A stretch of DNA of 64,000 bases from contig JBHGNT010000007.1 in NCBI GenBank assembly GCA_043228905.1, positions 22,196,001 to 22,260,000 of the forward strand, read 5' to 3'. The DNA is from Azolla caroliniana. Taxonomy: Eukaryota > Plantae > Polypodiophyta. Position 1 is the stretch's first letter. The number at the start of each line of letters is the position of its first letter. The notes beneath the pieces were generated by a model that saw only the letters and a program-made list of their open reading frames with translations, had not been told where the DNA came from and ran no database searches. Made by a program: the position numbers and the translations under genes. Positions 1 to 64,000 of this stretch are shown in pieces.

Positions 1-768
1 ATATTGGAAACGGCCCAACCAAATATATTCTCTTCCGATGGCTTTTACTACATGCAACACTACTAGTAGGTCAGTCATTGAACAGAGATGTGGCAACTAG
101 TCTTAGACAATGTTGTTATTGCAATGACATGCAGGAAACTACCAAGGATGCTCTTTGGTCATGCTTACTAGCCCAACAAGTATGGAATAAAGTTCTCCCT
201 TTATTCTTGACAATTAATGTAGGTTGCCTCTTCTCTTGGGGATCAACGATAAGGGGGTTCTCCATTCTAGCCTCCTGTTGTATGAAACAGATGATGCTCC
301 AGAGGCTATGACAGTCATCAACAAACATCTAATTGTTGTCTCCCTTTTTCACCAACCTCGCAAGCAAATGCCTATGTACCCATGTATATACCCATTACAT
401 TATGGATATTATGGAAGTATCGTTGTAAAAGACGATATGATTCCATAATTCCTCTTCTCTCAGATATATTGCCAGAATTATGGGGGTGTTTATTGACGAT
501 TGTGCGGGGGCAATACGACAATATGCCAGGCTCTTCAGAGGTTGTTTTGAAGAAAAGGAAAAAATTACTGCAATTATGGAGGAAGTTGCCTATGTTCACA
601 GTCTCCTCTCAATGACCGTTATGGAAATATCATCACCCTTGGTCCTTGCCCTGACCATTTCTTTTGTATATAATACTCTCTGATTTTACATCTTTGTAGC
701 CCTCCGACGCTTTTCTTAATGCAAATGAAGGAAATCTTTATGGACAAAAAAGAAAAGAAAAAGAAAAA
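1..768 (+). mobile_element. LINE (L1-like non-LTR retrotransposon) 3' fragment, degenerate, ending in A-rich tail
   Basis: Broken C-terminal zf-RVT-like reading (CCYCNDMQET..LWSC..AQQVW; LWILWKYRCKRRYD), 3'UTR then AAAAAAGAAAAGAAAAAGAAAAAG; closely similar to the reverse complement of 38363-39120. Confidence 0.8.
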
Positions 769-2823
769 GTAATATCCTTATTTTTGCTCCTTGTGTTATG
801 AAATATGGATAACATGTTAGTGACAAGAATGTAAAACCATTTTAGGAGCAAGTCGTTAGGATGCATTATCTCAAGCTATGTTATATAATTAATGCAACAT
901 CAAACCTATTGCTCAATTCTTGAGCCCAATCGTTAATGTTGCAAATCACAAGCAAGCTACCAATAAATTTTAGAATTTCAACAAGGTAACCTCATCATCT
1001 ATAACCACCAACCATTTGTTGGGGGATACCTAAAGTGTATATGTATAATGCCAAATCAAAACATTGTACATGTATTGTGTTGTTATAGTTGCAAGAGATT
1101 TATTTGAGGATTAGACGTAAGTATGCAAAATAGAGTTCTTCATCGTCATGGATCTAAGACACTAATGAAAGAGGGTCTTACGAACACAACATAATGGTTC
1201 AAAGCTAAAGGATCATTGGTTGTTGCAATACATCAAATAAGAAATTGGGCATCTAATAAGAGAATTATAATTGTTTACTTGTTTTCTTATTTTTTGGTCA
1301 ATATTTGTACTTGATTAGTAAGCATTTCTATTGTGAGAGAATTCATAAAGCCCATCAAGTATAAAAAGATCCAAAGCAACAACTTTCAATAGGGCATAAG
1401 TGCCACATTCGCGGGTGCTACTCTTCTAGAAACATGTGTCAATGTCAAAGGTATGTCTGTTAACTTTGATCGACTTGTGGACTTTATAGAGGCAGAGATA
1501 TCTCATAAAGGAAGGGCAGAAAATAAGGACTTTCCTGAAGAGATAGTTGGGCAAAATGGATACGCCTTTATTTGGGGGCTATGGGATGTAGGCCACATAT
1601 TCTTACTTAACCACACTCCCTTCATGCTGAAATCACTTCCTTTCTTTTCTTTCTAACATGCCCTTATAGATTCAATATTTTCTAATGCAGGACAATGCTA
1701 ATTGGTACAAGTTAGCCCTTGTAAAACAATTTAGAGGCATAAAATCACAAGATTTTGAAGCTTTGGTCAAGGGTCACCCATCAAGAAAATGCATAAAAGA
1801 TGGAAAATATTTTAGAGAGAAGAAAAGGGTTTTGCAAAGAGAAAAAGGTCAGAGAGAAGAAAAGAGTTTTAGAGGGATGAAAAGGCTTTTAGCGAGGTGG
1901 AAAAGGCATTAGATAGATATGATTGCCTGAACTTTTGTAGATGGAGCGAGTTAACATTTTCAAATTCTTTTCATTTCTTCGTTTCTCTTTAACTCATTTC
2001 TAATCTTAGGTTTCTTGATTGCCACATGCCAATATGCATGGTTTCGATGAGTAACATACATAATTCTTATTTTGAAATTTTCGTCTTAAATTTCATTGAT
2101 CGGCATCTTGCAAAATATATGGACACATGTAGAAGCTTTTAGATGATGGAATTCTTTGACTTCTCAAAGCATTGTAAATTACCGATCATGATCTAGGATG
2201 ATGTAAAGTTGGAAGCTCGAAAATAACCATAGAGAGTTGGTGATCAAATTAAAAATCTAAAGTGATGAAGATGGCTTGAACAATAGTTGAGCTTTACGAA
2301 TCAAATGCAATATCCTAGCCATGTTAGAAATATGAATGGCTCCATGCATGCACCACTTGAGTTCATGCCCATGTAATTGATATAATAATATAGTGTCCTT
2401 TGAGAGCTAGATAGATTTTATTATTGTCCTCAAGGATAAAATATGATGGTACACCATCCAATAGTCTAGGTGAAAGACAATAGTAAAATGAAATATTTTT
2501 CCTTCCTATTTGATAATTGTCAAATCAAATCCTTCTCCGCATATATAATGGAGATATGTTTACCACTGGGATAAATCATATCAAATGATCATTGTTTTGT
2601 TACTGAACTATAGCATGGAATTTCCATCAAGATGTATCAATAAGTGGTGTTTGAAGTTTGATTGTCATGGTAATAGGGGTATTGTGAGAACACAAATTGT
2701 TTTGGGGATTTTTGAGAATATTATAGGTATTTCGGCAAACAACTACGTATCGATGAATTGACTTTTGAGGAGTCATTGGTTTATCCAGAGAAAAGATTAT
2801 GAGATTTTACTTGTATTGGTTGA

Positions 2824-2896
2824 GGGGATGTAGCTCAATTGGTAGAGCACTTGCTTGACGTGCAAGATGTACAGGGTTCGAAACCCTGCATTCCCA
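2824..2896 (+). tRNA. tRNA-Val-GAC: tRNA gene with GAC anticodon (Val by anticodon) on a tRNA-Ala-type body
   Basis: 73-nt cloverleaf: acceptor GGGGATG/CATTCCC, D stem GCTC/GAGC, anticodon stem CTTGC/GCAAG with loop TT-GAC-GT (GAC 2857-2859), T stem CAGGG/CCCTG with TTCGAAA loop, discriminator A. Confidence 0.9.
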
Positions 2897-2904
2897 TAGA
2901 TATG

Positions 2905-2913
2905 TTTCTTTTT
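2905..2913 (+). terminator. Pol III oligo-T terminator of the tRNA gene
   Basis: TTTCTTTTT starting about 9 nt after the tRNA 3' end. Confidence 0.6.
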
Positions 2914-4515
2914 GAACAATTTGGTTCACTCAAATTATATCTTGTTAGATTTTTTATCTACTTCAATTGTTCACTTTTAAATTTTAAATTTTATGCATGA
3001 TTGAATGAATGGAGAAGAAGGATAAGCGTAAATTGAAGCAATGGTCATAGTTCAAGCATATCGTTGTCAAGTTTTTATCTTTTCGAACTTCAACAGCTTG
3101 TAATTTGTCTCATACAGTTAGCCTTTTAACTTTAAATGGCATTTATGGCTCACCCCACCACAAGTTCCATTTCCAAGCACTCACAAACCTCGTTTAGGTA
3201 TTGTAGCATCTACAAAAATATTCCTTTTGAACAATCTTGTTGAACAATGAACATATAACCTCTATTGCTATTGTGGACAAGTGTGATACTCTGCTAGGAT
3301 TATCGATGTAATAATAGAACGAAAAAAAATATCATTTAATTGCTAGGTATAAGGAACAAACACGATGAGCATTGGTTCTACACCTAAAACGGGTATGTGG
3401 AATGCCAACGAGCACAAGTAATGTGGCCATCACATGGCCCCTTAATAGTATGTGGAATTCCAATAGACACAAGGTGGTGGGACCCCTTGATAGACATCAT
3501 GCATAATGCCAACAAACACAAGTGATGTGTAGGTGCATTGTTAAGAGTCTATTACTAATTAACGGAATGAAATAAGGTAAACAGATTGGATAGAAGAACC
3601 CGTTCCACCCGACCACACCAGAGCTATGATCAAGACACAACCAACCTACCATTGTCCTCCCATACCGTTGAATATTAGCATGACTAATACTTTGGAAGAG
3701 ATAACACAATTGTTGCGACGAAAGCCTAGCCTGCACCACTGGTGTCTTAAGATGACAATGTTTCGATCTAATGTGTTTTATGAGGGTAGTTAGGCCTCGT
3801 ATTTAGACCTCTGCCTAGGCCCCTTGAATAGACGCGCCTTTCTAAAAAACTCTCCATTCATTGGTTGTCAAGATCATGATAGTGCATGCACCTATCATTC
3901 TTTCTATCCAATCACATTAGTCCCTTTGTAACATTAGTGAACATACCCTTCACTTATGTAAATATTAGTGACCTACCCTCACCTATGTGCAAGGATGTAT
4001 TGGTATGGTTGAGAAAATGTATTACGTGCAAAAACAAGCGCACTCGCAAGTAGTGTTGTAGTTTTGCGAGTTACAAGCAAATGTTATGAAAAAGATTTAA
4101 AAATAAGTCACTACCTATACGAGCCTAGAAGTGATGAAACAAGGTTCAAAAAACCATGTGTTACCAACTAAAAAATGCCATAAATAAATGGAGGGTGCTA
4201 TGTATGCACATATCTATCCAAATATTGTGATAGTGATTGGCATAATTGCGGCCACAAGGCCACACATTGATCAATACAAGTGGCGGTATTGTTGTGCGCA
4301 AAGATGTAGTACTCAAATCGATGTGTAAAATATCATAGGTGAAATCATGTGTTTTTAATCAAGTTCTAAGGCTCGATTACATGACTTAAACCTAGATAAC
4401 ACTTCAGAAAAAGTGTTCAAAAAGCGGCATGATGCCCACTCAATACGAAAAAATATTCTACATGGAATTGTTACACCATAGGTAAACACACGTAAATAGT
4501 ATATATGAACATGAC

Positions 4516-5983
4516 CATAGATTGACATATTCGCATTCATGGGGCCTGCCCCATGAATCCATATGAATAGGAATATGAATGCATGTAAATATATTTGTTT
4601 TTTTTTTTAAATAAAAAATAAAATGTTCTTTTTTTCCTGTGAGCGAGTGAACGAACAACGAGTAGCGAGTGAGGAAGCCTCACCCTACTCCCTCCCTGTG
4701 CGTGCTACCCTTGCTTCCCTCTGCATATTGTTCTCGGCCAGAAAATTAGGGTTTCAGCTGAAAGCCCTAATCTATCTCATAGTCCTAATTTCGATAATAT
4801 TTCTTTCTTTTGAGCCCGTGTCCGTGACTCCCTCTCATTCTCTATTCTAATCCTACATCTTGTTCTCAGCTCCAAACTCAGGCTTTCACTAAAACCCTAA
4901 GTTTAGCTAAGTTTAGTAGAAGCCCTAATTAATTAACTAATATTTTTCAATTAATTAATTAATTTGTTAATGAATTAAGATATGTATACAATATTAGTAA
5001 ATTAATTAATGTATTAGTGAGTCAATTAATGTTTAAGTGAATTAATTAATTATGATATTAGTGACTTAATTAATTATTGATGTATGTGTGTATATACATA
5101 TATGAGTGATATATGTGTGTGTATACACATGTATGTATTTGTGTATATGTATATATCATATATGTATGTGTATATATATACACATAGATTGACATATTCG
5201 CATTCGTCGGGTTTCCCATTCGAATGCAAACGAATACGAATGGGTGGTCAGGTATTCGTTTAACTCAAAAAAAATAAATAAATCAGTTTTTTTAAATTTC
5301 CTAGGATAAAAAAAAGGAACTTGACAATAAATAGGGATAATAAAAGAGGGACTTGAGGATTTGACACTATTAAATTTTTATAATAAATGTATAACTTATA
5401 AGTTATAAGTATTCGTTTTATTTTTAATAAATAAAAAAAATAAAATAAAGGCTCATTAATTTCTCACTTTTTATTCCCTCAAAATTTATGCATATTTTTA
5501 TTTTGACATTAAAAATAGTACTTCAAACCAATCATATCGTCAAGTTCATACTAATTATATTTGTATAATAAATATAAAAATATTCGATTTTTAAAAAATT
5601 AATTAATTGATTGATTAATTAAAATAAGTTTCATAAACTCTCTTGACACTATAATTTATTAATGAATAATTGTCTTTTTTGGTGAAATAAATTTATTTAA
5701 ATAAATAAATAAATATTTTATATTTATTTTGAAAAATGAATGGTTTTCTAATATTCTTGGGGCCATTTTATATTCTCGAATATGGAGAATATTGCGCATG
5801 GAGAATATCACGAATATCACGCATGTGTCAATCTATGTATATACATATATGATATATGTATGTGTGCACATGTATATGTAAACGAATGGTTTTATAATAT
5901 TCTCGGGACCGTTTTATATTGTTGAATATCGCGAATATTACGGATGTCGAATACCACGAATATTATGCATGGGTCAATCTATG
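4516..5983. mobile_element. Non-autonomous hAT-type element (outer MITE)
   Basis: TIR CATAGATTGAC...GTCAATCTATG; 8-bp TSD AACATGAC (4508-4515, 5984-5991). Confidence 0.85.
5183..5837. mobile_element. Non-autonomous hAT-type element (inner MITE, same TIR family)
   Basis: TIR CATAGATTGAC...GTCAATCTATG; 8-bp TSD TATATACA (5175-5182, 5838-5845). Confidence 0.8.
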
Positions 5984-7214
5984 AACATGACAATTAAGGG
6001 TAAAAAAGAGAGTTAAGTGTGGGTCGGTAGATGAAAATTATAAGAAAATCTTAAGAAAGTGGGAAGACAAATTGTGTAATTAGAAAATAATAACAATAAC
6101 AATAATCAAATAAGTATATGAAACATCAAACATGCCCTAAGGTAGTGAATAGGCACCTCATGAAGACCACAACATCCCATAGAATTGACTAATAGATGGC
6201 TCAATAGAGGTGAGAGTGTCATATACAACGCAATATGCAAAAGGGCCATGAGGTGAGTGTAGTGCAAACACGTGCGGCCCCATGCACAATCATCGCACAC
6301 AATACAAAACATGTCATGCAACTCAAAGAAGAAAGAAAGAAAATAAATCATAATCCAAATTTCATTCGACCAAGAATGACGCCTCATAGGAAAGAAGAGA
6401 GATATCGAAAAAGAAATTATCGGGTTTGGAATGTTGTTTTGATCTTGAGAAGAGCATGATGAGCCTTGTTAGATCCTCATCTCTCACACAGAAACATCAA
6501 AACAACAAAAAAAGAGCATGATGAGCCTTGTTACTAAACACTCTGATACCATATTAAGAGTCTATGACTAATTAATAGACCGAAACAAAGGTAAATAGAT
6601 TAGACAGAGAACCCGTTCCACCCGACCATCCTCGAGATATGATCAAGACATAGCCAACCTACCATAGACATTTCATACCTCTGAATATCGGAAGAGATAA
6701 CACGATTGTCACGACAGAAGCCTAACTGCACTACCGATGCCTTAAGATGGCAACCTTTCGACTTTATTGTGTTTTATGGGAGTAGCTAGGCCTCATATTT
6801 ATACCTCTTCCTAGGCCCTTTGAATAGACGTGCCTTTCTAAAAGACTCTCAATTCATTGGTTGTCAAGATCATGATAGTGCATGCACTTATCATTCATTC
6901 TATCAAATCATATTAGTCCCTTTCTAACATTAGTAAACATACCCTTCACTTATGTAAATATTAGTGACCTACCCTCACCTACGTTATGTGTGCATAACAT
7001 GCATGAACCCTTGATAGTATGTGGAATGCCAATAAACACAAGGTGTGAACCCCCTTGAAACACAATATGCATAAGGCCAACAAACACAAGTGATATATAG
7101 GTGCGTGGCACCTTTGTTTAAAGTCTAAATGGGAAAAGAAGGAACTAAGAGGAAAAATAGACTTTAAACAATGTAATAAAAATGAACCCATTTCATGTAG
7201 AAGTAGTCGAATTG

Positions 7215-7268
7215 TGTAAAGAATCGGGTGTGATTTTGTGTGACAGAAGAGATGTGTGTGTGTGTGTA

Positions 7269-7323
<55 letters not shown>

Positions 7324-7470
7324 CAAGGTATGCAGAAAACAAAAAAACTGTATTAACAAGGAAAGACAACCAACTATTACAAAGAAGAGGAGAAGGTGCT
7401 TATGTAGTCACCATCTCTCTATATTCTCTTACTACAACCACCTCTTAGGAAGGAGGTGTGTGTGTGTGTA

Positions 7471-7535
<65 letters not shown>

Positions 7536-7815
7536 CAAGGTATGCAGAAAACAAAAAAACTGTATTAACAAGGAAAGACAACCAACTATTACAAAGAAGA
7601 GGAGAAGGTGCTTATGTAGTCACCATCTCTCTATATTCTCTTACTACAACCACCTCTTAGGAAGGAGGTGGAGACTTAACTACCAAGTAACTATGTGTCG
7701 TAGAACTTAACTCCTATGACACATTAGTTATGATACAAAGTGGTGGGGTGTTCACACACTTCATTATTCCTAAGGTGTGTTCCCACACTATGGAAGTTGA
7801 GTTTGATACTCAACA
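7215..7815 (-). repeat. 3' LTR of old Copia, with ~205-bp internal tandem duplication
   Basis: Matches 28979-29375; the (GT)n-(GA)n...CCACCTCTTAGGAAGGAG block occurs twice (~7254-7455, ~7456-7667); adjacent TGCCCCTTC reads as the PPT on minus. Confidence 0.85.
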
Positions 7816-8873
7816 TGCCCCTTCAAACACAACTTCCGATCACCGGATAGTCAACTTGGGTATGGATTGGTCTTCGAGTTGGCTTTGGTAGTCGGCCCAG
7901 ACTTCGGTTGTGGATGGTTGACTCACTGCTTCGTTCGACTTCATGTTGGGTGGCGACTCCTTAGTCCCCCTTGAGCTCGGCTGGTTGGCGGTCAAGAGGC
8001 CTAGGTTCATTGTAAACTACCGTAGCTTGTCAGCTCCCATGGTGTTTGTGAAGATGTCAGTTGTTTGCAGGTTGGTGTTGATGTATTGCAGATCGACATT
8101 GCTAGCTAGGACACGTTCTTGGATGAAATGATAGTCCACCTCAATGTGCTTAGTCCGAGTGTGGAAGATTGGGTTGCTAGCCAGGTGGGTACTGCCCATG
8201 TTGTCATAGTAAAGGAAGATGGGATCGTTGATGGAGACATCAAGATCCTTAAGAATCCTCTTAAGCCAAACGGCTTCATAGGTTGCACCCTTGTATTCTG
8301 CTTCTGTGCTCGACAGTGCGGTTGTCGGTTGCTTTTTACTACTCTAAGAAATAGCTCTATTGCCGAGGGAGAAGACAAATATGGAAGTCGATTGTCTGTC
8401 GGCCTTGTAGCCGGCCCAGTCGGCGTTGTCGTGAAGATTTTCGGCAATGGTGTGAAAATCACATAAAACATAGGAAATCGAGTATAAATCATATAAAACA
8501 ATAATAGTGAAAATACTATTTTAAATATGTTTAATATCTTAGTACAAAAATATGGAGTTCTTCAAGAGCTTTCAAATGTGCTTTACTACATAAAAAAACG
8601 GACATCTAAGTGACAAGTTATGTGGGAGTGAAGTATAAGAAGGAAGAAGAGAAAAATAAAACTGTGAGATATCCCACATAGACAGGAAATAAGGTTCTCA
8701 CCATATATAAGGTAGAGCAAAAACAATTATCTTTGTGTCTATATGTGGAGCATAGAGAGTTCAAGGTGACTTGAACTAAGCTATTGGATGATTGGGTGTG
8801 GCCTAGCCAACCAAAACCGGACCGACAACCGGATACATATACATATATATATATACACAAGGAGTGCAAGTGT

Positions 8874-8927
8874 GGATTTGAACCTTGCACCTCCAAGTTG
8901 AGAGTCTATAGGCTTACCACTAAGCCA
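8874..8927 (-). promoter_or_regulatory. tRNA-derived Pol III A-box/B-box cassette within Gypsy LTR (repeated at ~12589-12643)
   Basis: Minus strand: TGGCTTAGTGG (A box) ... GGTTCAAATCC (B box) at tRNA-like spacing. Confidence 0.65.
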
Positions 8928-9404
8928 AAACATTATCTTAAGATAATATTTTTATCATTGTAACTTTACATGTAAATTCTCATACATGAGAGCTAAAATG
9001 AGTGACGTGGTTATCATGCACCACATGTAATACATGAGTGCCAAATGGCAAACATGCATTTTATGCATGTCGTGAACGCTCAAATGCATGAGGGCATCTA
9101 TAAAAGAGGGGATGAAAAAGACAAAAGGGGGATTTTGGTAATGTAAAAATTCTTATCAAGAGCTTTGTACTTTAAATCAAAATTAATATTAAGAAGAAAA
9201 TTCGTGATCCTTTTGATGATATACCTTGTTCTCTCAATCTTAAATCAAGCGTTCTATCTTATCTCAATTTCTCTCTATCTGTCAATCTATCTTAATTCCT
9301 TTCTCGCCAAACCTAGCGTAAACTTCGAATCCTTCCGGTTCAGAACCCCGACGGTTTTGCCTCACGATCCGCGCGTAGTGACGGATCTTCACGACATAAT
9401 TAAG

Positions 9405-9421
9405 TGGTGAACCCGACGTGA
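9405..9421 (+). other. Primer binding site complementary to tRNA-Trp 3' end
   Basis: TGGTGAACCCGACGTGA is the complement of ...TCACGTCGGGTTCACCA (plant cytosolic tRNA-Trp 3' end, from recall), 8 nt (TAATTAAG) after the LTR; same arrangement at 25669-25693 on minus. Confidence 0.75.
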
Positions 9422-9467
9422 AAGAGGTGGTAAGAAGGATCAAATCGAGGATCAACCGATACTTGGA

Positions 9468-10090
9468 GATGGCGTCCTCAAGCAATCAAGCGAGAGAGTT
9501 CGAGAGGATGATGTTGATTGTCGAACAAATGATGAGATCTCGAGACAACGATGCGAATGTGGGAAAGGTCGTCGATCATGTCGTTGAATTCGAGGGTCAA
9601 TTTGACGGAAGGAACATTACGGAGTTCCTTGATGCATACAGAAGGGAGATGAATAAAAGGGACGTGTCCGAAGCATGTCAAATCGCAAGTTTCAAGAGAG
9701 TGGTCGCCAACAACATCCAAAGACGCATCATCGAGATTCAAGAAGGTAAGACAACATGGTCCGAGTTTGAGTAAACAATATTAGCGGAGTTCGCGACTGA
9801 AGACTTGACGAGGATGACTTGACATGCTTTGATGAAGTGGATAGAAAAGAAGAATAAGAAGATGAGTGCCTCGAGGGTGTACGACGAATTCGACCAAATG
9901 TTTAGTTGTCTCCCTGCCATGGACCAAGTGCTACTTGAGGAAGACAAGACTTTGTACTTCTTGAAAGTTGTGGACATGCAGGATAGATGAGAGTTGGGGA
10001 CTCTCCTCGAAGATGATACCCAAGCGAACGGGCTTGTGGCGGACTGGGTCGTGGTGAAGCAAGCATGCAACAAGACGACATGCGTCATCG
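9468..10090 (+). pseudogene. gag: Gypsy gag N-terminal remnant with in-frame stops
   Basis: MASSSNQAREFERMMLIVEQMMRSRDND..FDGRNITEFLDAY aligns with the open gag at 24499-25632 (minus). Confidence 0.8.
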
Positions 10091-10279
10091 ATGGCTCCAT
10101 GATATTGACTTGGTAAGACCAAGCGTAGAAAAATCAAAACCATCTAAAGAAGTCGAGATGCCTAAACAACACATCCAACATGAAAAGAAGATTGATGATG
10201 ACTCGAGGACGATGATGGCCATTTCAAAGGAGGTCGAATGTTTCGGAACATGCGTCGTGTTCGAAACAACGGATGATGG

Positions 10280-10638
10280 TGTTAGGAAACAGGTCCCTCC
10301 AGATGGGAAGTGAGAAGAACAATGTTGATGAGTATCGGCCTCGGCCGAATCCGGATGTCGAGTACCTGGCAAGGAAGACCCGGTGAGAACCGGATGACGA
10401 GTACCCGACAAGGAAGGCCCGGTGAGAACCGGATGACGAGTGCCCGGCAACAACTGGATGATGCAGGCCCGGTGAAGAGTGCTCACCGGATGAAGGGACA
10501 TATTCGTAAATATGTTTTTGAGAGTCCATTGGGGCTATATTTGTAAATAGCCGAAAAGTCATATTAGTATAAATATGACTTAGGGCAAACTTAGTGTAGT
10601 TGTCATTCTTATTGGTCCAAGATTTGAGTGCAACCGTG

Positions 10639-10683
<45 letters not shown>

Positions 10684-10941
10684 GAAGAGGACGTTGTCTC
10701 TGTTGTAACCGCCGCCAATGGCGAAGACAGTGAACAAGAGGTCATTGCCTCTGTGTTCATCTATTGTATACTGTAACATAGTGATAGTTTGCAATTTGTG
10801 GACTGTCGTGGTTTTTCCCGTGTTTGGGTTTTCCACGTAAACATCCTGTGTACTCTTCTCTTTACTATGTCGTGCGTACATTACCCGGTTTTTTCTATGT
10901 TTGATCCTAGACTCGATTGTGGCCGAGCGTTGTTTTCAAGA
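10280..10941 (+). mobile_element. Diverged solo Copia LTR related to the 18876-24352 element LTRs
   Basis: Starts TGTTAGGAAACAGGTCCCTCCAGATGGGA; shares CCGG repeats, (GA)n, GGTTTTCCACGTAAACA and the end GATCCTA...TGTGGCCGAG...TTCAA[G]A with the young Copia LTR; no clear TSD. Confidence 0.8.
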
Positions 10942-12022
10942 GTGTGTAGTCCTTTTAGATGGAACAAGCCAAATCGAAGCTTGCATCAATGGAGATAAAG
11001 AGTGCGAGGCTAGTGTAATTGATGATCTAGCCGCGAAAAACGATATCGAGTTGGAGATGGCTATGAACGAGTCGATGGCGGATGGTCATGTGGAGACTTT
11101 CCCAACACTTCATCTAGAGACTTGGGCAGTTGCGTCCGAGAACCAACGTGAGACCCAAGAGACGGATGGTGGCGAAAAGGAAGAGAAGGACCAAGATAAT
11201 ACCGTCAATAACGACGACCAAATTTTCTCCACATTTGTTCTAGAGACTTGGGCAATTGTGTCCGAGAACCAATGTAAGACCCAAGAGACGGAAGGTGGCG
11301 GCTGGAAATTGAAGGACCGAAACAACGATGAGGAAGATGGCCACAGACAAAGGAATCCCTCCACACCGGTTCTAGAGACTTCGACAGTTGTGCCCGAGAG
11401 TGAACATAAGACTGGAGAGATGGAAGGTGGCGGCGAGGAGATGAGGGTCGAAGCCAGCGCATACGGAGGAACGATGGCCAAAAAGGACGCCAAAAACAAA
11501 GCTACAATAGAGTTCGATGAAGAGCCAGATAGCGGCAAGAAAGGAAGAACCATAATACAATCTGGATGGAAGATGACGCGGTTGGTATTCCGACCCGAAC
11601 GGAAGCCGACCCCAACGAGAGTTGATCAACCGAGGCCAACCCAACCGAAAACCATATGTAAACTGACCCGAACGAAAGTCGATCATCTGAGTCCGATTCG
11701 GCCGAATGTGAATACGGACGAAGGTCGACCAAGCCAGAAGCTAATTGGTCGAAACAGACAAAAGATGAACCGGCCTAGACGGAGGTCGAAGCATAAGAGC
11801 CACAACACTCGGTCGAGGCTAGTGAGCATAAGGAAAGGCAAGCATGAGACGAGAACTGATGATAAAGGAAAGTTAGATGACCAAGGAGATGGCCGAGATG
11901 AAGGTGGAACATTCATGAGACTTAAACGATTATCCTCAAGAAGAGAGCAAGGGGCCATGACAACAAGTCATGGTAAAGCAAAGAAAAAACGAATGATATG
12001 GTGGATTGGATGGCAACAATGA
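10901..12022 (+). CDS. Element-borne ORF of unknown function (acidic repeats then basic tail)
   Basis: 373-codon open frame inside the non-autonomous Gypsy; three ~42-aa repeats (LETWAV/IxSENQxxTQETxGG); no pol motifs. Confidence 0.45.
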   Translation: MILDSIVAERCFQECVVLLDGTSQIEACINGDKECEASVIDDLAAKNDIELEMAMNESMADGHVETFPTLHLETWAVASENQRETQETDGGEKEEKDQDNTVNNDDQIFSTFVLETWAIVSENQCKTQETEGGGWKLKDRNNDEEDGHRQRNPSTPVLETSTVVPESEHKTGEMEGGGEEMRVEASAYGGTMAKKDAKNKATIEFDEEPDSGKKGRTIIQSGWKMTRLVFRPERKPTPTRVDQPRPTQPKTICKLTRTKVDHLSPIRPNVNTDEGRPSQKLIGRNRQKMNRPRRRSKHKSHNTRSRLVSIRKGKHETRTDDKGKLDDQGDGRDEGGTFMRLKRLSSRREQGAMTTSHGKAKKKRMIWWIGWQQ

Positions 12023-14832
12023 TTCCAATACAAAGAAATAGACATGCTCGACGTTGAGGAGTCATGCTGATCACCATTGCCGAAATGTCACATTCTCTCT
12101 TCTTGGCACGTACCGAAGGACGTGCGGTTTGGTGGGGGTGGATGTCGTGAAGATTTTCGGCAATGGTGTGAAAATCGCATAAAACATACGAAATCGAGTA
12201 TAAATCATATAAAACAATAATAGTGAAAATACTATTTTAAATATGTTTAATATCTTAGTACAAAAATATGGAGTTCTTCAAGAGCTTTCAAATGTGCTTT
12301 ACCACATAAAAAAACGGACATCTAAGTGACAAGTTATGTGGGAGTGAAGTATAAGAAGGAAGAAGAGAAAAATAAAACTGTGAGATATCCCACATAGACA
12401 GGAAATAAGGTTCTCACCATATATAAGGTAGAGCAAAAGCAATTATCTTTGTGTCTATATGTGGAGCATAGAGAGTTCAAGGTGACTTGAACTAAGCTAT
12501 TGGATGATTGGGTGTGGCCTAGCCAACCAAAACCGGACCGACAACCGGATACATATACATATATATATATACACAAGGAGTGCAAGTGTGGATTTGAACC
12601 TTGCACCTCCAAGTTGAGAGTCTATAGGCTTACCACTAAGCCAAAACATTATCTTAAAATAATATTTTTATCATTGTAACTTTACATGTAAATTCTCATA
12701 CATGAGAGCTAAAATGAGTGACGTGGTTATCATGCACCACATGTAATACATGAGTGCCAAATGGCAAACATCCATTTTATGCATGTCGTGAACGCTCAAA
12801 TGCATGAGGGCATCTATAAAAGAGGGGATGAAAAAGACAAAAGGGGGATTTTGGTAATGTAAAAATTCTTATCAAGAGCTTTGTACTTTAAATCAAAATT
12901 AATATTAAGAAGAAAATTCGTGATCCTTTTGATGATATACCTTGTTCTCTCAATCTTAAATCAAGCGTTCTATCTTATCTCAATTTCTCTCTATCTGTCA
13001 ATCTATCTTAATTCCTTTCTCGCCAAACCTAGCGTAAACTTCGAATCCTTCCGGTTCAGAACCCCGACGGTTCTGCCTCATGATCCGCGAGTAGTGACAG
13101 ATCTTCACGATAGCGTATGTATACCCTTCGAGTCAAATCGTCTTGGCCAATTTGTAGAGGATGCCCAAATCCATCATCCCACTTACATACGTTAGTACTC
13201 GCTTAGCGCAGTCCAGATGAATGTCATGAGGTGTCTACATAAACTAGCTAAGGGGGACGATCGGATAACTAAGGTTAGGTTGGGTTGGGTAATGGTGAAG
13301 TAGATTAAGCTTACGACTAGCTGTCGATAGTGAGTCGGCTCACATTCTTTTGTACCGGAATCAACATCTAGGTTCATGTTTCGATCGAGATGGGTAACGA
13401 TAGATTTGTACTCGGTCATCCCGAACTTACACAAGAAGTTGAGGATGTAGTGCTGCTGAAATATCATAATTCCGGCTTGGATCCAAATTACTTCTATACC
13501 TAGAAAGTAATGGTCCAACTCATTCACGTCCTTCATTTCGAATCAACCATAGAGGAGTTTCTTGATATGGTCAATATTTGCCATGTGCTCTCCTCCAATG
13601 ACCAAGTTGTCAACCTATATTATGATAAATAGTTGTCCTCTAGAGTCGCTCCGGATGAACAAATAATTGTCAAACTTGGACATATTGAAACCGATTCGGT
13701 AAAGATATTGGGTTATCTTCAAATACCATGCACAAGGTGCTTGCTTAAGGTTGTAGAGCGGATTCTTTACTCGACAGACTGTTGTTGGGTGTGTCCTTGA
13801 CTTGAAGCCAGGTGGTCGTACCAATTACACCTCCTCATCTTATTTGCCTTGGAGAAAGGTGTTCTTTACATCCATTTGGTGGAGGTGCCACCCTTTGGGT
13901 ACTACAAGCGATATCACAGTCTGAATGGTTGTCATCTTTGCCACCGGGTCAAAGGTCTCTTCATAATAGACCCCGTTGTCGTGAAGATCCGTCACTACGC
14001 GCGGATCGCGAGGCGGAACCGCCGGGGTTCTGGACCAGAAGGATTTACAGTCGATACAAGCTTTGGCGAGAAAGTACTTAAGATAGATTGGGAAAGAGAG
14101 AAGTTGAGATTACACGATCAATTTGATAACGAATTTCTTCCTCTTAATTTTCATAAAAAAAAACCGTGTTTTTTCTCCTCCCCCTTCCCTCTTTTATAGA
14201 TGCTCTCATGCATATGATGCATGTGAGGGTACAAGACATGCATAAATTGCATGTTTGCCATTTGGCACTTAAGTATTACATGTGGTGCATGCTAACCATG
14301 TCACTCATTTTAGCTCTCATGTATGAGAATTTACATGTAAAAGTACAATGATAGAAATATAATTTCAACTAAATAGCATGGCTTAATGGTAAGCCAATTG
14401 ACTCCTAACTTGGAGGTGCAACGTTTGAATCCATACTTGCCCTCCTTGTATATGTAAATATGTATATATATTTATATATTTATTTTATCTAGTCGCCGGT
14501 TCGCCGGATACCGGTGCCTCGCCGGATGCCGCCGCCGGATACCGGTGCCGTCGGGTTGCGGTCGGATGCCGTCGGATCACCGGCTCCATCGCCGATCCGG
14601 TTTTGGTTGGCCAAAACCCTTTTCGAGTAGCTAGCCACCTCCACTCTTAATTCAAGTTACCTTGAACTCTCTATGCTCCACACATAGACACAAAGATAAT
14701 ATCTTTTGCTCCACCTTATATATGATGAGAGCCGTATTTGTCGTGCCTATGTGGGATATCTCACAATTTTCTCTTTTCTTTTCACAAACTTTATACCCTC
14801 ATATCTTGAAATTTAGATTTCGGCTACGATGT

Positions 14833-16071
14833 TCAATTAGATTCCTCCATGTCTTCATTTTCATCCGGCCTATTATGTTCATCGTCGAGGTAATCGAGGT
14901 CAGGATCCTTGTCTTGTCTTTTCTTGAAAAGCTTTACTCTTTTTCCTGCAATGGGTACGGCCAACCTTGATCCGTCTAGTTCCGCAAGGTGGTATGTGGC
15001 ATTATCGTTGGCACTTGTCACCACATACGGCCCGAACCATCTTCTTGCGAACTTCCTTGTTGTACTATGTTGATTGTCAAGGGTGTTGTCGTAAACCAAA
15101 ACCCAATCCCCTTCTTCAATCTTCTTGGGACGAAGTCGATGCGTGTTGTTGAACCGAACTTTGTTCTTTACTCGGGCTGCCTTCATCATCTTTCGCGCTT
15201 TTTCTAAATCTTCAGGTCTTCTTTCAAGTTGCCTTATCCGCGCCGCTAATAACTCTTCTCGGCTCATCTCGTTCTCCCACGGTATCGCTACCCATGAGGC
15301 GATCGTCCTTTCGATGGGCATAATCGGCTTTTTTCCATACATAAGCTCCGTCGGCATATACCCTGTCACCGAGCTATGTGTCGTTCTATCAGTCCACAAG
15401 GCATAGGGTAATAGTCGTGGCCAATTCTCGACTCGACCGTTGCATGCACGTACGATGGCTTTAACGATAGGTCCATGCCCTCGCTCGATCTTCCCATTTG
15501 CTTCCGGATTGTAGGCAGTCGTGAGGGAGAGCTTCACGCCTAGTCTTTCGAAGAGCTCCGTCGCTTCGTGCGCGTCCAACTCCCCTCGGTCGGCCACTAT
15601 CTTCCCTACACATCCACATCGGCAAACAACATCTTCAAGTAAAAATTTACAAACGGCTGAAGTCGTCTTATTTGTCAAGGCTCGTCCTTCCACTTGATTT
15701 GTCAAGTCTTCCCTTGCGAGCACTAAGTACTTCATTTGTCCCACTCCCATTGGCATCGAGACCAGATCCACCATCCATTTGAAGTGAATGGTGAGTGGGT
15801 ATGTCGGCTTTAACTCATTACGATGACGTATATTTGAATATATTTGGCAAGTTTCACATGTGGACACGAAATGGAGTACATCTTTGTACATGCTTGGCCA
15901 CCAGTACTTCTCCTTCAATTTTTCGAACGTCGCCCATGTTCCTCTATGACCTGCCCAAGCACTCTCGTGGAATTCGGTCATCAGCGTCTCTTGCTCTTCT
16001 TTCTTTACCACCACTCGACGTGGTATTCCTGTCCTTCTTTTTGGATGTCGCCAAAGGAATCCTCCCTTCAA
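14833..16071 (-). CDS. pol: Gypsy integrase (pol C-terminus)
   Basis: HHCC zinc finger (H..AWAGH..C..C), DDE core (MVD..VADRGE..NPEANGKIER), GPY motif; no chromodomain. Confidence 0.88.
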   Translation of the reverse strand: MKGGFLWRHPKRRTGIPRRVVVKKEEQETLMTEFHESAWAGHRGTWATFEKLKEKYWWPSMYKDVLHFVSTCETCQIYSNIRHRNELKPTYPLTIHFKWMVDLVSMPMGVGQMKYLVLAREDLTNQVEGRALTNKTTSAVCKFLLEDVVCRCGCVGKIVADRGELDAHEATELFERLGVKLSLTTAYNPEANGKIERGHGPIVKAIVRACNGRVENWPRLLPYALWTDRTTHSSVTGYMPTELMYGKKPIMPIERTIASWVAIPWENEMSREELLAARIRQLERRPEDLEKARKMMKAARVKNKVRFNNTHRLRPKKIEEGDWVLVYDNTLDNQHSTTRKFARRWFGPYVVTSANDNATYHLAELDGSRLAVPIAGKRVKLFKKRQDKDPDLDYLDDEHNRPDENEDMEESN

Positions 16072-16077
16072 GAAGTA

Positions 16078-17880
16078 TCAGTAAGCTTTCTTTCGGATTC
16101 GTAGGGCCTCCTCCTTTGTCAACGAAGCATCTGTCGTCAATGTTCTTAGGAATCTACCGATGAGTAACCATTCTCCTTTGTACTCGTTCTCGTTGAAGGC
16201 GTGGAGGGTTTGCGTGTCCTGGTCTTCCGCCGACAATCGAGCCATCTTGAAGAAGTCGAGGGCGACATCTTCATCTTCCGAAACCATGTTACTTCCATTT
16301 GAAAATCTTGCCCTCGACAGCATGGCCTTCCTTAGTGCCGGAGCTTCAAGAAGCAGTTTCTTTAATCTTTGCATCGCCTCTGTGTGCTCTTCTCGCCATT
16401 CGAACTTTATTCTTTTCTTTAGTAGTCCATATAACGGTTCAGCGACATGAGCGTAGTGAGGAATCCATATATGATAAAACGCGCACGCTCCAAGGAACCT
16501 TCGAACCTCCGTTTGGTTTTCGCATTCTTCTTTCATGTCTTGGATTGCGTTCACTTTGGATGGCGAGGGCTTCCGGCCGTATGCTCCACACAAGTGACCT
16601 ACCACCAAGATCTCCGGTTGCCCGAATGCGGATTTTTCTCCCGAAAATGTCAAATTCGCATCTTCGAGCCTTTGAAGCACCTTCTCGCAATCTTTCATAT
16701 GATCCGCAACGAACTTTCTACAACCTTCCTTATCTTTCGATTCATCTTTCTCCTCATCCGAACATCCTTTTATCGGAATATCATCCAAGAATGGCATCGT
16801 GATGTCCGGAATGCAATCCTTCAAGACTTTATTCATGGCATTCACCATATGAGCCACCGAGTTCGTTGCGCCTTGGGGTAAGGTACACATCCGCACAAGC
16901 CCGATCGGAGTCCTCATGGTTGTAATGTCCCGACTGTCGATCGCCAATTGGAATTGGTCATATCCGGAGTAGAGATCGCCAATGGAGTAGATGGACCGGC
17001 CCGCAAATGCTTCGGCAAATTCGTCCACGCTCAGACCGATTCCGGCATTTCGAATTGTCACCTTGTTGACGGGTTGAAGATCTTGGATGAATCGCAATGA
17101 TCCATTCTTCTTCGGCACCGTGAACCACCTATTGGAATAAGGAGCATTCGACGGTTCTAGAATTCCCATACTCACCTTCTCCTTTAAGAGCTCGATCAGC
17201 TTCGGAAGGTGTGCTCTCGGAACCGGTATCGGTTTCAAATTCCAAGGCACATGAGGCACCGTGAAGATCACCATTGGCTCTATAACCTTTGGGTCGGCGC
17301 ATCCGATTTCTCATGGGAAGAATGCGAAAGCCTTCCCATGTCTCTCAAGCAGATCGCAAAACATTCGCTCCTCTTCAGGGAGAAGGAAATCCTCCTTTCC
17401 AACTCGTAGCTTCCCCTTCGTCTCTTTGGTGAAGTCATGACCTATCTTCTTCGGATCTCTTAAGCTTGGATCGTTAGCGACTTCCTTCATCTTTTGCCAG
17501 CTATCTTCTGGTAGCGGAACCGCAACTGGCTTGATCTTCTTATCCATCGTTTTATATTTCGTGTTGATGTCAGCTTCCTTCATCGAGATGCCACGACGGT
17601 ATTCATCGATGATAGCGTACATGTTGACGGAGTTAACCGAAATCACACGTTGGTTGTGAAGATAGCTCAAGTTCACGACGTCCTCGATTTCGCCGATGGT
17701 GTCGTAAAATGAGGCTTCTTCCATAATATGAGTCACGAACTCTCCTTCTTCTATTATATTCTCTTCTTTCAGCATCTTCTCGAATTCTTGTATCCGGCGC
17801 TTGTGCTTCTTGTCGGGTAGTACTAGTTTACATGCGCCACTAGGTGTGACACATGTTGCTTCTCCTTGCAATCCACGCAC
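16078..17880 (-). pseudogene. pol: Gypsy reverse transcriptase region, disrupted, RNase H apparently deleted
   Basis: LRFIQDLQPVN, DLYSGYDQF, LPQGATNS, FLDD; stop near 17311; APALRKA joined directly to MLSRAR. Confidence 0.85.
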
Positions 17881-17945
17881 TCTTCTTTCTTGTGGGGTCT
17901 TGTGATTGCTCGGACTATTTGTGCCCCATGCTTCAATAGTCCGCT

Positions 17946-18870
17946 CTAAAAATCCGAGGATTCGCCTCCGAGACTATCTCGATTCCTTTCATGATTGGCT
18001 CGCACCATTAGGAATTGAACCGATCTTTGGTTGTCAAGACTCTTTATTCGTGCGAAGGCTGCTCCATTATCGAACACTTTGGTCTCCATCCGAGATGATG
18101 TGATATAAGGTTGCCCTAGGATGACAGGATGCGACGCCGATTCTTGTACGAAGAAGTGTTGATCCATCTCCACATCCCCGATCGTGACTTTGACATTGGG
18201 ACAAGCTCCGTACAAGTCCTCCGTAGACTTTGTTGCCGCGCGAATCTTCCATCCGTGGTTTGTATTGATTGGCCATCTTCCCTTTTTGTAGAAGTCAGTT
18301 GACATGAGGTTGATCTCCGAGCCGTGGTCGATCAAGGCTACCACGGTCTCTTTCTTCTCCCCGATCTTCACCGGCGTCTCCGTTGTCGCTCGTGCCCAAT
18401 GAGGTCGAGTGTAGTGGCTGTCCACCATATCTTCATCGATTTTGTCTCTTGCCATCGTTATGGCATTCGTTTTTGCTTTTTGCGGCTTCTCTTCTTCCTC
18501 GTTCGATTGTTGTCTCTTTCTCTTTACAAGGTCCACGATCGTGTCGTGGAACTCCTTCTTCGTAATGCCAAGCAATTCCCTCAAGGACAAAGTTACGTGG
18601 CTATCAAGAACTCGTTCTTCGAGAATCTTCTTTAGGTCCGTCGTCTGCTCTATGTCCGACCTTAGCTTATAGGTAGGTATAGTCCTTGTCCTCCGAGTGG
18701 GGACTTCGACACCAACCTTCACGGGCCGAACCGTTTCTTCAACTCGTATGCTTGGCTCCCCTTTTCGGCTTGATTCTCGTTCCTCCTTTTGTAAAGGTCG
18801 ACTCGTCTCCGCATCGTCCTTCTTTTTCGCGTTCCTTGTTTCATGTCTTTTTGATGGCCCTTGCTCTTCT
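17946..18870 (-). pseudogene. Gypsy gag C-terminus and aspartic protease, separated from the gag N-terminus by the Copia insertion
   Basis: ALIDHGSEINLMS protease motif and VILGQPY; the listed ORF N-terminus (18876-18950) derives from the inserted LTR. Confidence 0.8.
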
Positions 18871-18875
18871 ATTCT

Positions 18876-21800
18876 TGTTGAACACCGCACTCGGCCACAA
18901 CCGAGAAATAGGATCAAATCACAGAAAACAGGAAATACGAAATGCTCCAAGACAATAGAGAGAAGAGTACACAGTATGTTTTACGTGGAAAACCCTAAAT
19001 GGGAAAAACCACGTGAGTCCTCAAACTCCAACTCACACTATACACAGAGATGTACAATGGTGAAGCTACAAGGCAACAACCTTGAGCTCACTGTCTTCGC
19101 CACAGGCGGCGGCAATACACAGAGGCAACGACCTCTTCGTCTCTCTCTCTCTCTCTCTCTCTCACGGCTGCTCTTGCTTCGCATGAAAAATAAGCAGCAA
19201 CATAAACTGTTTGCCCTAAGTCATATTTATACACATATGACTTTCGGGCTATTTACAAATATAGCCTCAAGGGCCCTTGGCAAACATATTCACAAATATG
19301 TCCCCGCATCCGGATCTCTCTCCGTGTACATTCGTCATCCGGCTCCGTAGTCGGGGTCTTCAGCATCCGGTTCCGTAACCGGGGTCTTCATCATCCGTAT
19401 CCGTATCCGGGTACTCTTCATCATCCGGATCCGCATCCGGGTACACTTCATCCGGCTTCATGCCGGGTACTCTTCATCATCCGGTTCCGTAACCGCAACC
19501 GGGCTTGCCGTCATTCATCTCCGGACATCCCATCCGGAGGGACCGAAATCCCAACAAACTCCCCCTTCACTTCGGCATGGGATGTCTCTCCAATCCGATC
19601 CTCTTCCGGCATGCTTCCAGCTTGTCGGGTGTGAGCACCTTGGTCAGCATATCCGACCCGTTCTCGTTCGTGTGGATCTTCGTCAGCACGAACTCCTTGT
19701 CTTCTATCCTTTCCCGGATCCAGTGGTATCTACGCTGGATGTGTTTCGTCCGGGAATGGTAGGCTGCGTTCTTCGCAAGGTGGATGGCACTCTGACTGTC
19801 GCAGTAGAGTCGGTACTCCTCCTGCCGGATACCGAGCTCTCTAATGAAGTCCTTCATCCATATTATTTCCTTGCCGGCTTCAACAGCCGCCATGTACTCC
19901 GCCTCCGTGGTTGACAACGCAACCGTCTTCTGCAGCCTCGACTGCCACGAAACAGCTCCCCCTGCATACGTCATCACATACCCTGATGTGGACCGGCTGG
20001 TATCTGCATCAGCCGACATATCCGAATCGGTAAAGCCGTCGAGTTCGGGCTTACCGGAGCCGAATCGGAGGCACACGTTTCCCGTGCCCTTCAGGTATCG
20101 GAGTATCCACTTGACCGCGTTCCAGTGCTCTTTGCCGGGATTGCTCATGTACCGGCTCACCACTCCGACTGCATATCCTATGTCCGGTCTCGTACACACC
20201 ATGGCGTACATCAAGCTTCTGACGGCAGAGGCATATGGTACTTTCATCATGTCCTCCTTCTCAGCCTTTGTCTTGGGGCTTTGCTTGCTGGACAACTTGC
20301 AGTTTGCCGGGAGGGTCGATCCGACCGGTCTTGCTTCCGACATGTTGAACCGTTGAAGCACCTTTGTCACGTACTTCTCCTGTGACAGCCACAACTGCTT
20401 CTTCTTCCGGTCCCGGATGATGTGCATCCCTAGTATTTGCCTCGCCGGACCCAGGTCTTTCATTGAGAAGGTTCGGTGAAGAGCCTTCTTCAGCATCCGT
20501 ATCTTGACCTGGTCCCGTCCGACGATCAACATGTCGTCCACGTACAGGAGGAGTATTAGAAAGTCTCCTCCTTCGAACTTCTTCACAAACACGCAGTGGT
20601 CGGACTGCGTTTTGAGGTACCCTTCGTCGGTCATGAAGGAGTCGAACTTCCGGTACCATTGCCGGGGAGCCTGCTTCAGTCCGTAAAGGCTCTTCTTCAA
20701 CCGGCATACCAGGTGCTCCTTCCCTTTCTTCTCGAATCCTTCCGGTTGCTGCATGTAGATCTCTTCTTCGAGGTCACCATGAAGGAATGCCGTCTTCACG
20801 TCCATATGTTCTACCTCGAGGTCCATGCTTGCCGCTATGCTCAGCACCGTCCGGATGGAGGTCATCTTCACTACCGGGGCAAATATCTCGTCGAAGTCGA
20901 CGCCCTTCTTCTGCTGAAACCCCTTCACCACAATCCTGGCTTTGTATCTCGGGGGGTTTCCGGCATCTCCCGGTTTCAGCTTGAACACCCACTTGTTTCG
21001 AAGTGCCCGCTTTCCTTTCGGCAACTCCACAAGTTCATATGTGTGGTTCTCATGCAGGGAATCCATCTCGTCCTGCATGGCACTCAACCACCTACGGCTC
21101 TGGGTGTCGTGCTTTGCTTCTTCAAAGCTCTCCGGCTCCCCTTCGTCGGTTAGCAGCACGTGCTCTGGTTCCGGAAATCTCCGGGGGGCCCTTCTCTCTC
21201 TTAGAGGATATCTCCGTTCCGGAGCTTCGGTAACCGGTTCTTCCGATTCTTCTTCATCCGAATCCATTTCGGGATCGGGGCCGGTTCCGGTATCGTTTTC
21301 ATCTTCTTCGGCCGGTTCCGTTTCTTCACCGTCTTCGGCCGGATCCTCGAGTGCTAACCGGTCCCTTGCCGGTCGGGACTGCTCCTCGTAGAGTTGATCC
21401 TCACCGGTCGACTTGGAGCTCTTCATCTTCTTCTCCGACTCCCAGTCGGCGAGCGTCTTGTCCTCCATGAAGATGATGTCTCGACTCCTGAATATCTTCT
21501 TGTCGACCGGGTCCCATACTCGGTAGCCGAACTCGTCGTCGCCGTAACCGAGGAATATGCATGGCCGGGTCTTTGGATCTAGCTTTCCTCTCCGGTCCTT
21601 TGCCACATGCACGTATGCGAGACACCCGAACACCTTCAGATGCCGGTAGGATACTTCCTTACCGGTCCACACTCTCTGCGGCGTGTCTCCGTCCAAAGGT
21701 ACTGAGGGTGATCTATTTATCACATATGTCGCCGTCGACATTGCCTCAGCCCAAAATCCCTTGGGTAATTTCGCATGCGCCAGCATACTCCGGACCCTCT

Positions 21801-24352
21801 CCATTATGGTCCGGTTCATCCTCTCGGCCAGCCCGTTCAGTTCCGGCGTCTTCGGCACAGTAAACTCGAGTCGGATTCCCTTCGAGCGACAGTACTCCTG
21901 GAACTGCCCCCGGTATTCCCCTCCGTTATCCGCTCGTATCGCTTTCAGCTTCTTGCCGGATTCTCTTTCCACTCTCGCGTGGAGTTCTTTAAAGACGGAC
22001 AGTACTTGGTCCTTTGTCTTCAACGGTGCCGTCCACAGCTTCCGGCTGTGATCATCAATGAATGTTACGAAGTACTGGGCTCCGCCATGTGACTTCGTTT
22101 CTACCTGACACACGTCGGTGTGCACCAACTCCAATGGTGCGCCACGTCTCGTCGGTGGCCTTGAGTGGAAGGAGGTTCGGTTTTGCTTACCGGCCAGACA
22201 GTCGGTGCACTTCTCCAGGCGCACATGCTTCACTGGAATAAGGTTGTCTTCTGCAAGCCTCTTCATCCCCTTCTCACTCATGTGGCATAGTCTCTTGTGC
22301 CACAGCTCACCGGCAGTGTCGGCTGCCACATTCAACTCTTCCGGACATAACCGGGCATTCATCAGGTACAGTGTGTTGTCTTTCCGGGCCCGAGCCACTA
22401 TCAGGTTCCCCTTGCTGAACTTCATTACGCCGTTTCGGATGCTACTTGTGTAGCCTTCATCATCTAGCCTCCCGGCCGAAATCAGGTTCAATCGAACCTC
22501 CGGAACGTGTCTGACATCCTTCAGCAGCATTTTGCATCCGGTCGAGGTTGTCACCCACACGTCTCCTATGCCGGCAATCCGGCACGTACCTTCATTTCCC
22601 ATCCGAACACAGCCATGCTCACCGGCTGTGTAGGATGAGAAGTATCTTCTCTCCGGGGTCAGGTGGAACGACGCTCCGGAATCGATCACCCAGGTCGTCT
22701 CATCGCCGGCAATGTTTAGTTCACCTTCTTCGGTGATGAGCATGATCTCCTCTTCACTTGCCGCGAGTGCCGTCGTTCCTTTCCGGTCCTGCCCTCGCCG
22801 ATCCGGACCTCTCCGGTCCGTGGCTCCCCGGTATGCACCGTTTCGTTCCGGTGACTTCTTCAAATCGGTGTCGTCGGCTCCGTTGTCTTTACGGTAATGC
22901 CGACAATTCTTTCGGAAGTGCCCCGGCTTCCCACAGTGGAAGCATGTTGGCCTTCCTCTTGACTGCGACCGGGTCCCCGACTTCTCCCGTCTTTGCGGAC
23001 TCCGGTTCCATTGTCTTCCCCGTTCCGATTCGGTAAGCAGCGCCTTCGAGTCGGAGACCGGTTCTTTATCTCTCCGACGCGCTTCTTCATTTAGAATGCT
23101 TGTCTTTACCATTTGTAGAGACAAGTTATCTTCGGTGCAGGAGGTGCTGAGTGTCACCACCAAGTTCTCCCAGCTTTCCGGCAATGTACACATCAGAATG
23201 ATGGCTTGCATTGCATCCTCCAACGGGAACTTGATCGCCGCAAGCTGGTTCACGAATCCCATGAACGTGCTTACGTGTTCCACCATACTCTCGCCGTCCC
23301 GGTACTTGAGGTTCACTATCTTTCTCATCAGGGAGGTCCGATTCAACGCATTCTTCCTCTCGTAGAGGCCCGACAGCTTCCGCCACATCTCATATGCGTT
23401 GGTGTCATTCGCCACGTGTTGTAGAACGCTCACGTCGACGTATTGCCGAATGGTTGCAACGGCTTTCCGGTTCAGAAGCCTCCACTCCGTCTCAAGTACC
23501 CCCTTGGGTATTTCCGACCTGTCGATCGGTTCATACAGGTCCCGAACAATGAGCAGGTCCTCCATCTTTATCTTCCAGTCGGCGTAGTTCTGCGCGTTTA
23601 GCACCATCATGCCCGGAGGCCCACCACCGCCGCCTTCCATCTTCTGTGTTACCGTCGCTCTGATACCACTTTGTTGAACACCGCACTCGGCCACAACCGA
23701 GAAATAGGATCAAATCACAGAAAACAGGAAATACGAAATGCTCCAAGACAATAGAGAGAAGAGTACACAGTATGTTTTACGTGGAAAACCCTAAATGGGA
23801 AAAACCACGTGAGTCCTCAAACTCCAACTCACACTATACACAGAGATGTACAATGGTGAAGCTACAAGGCAACAACCTTGAGCTCACTGTCTTCGCCACA
23901 GGCGGCGGCAATACACAGAGGCAACGACCTCTTCGTCTCTCTCTCTCTCTCTCTCTCTCACGGCTGCTCTTGCTTCGCATGAAAAATAAGCAGCAACATA
24001 AACTGTTTGCCCTAAGTCATATTTATACACATATGACTTTCGGGCTATTTACAAATATAGCCTCAAGGGCCCTTGGCAAACATATTCACAAATATGTCCC
24101 CGCATCCGGATCTCTCTCCGTGTACATTCGTCATCCGGCTCCGTAGTCGGGGTCTTCAGCATCCGGTTCCGTAACCGGGGTCTTCATCATCCGTATCCGT
24201 ATCCGGGTACTCTTCATCATCCGGATCCGCATCCGGGTACACTTCATCCGGCTTCATGCCGGGTACTCTTCATCATCCGGTTCCGTAACCGCAACCGGGC
24301 TTGCCGTCATTCATCTCCGGACATCCCATCCGGAGGGACCGAAATCCCAACA
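18876..24352 (-). mobile_element. Young, apparently intact Ty1/Copia LTR retrotransposon (Tork/Tnt1-like)
   Basis: 681-bp LTRs 18876-19556 and 23672-24352, identical by eye; TSD ATTCT; PBS TGGTATCAGAGC (23657-23668); PPT GAAGGGGGAG; single open polyprotein. Confidence 0.97.
19567..23640 (-). CDS. gag-pol: Copia gag-pol polyprotein
   Basis: From MEGGGGG: gag, CCHC knuckle (CFHCGKPGHFRKNC), protease (WVIDSGAS), GAG-pre-integrase/integrase (VHTD..FIDD..RADNGGE..NGLAER), RT (LYGLKQAPRQW, LYVDD), RNase H (STTEAEY, CDSQSA). Confidence 0.95.
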   Translation of the reverse strand: MEGGGGGPPGMMVLNAQNYADWKIKMEDLLIVRDLYEPIDRSEIPKGVLETEWRLLNRKAVATIRQYVDVSVLQHVANDTNAYEMWRKLSGLYERKNALNRTSLMRKIVNLKYRDGESMVEHVSTFMGFVNQLAAIKFPLEDAMQAIILMCTLPESWENLVVTLSTSCTEDNLSLQMVKTSILNEEARRRDKEPVSDSKALLTESERGRQWNRSPQRREKSGTRSQSRGRPTCFHCGKPGHFRKNCRHYRKDNGADDTDLKKSPERNGAYRGATDRRGPDRRGQDRKGTTALAASEEEIMLITEEGELNIAGDETTWVIDSGASFHLTPERRYFSSYTAGEHGCVRMGNEGTCRIAGIGDVWVTTSTGCKMLLKDVRHVPEVRLNLISAGRLDDEGYTSSIRNGVMKFSKGNLIVARARKDNTLYLMNARLCPEELNVAADTAGELWHKRLCHMSEKGMKRLAEDNLIPVKHVRLEKCTDCLAGKQNRTSFHSRPPTRRGAPLELVHTDVCQVETKSHGGAQYFVTFIDDHSRKLWTAPLKTKDQVLSVFKELHARVERESGKKLKAIRADNGGEYRGQFQEYCRSKGIRLEFTVPKTPELNGLAERMNRTIMERVRSMLAHAKLPKGFWAEAMSTATYVINRSPSVPLDGDTPQRVWTGKEVSYRHLKVFGCLAYVHVAKDRRGKLDPKTRPCIFLGYGDDEFGYRVWDPVDKKIFRSRDIIFMEDKTLADWESEKKMKSSKSTGEDQLYEEQSRPARDRLALEDPAEDGEETEPAEEDENDTGTGPDPEMDSDEEESEEPVTEAPERRYPLRERRAPRRFPEPEHVLLTDEGEPESFEEAKHDTQSRRWLSAMQDEMDSLHENHTYELVELPKGKRALRNKWVFKLKPGDAGNPPRYKARIVVKGFQQKKGVDFDEIFAPVVKMTSIRTVLSIAASMDLEVEHMDVKTAFLHGDLEEEIYMQQPEGFEKKGKEHLVCRLKKSLYGLKQAPRQWYRKFDSFMTDEGYLKTQSDHCVFVKKFEGGDFLILLLYVDDMLIVGRDQVKIRMLKKALHRTFSMKDLGPARQILGMHIIRDRKKKQLWLSQEKYVTKVLQRFNMSEARPVGSTLPANCKLSSKQSPKTKAEKEDMMKVPYASAVRSLMYAMVCTRPDIGYAVGVVSRYMSNPGKEHWNAVKWILRYLKGTGNVCLRFGSGKPELDGFTDSDMSADADTSRSTSGYVMTYAGGAVSWQSRLQKTVALSTTEAEYMAAVEAGKEIIWMKDFIRELGIRQEEYRLYCDSQSAIHLAKNAAYHSRTKHIQRRYHWIRERIEDKEFVLTKIHTNENGSDMLTKVLTPDKLEACRKRIGLERHPMPK

Positions 24353-24498
24353 ATTCTCTTTCTCTTTTCTTCGACGAACACCTCGTGGTTGTCGCACATC
24401 ACCTCTGCGAGTATGGTGTTGTCGTCTACTGGATCCGACCACCCGGTTATGCTTTGCACGCTTCGGTCCGCAAGCTCTACCTCGTTCGATGTGATTTT

Positions 24499-25626
24499 TC
24501 ACTTCTTCTCATATTCGAGAACGGAAGTCCAAAACTTTGCTCCCGCTCTAGCAACTTCAGTCTTGTCTTTCCCGACTCTTATTCCGGCCGACGCAGCATA
24601 GTGCATCGCATCCACATGAGTCGCATCGGCATCCTCCATAGATTTCTTCATTCCTCCTCTTCCGAAATTCACCCGTAGGGGTCTTCTAGTCTCACTTGAG
24701 CAGATCATGTTGTCCTCTATGTATACGATATTTTGTCGAATCTCTTCTCGAAGGCTCGCACAATCCCTTCTAATGTGCTCCATGCTATCGCACCACACGC
24801 ATCTAAAGGGTTCTTTTCCTTTAGGGCCCCGACGATTCATGTTGGCTAGCGTGACCTTCTCGAACATCTTCGCTAGCTCTTCGATGATGTCGTCATCAAT
24901 CTTCTTTTCTTCCACGTTACTTTGTCTCAGCGGCTCAGCTACTTTCGGCAGTCTTGCTTTCTCCGTGGTAGTCGGTCCCGTCATGTCGGTGTCATCAACC
25001 CATTGGCGACGCTTGTCGAGCCTATTGCATGCCCGCTTCACTGCGATCCAGTCCGCTACGAGCCCATTTGCTTGGGTATCATCTTCGAGAAGAGTCCCCA
25101 ACTCCCGTCTATCCTTTATGTCCACGGCCTTCAAGAAGTACAAAGTCTTGTCCTCTTCAAGCAATACTTGGTCCGTATTGGGGAGACGACTAAACATCTG
25201 GTCGAATTCGTCGTACACCCTCGAGACGCTCATCTTCTTATTCTTCTTCTCTATCCACTTCATCAGGGCATGTCGAGTCATCCTCGTTGAGTCTTCAGTC
25301 ACGAACTCCGCTAGTATCGTTTTCTCGAACTCGGACCATGTTGTCTTTCCTTCTTGAAGCTCGATGACGCATCTTTGGATGTTGTTGGCGACAACTCTCT
25401 TGAAGCTTGCGATTTGACGTGCCTCGGACACGTCCCTTTGATTCATCTCCCTCTTATATGCATCAAGGAACTTCGTAACGTTCCTTCCATCGAATTGGCC
25501 CTCGAGCTCTACGACACGATCGACAGCCTTCTCCACGCTCGCGTCGTTGTCCCGAGATCTCATCATTTGCTCGACGATTAGCATCATCCTTTCGAGCTCT
25601 CCTGCTTGGTTGCTTGAGGACGCCAT
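24499..25626 (-). CDS. gag: Gypsy gag (N-terminal part) with CCHC knuckle
   Basis: FDGRNVTKFL motif and CVWCDSMEHIRRDC; lies just downstream of the PBS. Confidence 0.85.
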   Translation of the reverse strand: MASSSNQAGELERMMLIVEQMMRSRDNDASVEKAVDRVVELEGQFDGRNVTKFLDAYKREMNQRDVSEARQIASFKRVVANNIQRCVIELQEGKTTWSEFEKTILAEFVTEDSTRMTRHALMKWIEKKNKKMSVSRVYDEFDQMFSRLPNTDQVLLEEDKTLYFLKAVDIKDRRELGTLLEDDTQANGLVADWIAVKRACNRLDKRRQWVDDTDMTGPTTTEKARLPKVAEPLRQSNVEEKKIDDDIIEELAKMFEKVTLANMNRRGPKGKEPFRCVWCDSMEHIRRDCASLREEIRQNIVYIEDNMICSSETRRPLRVNFGRGGMKKSMEDADATHVDAMHYAASAGIRVGKDKTEVARAGAKFWTSVLEYEKK

Positions 25627-26095
25627 CTCCAAGTATTAATCTCGACTTGATCTTTCCTACCGCCTCTTTCACGTCGGGTTCACCACTTAATTATGTCGTG
25701 AAGATCCGTCACTACGCGCGGATCGTGAGGCGGAACCGCCGGGGTTCTGGACCAGAAGGATTTAGAGTCGATACAAGCTTTGGCGAGAAAGTACTTAAGA
25801 TAGATTGGGAAAGAGAGAAGTTGAGATTACACGATCAATTTGATAACGAATTTCTTCCTCTTAATTTTCATAAAAAAAAACCGTGTTTTTTCTCCTCCCC
25901 CTTCCCTCTTTTATAGATGCTCTCATGCATATGATGCATGTGAGGGTACAAGACATGCATAAATTGCATGTTTGCCATTTGGCGCTTAAGTATTACATGT
26001 GGTGCATGCTAATCAGGTCACTCATTTTAGCTCTCATGTATGAGAATTTACATGTAAAAGTACAATGATAGAAATATAATTTCAACTAAATAGCA

Positions 26096-26149
26096 TGGCT
26101 TAATGGTAAGCCAATTGACTCCTAACTTGGAGGTGCAAGGTTTGAATCC
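26096..26149 (+). promoter_or_regulatory. tRNA-derived Pol III A-box/B-box cassette within Gypsy LTR (repeated at 14379-14432)
   Basis: TGGCTTAATGG ... GGTTTGAATCC, antisense to the element. Confidence 0.6.
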
Positions 26150-29023
26150 ATACTTGCCTTCCTTGTATATGTAAATATGTATATATATTTATATATTTAT
26201 TTTATCTAGTCGCCGGTTCGCCGGATACCGGTGCCTCGCCGGATGCCGCCGCCGGATACCGGTGCCGCATGCCGCCGCCGGGTTGCGGTCGGATGCCGTC
26301 GGATCACCGGCTCCATCGCCGGTCCGGTTTTGGTTGGCCAAAACCCTTTTCAAGTAGCTAGCCACCTCCACTCTTAGTTCAAGTTACCTTGAACTCTCTA
26401 TGCTCCACACATAGACACAAAGATAATATCTTTTGCTCCACCTTATATATGATGAGAGCCGTATTTGTCGTGCCTATGTGGGATATCTCACAATTTTCTC
26501 TTTTCTTTTCACAAACTTTATACCCTCATATCTTGACATTTAGTTGTCCATTTCTCGTGTAATAAAGTGCATTTGAAACCTCCATCATTTTATACTTAGA
26601 TATTAAAAATGTTATCTTCACAATTATTGTATTACGTGATTCATACTCAATTTCGTACGTTTTATAGGATTTTCACACTATTGCCGAAAATCTTCACGAC
26701 ACCGTGTGTCTACGCATACCTTTTCGCAACAAGTCGGGCCTTATACTGATTGACAGTGCCATCGGCGTTGTGCTTCACCTTGTATATGATCCATCAACAC
26801 CCTACGAGTATACATTTTTTTGACTTGGGATCTAGTTTTTGTCACTTTTCGTTGGGAATATGTACAAATGCGATAGAGCCGAATATCCTTAGCTGGGATA
26901 GGTTCAACATCTTTCCATAGAACTTCTCAGCATCGTGCACTCCAAATGTTGTGCACCAATTCATTAGATAGATAACTGTTTTTGCCGCTTCAACCCAATA
27001 TGATTTCGGCAAGCTTTTCTCGACGTTTATCATTGCCGTTGTTACCTCTAATATGTGACAATTCTTCTGTTCGAGTACTCCGTTTTGCTAAGGTGTATGT
27101 CGGTAGGTAAACTCCCACCGAATTCCTTCTTGTCGAAGGTATGCGGTAAAGGCGTCAGAGAAGTACTCTTTGCCTCCGTCCGATTGAAGGCCTTTTCGAC
27201 TTCGTTTTCAAACTTTTGGAAGTGTGTGAACACTTTGCTCTTTTGACACATAGGATAAATCCATGTGTGTTTGGCGAAGTCGTCGATGAATATGACGTAA
27301 TATCGGCAACCACCAAATGTTGTCGTCTGAGCTGGCCCCATACATATGAATATATTACATCTAGGATCCCTTTGCTTACATTCCTCTCTTTCGGGAACGT
27401 TTGCCGATGTTGTTTGCCAAATTGGCAGGCTTCACATACACCTGCAATCTCCTCCTCAATAAAGGTCGGGAGTCCGATGACGACTCCTTTCGACTGCATT
27501 CCTTTGAGCTTCTAGAGGTTGATGTGGCCGATTCTTTTGTGCCATAGCTCTATATTGGCTTCGCTTTATGGCCCTTGGCAAACATTGTCGATTTCATCTC
27601 ATGAGAGTCAAGGATGAACATTCAGCCTTCTCTTTGTCCGTGAGTGATAATTCAGCCTTCCTTTTCAATGAAGCAACCTCTGTGATTGAATTGGACGCGC
27701 ATGCCTTGTTCCACGATCGGGCTAACCGAGACCGGATTCTTTGTTATAGTTGGAACATGCAAGACGTTCTTAATGAAGGTCTGATTGCACTCTTTGCCAA
27801 ATGGGACATTACCAACATGCTAAATGGGGTGAATTGTGTCATCCCCAGTTTCCACATAGCCGGGTCGTTGGTCTTTCGCAACTATCGTAACCAATCTTCA
27901 TGAGACGTCATGTGATTAGATGCACTCGACTCGACAAACCATACATTTTCTGAAATGGAGGTGTCAATCGAGCACGATTTGTCATCGAATTCGCTCGATG
28001 CTGCATCATGAACATTCCTCCATGATCGTCATAATCGGAATTTGAGGCGTAGTTAGTAAGTTGTCGGCTTGTGAAAGCCGACTCGCTTTTCTTCTTCCAA
28101 CACTCTACCTCATAGTGATTGAATTTGCCACAATATCTACATTGAACAAAGTTGTTCTCTCGGCTTGGTCAACCATGATTGCTCCCCCTTCAGCCAGACG
28201 CCCCTCCTCGCGTGTTTGTGACGTCTTGCCGGTAGTAGAAGTTGTGTTAATGGGACTACCTTTGATTGTTTCGGCCTTGGCCTAATTGGCCCCTTCTTCC
28301 ATGGTCGGGCCCTCTTCCTCCATCCGAACTAGTATAGAGTGTTTGTCTGTTTGATGTATTGCCACTTGTTCGGACGTGATTTTCTTCGACTAGTAACATC
28401 GACTCGAGATTGAATGAGGGAGGGTTCTCCCTTGTGAGGACGACTGATCTTATTGCACCGAACCAAGGTGTTAGGCCGTCGAGGCATATTTGCACCATTT
28501 CATCGCCGTCAATGTTGACATTGATTGACCTGAGCGAGTCACACAACTCCTTGATCTTCAAGGTGTAGTTGCCGATTGACATATCCCTATACTGGATATT
28601 GTTAAACTCTTGACGGAGTCGAAGTTTTCGTGCGACTGTGTTGGTCGTGAATATCTATTTGAGGTTCCCCCGTGCCTCCTTTGGCGTTTTGGCCTCTCGA
28701 ATGTAGCCGAGCATGTGATCATGAACGCATGATGCAAGGCAGTACAACACACTACTTGATGCTTGCTCCCATGCTGGGTAGTCGCTGTGTGTGCTTTTCA
28801 CTAGGGAGAGAGCTGCTCATCTGAGTGTTCATGATGGTCAACTTGTGATTTCTTCTTCTCTGTGATATGAACTGTGGAGGGTTGCTGCTACAACGATCTG
28901 CTGGTTCTTCGTGAACATTCGCATAAGCACAACACACGCGAATGAGCTTGGATCAAGCTACCAATCACTCAGATACCATGTAAAGAATCAAGTGTGATTT
29001 TGTGTAGCGGAAGAGATATGTGT

Positions 29024-29055
<32 letters not shown>

Positions 29056-32000
29056 ATGATAGGGAGAGAGAGAGAGAGAGAGAGAGAGAAACACAAGGTA
29101 TGTAGAAAATAGAAAAAATTGTATTAACAAGGAAAGACAGCCAACAATTACAAAGAAGAGGAGAAGGTGCTTCTGTAGTCACCTTCTCTATATATTTCTC
29201 TTACTGCAACCACCTCTTGGGAAGGAGGTGGAGACGTAACTACCTAGTAACTATGTGTCATATGACTTAACTCCTATGACACATTAGTTATGATACAAAG
29301 TGGTGGGGTGTTCACACACTTGGCTATTCCTAAGGCGTGTTCCCACACTAGGGAAGTTGAGTTTTATTCTCAACAAATTGAAATCATCAAACCATTTGTA
29401 ATAAAAAAGTAATCAATTTGAAATAAATAGATTTCATTAAAAACAACAAATGAATTATGATGAATATATTATGTATAAAAAATAGAATTGAATCCCTTTG
29501 ATATGAAAATTTATTGAATCAAAATGAACCCATTTCCAGAAGATTGATTTGTTTAGAAACAAAAATGCCCAATTAGGGAAATGAATCTATTGGTAACAAA
29601 TAATTTGTTGTTATGATGATGATTATTGTTACTAAAAATAAGCATCAAAATGAAGGGACAAAATTAGAAGAAAGAATATTAGGAAATAAATATGATAATT
29701 AGTGAATAATGAGTGACCATGCAAATAACACTAATTGAATTTGTCGCCAAAAGCATTCATAATGCCAAGACAAACTAGTGCCCAAAAAAATTTAATGCCA
29801 GACGAACATCAAACTAGTGCCATCACCATATTTCAAGTCTTTCAACCATTGTTGTGCTTAGAGCTAGAGCCACTAGTGAAGCATTGAAGGGGCAAATAAT
29901 TTCGAAACACTAACTTAGGGTACCTAAAAATCAAAGAAAAAACTAATTACAAAGTAATAAGTGGAAAAGGTGGCAGTGCCATCGGTGAAGATTTTCTGAT
30001 TCAAGTCATAGGAGTACTCATATTGCATTCTTCTTCATCTTGTTGATTTAGAGAATGTTATGGCTTTGTTGTACTTTCTTTACTAGTGCAATATTTTACG
30101 AGGATTTTTATCGTTATCTTTATCTATAAAGCTTGGCTATGGTCGTTCAACATCACTTCATCACGGGAAGACCTTAATTATCCCTATGCTGAGGGTATTG
30201 AACCCCCCAATAAAACACATTGCAATATTAATTCTAATAGAGCATGTTGTCATGACCGGTATTTAGTGACCTAGAGGGTGAGAAAGTTGGTGGTTAAGGC
30301 ATCCCCTAAGGGAGCTTCTTATATATGGGTCATAGATTCTGAGGATGCAATTGTAACACTCACTATATTTTATCAACAAACCTACCTAACACATGCCAAC
30401 AATTTTCTTGAGCAAGCTAAACATTGGATGAGGTGGGTACGATGTCAAAAAACATGGCTGAAAATAGACCACACATAGTAAAGAGAGCGTAACAAAACTC
30501 CTTGGGAAACTCGTTAAGAGAGATTCACAAATGACAACAAAATGTTTAGACCATGTTATATGTAGCATGAGAACCACCTCCTTCTCCATGCTAATAACAT
30601 GGGCGCATCAGGTGAGAGGATCTTCTACAACATTCTAACGGATCCATGTTTTTCTCACCAACTACATGTGGATGTTTTGGCTAGTCCTGCATTGAGAACC
30701 ACATACTAAAGAATGATCCATATAGGTGTTATAGAAACATTAATTTTCCCATGAACAAAATCAATGAAATTCAAGATGAAGACAAGTTGCGTTAATTCAT
30801 CCTAATGAAGACAATGCACCAATTGCCATTGCTCTATTCAACACTTCATGTTCAATAAGATGATAAGAACTAATGTTTAATTAAATACTATTAAGAATAT
30901 GCCCTTCAATTCCAACATTCTCTAGAGTTTCTTAATATTTTGGTTTTCTCTATCACTTTAGAATGTAATGGAATACTCTATAACGCCATTGGAACATCGT
31001 TGTAAAAATCAAAGCCTATCATTGTTTACTAATTTAAATAGGAAGCAACCATTAACTCATGGACAACAAATGTAACGTAGGGCCACAATCTTGGGAACAA
31101 CCCCCGTAGGCTAGTTGGGCTTTACAAGTTTCGAAGTAAGATAAAATAAAATAAAATAAAGTGTGTGGGATTGTGCAAAAAGTTTGAATGTTTTCAATGT
31201 TTAGAATTTCATGGACTACAAAGTAACGTCATCCATCACGAAGGAAACTAATCTAATTGCCACTCGTGCTAAATGTGGGGGTAAAAGGTGATGTTCCACT
31301 CGAAAAGCATGCTCAAATTCATGAATATATACCTTTCTCATTTCTTCAAGATCATAAATTAAGCAAGAACGATATGCCATGAATTAGGCAAGTTCACAAG
31401 AACTTCCTCCTATAATCAAGTTGGAAACTAAGACTAGGTTTTGTTGGAACTTGAAATTTGTAAATAAGGCTTTTTTGTCATCATCAAGAAAACGTAAATG
31501 CGGAATTCATTCTAGGTATTTTAATCAAGGACATTTTGTGGTAGCTCCAATGAACTTAGTTGCGACTTATTCTCTTGCTTAATTTGGTCAAAAAAAGAAA
31601 ACACATTAATAAAACCATCATTTCTACTATATTGTGCTTTGTTTTATGTGGTAATACTAGATTAATTGTAAGTTGTAGCTAGATTGCTTTAGGGTTTTCT
31701 AAATCCCCTATTATGGCTACATCACTTTGTATATTTTGCTTCATTTATAGATCCAAATTTTGGTATCGTTCCTACTATCTTTAGATTTGTGTTTAAAAGA
31801 AATACTAGATGTTCCTAATTTGAACTAGGAAAAATAGCATCATACTCCAAACCTTATTTATTCTTTAACGCGTGAAAAGGCATCTTAAAGGTACACAACA
31901 ATGCGCAACAAAATTTGAAAATCATTACATGAACAATCATTGAGAAAATTAAACTAAGAAAGTTTACTTACTATTCATCAAGAAAAATTAGTGAAACCCC

Positions 32001-32494
32001 ATATAATGCAGTTAAAAATGACATAAGGGGAAATTATATGCACCGAGAAAAATGTTAGCTTGTAAACATTTAGGTTCATAGTATTTGTAATCGTGGGGCT
32101 ATTTGATCTCTCACTAACTGATCTATAGCAACGTGTAACTTTTAAGGCAGGCATTGTGCAACTTACAAGAGACGAGCAATCATGAGTAAATAATGCCTTA
32201 AAGAGAAAAATGAGGCACTCACAAAAGGCTATCTTGTAATATTAGTATATAATAAGTAGTACGCTATAAGGTAGCTATAAACAAGAACACTTGTGAGAAG
32301 TAGATATATTTGTGGTAACTACTTAGAAAACAATGGAAAACATCATAATTCTACATTAGTACTAGTTTAATATCCTGCAAACACTTGTATCTCAATATAT
32401 TTAATGTTTCTAACTAGGAATTAGCAATTCACAATTGAGGTGTGTGTGTATATATATATATATATTGTGTGTGTGTGTGTTGAGGGATTTGCCT

Positions 32495-35491
32495 ATGACT
32501 CACTTAAACCGTCGTGGGAATGATGATGTGTTGTCCTCATATCCACTCTTGCAAAGGAGTGCATCCTATGCAAGTGGCATGTCCGCCTTCGACATTGTGT
32601 CCTCTCATGGCAAGTCTTCATTTTTCAATCATCAATCCACTGTGCACACAGAGAGCTTAAAATGGCAACAAGATGCCTTCCATCGACTCCTTCATCTCTC
32701 TTTCCTTGCTCGAGAAGGCCTCATTCCTCAAAGAGAGGTTCATGATTGTAAGGTTCACATTCTCGATTTCCTTGTTGAGTCATCGCCGCCTCATCCAGAT
32801 GTTGATGAGTGGCCAGAATTTACCCGAGACAAACTCCTTTTTTTGCAGGTTGAAACCCACCATTCAATATAATATTTGTTTGTTCTTTTGTGTGGGTAAG
32901 AATGGGTCTTAAAGGGACCTTTGGATTAAAAGTTGACTAGAGAACAGGGTGGTAGTAGCTAAGAAGATGCCATAAGTTTTTGTGATATAAAGTCAAAATC
33001 GAGGGGTTTGATCGAACCTCTAGAATCACATCATATTTCTCAATGGGGACCTCTTTCTTGTTTATTGAGAGAGCATCATTTTGGGTTATCCAAACCCAAT
33101 ATTTTGGAATCATTTTGGCCTCACAAGATTTGGGTCCAAGTTTTCCCTAATGTGAGCATAATTGTATTTAATAGCCTTAATGTAGATAAGGACATTCATG
33201 AGTAGGATGGGCTTTGCTTGATGAGCCTTGAGGATCTTTAGAGTGCCCTTTGTGGTGTGACCAACACTATCCTAAATATAACCACAGGAACTAGACAAGT
33301 TAGACTTTATTTTTGGAATAGTAGGCATTACTTGAGTTCTCTAATTTTCTTGTGATCTTATACTCTCTTTTTTCTTACATTAACATTAACGATTCTTAGG
33401 AACAATATTGTACTATTTATAGGACCTTCTTTACACGACTTGCATTACTGAAAAAGAGTACCACAATGCAAAGAATACCCTCATCTTGCGTTTGGCTAAC
33501 CAAGGTGCTATGATCGATGCCAGTGATTTCATCTTTGATACAAGTAATCCCTCCAAAGGCTATGCAAAGGTTGTGAAAGACGAAGAACTAAAACCTACAT
33601 TAAGAACACCATCACCACTTAGAAGAGCTAAGGTCAAACCCGAGGACTTTCGCACCTTTAGAACATCACAAATCTCAAATAAGGTAGATGGGAATGATAG
33701 TGTGAAAGCTCCAACACCCTCATCTCCTTTCAAGCATGTGATGGGGACTCTATCTAGATTAAGCAAGTCTCCAAGTAGAAGTAAGAGCCACATCAAGCCC
33801 TCAAGTCCTTTGAAGGCCGAAAAAGTATTTGGGCGATCGCAAATTGCTCGCCCATTCAGCTTTTGGAGAACAGAGCATTGTCCAAAAAGAGATCCTCCAG
33901 CTCCTCTTCATCCCTACCATCACAAAACATCCATGGAAACAATGAAAGAAATTTACGATGTGCCAATTAATCCACAACTTGATCCTAATCTAGAACAAGA
34001 AAATGATAGAATATCCAATCCCTTTTTGGGTTATAAAGATACCCTTCCAAGTGACAAAGATATGCCAATGCTCGATAAAGGATCAACAAAAAGGGTTTTT
34101 TCCAACAATCCTAACAAGTTTAAATCCATGATGAGTGGGTTTATCACGAAGAAACTTGAGCGGTTGGATGTGAAGAAAAAGGAATTAGAAGAAGATGAAC
34201 AAAATCCATTTTTTGCTACTACAGAAGGGAAGTGGCCAACTTTAAAAGATAGTAAACGTGAAGAAGTTATCATGTCCAATAGTGTGCCAAATTCAAGCTT
34301 CCAATATTCTTCCAAGGGAAGTGATTTAGATGATGACAACGATGATGATGAAGATAAATCCTCTTCCCCCCCAAAAAATTACGGATTTGATGACGATGAA
34401 CACAAAATAGATAGTGATAGCGAGAATCAATACCACCATGAATATGAACACCATATGTCGATAAATCTTGTTAACGAAAGTGAAGGACTAGGGGACAATA
34501 CTAGAGATTTTGAAAACAAGATGACTTATTCTTCAAGTGAACCTTCGAATACTCTCGTCAACAAGGTAAAATAAAATTAATGCAATTTTTCAAATAAAAA
34601 GTTAGGCACTCAATTTTATTGATCGTGACTAAAAGTTTTGCAGGTCTTGGGTGAGAACGTGAAAAATGAGCTTTATAGGATTCAAGCTAATATGACCAAG
34701 TTACAACCCGGACAAATGTTCACGTGTGTTCATTTTATGCTTGTATATATATAAATTTTAGTCATCTAAACACTACCTTTTTTGTAACTGATATCTTTTA
34801 TTCAATGACATATCCCAGCAATGAGCAGATAAACATGATAGCAACAAGATTGCCAATGGATAAATCCGAGTTAAGGAAATTCTTTCCTCGGTAAGTAGTG
34901 GGATGGAGAACTCAAATTGATGGTTGATTAACTTATGTTCTTCTTTGCAAACCAATGTGTGCTTAGTGTTTACTTTGTTTTTTTGTTTTTTCAATATGGA
35001 ATAGAGCATGGTGTGACAGATTCGGCGATGTCGTCCTTGAGGTAGTGCAAAGGGAGCTCAAGGAGCATGTAGAAGATATGGAGGTGGCAAAAAAAACGAT
35101 ATTCAAGCCACGAAACATGTCAACATCCGGCTCGCCCCTACAAAAAAATGATGAAAGTATGCAAAGACCATCATTATCACCTAGTATGCAACATAACCAT
35201 GTTAAATATCATACACCCCCACGAAGAAGAACAACAACTGACTTCAACAACAAGTGTGTTGACACAACCCTTGATGGGAATTTCTCATCTATGACCCCTT
35301 ATCCTCAAAGTTCTAACAAACATACAAACAATAGAATTCCAATGAAAGAAAAGCATGTTGCAAAGTTTGCACCACCACAACATGATGTTGGATCTCGGTT
35401 CAATGATTTTAACCTCGAGGAAGAGACTATGAGGATGCCAATGTTACGGAGACGTTATGAATATGGATCAAACTCAAAATTGAGGGCATAA
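32495..35491 (+). CDS. Uncharacterised plant protein, 5 exons
   Basis: Exons ~32495-32848, 33423-34565, 34644-34723, 34819-34890, 35005-35491 with GT-AG junctions giving a continuous frame: RDKLLFLQ|DLLYTTCITEKEYH ... LVNK|VLGENVKNEL ... LPMDKSELRKFFPR|AWCDRFGDVVLEVV. Confidence 0.8.
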
Positions 35492-36080
35492 ATATTGTTC
35501 CTCCTAAAATCAATTTGTTCCTTGTATTTTTCACTTCCTCTTTGCTTTTCTTGTTTTAATCAATTTACTACTAAAACATTTTACCACTAAGTATAATCGT
35601 CATGAAAATCAAATTCAAAACCACATAATCTTGTCCATCAAATTATCAAGAAAAGACATTGTAATATGTAAGAAACCTATAATTGAGGCAATCAACTAAA
35701 AAATCGTGTTGAATACAAATTCAAAATAATGAAATGATGCTTTAAAACTAAAGCTCGAATCTTGAATTGGTTTTGTTAAGCAAAATGTGAAAGAAATGCT
35801 TTATATAGATTGTGTTATAGAGAAAGTTTAAGTCTTAAAATATCTTTAATATGTTACATAAGGCCCATATAAGTCAAGGTTATCTAAGGGTACACAATTG
35901 CCATGGAGAAACAATGAGTGACACCCGAAATAGTTGAAGAAACATTCATCGTTAATTTTCTTTATACATTACATCTCGTGGCCAATCTAAAGGCATCATC
36001 AACTCATGGCATGAATGTTTATGCCCATTAGTTAGAAACAAAATGAATTGGAATAGACTAGGGTGCAAGCCACATGATAT

Positions 36081-36666
36081 TGTGATCATGGTGTATGTAT
36101 TAAGCGCTTGGACTGCACCACAGTTGATCGTGAAGAAGGGTACATCAACAAGGACGTTGTACGGCTAAAGGAACCACGAAGTCGAAATAGCAAGAGCAAA
36201 CCAAAGGAAAGGGAAGCTAATGGGTGACCAAGTGTGAAAGGGCCATACCCTAAGTGTAAATCCTATATAAACCACATTGTGGGACTTTGTAAGGGTTTTT
36301 CCATTTGTAAAAATCTCCCTAATGATTAAGAGCTTAAATTTCCTCTCTTCTCTCTTCTTGTAACCTTTGAGCCTAAGAGAGATTAGTGATTGTGTTTAGT
36401 AGAGAATCAATAATCTCTCGTGCTTGTTGGCGCTAAACCTCTTAGCAAGAGGGATAATAAAGATATTTTTTGCTTCCATTTGTCTATGAGAGCGAGTGAG
36501 TGAGATATTATTGTTAATCATCTTTTAATCGTTAAGTGAGAGTGAGGCTCGAAGGTGAGTGACAACCATCTTCACCCGATTCACCATCAAAAAGGCATAT
36601 GCCAATTCGAGCTCTGCAAACGACATTGGGGAGAGATTAACTCCGTCGATACATAGATTCTACACA
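36081..36666 (+). mobile_element. Probable solo LTR
   Basis: TGTG...CACA termini flanked by ATAT on both sides; CCTATATAAA TATA box at ~36262 followed by CT-rich R/U5-like sequence. Confidence 0.5.
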
Positions 36667-39600
36667 ATATGTTTAAGCATGCATGCATACTTTTTCTTTA
36701 AAGTTTGTCGTTAATTTTATATTAGCAACAAGTCTGAAGTTTTCCACATTAAATCACATGCCCAATTTTTTTGTTGTCGACCATTCTCATTGCTAATTCC
36801 ATTTGATTGCCTCACGAGTCACAATGTCAAAAACTCTAAGCAAATGCTCGATCAATTACTACTTTCTATGATTAATCCCTCCCAAATACTCTAAATAAAT
36901 CCCCAGAAAATTTCTCATTTCCAATGATTTCCATCATCACGATATGCCCAATTTATTATTTATAGCTAATCTATTTCACATAACTACAGTTTTATTATTG
37001 TGAAATGCCCAAATTTAGATTTCATATTCCTTGATCAATCTCTCTTCATTGTTGTAATTAAACGTAGTCAAATGCCCAATTTTAGATCTCGTATTCCCTG
37101 ATCAATTCTTTAATTATTGTCCAAAGCTCTTCTATTCCCCCACAATTGAAATGTAATCAAATGCCAAATGGAACTATTCTTTCCCATCAATTACTCCTAA
37201 TCACTTTTCCTTAACTTACGCATTGGATTAGTATTGTATTAGTGCAAATTTCAACTAGTTCCAATGTATATGCTCACTTTGTAAGTACGTTTCCTTCTCT
37301 TGAAATGTACTTAAGTGTGTTGGTTAATCATTTGTAGTTCTGAATTAAATTAGTTTTGTAAGTGAGTGAAGAGAGGTTTTGTTCTTCCACACAACCTTGT
37401 CTCTTGGAGGCATAAGTACTTTGATTGAGATTAATACATGCACTCGATGTAACACTCCTACCAGTCAATACCATTAATTAATAAGTTAACCTTCATCCCT
37501 CCAGAAGCCTTAAGTGTTAAGTGCATATATATGTAAGAGCAAAACATTCATTGTAATGGTACTAATCAAACCTCAACTAATTAAGGAAGTCACACAACAT
37601 GTACAAGAAGATGAGTGATTAGGGTTTGAGCTAATGATCATTTATCCTTAATCTCTCTAACTCACAATGAATACATGGGGGGTAAGGGGATTAGAAAGAA
37701 CCCAAGCTTAAGCTATAGAAGGGGTTCAAAAATAAAGATTGAAGAAGCACCTAAAAAGTAAAAAACAAAAAGTGCTTTTTATAGCTTTTTACATAGTGTT
37801 TGTCCCCTTTCACATTGAGATGGCCATTTTAGCCTAAATCTTTAGGAGTAAATTTATTCTATCCCCTCCCTTTTCCTAGTCTTGCCCTTAGTGTAGCACC
37901 CACGTTGATTCTGATGTGTATCTTCATGTGTCGTTCTATGTGCAACAAGTAATTAACAAAGGGAAAAACTAGACGTTAAACTTGATAGTTTTTTAACATC
38001 TCAATATCACATTAGTTTTCAATGATTTGCGTTTAAGTTTTTGGTTGATTTTCTCCTTTATCTCTTTAAATTTTTGAATTGGTTCCTTCGTTTTTCGTTT
38101 TCGTTTCTTCTTCTTATTAATTACCCGACTTTAATTAAGCACATAATGACATCAACATCATGCTACAAAGTATACTAAGTATTTGTCAAGGATATAAGGG
38201 ACTTGAAATATCATAGAGAAACATTTCTTCATTATTGTTAGAAATACATCACTGTGGAAAGTCCTAGCACCCCTCACTTTAAAGACTCCTCACCTACCAT
38301 CCAACCAAGCTCATGAGCAAAATGAACTCACATGTAGAATGAGCTCAATAAAGGAGCTCTTCTTTTTTTCATAAAGATTTCCTTCATTAGTATTAAGAAA
38401 AGCGTCGAAGGGCTACAAAAATGTAAAATCAGAGAGTATTATATATAAAAGAAATAGATAGGGCAAGGACCAGGGGTGATGATATTTCCATAACGGTCCT
38501 TGAGAGGAGACTGTAAACAGAGGCAACTTCCTCCATAAGTGCAGTAATTGTTTCCTTTTATTCAGAACAACCTCAAAAGAGCCTGGCATATTGTCATATT
38601 GCCCCCGCACAACCGCCAATAAGCTCCCCCATAATTCCAACAATATATCGGAGAGAAGAGGAATTGTGGAATCATATCGTCTTTTACAACGATACTTCCA
38701 TAATGTAACCGTAGATACGATTTTCCATACATGGGCTGCACGCATTTGCTTGCGAGGTTGCTGGAAAGGGGAGACATTAATTAGATGTCTATTGATGACT
38801 GTCATAGCCTCTAGAGCATCATCTGCTTTATACAACAGGAGACTGGAATGGAGAACTCCCCATACCATTGATCCCCAAGAGAAGAGGCAACCTACATTAA
38901 TTGTCAGGAATAAAGAGAGAACTTTATTCTATACTTGTTGGGCTAGTGAGCATGACCCGAGAGCATGCTTGGTAGTTTCTTGCATGTCACCGCAATAACA
39001 ACATTATCTAAGACTAGTTGCCACATCTCCTTTCAATGATTGACCTACTGGTAGTGTTGCATGTAGTAAAAGCCATCTGAAGAGAATATATTTGGTTGGT
39101 CCCTTGAATGACCAAATCCATTTCCAATATGCCTTCAAATGAATGCTTGAAACACCCCACTTATTCCAGTGCTTTTGAGTTGCAGGAGTTGGAATATTCT
39201 TAGACATGAGTAAGGTTTTGCCAAATTTCACATTGTACTAAAAGAATGGAACTTTCTACAATGGATCCATCATGGGATTGGTCCAGAACCATCCCTCTGG
39301 ATCCCACGTCAGCTTACTGCCTGGTTGTGACTGTGCATATAACCAGAGCATATGCCACAAATTAGTAATTGGATCCACAACCGTAACCAGCTATTGACGG
39401 TTTGGCAATCACCCTAACTAGCACAATGAGCAGGTTCTCTAGTAAATTATTTGAGGGTGTATAAGGCTGCAATTTATTGTCATGTTGAATATGGAAATAA
39501 AAAATACATATGTCTATAGAAATTCCTTTAACATAAAGCATCATGACATTCATAAGGCATCCAAACCACATATGCTCCTGCATTGGTTGAAGTCGTGTTG

Positions 39601-40844
39601 AGGTCTGTGAGAAAGCCGCTAAGATTTCCATTGTCATTGTTTTCGCCCCATATACCGAGTGTAATTGCTTAAGCCGATCCACTTCTGGCATCTGGTAAAA
39701 TTGAATCCAGGATCTCATTGATGTTGTTGGCCCATTGTCAAGTTTTCCCCAAGCAAGACGAGTCCTAAGGCCCAATACATTTCCAACAGAATCCTGGACA
39801 ACATTCATCCCACCATGCCATGTGTCAAGCATCTATTTGTGTAAGAAAATCTTGATTGCATCCCATGCTCTGACGATTCCCAGGAGAAATCTATTGGATG
39901 TCCAATTCTGTCTCGGTGTTTGTGCATCTGCCAAGAACATCCATTTCAAAGAAGGCAACCAGTTTCCTCCCGTCTTGGGAGATAATTGCATCAACTGATT
40001 AAGCAACATACCCTTCCAAGCCTATGTCCTTGGCAACAGTCCTCTAACTACAAACTTTATCATGAGAACTCGAGATTGCATCAAGGGATCAATTAAAGCC
40101 AACCCTCCTTGGCTTTTGGGTCTAATCAAAACATCCCATCCCACCTTGGCCACTGCACGAGACCCATTTTTTCCACCCTAGAGGAAACTGTTACATATGA
40201 GGCTTTGAACTTTCATGATTGGCGAGCTAGAGAACAACCAAACAGATGCAATAAACCACATTGAGGCCAACAACACCGAATTTGTGATCACAACTTGGCC
40301 TACGAAGGATAGGTGTTGAGAGTCCCAATATACTAGCTTACGCTTGATTGATAACAACGATGGTGATAGCATCGCTTCATATGATAAATCTATACCAACA
40401 AGACAACCTAAGTAATGAATGGGTTGCCCATGATTAAGCAAACGGAATGCACAGCCTGGATACCACGGTGGACGTGGTTCATCACTAACCTGTCAAGACT
40501 GAGAGCGAGAAAGAGAGAGAAAAAGAGATAGAGAGATAATTGAAAGAGAATTATTATATTGAAGCGTAAAATGGATTACAAAGAGTAGGCTACAAAATGA
40601 AGTTGAACCAATTTAGGTTTGGGATGGGTGGTAGATCCCTATTTATAAGTAATAGAGAACACTCTAGAATATTCTAGGTTATCCTAGAATGTAGAGTAAT
40701 CTAGAAGATCTCTAGAGTATTCTAGAAGGTTCTAGTGGTATAGAACACTCTAGAATATTCTAGGTCATTCTAGAATGTAGAGTAATATAGAATATTCCTA
40801 TGATATTAGATTTCATATTCTAGAGACTACACATATAAGAATAT

Positions 40845-40899
40845 TAATACAATGGTTAAGGATTTGACATGTGTACAACAAGGTCGTGGGTTCAAATCC
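40845..40899 (+). promoter_or_regulatory. tRNA-like A/B-box relic in chromovirus LTR (repeated at ~46174-46228)
   Basis: TAATACAATGGTTAAG ... AGGTCGTGGGTTCAAATCC, antisense to the element. Confidence 0.55.
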
Positions 40900-40953
40900 T
40901 TTCGAGTCATAATGTGAGTGTCATGATCCTTTCCATGCATGATGTGACTGTTA

Positions 40954-42723
40954 TCATGACACTATCCCCCTTCTTCGACGACACGTCTCACGGATCGTAG
41001 GGTTTGTATTAGGACCTGGTTTACAAGGATATTGGCGATGAAATGCATTGACGAGTTCTGCAGCATTGGAAAGATTTGTGGCAGGTTCCCAAGTTCGATC
41101 ATTGGGGGTATAGCCTAGCCAATTGACTAAGTAATACAGCTTGTTACGCACGATTTTAGAATCGAGAACGACAGCAACTTCAAATTCAGGCCCGTCCAAG
41201 AACTCGATAGGTGGGGGGGGCGGGGGGGGGGGGGGTGTCGTAAGACGGCCCGGAATTGAACTTGTAGTATAAGGTTCCAAAAGGGATACATGAAACACCG
41301 GATGAAGATGCATGTGCGGAGGGAGGTCAAGACGAAATGCAACATCACTTATCTTACCAGTGATCATGTAAGGGCCAAAACGTTGGTAATCCAATTTACT
41401 GCAAGGTCGAGTGGTCTTGATGTTGTGTTGGAGAAGCCATACATGATCCCCAATGCGGAACTTTTTTGAGGAGTCTAGACGATGACGATCGGCAAGCCTC
41501 TTGTGTGTAAATTGAGCATCGTGCAAATTGTGGAGAATGTTAGCTTGAATTTCTTGGAGGCGACTAAGATGATCCTCGGCAGCAGGGTTGGTAGGAACTT
41601 CTAGATGCGCATTCATCGTCCATCGAGGATGACATCCCGTATTTGCGAAAAATGGGGAATATCCTGTAGAAGAATGGGCTGAGTTGTTGTAAGTGAATTC
41701 CGCCAAGTGCAAAAAAGCAACCCAGTCATCTTGTTGATAGTTGATGAAACAACGAAGATATTGTTCCAATGTCTGGTTGGTACGCTCTGTTTGGCCATTT
41801 GTTTCAGGATGATAGCACGAAGAAAGCTTAACTGAAATGTGAAGAAGTTTGAACAGGTGCTTCCAAAACTTTGAGATGAATTGTGGACCACGATCACTAA
41901 TAATATCATTCGGCAGACCATGATGCTTAAATACCTCCCGCATAATGAGATCAGCCGTCTCTTGACTAGTAATCGACTTTGTACATGGCAAGAAATGTGC
42001 CATTTTGGTAAATCGATCAACCACTGTGAGAATTGCATCAAAACCTTTTGAAACTGGGAGATCAGTAATGAAGTCCAAGGATATAGACTTCCAAGAAGTT
42101 TCCGGAATGGGAAGTGGTTGTAGTAAGCCATAGGGTCGGTGACGAGGATTCTTTGATCGACAACATAATTCACAACTCCGAACATACTCCTCAACAAAAT
42201 GACAAAGGTGAGGCCACCAATAGCGTCGAGAAATTAATTCTAAAGTCTTGTGAACTCCAAAATGACCAGCCATTGGTGATTCATGGCAATGTTGCAAAAC
42301 TTGTAGCCGTGGGGGACCATCAGGAACATACAATAAATTTTGTCGAAATAGAAAACCATCATGCCAATAGAACTGAACATAGTCATTACGAGGATTTTTC
42401 GACTGTGAGCAAGAAGCACGATCCGGGACAATATGATCCAAAACATCCTTGGCGAAATCATCAATGGCCATATGATCTCGAATGGAATCAAGAAGAGTGG
42501 AATTTTCAAGAGTTGTTATGGCGTTAACTACCATTAATCGTAATCGATTAGGACCCAAAAGGATTTGTTTTTGATGCTCAAATGCAGGTTCCCCTGGACG
42601 AAGTTCCATACAAGAGCGCCGAGAAAGAGCATCTGCTTTGCCTTGCTGCATCCTAGGGCGATATATGATGATAACGTCGAAGTGAGTCAAAAATTGCGCC
42701 CACCGGGCTTGTCGCCGACTCAA
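40954..42723 (-). CDS. pol: Chromovirus pol C-terminus: RNase H end, integrase, chromodomain
   Basis: KADALSR, H..PMAGH..C..C, SLDFI..DRGPQF..NGQTER, GPY/HPVFHVSLL, EFEVAVVLDSK..YYLVNWLGY..TWEP. Confidence 0.9.
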   Translation of the reverse strand: MSRRQARWAQFLTHFDVIIIYRPRMQQGKADALSRRSCMELRPGEPAFEHQKQILLGPNRLRLMVVNAITTLENSTLLDSIRDHMAIDDFAKDVLDHIVPDRASCSQSKNPRNDYVQFYWHDGFLFRQNLLYVPDGPPRLQVLQHCHESPMAGHFGVHKTLELISRRYWWPHLCHFVEEYVRSCELCCRSKNPRHRPYGLLQPLPIPETSWKSISLDFITDLPVSKGFDAILTVVDRFTKMAHFLPCTKSITSQETADLIMREVFKHHGLPNDIISDRGPQFISKFWKHLFKLLHISVKLSSCYHPETNGQTERTNQTLEQYLRCFINYQQDDWVAFLHLAEFTYNNSAHSSTGYSPFFANTGCHPRWTMNAHLEVPTNPAAEDHLSRLQEIQANILHNLHDAQFTHKRLADRHRLDSSKKFRIGDHVWLLQHNIKTTRPCSKLDYQRFGPYMITGKISDVAFRLDLPPHMHLHPVFHVSLLEPYTTSSIPGRLTTPPPPPPPPPIEFLDGPEFEVAVVLDSKIVRNKLYYLVNWLGYTPNDRTWEPATNLSNAAELVNAFHRQYPCKPGPNTNPTIRETCRRRRGIVS

Positions 42724-42726
42724 GAC

Positions 42727-44520
42727 TCAAGCATTTTGGAAATAAGTCAGGTTCTTATGATCATTGTAGACAATGATCTGTTGAGAAGAACCTTCTAGGA
42801 AATGTCGCCATTGTTGAAACGAATCCACGATTGCAAGAAGCTCTTTGTCATGGATCTCGTAGTTGATCTCTGCAGCTTCAAACTTTCGTGAATGAAAGGC
42901 GACAGGGTGTAGTTGTCCATCATCTCCAGTCTGCGAGAGGACACTCCCTAGTGCAAAATCGGATGCATCGGCTTCGAGGATGAAGCGTTTTGTTGGGTCA
43001 ACATGTGCTAAGATAGGTGCCGTTGTAAATGCTCGTTTTAAGCTTTCGAATGCCTTGGCTGCATCTGAACTCCATATAAATGGTTGATCTTTATGTGTGA
43101 GTTGAGTAAGCGGAAGCACAACCTTGGAATAATCTTTAATAAATTTTCGATAAAAATTTGCAAACCCGAGAAAACATTGCACATCACGCACTGAAAGGGG
43201 CGTTTGCCACTCTAAAATTGCTTGTACCTTCATGGGGTCCATAGCAATACCATTTGACGATACAACATACCCCAAAAATTCCACTTTATTCTGGCCGAAA
43301 CTACACTTTTCTAATTTTGCGTAGAGACCATATTCTCGGAGTCGACGCAGTACTTGACGAACATGTTCATCATGCTCCTCTTGGGTCTTTGAGTAGATTA
43401 AAATATCATCTAGGTAAACTATAGTGAAGATATCAAGAAAATCTCGAAAAATATAGTTCGCCATATGTTGGAAAACAGCAGGTGCATTCGTGAGACCGAA
43501 TGGCATCACTGTATACTCAAAATGTCCATAGCGAGTGCGGAAAGCTGTCTTCCATTCATCCCCCGAGCGAATCCAAACTAGATTATATGCTCCGCGAAGG
43601 TCCAACTTCGTGAAATATTTTGCACCACTGAGACATTCCAAAAGATTCGGGATTAATGGTAGAGCATATCTATTCCGGATAGTCACTTTGTTTAGCCCTC
43701 GATAATCCACGACCAACCGAAGAGTCCCATTCTTCTTCTTAATGAAGAAGATAGGTGCACCAGCAGGGGATCTAGAATGCCGAATGAATCCGTTTGCCAG
43801 ATTTTCATCAATATATTCCCGCAAAGTCTCTAGCTCTACAGGGGAGAGATTATAAATTGGGCCCCATGGAGGTTCTTTCCCTAGTTGTAAGTCAATAGGG
43901 CAGTCGTATGGCCAATGCTCCAACAATGTATTGGCCTTCACCTTATCAAAGACATCTGAAAACTCCTTGTATTTCTCTGGTAGTTTAATATCCGCTTCAC
44001 GTGAAGTGGATGATGGAGTTGCTATTATTGTGAAGACGAACATGGCCTCGTTCCCCCCTTCCTCCCGCAACTGTTGTAAAGAGATGGGCGATAACTCCGG
44101 GGATCTATTATCACATGTAGGAGAGAGGGATGCGGGATTTGTGCTTTTTTCCCGGGTCTCCTCAATTGTTCTTTTCATCCAATCAATCTTCGGGTTATGG
44201 AGTTCAAACCAGGGGAGACCTAGAACTATTGGGTGTTCCGGACTACGAATAATGTTGAAAGAGATTATGCTTGCCAAATTGCCAAGAACTATCCTAATTG
44301 GCTCGGACTCCTCTACTATATCTCCTGATGCTATGGGACGTCCATCAATGACTCCTACGGCTACTGGGTTGGGAAGCATATTCAAGAGGATGTTTTGTGA
44401 CAAGGCAAATTCACGATCCATGAAACAAGAGTTGGCTCCAGAATCTAGAAGGGCAGAGGCTAGGACACGATGACATGTAGATGTGGTAAGCTCGACTTGT
44501 GCTGAAAAAACTCGACTCAC
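42727..44520 (-). CDS. pol: Chromovirus pol N-terminus: protease, RT, RNase H (ends at a premature TGA)
   Basis: [49 protein letters not shown]; the reading frame continues into the integrase ORF after the stop. Confidence 0.9.
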
Positions 44521-44606
44521 TTGATTTGATGAAATGGAACCACGACTAGGAACTAACTCTACATAGCTAGGATGGTCCAGCCAAATGGCTCCTATTTTGG
44601 CCGGAC

Positions 44607-45731
44607 TTACTCGTTTAACACATCCTCTAATTGACTCAAGACATCGAATCTATTCTTATGACATGGACTATGAGGCTTATTTATGTTATTAGAAGTAACA
44701 ATAGAACTCGATGTAGGGTTTTCATGGGCACTTACTTGGTATACTTGACGCCTAGGTTTATGTGGACAATTTACAGCTATATGTCCTGGACCGCCACAAT
44801 ACAGGCAGACGCGATGCGCTCGATGTCGTTGCTTCTCAGCATCTGATAACGGTCCACGACGTTGTGTTGACTCTATTTCCATCGGAGTTGGGCCATCCCT
44901 TGTAATGGGTCTAGAAACTTGTGGAGGCGTTGCGACTACAGAAGTGTAAGTCTGCTCAGGTTGGCGGCGTAACATTTGTTGGCGCTCAGAACGTCGCTCA
45001 AATAGGCGATTATCACATCGCACAGCTCGACTAATGGCTTCTGTAAGTGACTTCGGATTTTCAGGGAAAGTAAGAAGAAGATCTTTGACATCATTTCTCA
45101 AACCTTGACGGAATTGATCCATTAAAGTTGCCTCATCCCAAGGGATATCGCATGCCAAGAGACGGAAATCGGCTACATAAGATGACGCGAGACGATCTCC
45201 TTGTCGGAGCCTTCGAATCTTGTTTATCGTTGTCCTAGTGTTGTCAGTGTCTCCGAAACTAGCTTGAAACTCTTTAACAAATGCCTCGAAATCCTCCAAC
45301 AATGGTGATTTCTTCTCGAGAAGTGGTGCGAACCATGCTAACGTCGTACCGCATAGCAAAGTTCCCACTAATCCCACATGAGCAGCATCAGTTGGATACT
45401 GATTGGGATGTAGCTGAATAACTAGACGAACTTGATTCAAAAAGCCTCGAAATAAAGACCTCGTACCATCAAACTTGGCAGGGAGGCTGATCTTTGGCTC
45501 TCTAGGGGAGTTTTGAGCCCCCGACGCTTGCTCTCGTAATGACAATATAGTCGCCTCGAGTTGATGAACCCGCTGTGATAACTCTTCATATTGTTGAGCT
45601 TTTTCGGCGCTCACGTGTTGTAGATCTCCAAGTAGCCTTTGATTCTCATGCTCTAATGCCACAAATTTATTCGTGAGCATGTCGAGCTCAAAAAGAACAC
45701 GCATGTATTCTTGTTTGCTCACAAACTCCAT
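44607..45731 (-). CDS. gag: Chromovirus gag
   Basis: [40 protein letters not shown] knuckle. Confidence 0.9.
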
Positions 45732-46713
45732 AGCTTACGAGGGGAGAGGAGAAGGAAGAAGAGAAATTGTTAGGGTTTGTGGAAGACGAAGAGATGAAAG
45801 GAAAGAAATGGGTTCAAACTGTCAAGACTGAGAGAGAGAAAGAGAGAGAAAAAGAGATAGAGAGATAATTGAAAGAGAATTATTATATTGAAGCGTAAAA
45901 TGGATTACAAAGAGTAGGCTACAAAATGGTGTTGAACCAATTTAGGTTTGGGATGGGTGGTAGATCCCTATTTATAAGTAATAGAGAACACTCAAGAATA
46001 TTCTAGGTTATCCTAGAATGTAGAGTAATCTAGAAGATCTCTAGAGTATTCTAGAAGGTTCTAGTGGTATAGAACACTCTAGAATATTCTAGGTCATTCT
46101 AGAATGTAGAGTAATATAGAATATTCCTATGATATTAGATTTCATATTCTAGAGACTATACATATAAGAATATTAATACAATGGTTAAGGATTTGACATG
46201 TGTACAACAAGGTCGTGGGTTCAAATCCTTTTGAGTCATAATGTAAGTGTCATGATCCTTTCCATGCATGATGTGACTGTTATCATGACATAACCTAGAG
46301 GCCTACAGATTTATTCCAATTGAGAGATTCTCCAGTAGCATCTGAAAATGTCTGCAAAGCATTCTATACCCGATCAAGATTAATAACATCTCCATGAATA
46401 TAAAGAGCAGTGCTAGCTTCAAACTCAACATCAAGAATTCTCGTGTTTGCAATAGGTAAGGTTATTGCTTGGATGACTGCCATCAAGGATCTGAGAAACG
46501 ATGATAGAGCTTCCCCAGATTGAATGAAAAGAAAAGGTGCTAAAAGACAACCTTGTTTAATAGATCTGGAAATTGGAAATAATGTGCCATAGCCTCCAGA
46601 AAATAAAACTAAGCTAGAAGCATGTCCATATAATGCAGACACACCTTTTATCCATGCACATGGAAACCCTAATCTTAAGAGAACTACCTCCAAAAAAGTC
46701 CCAATCTACTTTA

Positions 46714-48526
46714 AACACCGGGTCATTTGAAACAGGTAATATGTCGCATTATGAGAACACTACGTCGAAAAAGGGCACAAAAGCACGCAGTTTTCAAAAA
46801 GACACGACGCATGCATAAAGCTTTTCAGAAAAGGTGGCAAAATATATTGAATTTCAACATGAGTAAAATGCCTCCAAAAATACATCACCAAAATTACAAA
46901 ATAATGTACAACATGTCTACCAGTTACAATTATACATATTCGTGAGTTTACATCCAAAACAAATTTACAAAGTTTCCGATCATGTAGTAAAACAATCCCC
47001 AGCTTGAACCAAATAGATATGTTAAGACATGTCTGATGGACTAGAAGAGCATTCTGACGTCTCATCCTCATCATCAGTGGCAATCAAAGCATTATCCTCA
47101 TCCAATTCCAACCCAACATCTTTGTGGTTATGAGAATTGCTTCTGGTTATTCTCTGTATTTCGTTTGACACCATGTTTGGGATTTTCTCCTTAAAGATTT
47201 CTTTCCTCAACACATAGAATTTTTATTTTTTTTTGTACAACGAACTTGGAAAGCAATTCTGAAAGGCAGGACCTTCAACAAAAATCCGTTGCACTGCATC
47301 GGATTTTGGTTGAAAGTCATGCAAATCCGATGCAGTGCATCGGATTTGCGTTGAACTGCATCGGATTTGCGTTGAAAAAAATGTTGTTTTTGCGATAAAA
47401 AACTATCGCATGGGACCATAAAATTGACGTAATTTAGATGATAATTTGCGTGATTTAGATAAAATTGTACGTTGTTTCTATGTTTTCACCAACGTTTTTA
47501 ATTTCAGTGAACCCAGACAAAAAGTTCCTTCATTTAGATTGAAGATTCGATCTCCGACAAAACGAGATTCTGGCTCCTTCATCAAGGACACGAGTAAAAA
47601 GATTTTATTTGACTCAACGGGGGAAGGAGGATCCAAGTCATCTGTGGCTACTACCAAAATCAACAAAGGTAGTGCGCAAGAGGAGAAAACGGTTGAGGTG
47701 AAATATAAGGAATACCCCGAACTTGAATGGTGTCTCTCCTATGTCGAGGAGGATGGGATGTTGTTATTGATAACAGCAAAATCGGATGGGGATTTTGAGG
47801 CATAATGTTCACCATCACTTCATATTATATTTGTATATGAGAACATCTGTAATTGTTTATCGTTTAATTAAATTCACCTGTTCATAATTTCCCTTTTTAA
47901 TCATTATTGGAACCGTAGTTTGTATTTACATATAATTGGTCACCATGCTCTTCTTCAATTTGAGATATTAACATGATATTGTAATTTCTCATTTCCGTTA
48001 GCATGACTGTATATGAAAAGGCGAATGTTTTTGATAATAAGAGGTTTTTAGTTACCTACGGTTCAAGTCTACTGGTTCCACATAGTATAAATGAATGTCG
48101 TACGTAGTTGTTACTCTTACCAATTACATTGTCATGAACTATATGACATTATACAATGAAACTATCGATATACCCGTCCAACAAGTGGGGTACTACTTTA
48201 TTCCTAAACCCAAAACCACATATTTATAATTACGGTTTATGTAGTTTTACTCTACAATTTGAATATGGATACCAATTTTAGAACTTTATATTGAACCAAG
48301 TCTTCAATTGTGCTCCATGATATGCAAATTGACACGAATGTGGACACATATACAATTTAGTAATTGCTAGGTTTTTTTTGTTCTATATTTAACCATCAAG
48401 TCGCAAAAGGGGTACGCATGCATCGTATATTTTCGATATCGGGCTAAAATAGGGTACTTTTCTACATCTGGTCAACTATGCCAAAAGAGAATATGACATA
48501 TTACCTGTTTCAAATGACCCGGTGTT
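46714..48526. mobile_element. Non-autonomous TIR DNA transposon, superfamily unassigned
   Basis: 32-bp perfect TIR AACACCGGGTCATTTGAAACAGGTAATATGTC; TTTA on both flanks; removing it restores the LINE DFEKAYDKVDW codons. Confidence 0.85.
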
Positions 48527-50149
48527 TTTATCATATGCTTTCTCAAAATCTAATAATAGTATAGCAAGGGACTGTTTGTGATGTTGAGTCAATGCAGTCA
48601 TCTCCCAAAAAAGGAATATATTGTCAACGATGCTTCTGTCTTGAAGGAATCATAATTGTGTATCATGTATAATCGAGGGGTGCATCAGACACATTCTATT
48701 GGCTATAGTCTTTGCTACTATTTTATAGACATCGTTAAGCAAAGTAATCGGATGCCATTTTGAGATTTCATCACATTGAGCATCTGATTTCGGGATCATG
48801 TATATGATTCCTTTTGTCCATTCATCGGGCATATGCCCTGTTGAGAAGATTAGGCCCCATCAAATCCCAATAATGCAAATAGAACACCACTCCTATGGCA
48901 TCCTTTCTAGGACACACATATTTCCGTAGGGATTTAGTTGTTTTCCAGACTTCAATGTTTGTAAATGGTTTAAGCAATTGAGAAGCCATTACATGAGTGA
49001 CCGTTTATTGTATTGTTTCTAGTACAAGTTGTCTCTTATTAATATCCTCCTTTGAGAAGGATTTAGCATATAACAACTAATGTCCCAATTTAATCATGAT
49101 TGGTATCATCTTAATGTCTCCTAAACTGAAATACATGCTAAAAACTCTCATTTTTTCTATTCGTTGTTATTTTTCTTGTATATGTTGACATTTTTATTCA
49201 ATCCTCCGAATACTAGGAGTTGAATCTATATAGCCATGTTTTTAAAAGGAAAAAACAAGCAGCTCTGCATTATACCAAACAAAAAGCATGAAGCTCTTAT
49301 ATACATGAATTTTTGGCTTAAAATCATGAACTTATAAGAGGATAAGGTTTAATGCATTTTATGTATTTTATGTAAATTTTCCCATACATAGTTGTGTATT
49401 CATGTATCAAAAACTTGGCAATCCTTTACATTATGTTTTTGTGCGCGAACGTCTCAATTGGTATTCTCCAATAATCCGTAACTTGAGCTTGCGCACACAT
49501 TTTCGCCCTTGAATGTAATTTGTAACTTCCACCATCATTTTAATTTTTTTCATAATCATATCACCATCATCTTTGACATGTGTGTGTATGTATATGTTGT
49601 GACAACATAATATCACCAAAATAGTAAACATAGGGATGAAGAAATACTTCAGTCCAAATATTTTTTGGTGTGGATTAAACTAGAAGTCATAGGCTTATAT
49701 TCAAGACGTAACTAACAAGACTAGACATCCATTCTCTTGAAATATGTCAATGAATCCTTGTCAAACTCCAACAACAAAGATAACTTCTAGTGAAAAAACA
49801 CATTTTGAAACTTACATGCATTGACAAATTAACAATACTTACTATGCATGCACACAAGTGCAGTGTAGTGTGTGAATTCAGACTCATAAGTCTTGATTAT
49901 AAGGTCTATTAACTAAAGTAAATCTCATGGTGTACTTGATAATGTATCACAATCTTTATTAAGTTTCTATTTCTTTAATTTAGTGTGTATGCTCGTTATG
50001 GTGCTTCATTATTTGACTATATACATGTCATGACTCTATGTGCACTAGAGAGTATGTCATGACTTATGCTATTGGGGTGGTTAGACAATTAAAACGTGAG
50101 AACTATTCCTAACAACTAAATATATTCGTAACTGATAATGACAAACTTT

Positions 50150-53100
50150 GGAATCAAACCATTTTCTTTGCAACCCCGCACAATATGCAAAGTTGTACCC
50201 TCCCACCAAATCTTATCCACTAGGTATTTTGTTGTTTATCTTCAACCATGTCTAATTGCAAATAATGGAAGAAGAAATGTCTCGAAAAGTAGAGGTTATA
50301 CTAAATGAAAGAAAATAATAAAATTTTAGAAAAGTAATCATGCAACTTTGAATATATTTGCATATTTTTTTGCCTGGTGGAGATGGTGAGAGAGCGTTTT
50401 GATAGACTATTAGCAACCATAATAAAGCGAATATGAGCTTGAGGGTCTTCGTGATAAATGCTCGAGATTTGGGACAAAAACACCTGAAAGCAAACCACAA
50501 CTTCATATATTTAGGACCTAAGTTTTGGTGAATTTTGGGTGAATCCTAATTAGAACCTTATTTGAGGGGCATCTTTATATTATTTAAAATTTTGGTATCG
50601 CTCGTCTAATTTTTTTTAAAAGCGTTTATCTCAGGAGAAATGCAAAAATTTAATGGCATGATCACCAAACATGAATTCTATGATATACATGTGTGCATTG
50701 ATAACTTCTCACCTAATTTTCAAACACAAGCTTCTCCATGTGATTGGATTTAGACCTAAGACTTTCTTTTCCCATCCCAATATAAGTCTATTGATGAAGA
50801 TTTTAAGTACCTTGTTCGAGAGAATACCAATTTGTTTCCTATACTAAAATGAGTGTCTATTAAATTCATTAATCTCAAACTTCATTGCCGATCAAGAAAT
50901 AAATGTCAAACCGTAATGAATTATAAGTGCTTAAATTACAAAACGCTATTGGAAACATGCCATCATCAAGCTTTGATCCTTGCGTACCATTTACGTATTA
51001 CCCTTTTCCATATAAGAATGGATTAACAACCTTCACACACACGCATACGTTTTCGAAGGCTAACTTTTCTTGATATTAAAGGATCCTCTTAATTGGGTAG
51101 TTGGGTACCTCGTCAAGTTGCAAACCAAGTCATGTCAACACTTGATTGTTTCTTCCATATCGCACACTTCAATGCAAGAGGCCATTGATTTCTTTGTCTA
51201 TGGTAGCAAAATGATTTCAGGATTCATTATATCACTTTTGAATCGAGTAACAAAATGCTATGCATGAGGCTTATAATATCCATAATTTTCTTTAATCATA
51301 CTCGAGAACTATGTTAAACTTGAGGGTAAGACATCAACAAAGTAGACTTAAGTGGTTATATCTCATCCAAGATCAACCAAGTGTCTTTTAGTGCATAAAT
51401 AAGCATCCACTTATCAATATTAGTGTGCAATATTGATGACAAGGCAAATACATTCCACACTTCCATAGTTTTAGCTATATTATTGGCTAGTGTCTTTAAG
51501 AAGCATATTATTAAATCATCTACCAAGCCCTAATATATCATCCATTTCACTAATGGGAGAGCAAGTTCAACCATTTCTTTGGATTCTATCAACTCATGTA
51601 ACACCACAAGAATAGGATGGGTATTAATGGTAAACAATTATGAGCTCAATGGGCATCTTTGTTGCACTAGCTATGTGAACATTCAATATAACATGGCACT
51701 CTACAACTAACCCCCATACATGAAATCTTTGCACAAAAACCAATATGAGTGATAAGTGCAATAATACGATACCAAGTCATCTGGTCATACACATTCTCCA
51801 CATTGAGTTTCATCATCACAATTTCTTAATTTGATTCCCTGGCATAGTATATATCCACTTCTATTTGAAATATTCCAAAGGATATTTTTGCTTGCAGTAA
51901 ATCCATACTGTATAGGGTGACCAATAGCAACAACACATTTTGAAGTTGATTGTTAGTTTGGCAATAGTATTATATGATCAATGTGTTGAGGACATGCGAC
52001 TCTACTCTCCATAGGCCATGACTCGTGGGGAAACTTTCATAGCTTGATGAGTTCAAAATTCAGACTTACGTACCTTACTAGAACCCCATGTTTTCTTGAA
52101 ACAAAGCCCAAAGGGGGCTTAATTAAAGTCTTAATACATTCCTTTGTAGTTTGATCCCAATGAGCTTTATCATTGAGGCAAGGTGAAATCATGCAATGTA
52201 ACTCATCATCACTCATATCATCTTCCAAGGTTGTTGCAACTTAATGGCCAACCTTCTCCTAGGTTTATGCAAATGACGTTAATTGTAATTGCTTCATTCA
52301 TCATCAAGCTTGCGATAGAAATGTAAAGGTTCTGCAATAGGAACGTAAAAGGTTGTTAATAATTCAAAACATTAATCTACTATTACTTGTGTATCAATTT
52401 TGAGATTACCATAGGCTTCTAGCCAAAACCCATTCAATATATAATGGGTGGCATGCACCTCATGGAAGAATTTATGGGATAATTATGATTAAAGCCCCTT
52501 CATCATGCTTACCAAACATTTTTGCTGATAATCATGCACCAAAAGATCTTGCAAAGCTTGATATAAGCTAGACTAGCTATCCAACATGACATCATCTTTG
52601 GGGAGAGATATTGGACAATTCTAAAATGTGCCCATACGTTTTAGAACTGCGCCTACAACATGTTTCACATATGTTCTGCGAGTGCGACCCTTTATATTCA
52701 ATACTATGATGCATTGCAAATTCTCTTAGAGCAAACAACGACATCATTTGCTCTCTCTCAACCTACCTACTCTAGTGGTAGACCATTATTTTTATTGAGC
52801 CTTGGATTCAAAAACGACCTATTCAATTAATTATCTACATGATCCTAAAGTTGAACCCATGACCATCTTCTCGACAATGAACAACCCCTCTTCTTAAGGT
52901 GACATTCTAGTTAACTTTGAAACTATATCTAGAAAATGTGGTAAATTCTATGAGCATACTCATTTTCAATGTATTACAACTAATTGCGCCTAAGAGCCAT
53001 CAAACCTAAGAACTCTACCACTACTCCAAGTTTTCTTTCTTTCTCTAGATGTCCATGAGTTTTTGCCATTTCCCACATGCCATTGGTAAACCCATAAAAG

Positions 53101-53200
53101 GTAACTATATCTACTATTTGAGCAATTATGTGCTCAATTCATCCTCTTTTTCTCTCTTTATCAAGTGGTGACCAAGGGAGTTTATGGAATTACCGAGAAT
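50150..53200 (-). pseudogene. Possible highly eroded retrotransposon coding relic
   Basis: Patchy protein-like sequence with many stops; no intact motif confirmed. Confidence 0.25.
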
Positions 53201-53879
53201 TTAGGGGCATTGAAGGAAATAAACAAAAGCAAGAGGTACAATATAGTTTTTTTCCCCCTAAATGTATATAGTTAATACATGCACATCTATAGAGTGAAAT
53301 GATAGGCAATTACATGACATACTTATTGCTACTAACTATTGTTATTGGAGGGGAAGAATCTTTGAAATATGATGGTACTAGATGATCTGGATCAGCCCAT
53401 TCACATCAAACTTTATTGATATTTTGTCTATAACCATCCATTGGATCATCATTGTAAAGAAGTTTATGTTTTATGATAGTAGAACCATGCAAACTTTGTT
53501 TCTCATCCATGTTGGAAAAACCTAGAAAACAGTCAAAAGCAGCAAAGACGAGTCTTTTTCCGATTGACCATGACCTTTTGTCCATTCAACGTGCTACTAG
53601 ACAGATGCTCGATGATCCCTTCTTGCTATATTCACATTACAGTCAGACCCAGTTGAGCACCAGTTCTCTTTTAAACAATGAAAACAAAAGTTTGCAAACA
53701 AGAACGAGAGTGGATTACTCATCAATTCTTTTGGGGAAGGATGACTCAAAGAACATCTCGACGAAAAAGAAAACACCCCAAGGGAACGCTCGAGGCTCAT
53801 CCCCACAAGAAAGCTTATCTAATGGTCCATTTCTAGATCCCCTTTTGAGCTTAACGATATGTGCCTGCTACTCTGCGCA

Positions 53880-56800
53880 AGTATGTAATAAGAGCACCCA
53901 TCGATTTGTCCCGATTTTCCTCAATGTTTTTTTTGCATTCTTTTATCAGCCAAGTGCATCCATCAAATGGGAAATCAATCGACACAAGTATAGAATAAGG
54001 GCACCCATCGATTCGTCCTTGCATTTCTCAATGTTTTTCGCATTCTTTTATCAACCAAGGGCATCTGATGGGAATTTTATCTATGTGAGTGTATAGTAAA
54101 AGTTCCCATCGATTCGTCCCAACATTTCTCAATGTTTTTTTCGCATTCTTTTATCGGCCAAGGGCATCTTATGGGAAATTAATCTGCATGAGCATCATAG
54201 TAAAAGTGCCGATTGATTTGTCCCAACTCTTCTCAATGGTTTTTCGCATTCTTTTATCGGCCGAGGGCATCTAATGGGAAATTAATCTGTGTGAGTGTAT
54301 AGTAAAAGTTCCCATCGATTCGTCGTAGCTTTTCTCAACGTTTTTCCGCATTCTTTTATCGACCAAGGGCATCTGATGGGAAAATAATATGCGTGAGTAT
54401 CATAGTAAAAGTGCCCGATCGAGGTAGATATAAGAGGTATAGCATTACCTTTTACACAACCTAGTGTATTGGATGCTGAATTTGCAGATGACACGGCCTT
54501 GTATGTTGACGAGGAGATTGGAAATCTTGGTCAGGTACAAGATGCTTTGCAAGTTTTTTCAGATGCTATAGGTGCATCACTTAATTGGACAAGTCAGTTG
54601 GACTTTGGGTAAGTGAAGAAACTCACCTTGCATGGTATCCAGGTCCTTCTTTCCGATGGCTTCATCATGGTGAACCGGTTCGTTATTTGGGATGTATGGT
54701 TGGAATAGATTTGCGGCCAGAAGCAATGTTATCGCCACTACTATTATCAATAAAACATAAACTAATACATTGGGATGCCCAACAATTTTCCTTTGCAGGT
54801 CGGGTTGTAGTAGCCAACTCTGTATTGTTGGCTTCAATGTGGTTTATAGCATCCGTTTGGCTATTTTCTAGATCTGTAATAACGAAAGTGCAAAGTTTGA
54901 TCCGGAATTTCCTTTGGGGGGAAAAACAAGGATCTCCAACAATAGCCAAAGTTCTTGGAATGTGTTAATCCAACCTAAAAGCAATGGAGGTTTGGGTTTG
55001 ATAGACCCTTTAATGCAGTCAAGAGACCTTTTGACTAAGTTTGTGATTAGAGAATTGCTGCCAGGATCAAAATCTTGGAAAGGGATATTTCTAAATAAGT
55101 TGATGCAGTTAAGTCCTAAGACGGGCGGTGTTTGGTCACCCTCTTTAAAATGGTTATTCCTAAATGATGTACAAACACCAAGACGGGATCTTGCATCCAA
55201 TAGATTTTTGCTAGGAATCATAAGGGCATGGGATGTGATTAAGTCATTCTTGCTTAAGGACAAGCCTTATACGTGGGATGCACTACTTAATCAACCTTTT
55301 CTTGCCAATTCTTTATTTCGGGATAATGCAGGAAAAGTGTTGGGCCTGAGAACTCACCTTGCCTGGGGAAAATTGGATAATGGGCCTGCTGCATTTGTAA
55401 GAACGTGGAATCACTTTCAAAAAATGTCATAGGAAGATCGTCTTGCACAGTTACAATCAGTTCATGGTGCCAATATAATGACTGCTAGTATATCAACAAC
55501 ATATTCTTCGTTTACTACAACCTTTCAACCCAGGAAGGAACATATGTAGTTTGGATGCTTTATAAATGACACATTGGTGGCTGTCAAGGCAGTTTCACCT
55601 AACGGGTGCGCTTCTTACTTTCAGGTCCTAGACAATCATACATTACAACCTTACACCTTAGAGTGTAGTTATCTACAACACTTGTGAAGTGCACCAGTCA
55701 GAGTGGTTGCTAAATTTGGAAAGAAATGGATGCTCGATCCTTATCCTTCAATTGCTCATATGTGTGATATGTTGTGGTTATATGCAAAAGATCCGGTTGC
55801 AAGATTAACATGGGATCCGAGGGGCTGGTTTTGGTCACATTCCTTGGGGGAATAGATCATCAAGGTTCCTTTCTTTCAATACTCGGTAAAACTTGGAAGA
55901 GCACTATTGCTTTCTCGGAATGCAAGGATACCAGCAACTCATAAACATTGGACCACTTGGGGGGTCTCAACTTTGCATTTGAAAAACCTACCGGAAATGG
56001 ATTTGGTCATTCAAGGGGCCAACTAAATTTATTCTCTTCAGATGGCTATTAGTGCATAAGGCCTTACCAGTTGGTCACTCATTGATAGGGAATGTAGCAC
56101 CCAATCTTCGACAATGTGACTTTTACCATGAAGCGTAGGAGACTACCAAGCATGCCCTTTGGTCATGTTCCTTGGCTCAACAAGTATGGAATAAAGTTCT
56201 TTCGTAATTTTTAACGATCAATGTTGGTTGCCTATTTTCATGGGGATCAGCAATGTGGGGAGTGTTACATTCCAGTTTGATGTTGTATGAGGTAAACGAG
56301 GTTCAAGTGGCAATGACGGTACATAATAGAAGATTGATATTGGTCAGCCCCTTTCAACAACCTCGAAAGTAGGTGTGATCTGCCCAGATATGGAAAATTG
56401 TGACAACAATAACGTTATGGGCATTATGGAAATGTCGATGCAACCGACGTTATGATGCGACATATCAGTGTCTCTCAGATGTCTTGTGTGAGATATGGGA
56501 GAACTTGGTGGCAGTAGTCCGCGGCCAGTATGACAACATGCATGGTTCACCAGAGACTATGAACAAGAGAAAGAAGAAGCTCCTTCACTTATGGAAAAAG
56601 TTACCCCTATTTTCTGAGTCAGCTCAAGGGCCTCAATGGAACTATCAACTTCCTTGGACCCTTTATTGATTAGCAGTGACGCACGGCAGAATGCAACAAT
56701 TTTTTTTTTACCTTTTACAAGGTTCTAACTTTGGTCTTAGGATTATCATACATCATTGTACATGAAAATTGTAAGCTTTTGGGCTCATAAACTTAAATTG

Positions 56801-57060
56801 TAGCATTCACATGTTTTTCTTAATACTGATGAGGAAAATCTTTGAAGGAAAGAAAAAAAAAAAGTGCCCGATCGATTCGTCCCAGCTTTTTTCGATGTTT
56901 TTTCGCATTCTTTTATCGGGAGAGGGCATCTATCTGATGGGAAATCAATATGTGCAAGAGCATATAATAAGTGCGCCCATCGATTCATCCCACCTTTTTT
57001 ATTTGGTAATAATCGATGTTTCACATTTGTTATCTTGGGCAACAAGGGCATGTAGTAGGA
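53880..57060. repeat. ~103-bp tandem repeat array (~8 copies) split by a LINE
   Basis: Unit core CCCATCGATTCGTCCC..TCAATGTTTTTCGCATTCTTTTATCGGCCAAGGGCATCTGATGGGAAA at ~53897, 54004, 54105, 54209, 54311, 54414/56867, 56976. Confidence 0.85.
54423..56859 (+). mobile_element. 5'-truncated degenerate LINE with poly-A and 16-bp TSD
   Basis: FADD motif at ~54481, YLG, KSNGGLG, LWALWKCRC; A-tail at ~56850; TSD AAAAGTGCCCGATCGA (54407-54422, 56860-56875). Confidence 0.9.
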
Positions 57061-57238
57061 AATAACCAAAAACTTGTGGGCAATTTTTGGGTGGGTATCA
57101 GGAATCTGAAGTCCTATAATCTGTATGAGAAACTAAAAGAAAAAGTTAATATTTATATAATAAAGATTAACATTCTCTGATTCTCTGTGTGTTTCTGCCC
57201 CTGCCTCTTTCTTTGCCTCCCCCCTGTTTCTTCAAATA

Positions 57239-58444
57239 ATGAGTATGTTGATCACAGAAGAAACTGATGAAGAGAAACAAGGCAGACTTCATGAAGGAGA
57301 AGATGAAGAGGAAGAAGAAAGATCTAGAGAAGTTTTTGAAGGAGGAGGAGGAGAAGAAGAAACAGGGCAAGTCGGAAACGATTTGTGCGTGAATCTTGAT
57401 GGTAATGGTAATGAGAGTTTAGGGTTTGGTGTGAAGGTATTAGTTGTGGGTGCAGGGGCCCGAATCCTCTTCTACCCTACTCTCTTCTACAACGTTGTTC
57501 GCAACAAATTCGAACCCAATTTCCGATGGTGGGATCAGATCGAACAAGTAAGTCCACTCTTTCGATCCTATTTTTGCCTTAATGTTTTGTGATCTCCTTC
57601 TGCCGTGAGTTTTGGTTTGATTGATTTTCATGATATCATTTTTTTATATGGCTTTGTTGAAGGTATTGAGATGAAAGAGATGTCTATTTTATTGGATCTC
57701 TATTTTGTATGTGCTTTTTTTTGTTTGGTTGGTTGGATCAAAACGATGAATCGATTTTGATGATCTCTATTTTCTGTTTGGTCGAGGGCATTGAAATTAT
57801 TGAGGTGATGTTTATTTGCTTGTCTCTAATTTCTATGTGATCTTCTGTTTGGCTCATTAGATATGAAAATGAGTCATTAATTTTGACGATTGTTATTCCT
57901 CTATGATTCTTTGAGGGTATTGAATCTACTGTGGTATTTATTTTATTAGATCTTAACTCTATGTGATCTTCTGTTTGGTAGATTGGATATGAAAATGAGT
58001 TACTGATTTTGATGATATCTATATTTGTATGGCTTTGGTTGAGGGGGATGTTTGGATCTATATTTTTATCAGTTTTTATATTGGTTTCAGTTGATTGGTT
58101 TAAAATATTGAATCATCTTCTGATGATCTCTATCCTTTTATGCATTCGATGGGGATATTGAATCTAATGTGATGTTTATTTGGCTCCTTCTTTGCTCGAT
58201 TTGATTATGTATTTTAAACCCTTCCGTTAAGGGGATGAATTTTGATGGTATATTCGTCTGATGATGTGTATTGTATACCTTTGTTGAGAGGTTGCTTCTA
58301 ATGATGTAATTGAAGTCCCCTTATTTGTTTGGATATGGTGATGTATTATATAGTCTTTTGACAAGGGGATGGATGGATCAATTAATGTATTTATATAAAA
58401 TTATGATATTATTTGTCGAAGAAGTATGCTGCAAATCTTTAAGA

Positions 58445-58490
<46 letters not shown>

Positions 58491-60816
58491 ATGCTACTAT
58501 TGTTGTTTGGAGGGATCTTATTTAGAAAGAGAGATACGTTGTTGGTTTAAGATGGATTTATTTGTTTAGAAGAAGCGGAATTTTAAATTTTTGCGTTTAT
58601 CATAAAACCTAACGTTTTGTTCAATCGACATAATGTCTTGACATGCATTTTTGTGTCTGTCTATATTTTACGTTCAGTTCCTTCTTCTGGGTGCAGTTCC
58701 GTTTCCAAAGCATGTGTTCCATTTGAAGAACCTCGGTGTGGAGGCTGTCGTCACCTTGAATGAGCCATATGAAACACTCGTATCACCCTCTCTTTATGAG
58801 GTGATCATTTCTGTAAAGATTTTTGTTAAACACTATATCTAGAAACATTTAGTGAATATTTTGTAGGAACATATACATTTCTGCATTGTTAGGGGCCATC
58901 TAATAAAGTCTAAAATAACCATCCTGATAGCTAAATGACCTACCTTGACATGAATCGTTAGGAAAAAGCTTTGAAAACAGCCCGCAAGTTTTTCCCCCTT
59001 ATTTTCCCAAATGCCCCTCCACTTTTCTTTGTTTCCCCCAATTACCTTTATCAACCCCTGGGAAGAGCAATTGCAATGTGCTTTTTTGAGAAAATTCCTT
59101 TTCCAAATTGTTTGTGCAATTGGAGCCATTATACTGTCCATTCATCCCTATGTCTCTCTCTCTTTTGATGGTTGAAGAGTCATTTAGGGGAAATAAAGAA
59201 ACTCGGGGTTATTTCGAATTTTCCCCTAATTAGCAAAAGCAAGGGAAACAAATTGCCCAGATATCAAAATGTTGTGATCAACTTTTACAGAGTCAGAGGA
59301 TGAAGCATCTTGTAATTCCTACTCGGGACTACTATTTTGCACCATCTTTTGGTGATATTCAGCGTGCCATCGACTTCATCCATGGTAGAACTTCAGCTTA
59401 AATAAAAATATTAGTCATGTTGCTGTTCTTTTATTGCTATGGAATTATACGTGAAGGATTTGAGTCACATCTATATCTTTTGTGGCAGGAAATGTAGAGC
59501 AGAAGAAAACTACATATGTGCATTGCAAGGCCGGGCGTGGAAGAAGTACTACTATCGTCCTGTGTTATTTGGTACGAAATGTGCTGGTTTTCGTATGGAT
59601 TACATTCTTTTTACGATATAACAATTGTTTCTGTTTTTCACTGTTTTGTATATAAAACGATGGTTTGTTTCTCATGGATTACATTCTTTTCTTGTAAAAA
59701 AGCAATAGTTTGCATTCGTTTTTGTATAACACAATGACTTTGTCTATTCATGATGATTTAAATTCTTTTTTTGATATAACAATGGTGGTGTTTTCACATT
59801 TTTTTTGTATAAAACAATGGTTTGTTTTGTCACGAGCTATTTTCTCGTTTTTGTGTACTAACAATGGTTTTGTTTTCCGATGGATTACAGTCCTTGTCTG
59901 AGTAAAACATGAATTATGGATTATGTTCTTTTTTTTTATATAACAAATAGATGACCTTCATTCTGTAAAATTTTCTTGAAAGGTCAAGTATAGGGGGATG
60001 ACACCATTAGATGCATTTCATCATGTTCGATCTAAAAGGCCACGCATCCAGTTGGCAGATTCACAATGGAAGGTTTGTGCTTTGATTGTTCCTTTTATCT
60101 TTATAATGGGCATATTTTGTTGGCTCTTTTATTATCATTATATCTTTGTAATGGACATATTTTATATTATTTTATTATAATTATTTTTTCTTAAGAATGG
60201 GGACCATTCTTCCCTTATAATTTTTTTTTATGTGAAAAAAAGAGAAAAAGGGTTTGATCTGACTGATCAAAGTTAAAAAATGCAGGCTGTTTTAAAGTAT
60301 AGTGAGCTTCAGCAATCTCAGAAAGTGGGCGTCGTGGCTCCATTCCACTCTATATCACATCATTTACCCAAGGATAAACACTTCCAAGGTAACCACAACA
60401 TTATTCGATCGACAATAAGTCATCACTGCTATGAACTCTATTGTTGTGACGACGAATCGCCTGTCTTTGTGACATTATTGGATCTCGAGGGTTATGACAA
60501 GGAGGTCGAAGAAGGCTATCTTCTGCAACGAGATGAATTGCAAGGGAATGCCGGGCTTGTGTGCAAAATGGGAGTAATGACTGCGAAAAGTGTAATAAGT
60601 GTGGCCAAAGCATCAGTAGCATTGGCCAGATTGTCATATATATGGCTTGGTTATCAAAGGCAGAATCAAGCTATTTTTAGTAGGGATCAAGCTTTGTTTA
60701 GTATCACTTCGGAATGTAGCACCGCTAGTAATTCTTCAATATCAGACACTAATGGGCAAGCTCACCTACCCATAATTTCGGTCCCTATTTGCCAACAAGG
60801 ACTTGTTGAATGCTGA
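57239..60816 (+). CDS. PTPMT1: Dual-specificity / phosphatidylglycerophosphate phosphatase PTPMT1 (DSP8-like), 6 exons
   Basis: Exons ~57239-57547, 58678-58800, 59291-59384, 59489-59571, 59983-60072, 60286-60816; GAGARILFYPTL, LLLGAVPF, IPTRDY, catalytic VHCKAGRGRS. Confidence 0.92.
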
Positions 60817-62347
60817 CCTTTCCTCACCTTCACCTTTTGTAATTCAAAGCAAAAAAAGATAGGAGGTGTGTGTGTTTGCATTTTGTTACATATAAAGAGA
60901 TAATTTTCTGTATATGCCCAAGGCTTTTCTCGAAGAATAATATAAACCAAAATCCCATGAAAGATTTCGTCAGCCAGAAATTATAACATATAAGGTGGCG
61001 ATGAAGACATGAAAGGAAGACTAAATATTAGTCCATCATTAGCCTATGCTGGAATAATAAAATATCCTTACGTGACAATTGTTATTTTTCTTTACTTCGA
61101 AAATTTCCTTTTAAGTTTATCATCAGGTTCAGTTTGCTTAAAATCCTACCACATTGCTAGTAAAGCAGCACTGTTATACACAAGTTGCATTGGTTTCCAC
61201 GTGTATTGATATCTACAATTAGGGAACAGTCGTTTTGTGTATAGGTAGAACATTTATGTATAAGTTTATGCAATGATGAGTTATACTTTGTAACTGGCGT
61301 GATTCTTCTTGTAGATCGCATAACTTGAAGTAGTTTCTGAATACATTCAGAACAAGGTGTAATCACATGACAGGGAATCATATGTGCATCTGTGAATATT
61401 GTTGATTGATTAAATCATGCCACAAGCCTTGACATACCAATGTATATAATGGTGAGGAGAAGAATTATATATCCAGGCAGAACGAAGTGGAGATGTGTAG
61501 TAAGAAATTGACACCTCTACCAAGTGAATGAATGCACCTTCAAGTTCAGACCTTAATAGGGGAGAGATGAAAATTTTGAACATAAAATTGAATCATCACA
61601 TGTATTTTTGTATTTATTTTAAGCTGCAGTTTATACAATGTTCAATATCGTTGCAAATTTGACTTGCAGCAAGTTAAATTTTGTAGAGATTACATGCCGT
61701 CATTGATCAATTGGCCAAAGCATAAAATGGCTTCTACTACCATCTCATAACTCGCATGTAAAATATCCAACAAAGCACATTTCTCGCAAATCATGGTCTT
61801 TGGTCTATATGTTTTCAAGTGAGGTTTCACCACATCCTGTAGAGTTTTTTGCTTCGATCACATAATCATGTTGCATACAAGATAGGTGTGGTATTTTGCT
61901 ATTTTCTTCCCAAGAGAAAAGCAAAGTAAAAATATTGGCAGAGTGCTTATTCACTCGAGGCTGACTCACTGCATACAATTATATTGGTATTATTTTCACT
62001 AATACAAATAAACTTTAGAAAATGCTCAGTATAGTCACCTTGGAGTACAAGATAAAAAAATGTGACATGATAATTAAAAAGAACCCATATACAATGGGTG
62101 AAACGGTGAGCCCTTAACAACCCGTGTCAAGCACTTGCATTGTTAATGGATGCTCATGCACACTGAGGTAGTTTCATATTATAGAAATGGTTTACAAAAA
62201 CAAGGTAAAATTATACATGGAAAAAATCAAGAATTTTTTCGTACTCAAACCTTTCCCCCCCTTCATTCAGGCTATAGATATATCTCATTCAATAATATGA
62301 AGAATGAAGGTACTGTACTGTATATAGAACCTGAAGAACAAAACAGT

Positions 62348-63175
62348 CTATAATCTGTCTGCTATCTTTGTTAAAGCACCAGCAAGCTTGCCCAAAACAC
62401 CAATCAAGCTCTCCATTTGATCTTTCCTTTGATTCCTATCGAGCTCGCTATTTACATTTTGTGACTCCAAATGGGCCGTCAAAACTTGGCTATTGGATTC
62501 TAGCATTGAGTATAGTTGAGACTTGAACTCGTCGGTTTCTTCATTTGTCGAGTCACCCACTGGCCTCTTTCTCTTGCGCCGAGCATTTGCATTCGAGGCA
62601 ACAACCTTGCCCTCATGTTGCATTGCATTTAATTCTCCATTATTGAACCGAGCACTGTCACACATGCCTGAAAGAAAGATAGATAGATATATTAACATCT
62701 TTCACCTGAGAAACATTTGTACTGATTAGATACATATATGTAATGAATATGTATCTGTACCACATGTGTATGTATATGCATATGTATGTGTGTAATTATA
62801 TGTGTGTATGTTCACCCATATGATATGCATATGCATCTGAACCTATATCACATGTATGTGATGCACATTGAACATTACATTTGCATGTATACAATAAGTC
62901 TGAGTATTTTATTGCAAGTGTCCTGATGATGAAGCAAGAAGATTTTGTCTACCTGTTGGAGGGCCATGGGCAATGGCAGGGCTTTCTAGAGCTTGATTAA
63001 CCATTACTTCCTTCTCAGATGTGGGAGGCACTACATCCCCACCTATGCAACCACTATCAAAGATAACTTGGTCTCCACAGTAGGGACTTTTCCCGACCAG
63101 CGGATCAAAATAACTTTGTTCATAGCACACTTGCATGTGATTCTCTGTCTTAGTGTGGCTACTCATCAGGAACAA
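62348..63175 (-). CDS. Trihelix transcription factor (ASR3/SH4-like), 3' exons; upstream boundary uncertain
   Basis: Last exon 62348-62667 (RRKRKR NLS; LESNSQVLTAHLESQNVNSELDRNQRKDQ..LGKLAGALTKIADRL); preceding exon ends ~62953 at a GT donor. Confidence 0.75.
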
Positions 63176-64000
63176 ATAGGGAAGATGGCTTTCAATCTTT
63201 CTAACACTGCCAACATAAACATAAGAGTAAACACAATGGAATTATGTAAGCATCACAATTCAATGATCCCCCTCTTATTTGTGACTTCATTCATAAATTA
63301 TGAAATGGTAAATGGTGGAAAACGTAGAGATTAATATGGGAAAGATCAAATACAATCCAGGAATACCTGTATCGGTAACATAAGTCATTTCTACATAGTT
63401 CAGTATGTGATGCCAAGTTCCATACAAATCATTCAAATCATTCAAATCATTACATAGGATACTAATCAAGTATATGATGCCAATCAAACCATATAAAAAT
63501 CATTACGTAATGTCAATCAAATCATGTTACTCCTCATGTAATGCTTATGAATCCTTATGTCATCCTCATAAATTAATCCAATCAGAATTACACCATGCTA
63601 ATCAAATTATTTGAACCATTACGATATGTCAATTAATCATTTAAATTCCACACATCCACCAATTAAATGGCTCTTTCCAAAAACATTCAGCAAGCCATGA
63701 CAAACCCACATGAACTCAAATCAAATAAAATCTTTATTAATTATCATGGAAGGCCTCCAAAAAGAATGCGCTCATAAAGAACATGCTGGAGCAAATATGA
63801 AACAAACGAGAACCAAATTTAATATATGCCCAATAAAAGAAAATCCCAAACACGTTCTGTGATTACCATACCATATTTTTCTGAACCCTACTGGAAATTT
63901 TCCTAATTTCGTGCAACATTTTCGGAATAAAAAGAAAACCCAAAAGGCACACATACAGGCACACACCTGACCTTGAAGGAAGAAACCCTATATGGGCGAG

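Follow-up and report, generated by a model that had tools for sequence, protein, structure and literature searches.

A nuclear tRNA gene of ferns with an alanine-type body and a valine (GAC) anticodon

A tRNA gene whose body resembles that of alanine tRNAs and whose anticodon is GAC raises three questions: from which tRNA it descends, which amino acid it carries and in which compartment, if any, it works. We analysed such a gene within a stretch of 64 kb of plant DNA, referred to here as the window. The original prediction had left it open whether the gene encodes an anticodon-switched tRNA, an alanine-charged tRNA that misreads valine codons, or a tRNA with a non-translational role.

The tRNA gene and its host

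The gene at positions 2824-2896 of the + strand is complete, comprising 73 nt with neither an intron nor an encoded CCA end. ARAGORN reported it as tRNA-Val(GAC) and as the sole tRNA of the 64-kb window, and Rfam family RF00005 matched it as a tRNA over the whole model with 67.7 bits against a gathering score of 29 (E = 1.7e-13). Folding likewise gave the cloverleaf as the structure of minimum free energy (-29.9 kcal/mol, z = -3.81), and 0 of 200 shuffled sequences were equally stable. These three results bear out the fully paired cloverleaf with a GAC anticodon. The features of the window that matter for the following sections are these:

2824-2896, + strand: tRNA gene with alanine-type body and GAC anticodon (sequence, ARAGORN, Rfam and folding)
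2824-2830, + strand: 5' strand of the acceptor stem, pairing with 2889-2895; G3-C70 is 2826:2893 and G4:U69 is 2827:2892
Within the stem starting at 2824-2830: acceptor pair 2:71, G-C in the window gene and C-G in the paralog L013
2831-2842, + strand: A-box region, tRNA positions 8-19 (sequence)
2855-2861, + strand: anticodon loop U32-U33-G34-A35-C36-G37-U38, with the GAC anticodon at 2857-2859
2876-2884, + strand: B box and T loop with U54 and A60
2909-2913, + strand: run of five T, 12 nt past the tRNA gene (sequence)
57440-57544, 58678-58800, 59279-59383, about 59485-59577, 59983-60075 and a long last exon to 60813, + strand: conserved exons of a PTPMT1/DSP8-like phosphatase gene

Reading of the individual tRNA positions gave G3-C70, G4:U69, A15, U20, U32, G34-A35-C36, G37 and U38, and in the 3' half U45, A48, U54, A60 and A73. 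The replacement of the alanine identity pair G3:U70 by G3-C70 plus G4:U69 was thereby confirmed, as was the predicted U54 in the T loop, where the host-type Ala genes of the compared sequencing runs have A54. The predicted oligo-T terminator corresponds to the five-T run at 2909-2913, which is likely an RNA polymerase III terminator; T runs also lie 3' of other copies of the gene. The A-box region we take to be the internal promoter element for the same polymerase.

The DNA of the window is nuclear and of plant origin, and it contains copia and gypsy elements. Its spliced PTPMT1/DSP8-like gene (57164-60813, + strand) is, over five conserved exons, 82% identical to that of Pteridium, 81% to that of Adiantum and 77% to that of Ceratopteris, and the named moss, liverwort, lycophyte and seed-plant sequences reach 73% or less. 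In a tree of 29 sequences it grouped with the three named ferns with a support of 93/80, which is short of the level starred by the tool. Judged by this gene, the host of the window is a fern and not a bryophyte.

Other parts of the window deserve a brief description. A stop-free copia polyprotein reading frame of 1380 aa (19567-23709, - strand, inside 14833-25635) lies beside or within a broken gypsy-type element (14833-18980), and a chromodomain gypsy element at 40954-45734 (- strand) has gag, RT, RNase H, integrase and chromo domains distributed across three reading frames. A lineage-restricted gene likely has exons in positions 32414-35491 (+ strand), where the frame of 383 aa at 33423-34574 had no Pfam match and only two homologues, which are 87-88% identical. 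Two related stretches about 3 kb apart (3393-3988 and 6554-7104; pieces 83-92% identical, with short internal repeats) may be the termini of a non-autonomous element that lies just downstream of the tRNA gene, and similar repeats occur in the metagenomic locus L028.

Copies in other organisms and loci

Among the sequencing runs listed, 20 contain the tRNA stretch wholly or partly, and 8 of the 24 listed were compared; these eight represent seven organisms besides that of the window, lettered B to H. All eight carry the tRNA gene with 0 or 1 differences, several of them in unrelated flanks. No difference over the full gene was found in organism E (run X10) and organism F (runs X13 and X17), where the flanks are unrelated and GC-richer, and organism H showed one difference over the full gene, again in unrelated flanks. 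In the case of organism G, one difference was present over tRNA positions 3-73, and organisms B, C and D yielded a 68-nt contig covering positions 3-70 without any difference. Organism F has an additional, second copy with four differences. We infer that organisms E, F and H are ferns. In two runs guessed to be RNA, the gene was present at a depth of 2-3 with genomic flanks, so that they may be DNA.

A metagenome scan gave 63 loci, two of which are the fern tRNA gene. One of these, L028, is the orthologous locus, in which all 73 bases of the gene are identical as against 86.5% in the flanks (P = 2.6e-5); for three such comparisons, the probabilities of the observed gene identity at flank rates were 2.6e-5, 2.2e-4 and 5.3e-6. 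The other, L013, is a paralog with unrelated flanks and a compensatory change of G2-C71 to C2-G71. Between unrelated loci, identity stops at the borders of the tRNA gene, and G4:U69 is present in every full copy seen. The G2-C71 and C2-G71 forms likely coexist as paralogs, because the 68-nt contigs stop exactly where the two forms diverge and loose ends in organisms C and G terminate in the C2 form. The distinct flanks indicate several copies per genome; the depth of the collapsed 68-nt contig (57, 63 and 24, against flank depths of 6+8, 20-26 and 16), which does not give a copy number, hints at a few. Helenus-type tRNA-carrying elements were considered and rejected, as the flanks are unrelated between loci.

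On these comparisons the gene belongs to a small family under purifying selection and is not decaying. The near-invariance across organisms and loci, together with the compensatory 2:71 swap, upholds the original argument against random decay. Two findings that had been named beforehand as refuting the prediction were not made: the gene is not a single unconserved copy, being kept in seven other organisms and at several loci, and searches for tRNAs, Rfam families and flank matches revealed no organellar context around it. It is fern nuclear DNA, neither a decayed copy nor an isolated organelle insert.

Descent of the tRNA body

With the anticodon masked, the nearest sequences were eukaryote-type tRNA-Ala genes with 12 differences, and the best bacterial tRNA-Val(GAC) had 17. 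The Ala sequences had been collected with a search pattern fixing positions 1-25 and the bacterial Val sequences with a pattern fixing positions 8-43; over positions 44-73, which were free in both patterns, the mean number of differences was 8.45 for 11 Ala sequences and 14.36 for 28 bacterial Val sequences. The alanine-type features of the body comprise the acceptor core, A44, A48 and C49-G65. The NGC anticodon and the A54 of cytosolic tRNA-Ala are replaced by GAC and U54; the Ala set of 11 was itself defined by A54, and its 0/11 on this point is by construction. A kinship to the eukaryotic cytosolic Val(AAC/UAC) lineage was not apparent from the alignment scores, which ranged from 28 to 35 of 73 for eight eukaryote-type Val sequences, all from viral contigs. 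These comparisons support the predicted alanine-type body with a switched anticodon, and we consider it probable that the gene was recruited from a tRNA-Ala. An origin through a reverse-transcribed, edited Ala(IGC), which would provide G34 and G37 at once, is one idea of how this might have happened.

The alternative is that a bacterial tRNA-Val(GAC) supplied all or part of the gene, either through horizontal transfer or because it recombined with an Ala gene of the host; such a source would fit both the chloroplast role and the cytosolic or mitochondrial role considered below. In its favour is the anticodon arm: positions 26-43 are identical in 8 of 28 distinct bacterial Val(GAC) sequences. 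However, these 28 had been selected by a pattern for that arm, and among 70 prokaryote-type Val(GAC) sequences collected without regard to it, none had the fern arm; the closest differed at 16 of 54 positions (with C48 fixed by the pattern). Alanine-like states are rare in these 70 sequences (C49 in 2, G65 in 1 and A60 in 1). The bacterial gene L005 also has G3-C70, G4:U69 and A15, and it has C2-G71 in common with L013, from which it differs at 15 positions; outside the arm, however, L005 shows 17 differences, as against 8 for Ala. A scan of 185,579 prokaryote genomes in GTDB gave a single, unrelated match, with a pattern that required G7 and would miss L005-like genes, and the best near-full-length matches in phage and plasmid searches reached 75-83%.

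The trees leave room for both origins. A tree placing the gene in an Ala-body group had a UFBoot support of 94, with bacterial L005 inside the group, and the best tree joined the fern pair with L005, a long branch, with a support of 96/92. AU tests rejected neither an Ala origin (p = 0.256) nor a bacterial Val origin (p = 0.14). A grouping of the fern sequences with prokaryotic Ala gave p = 0.009, which is not a fair test because that group does not form a single clade by itself; 18 sequences classed as 'other' were left out. Precedents for bacterial-type tRNAs in related plants are the chlamydial-type tRNAs reported from fern mitogenomes and the bacterial-type Arg(UCU) of Selaginella. On balance, we regard a bacterial contribution as unlikely.

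Two observations were made on genes recovered along the way. The gene in L005 (675-750, - strand) is a bacterial-type tRNA-Val(GAC) with G4:U69 and G5:U68 wobbles and the anticodon arm of the fern gene. The loci L121 and L139 (501-600, + strand) contain Ala-type tRNA genes in giant-virus-like contigs, with extra sequence after the anticodon loop that is likely an intron.

Charging and role

According to the review of Giege and Eriani (PMC9976931), eukaryotic valine identity resides in A73 and A35 and bacterial valine identity in A73, G3-C70, U4-A69, A35 and C36. The main set, A35, C36, A73 and G3-C70, is present in full in the fern tRNA, and the alanine identity pair G3:U70 is absent. As G3:U70 was lost and the main valine determinants were gained, the tRNA is likely charged with valine. 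Secondary elements differ, with G4:U69, U20, U45 and U38 in place of U4-A69 or the absence of a G.U pair, G20, G45 and C38. Charging of E. coli tRNA-Val suffers from a G.U pair at position 3 or 4, and wheat-germ ValRS relies on C38, as seen with a viral tRNA-like structure (PMC9976931). U32 occurs in 65 and U38 in 59 of the 70 distinct prokaryote-type Val(GAC) sequences, and C38 in all eight of the eukaryote-type Val sequences among those listed. U32 and U38 need not be an adaptation, as they are also the alanine state.

Some charging with alanine is possible by analogy, because human AlaRS efficiently mischarges a G4:U69 tRNA-Thr (PMC7337962), and the G4:U69 that was kept may let AlaRS still bind the fern tRNA. 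The notion that an alanine- or dual-charged tRNA inserts alanine at some GUU and GUC codons, with AlaRS reading G4:U69 on an alanine-type body, gains from the retention of this pair in every full copy, which contrasts with only 2 of 66 prokaryote-type Val(GAC) sequences. If alanine charging were the aim, however, it would have been easier to retain G3:U70, and the mischarged G4:U69 tRNA-Thr of vertebrates undergoes editing, with no mistranslation detected in that study, whose data do not extend to plants (PMC7337962). The GUY codons of the neighbouring PTPMT1-like gene also argue against it: of 10 in the conserved exons, seven align mainly with valine, one with isoleucine and one with leucine, and only a codon at an exon end aligns with alanine; these codons are thus not reassigned, which is still compatible with low-level misreading. 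An alanine-charged tRNA that misreads valine codons, one of the options originally put forward, is therefore the weaker one, and we consider it improbable.

The reading that we prefer, at about even chances and beyond the options originally put forward, is a nucleus-encoded replacement for a lost plastid trnV-GAC that would be imported into chloroplasts. Loss of trnV-GAC from the plastome is placed in the ancestor that the Schizaeales have in common with the core leptosporangiate ferns (PMC9134734). Fern plastid trnV-UAC has been validated only in a few Pteridaceae, and Du et al. note that failed validation may reflect RNA editing (PMC9134734). Plastids of Selaginella import nuclear tRNAs, one of them an Ile(CAU) that arose from Ile(AAU), and import into plastids was proposed for ferns too in that work (PMC11573648). 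In eukaryotic genomes, four-box tRNAs with G34 are nearly absent; such tRNAs are toxic in human cells and miscode unless positions 32 and 38 can pair, Val not being among the tRNAs tested in cells (PMC7293025). Near-absence and miscoding make a plain cytosolic role awkward, and together with the prokaryote-type loop, the loss of trnV-GAC in ferns and the import in Selaginella they are why we favour replacement.

The alanine-type nuclear copy would be transcribed by RNA polymerase III and then receive its CCA end. Charging with valine would most plausibly be carried out by the organellar bacterial-type ValRS, since prokaryote-type Val(GAC) normally has the U32/U38 loop and the wheat-germ enzyme relies on C38. 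The tRNA would then enter the chloroplast by the route shown in Selaginella, and miscoding by G34 in the cytosol would be avoided through poor cytosolic charging. Against replacement, the link to the loss of plastid trnV-GAC is only a coincidence of lineages, and a special gene is not required, as Selaginella imports ordinary cytosolic Val isodecoders (PMC11573648). In tobacco, trnV-GAC can be dispensed with, though only thanks to an intact, essential trnV-UAC (PMC3499367).

Less probable than chloroplast replacement is a functional Val(GAC) that acts mainly in the cytosol or in mitochondria beside Val(IAC), which would make ferns an exception to the near absence of G34 from four-box tRNAs. 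The same conservation and identity evidence fits this role, as do the several gene copies per genome, and several of the imported Selaginella tRNAs also serve the cytosol (PMC11573648). What makes it rather unlikely is that U32 and U38 cannot form the 32-38 pair that would prevent miscoding (PMC7293025), that U38 stands in place of the C38 used by wheat-germ ValRS (PMC9976931), and that trnV-UAC is retained in fern mitochondria: two leptosporangiate mitogenomes are reported to keep both trnV-UAC and trnA-UGC. A mitochondria-enriched Val(GAC) in Silene was considered as a parallel and discarded, as neither the Silene preprint nor the Arabidopsis aminoacylation paper mentions 'GAC'.

A non-translational job, as a source of tRNA fragments or a retroelement primer, would suit the wealth of LTR elements in the window, and near-invariance is compatible with any sequence-specific role. 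Yet all arms, the anticodon and the 2:71 pairing are conserved as in a ribosome substrate, no primer-binding site for the tRNA 3' end was found in the window (two matches with two mismatches, 4.63 being expected), and the gene belongs to no repeat family of window positions 1-9000; such a job is improbable. A pseudogene, a tRNA-derived repeat or an organellar insert is largely refuted: although 7,848 tRNA-like genes are listed for Azolla filiculoides, so that fern genomes can hold thousands, and degenerate Ala copies were seen in the compared runs, the gene borders and compensatory change described above speak against it, the window has no second tRNA, positions 1-8000 contain no organellar RNA, and the flanks showed no organellar sequence decaying at flank rate, as a NUPT or NUMT would.

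Several known systems resemble parts of the fern case. With plastid and bacterial tRNA-Val(GAC) the fern tRNA shares G34-A35-C36, U32/U38, G3-C70, A73 and U54, and 8 of 70 prokaryote-type Val(GAC) sequences have exactly its 7-nt anticodon loop; in contrast to these, it follows tRNA-Ala in the acceptor core, the variable loop and the T stem. The body of plastid trnV-GAC presumably differs from that of the fern tRNA as well. Like the imported tRNA-Ile(CAU) of Selaginella kraussiana (Berrissou et al. 2024, PMC11573648), it is encoded in the nucleus, probably by a gene of eukaryotic descent, and has an anticodon of the organelle type; both plants are vascular and without seeds, and the fern, like Selaginella, would have lost tRNA genes from its plastids. 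In Selaginella, however, both anticodons belong to the same amino acid and import has been measured, whereas the fern tRNA probably went from Ala to Val with a rebuilt acceptor stem and its import is only predicted. In alloacceptor tRNA remolding (PMC4783518), a duplicate likewise takes over the anticodon and identity of another family and stays nearer to its parent in sequence; this was described for animal mitochondrial genomes, whereas the fern gene is nuclear, multi-copy and has a G34 anticodon. A conserved G4:U69 in a non-Ala tRNA is common to the fern gene and vertebrate tRNA-Thr(G4:U69); the vertebrate tRNA differs by its Thr body, where the fern gene has an alanine-type one, and an editing route is known for it (PMC7337962).

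Identity switches and plastid tRNA import are thus known in kind; their combination was not found in the literature searched. We found no description of a fern Ala-bodied Val(GAC) and no paper with a 14-nt motif of the gene. A plain Val(GAC) may be listed in PlantRNA, GtRNAdb or the supplement of PMC12652284, which may cover the tRNA genes of 50 plant genomes; PlantRNA 2.0 annotates one fern and may list the gene as Val(GAC) or as tRNA-like. In a 2026 review of plant tRNA repertoires, 'GAC' is absent from the main text, and the matches listed from its supplement concern organellar tables.

A fuller version of chloroplast replacement, which we put forward tentatively, is that ferns evolved a nuclear gene for a tRNA dedicated to the chloroplast. 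A copy of a cytosolic tRNA-Ala would have become a prokaryote-like Val(GAC) through G34, U54 and G3-C70, with U38 kept so that cytosolic ValRS would largely ignore it and G4:U69 kept as a handle for AlaRS in escort or import, and it would have stayed nearly invariant since the loss of trnV-GAC. Only one plant genus has been shown to import tRNAs into its chloroplasts, and for ferns such import is a proposal; a nuclear tRNA of unique sequence with an organelle-type anticodon is an ideal probe for it. Eukaryotic nuclei have next to no four-box tRNAs with G34, and the gene is a natural exception in this respect as well. It probably represents a switch of amino acid identity fixed in a nuclear genome, and its conserved G4:U69 offers a test of the specificity of plant AlaRS.
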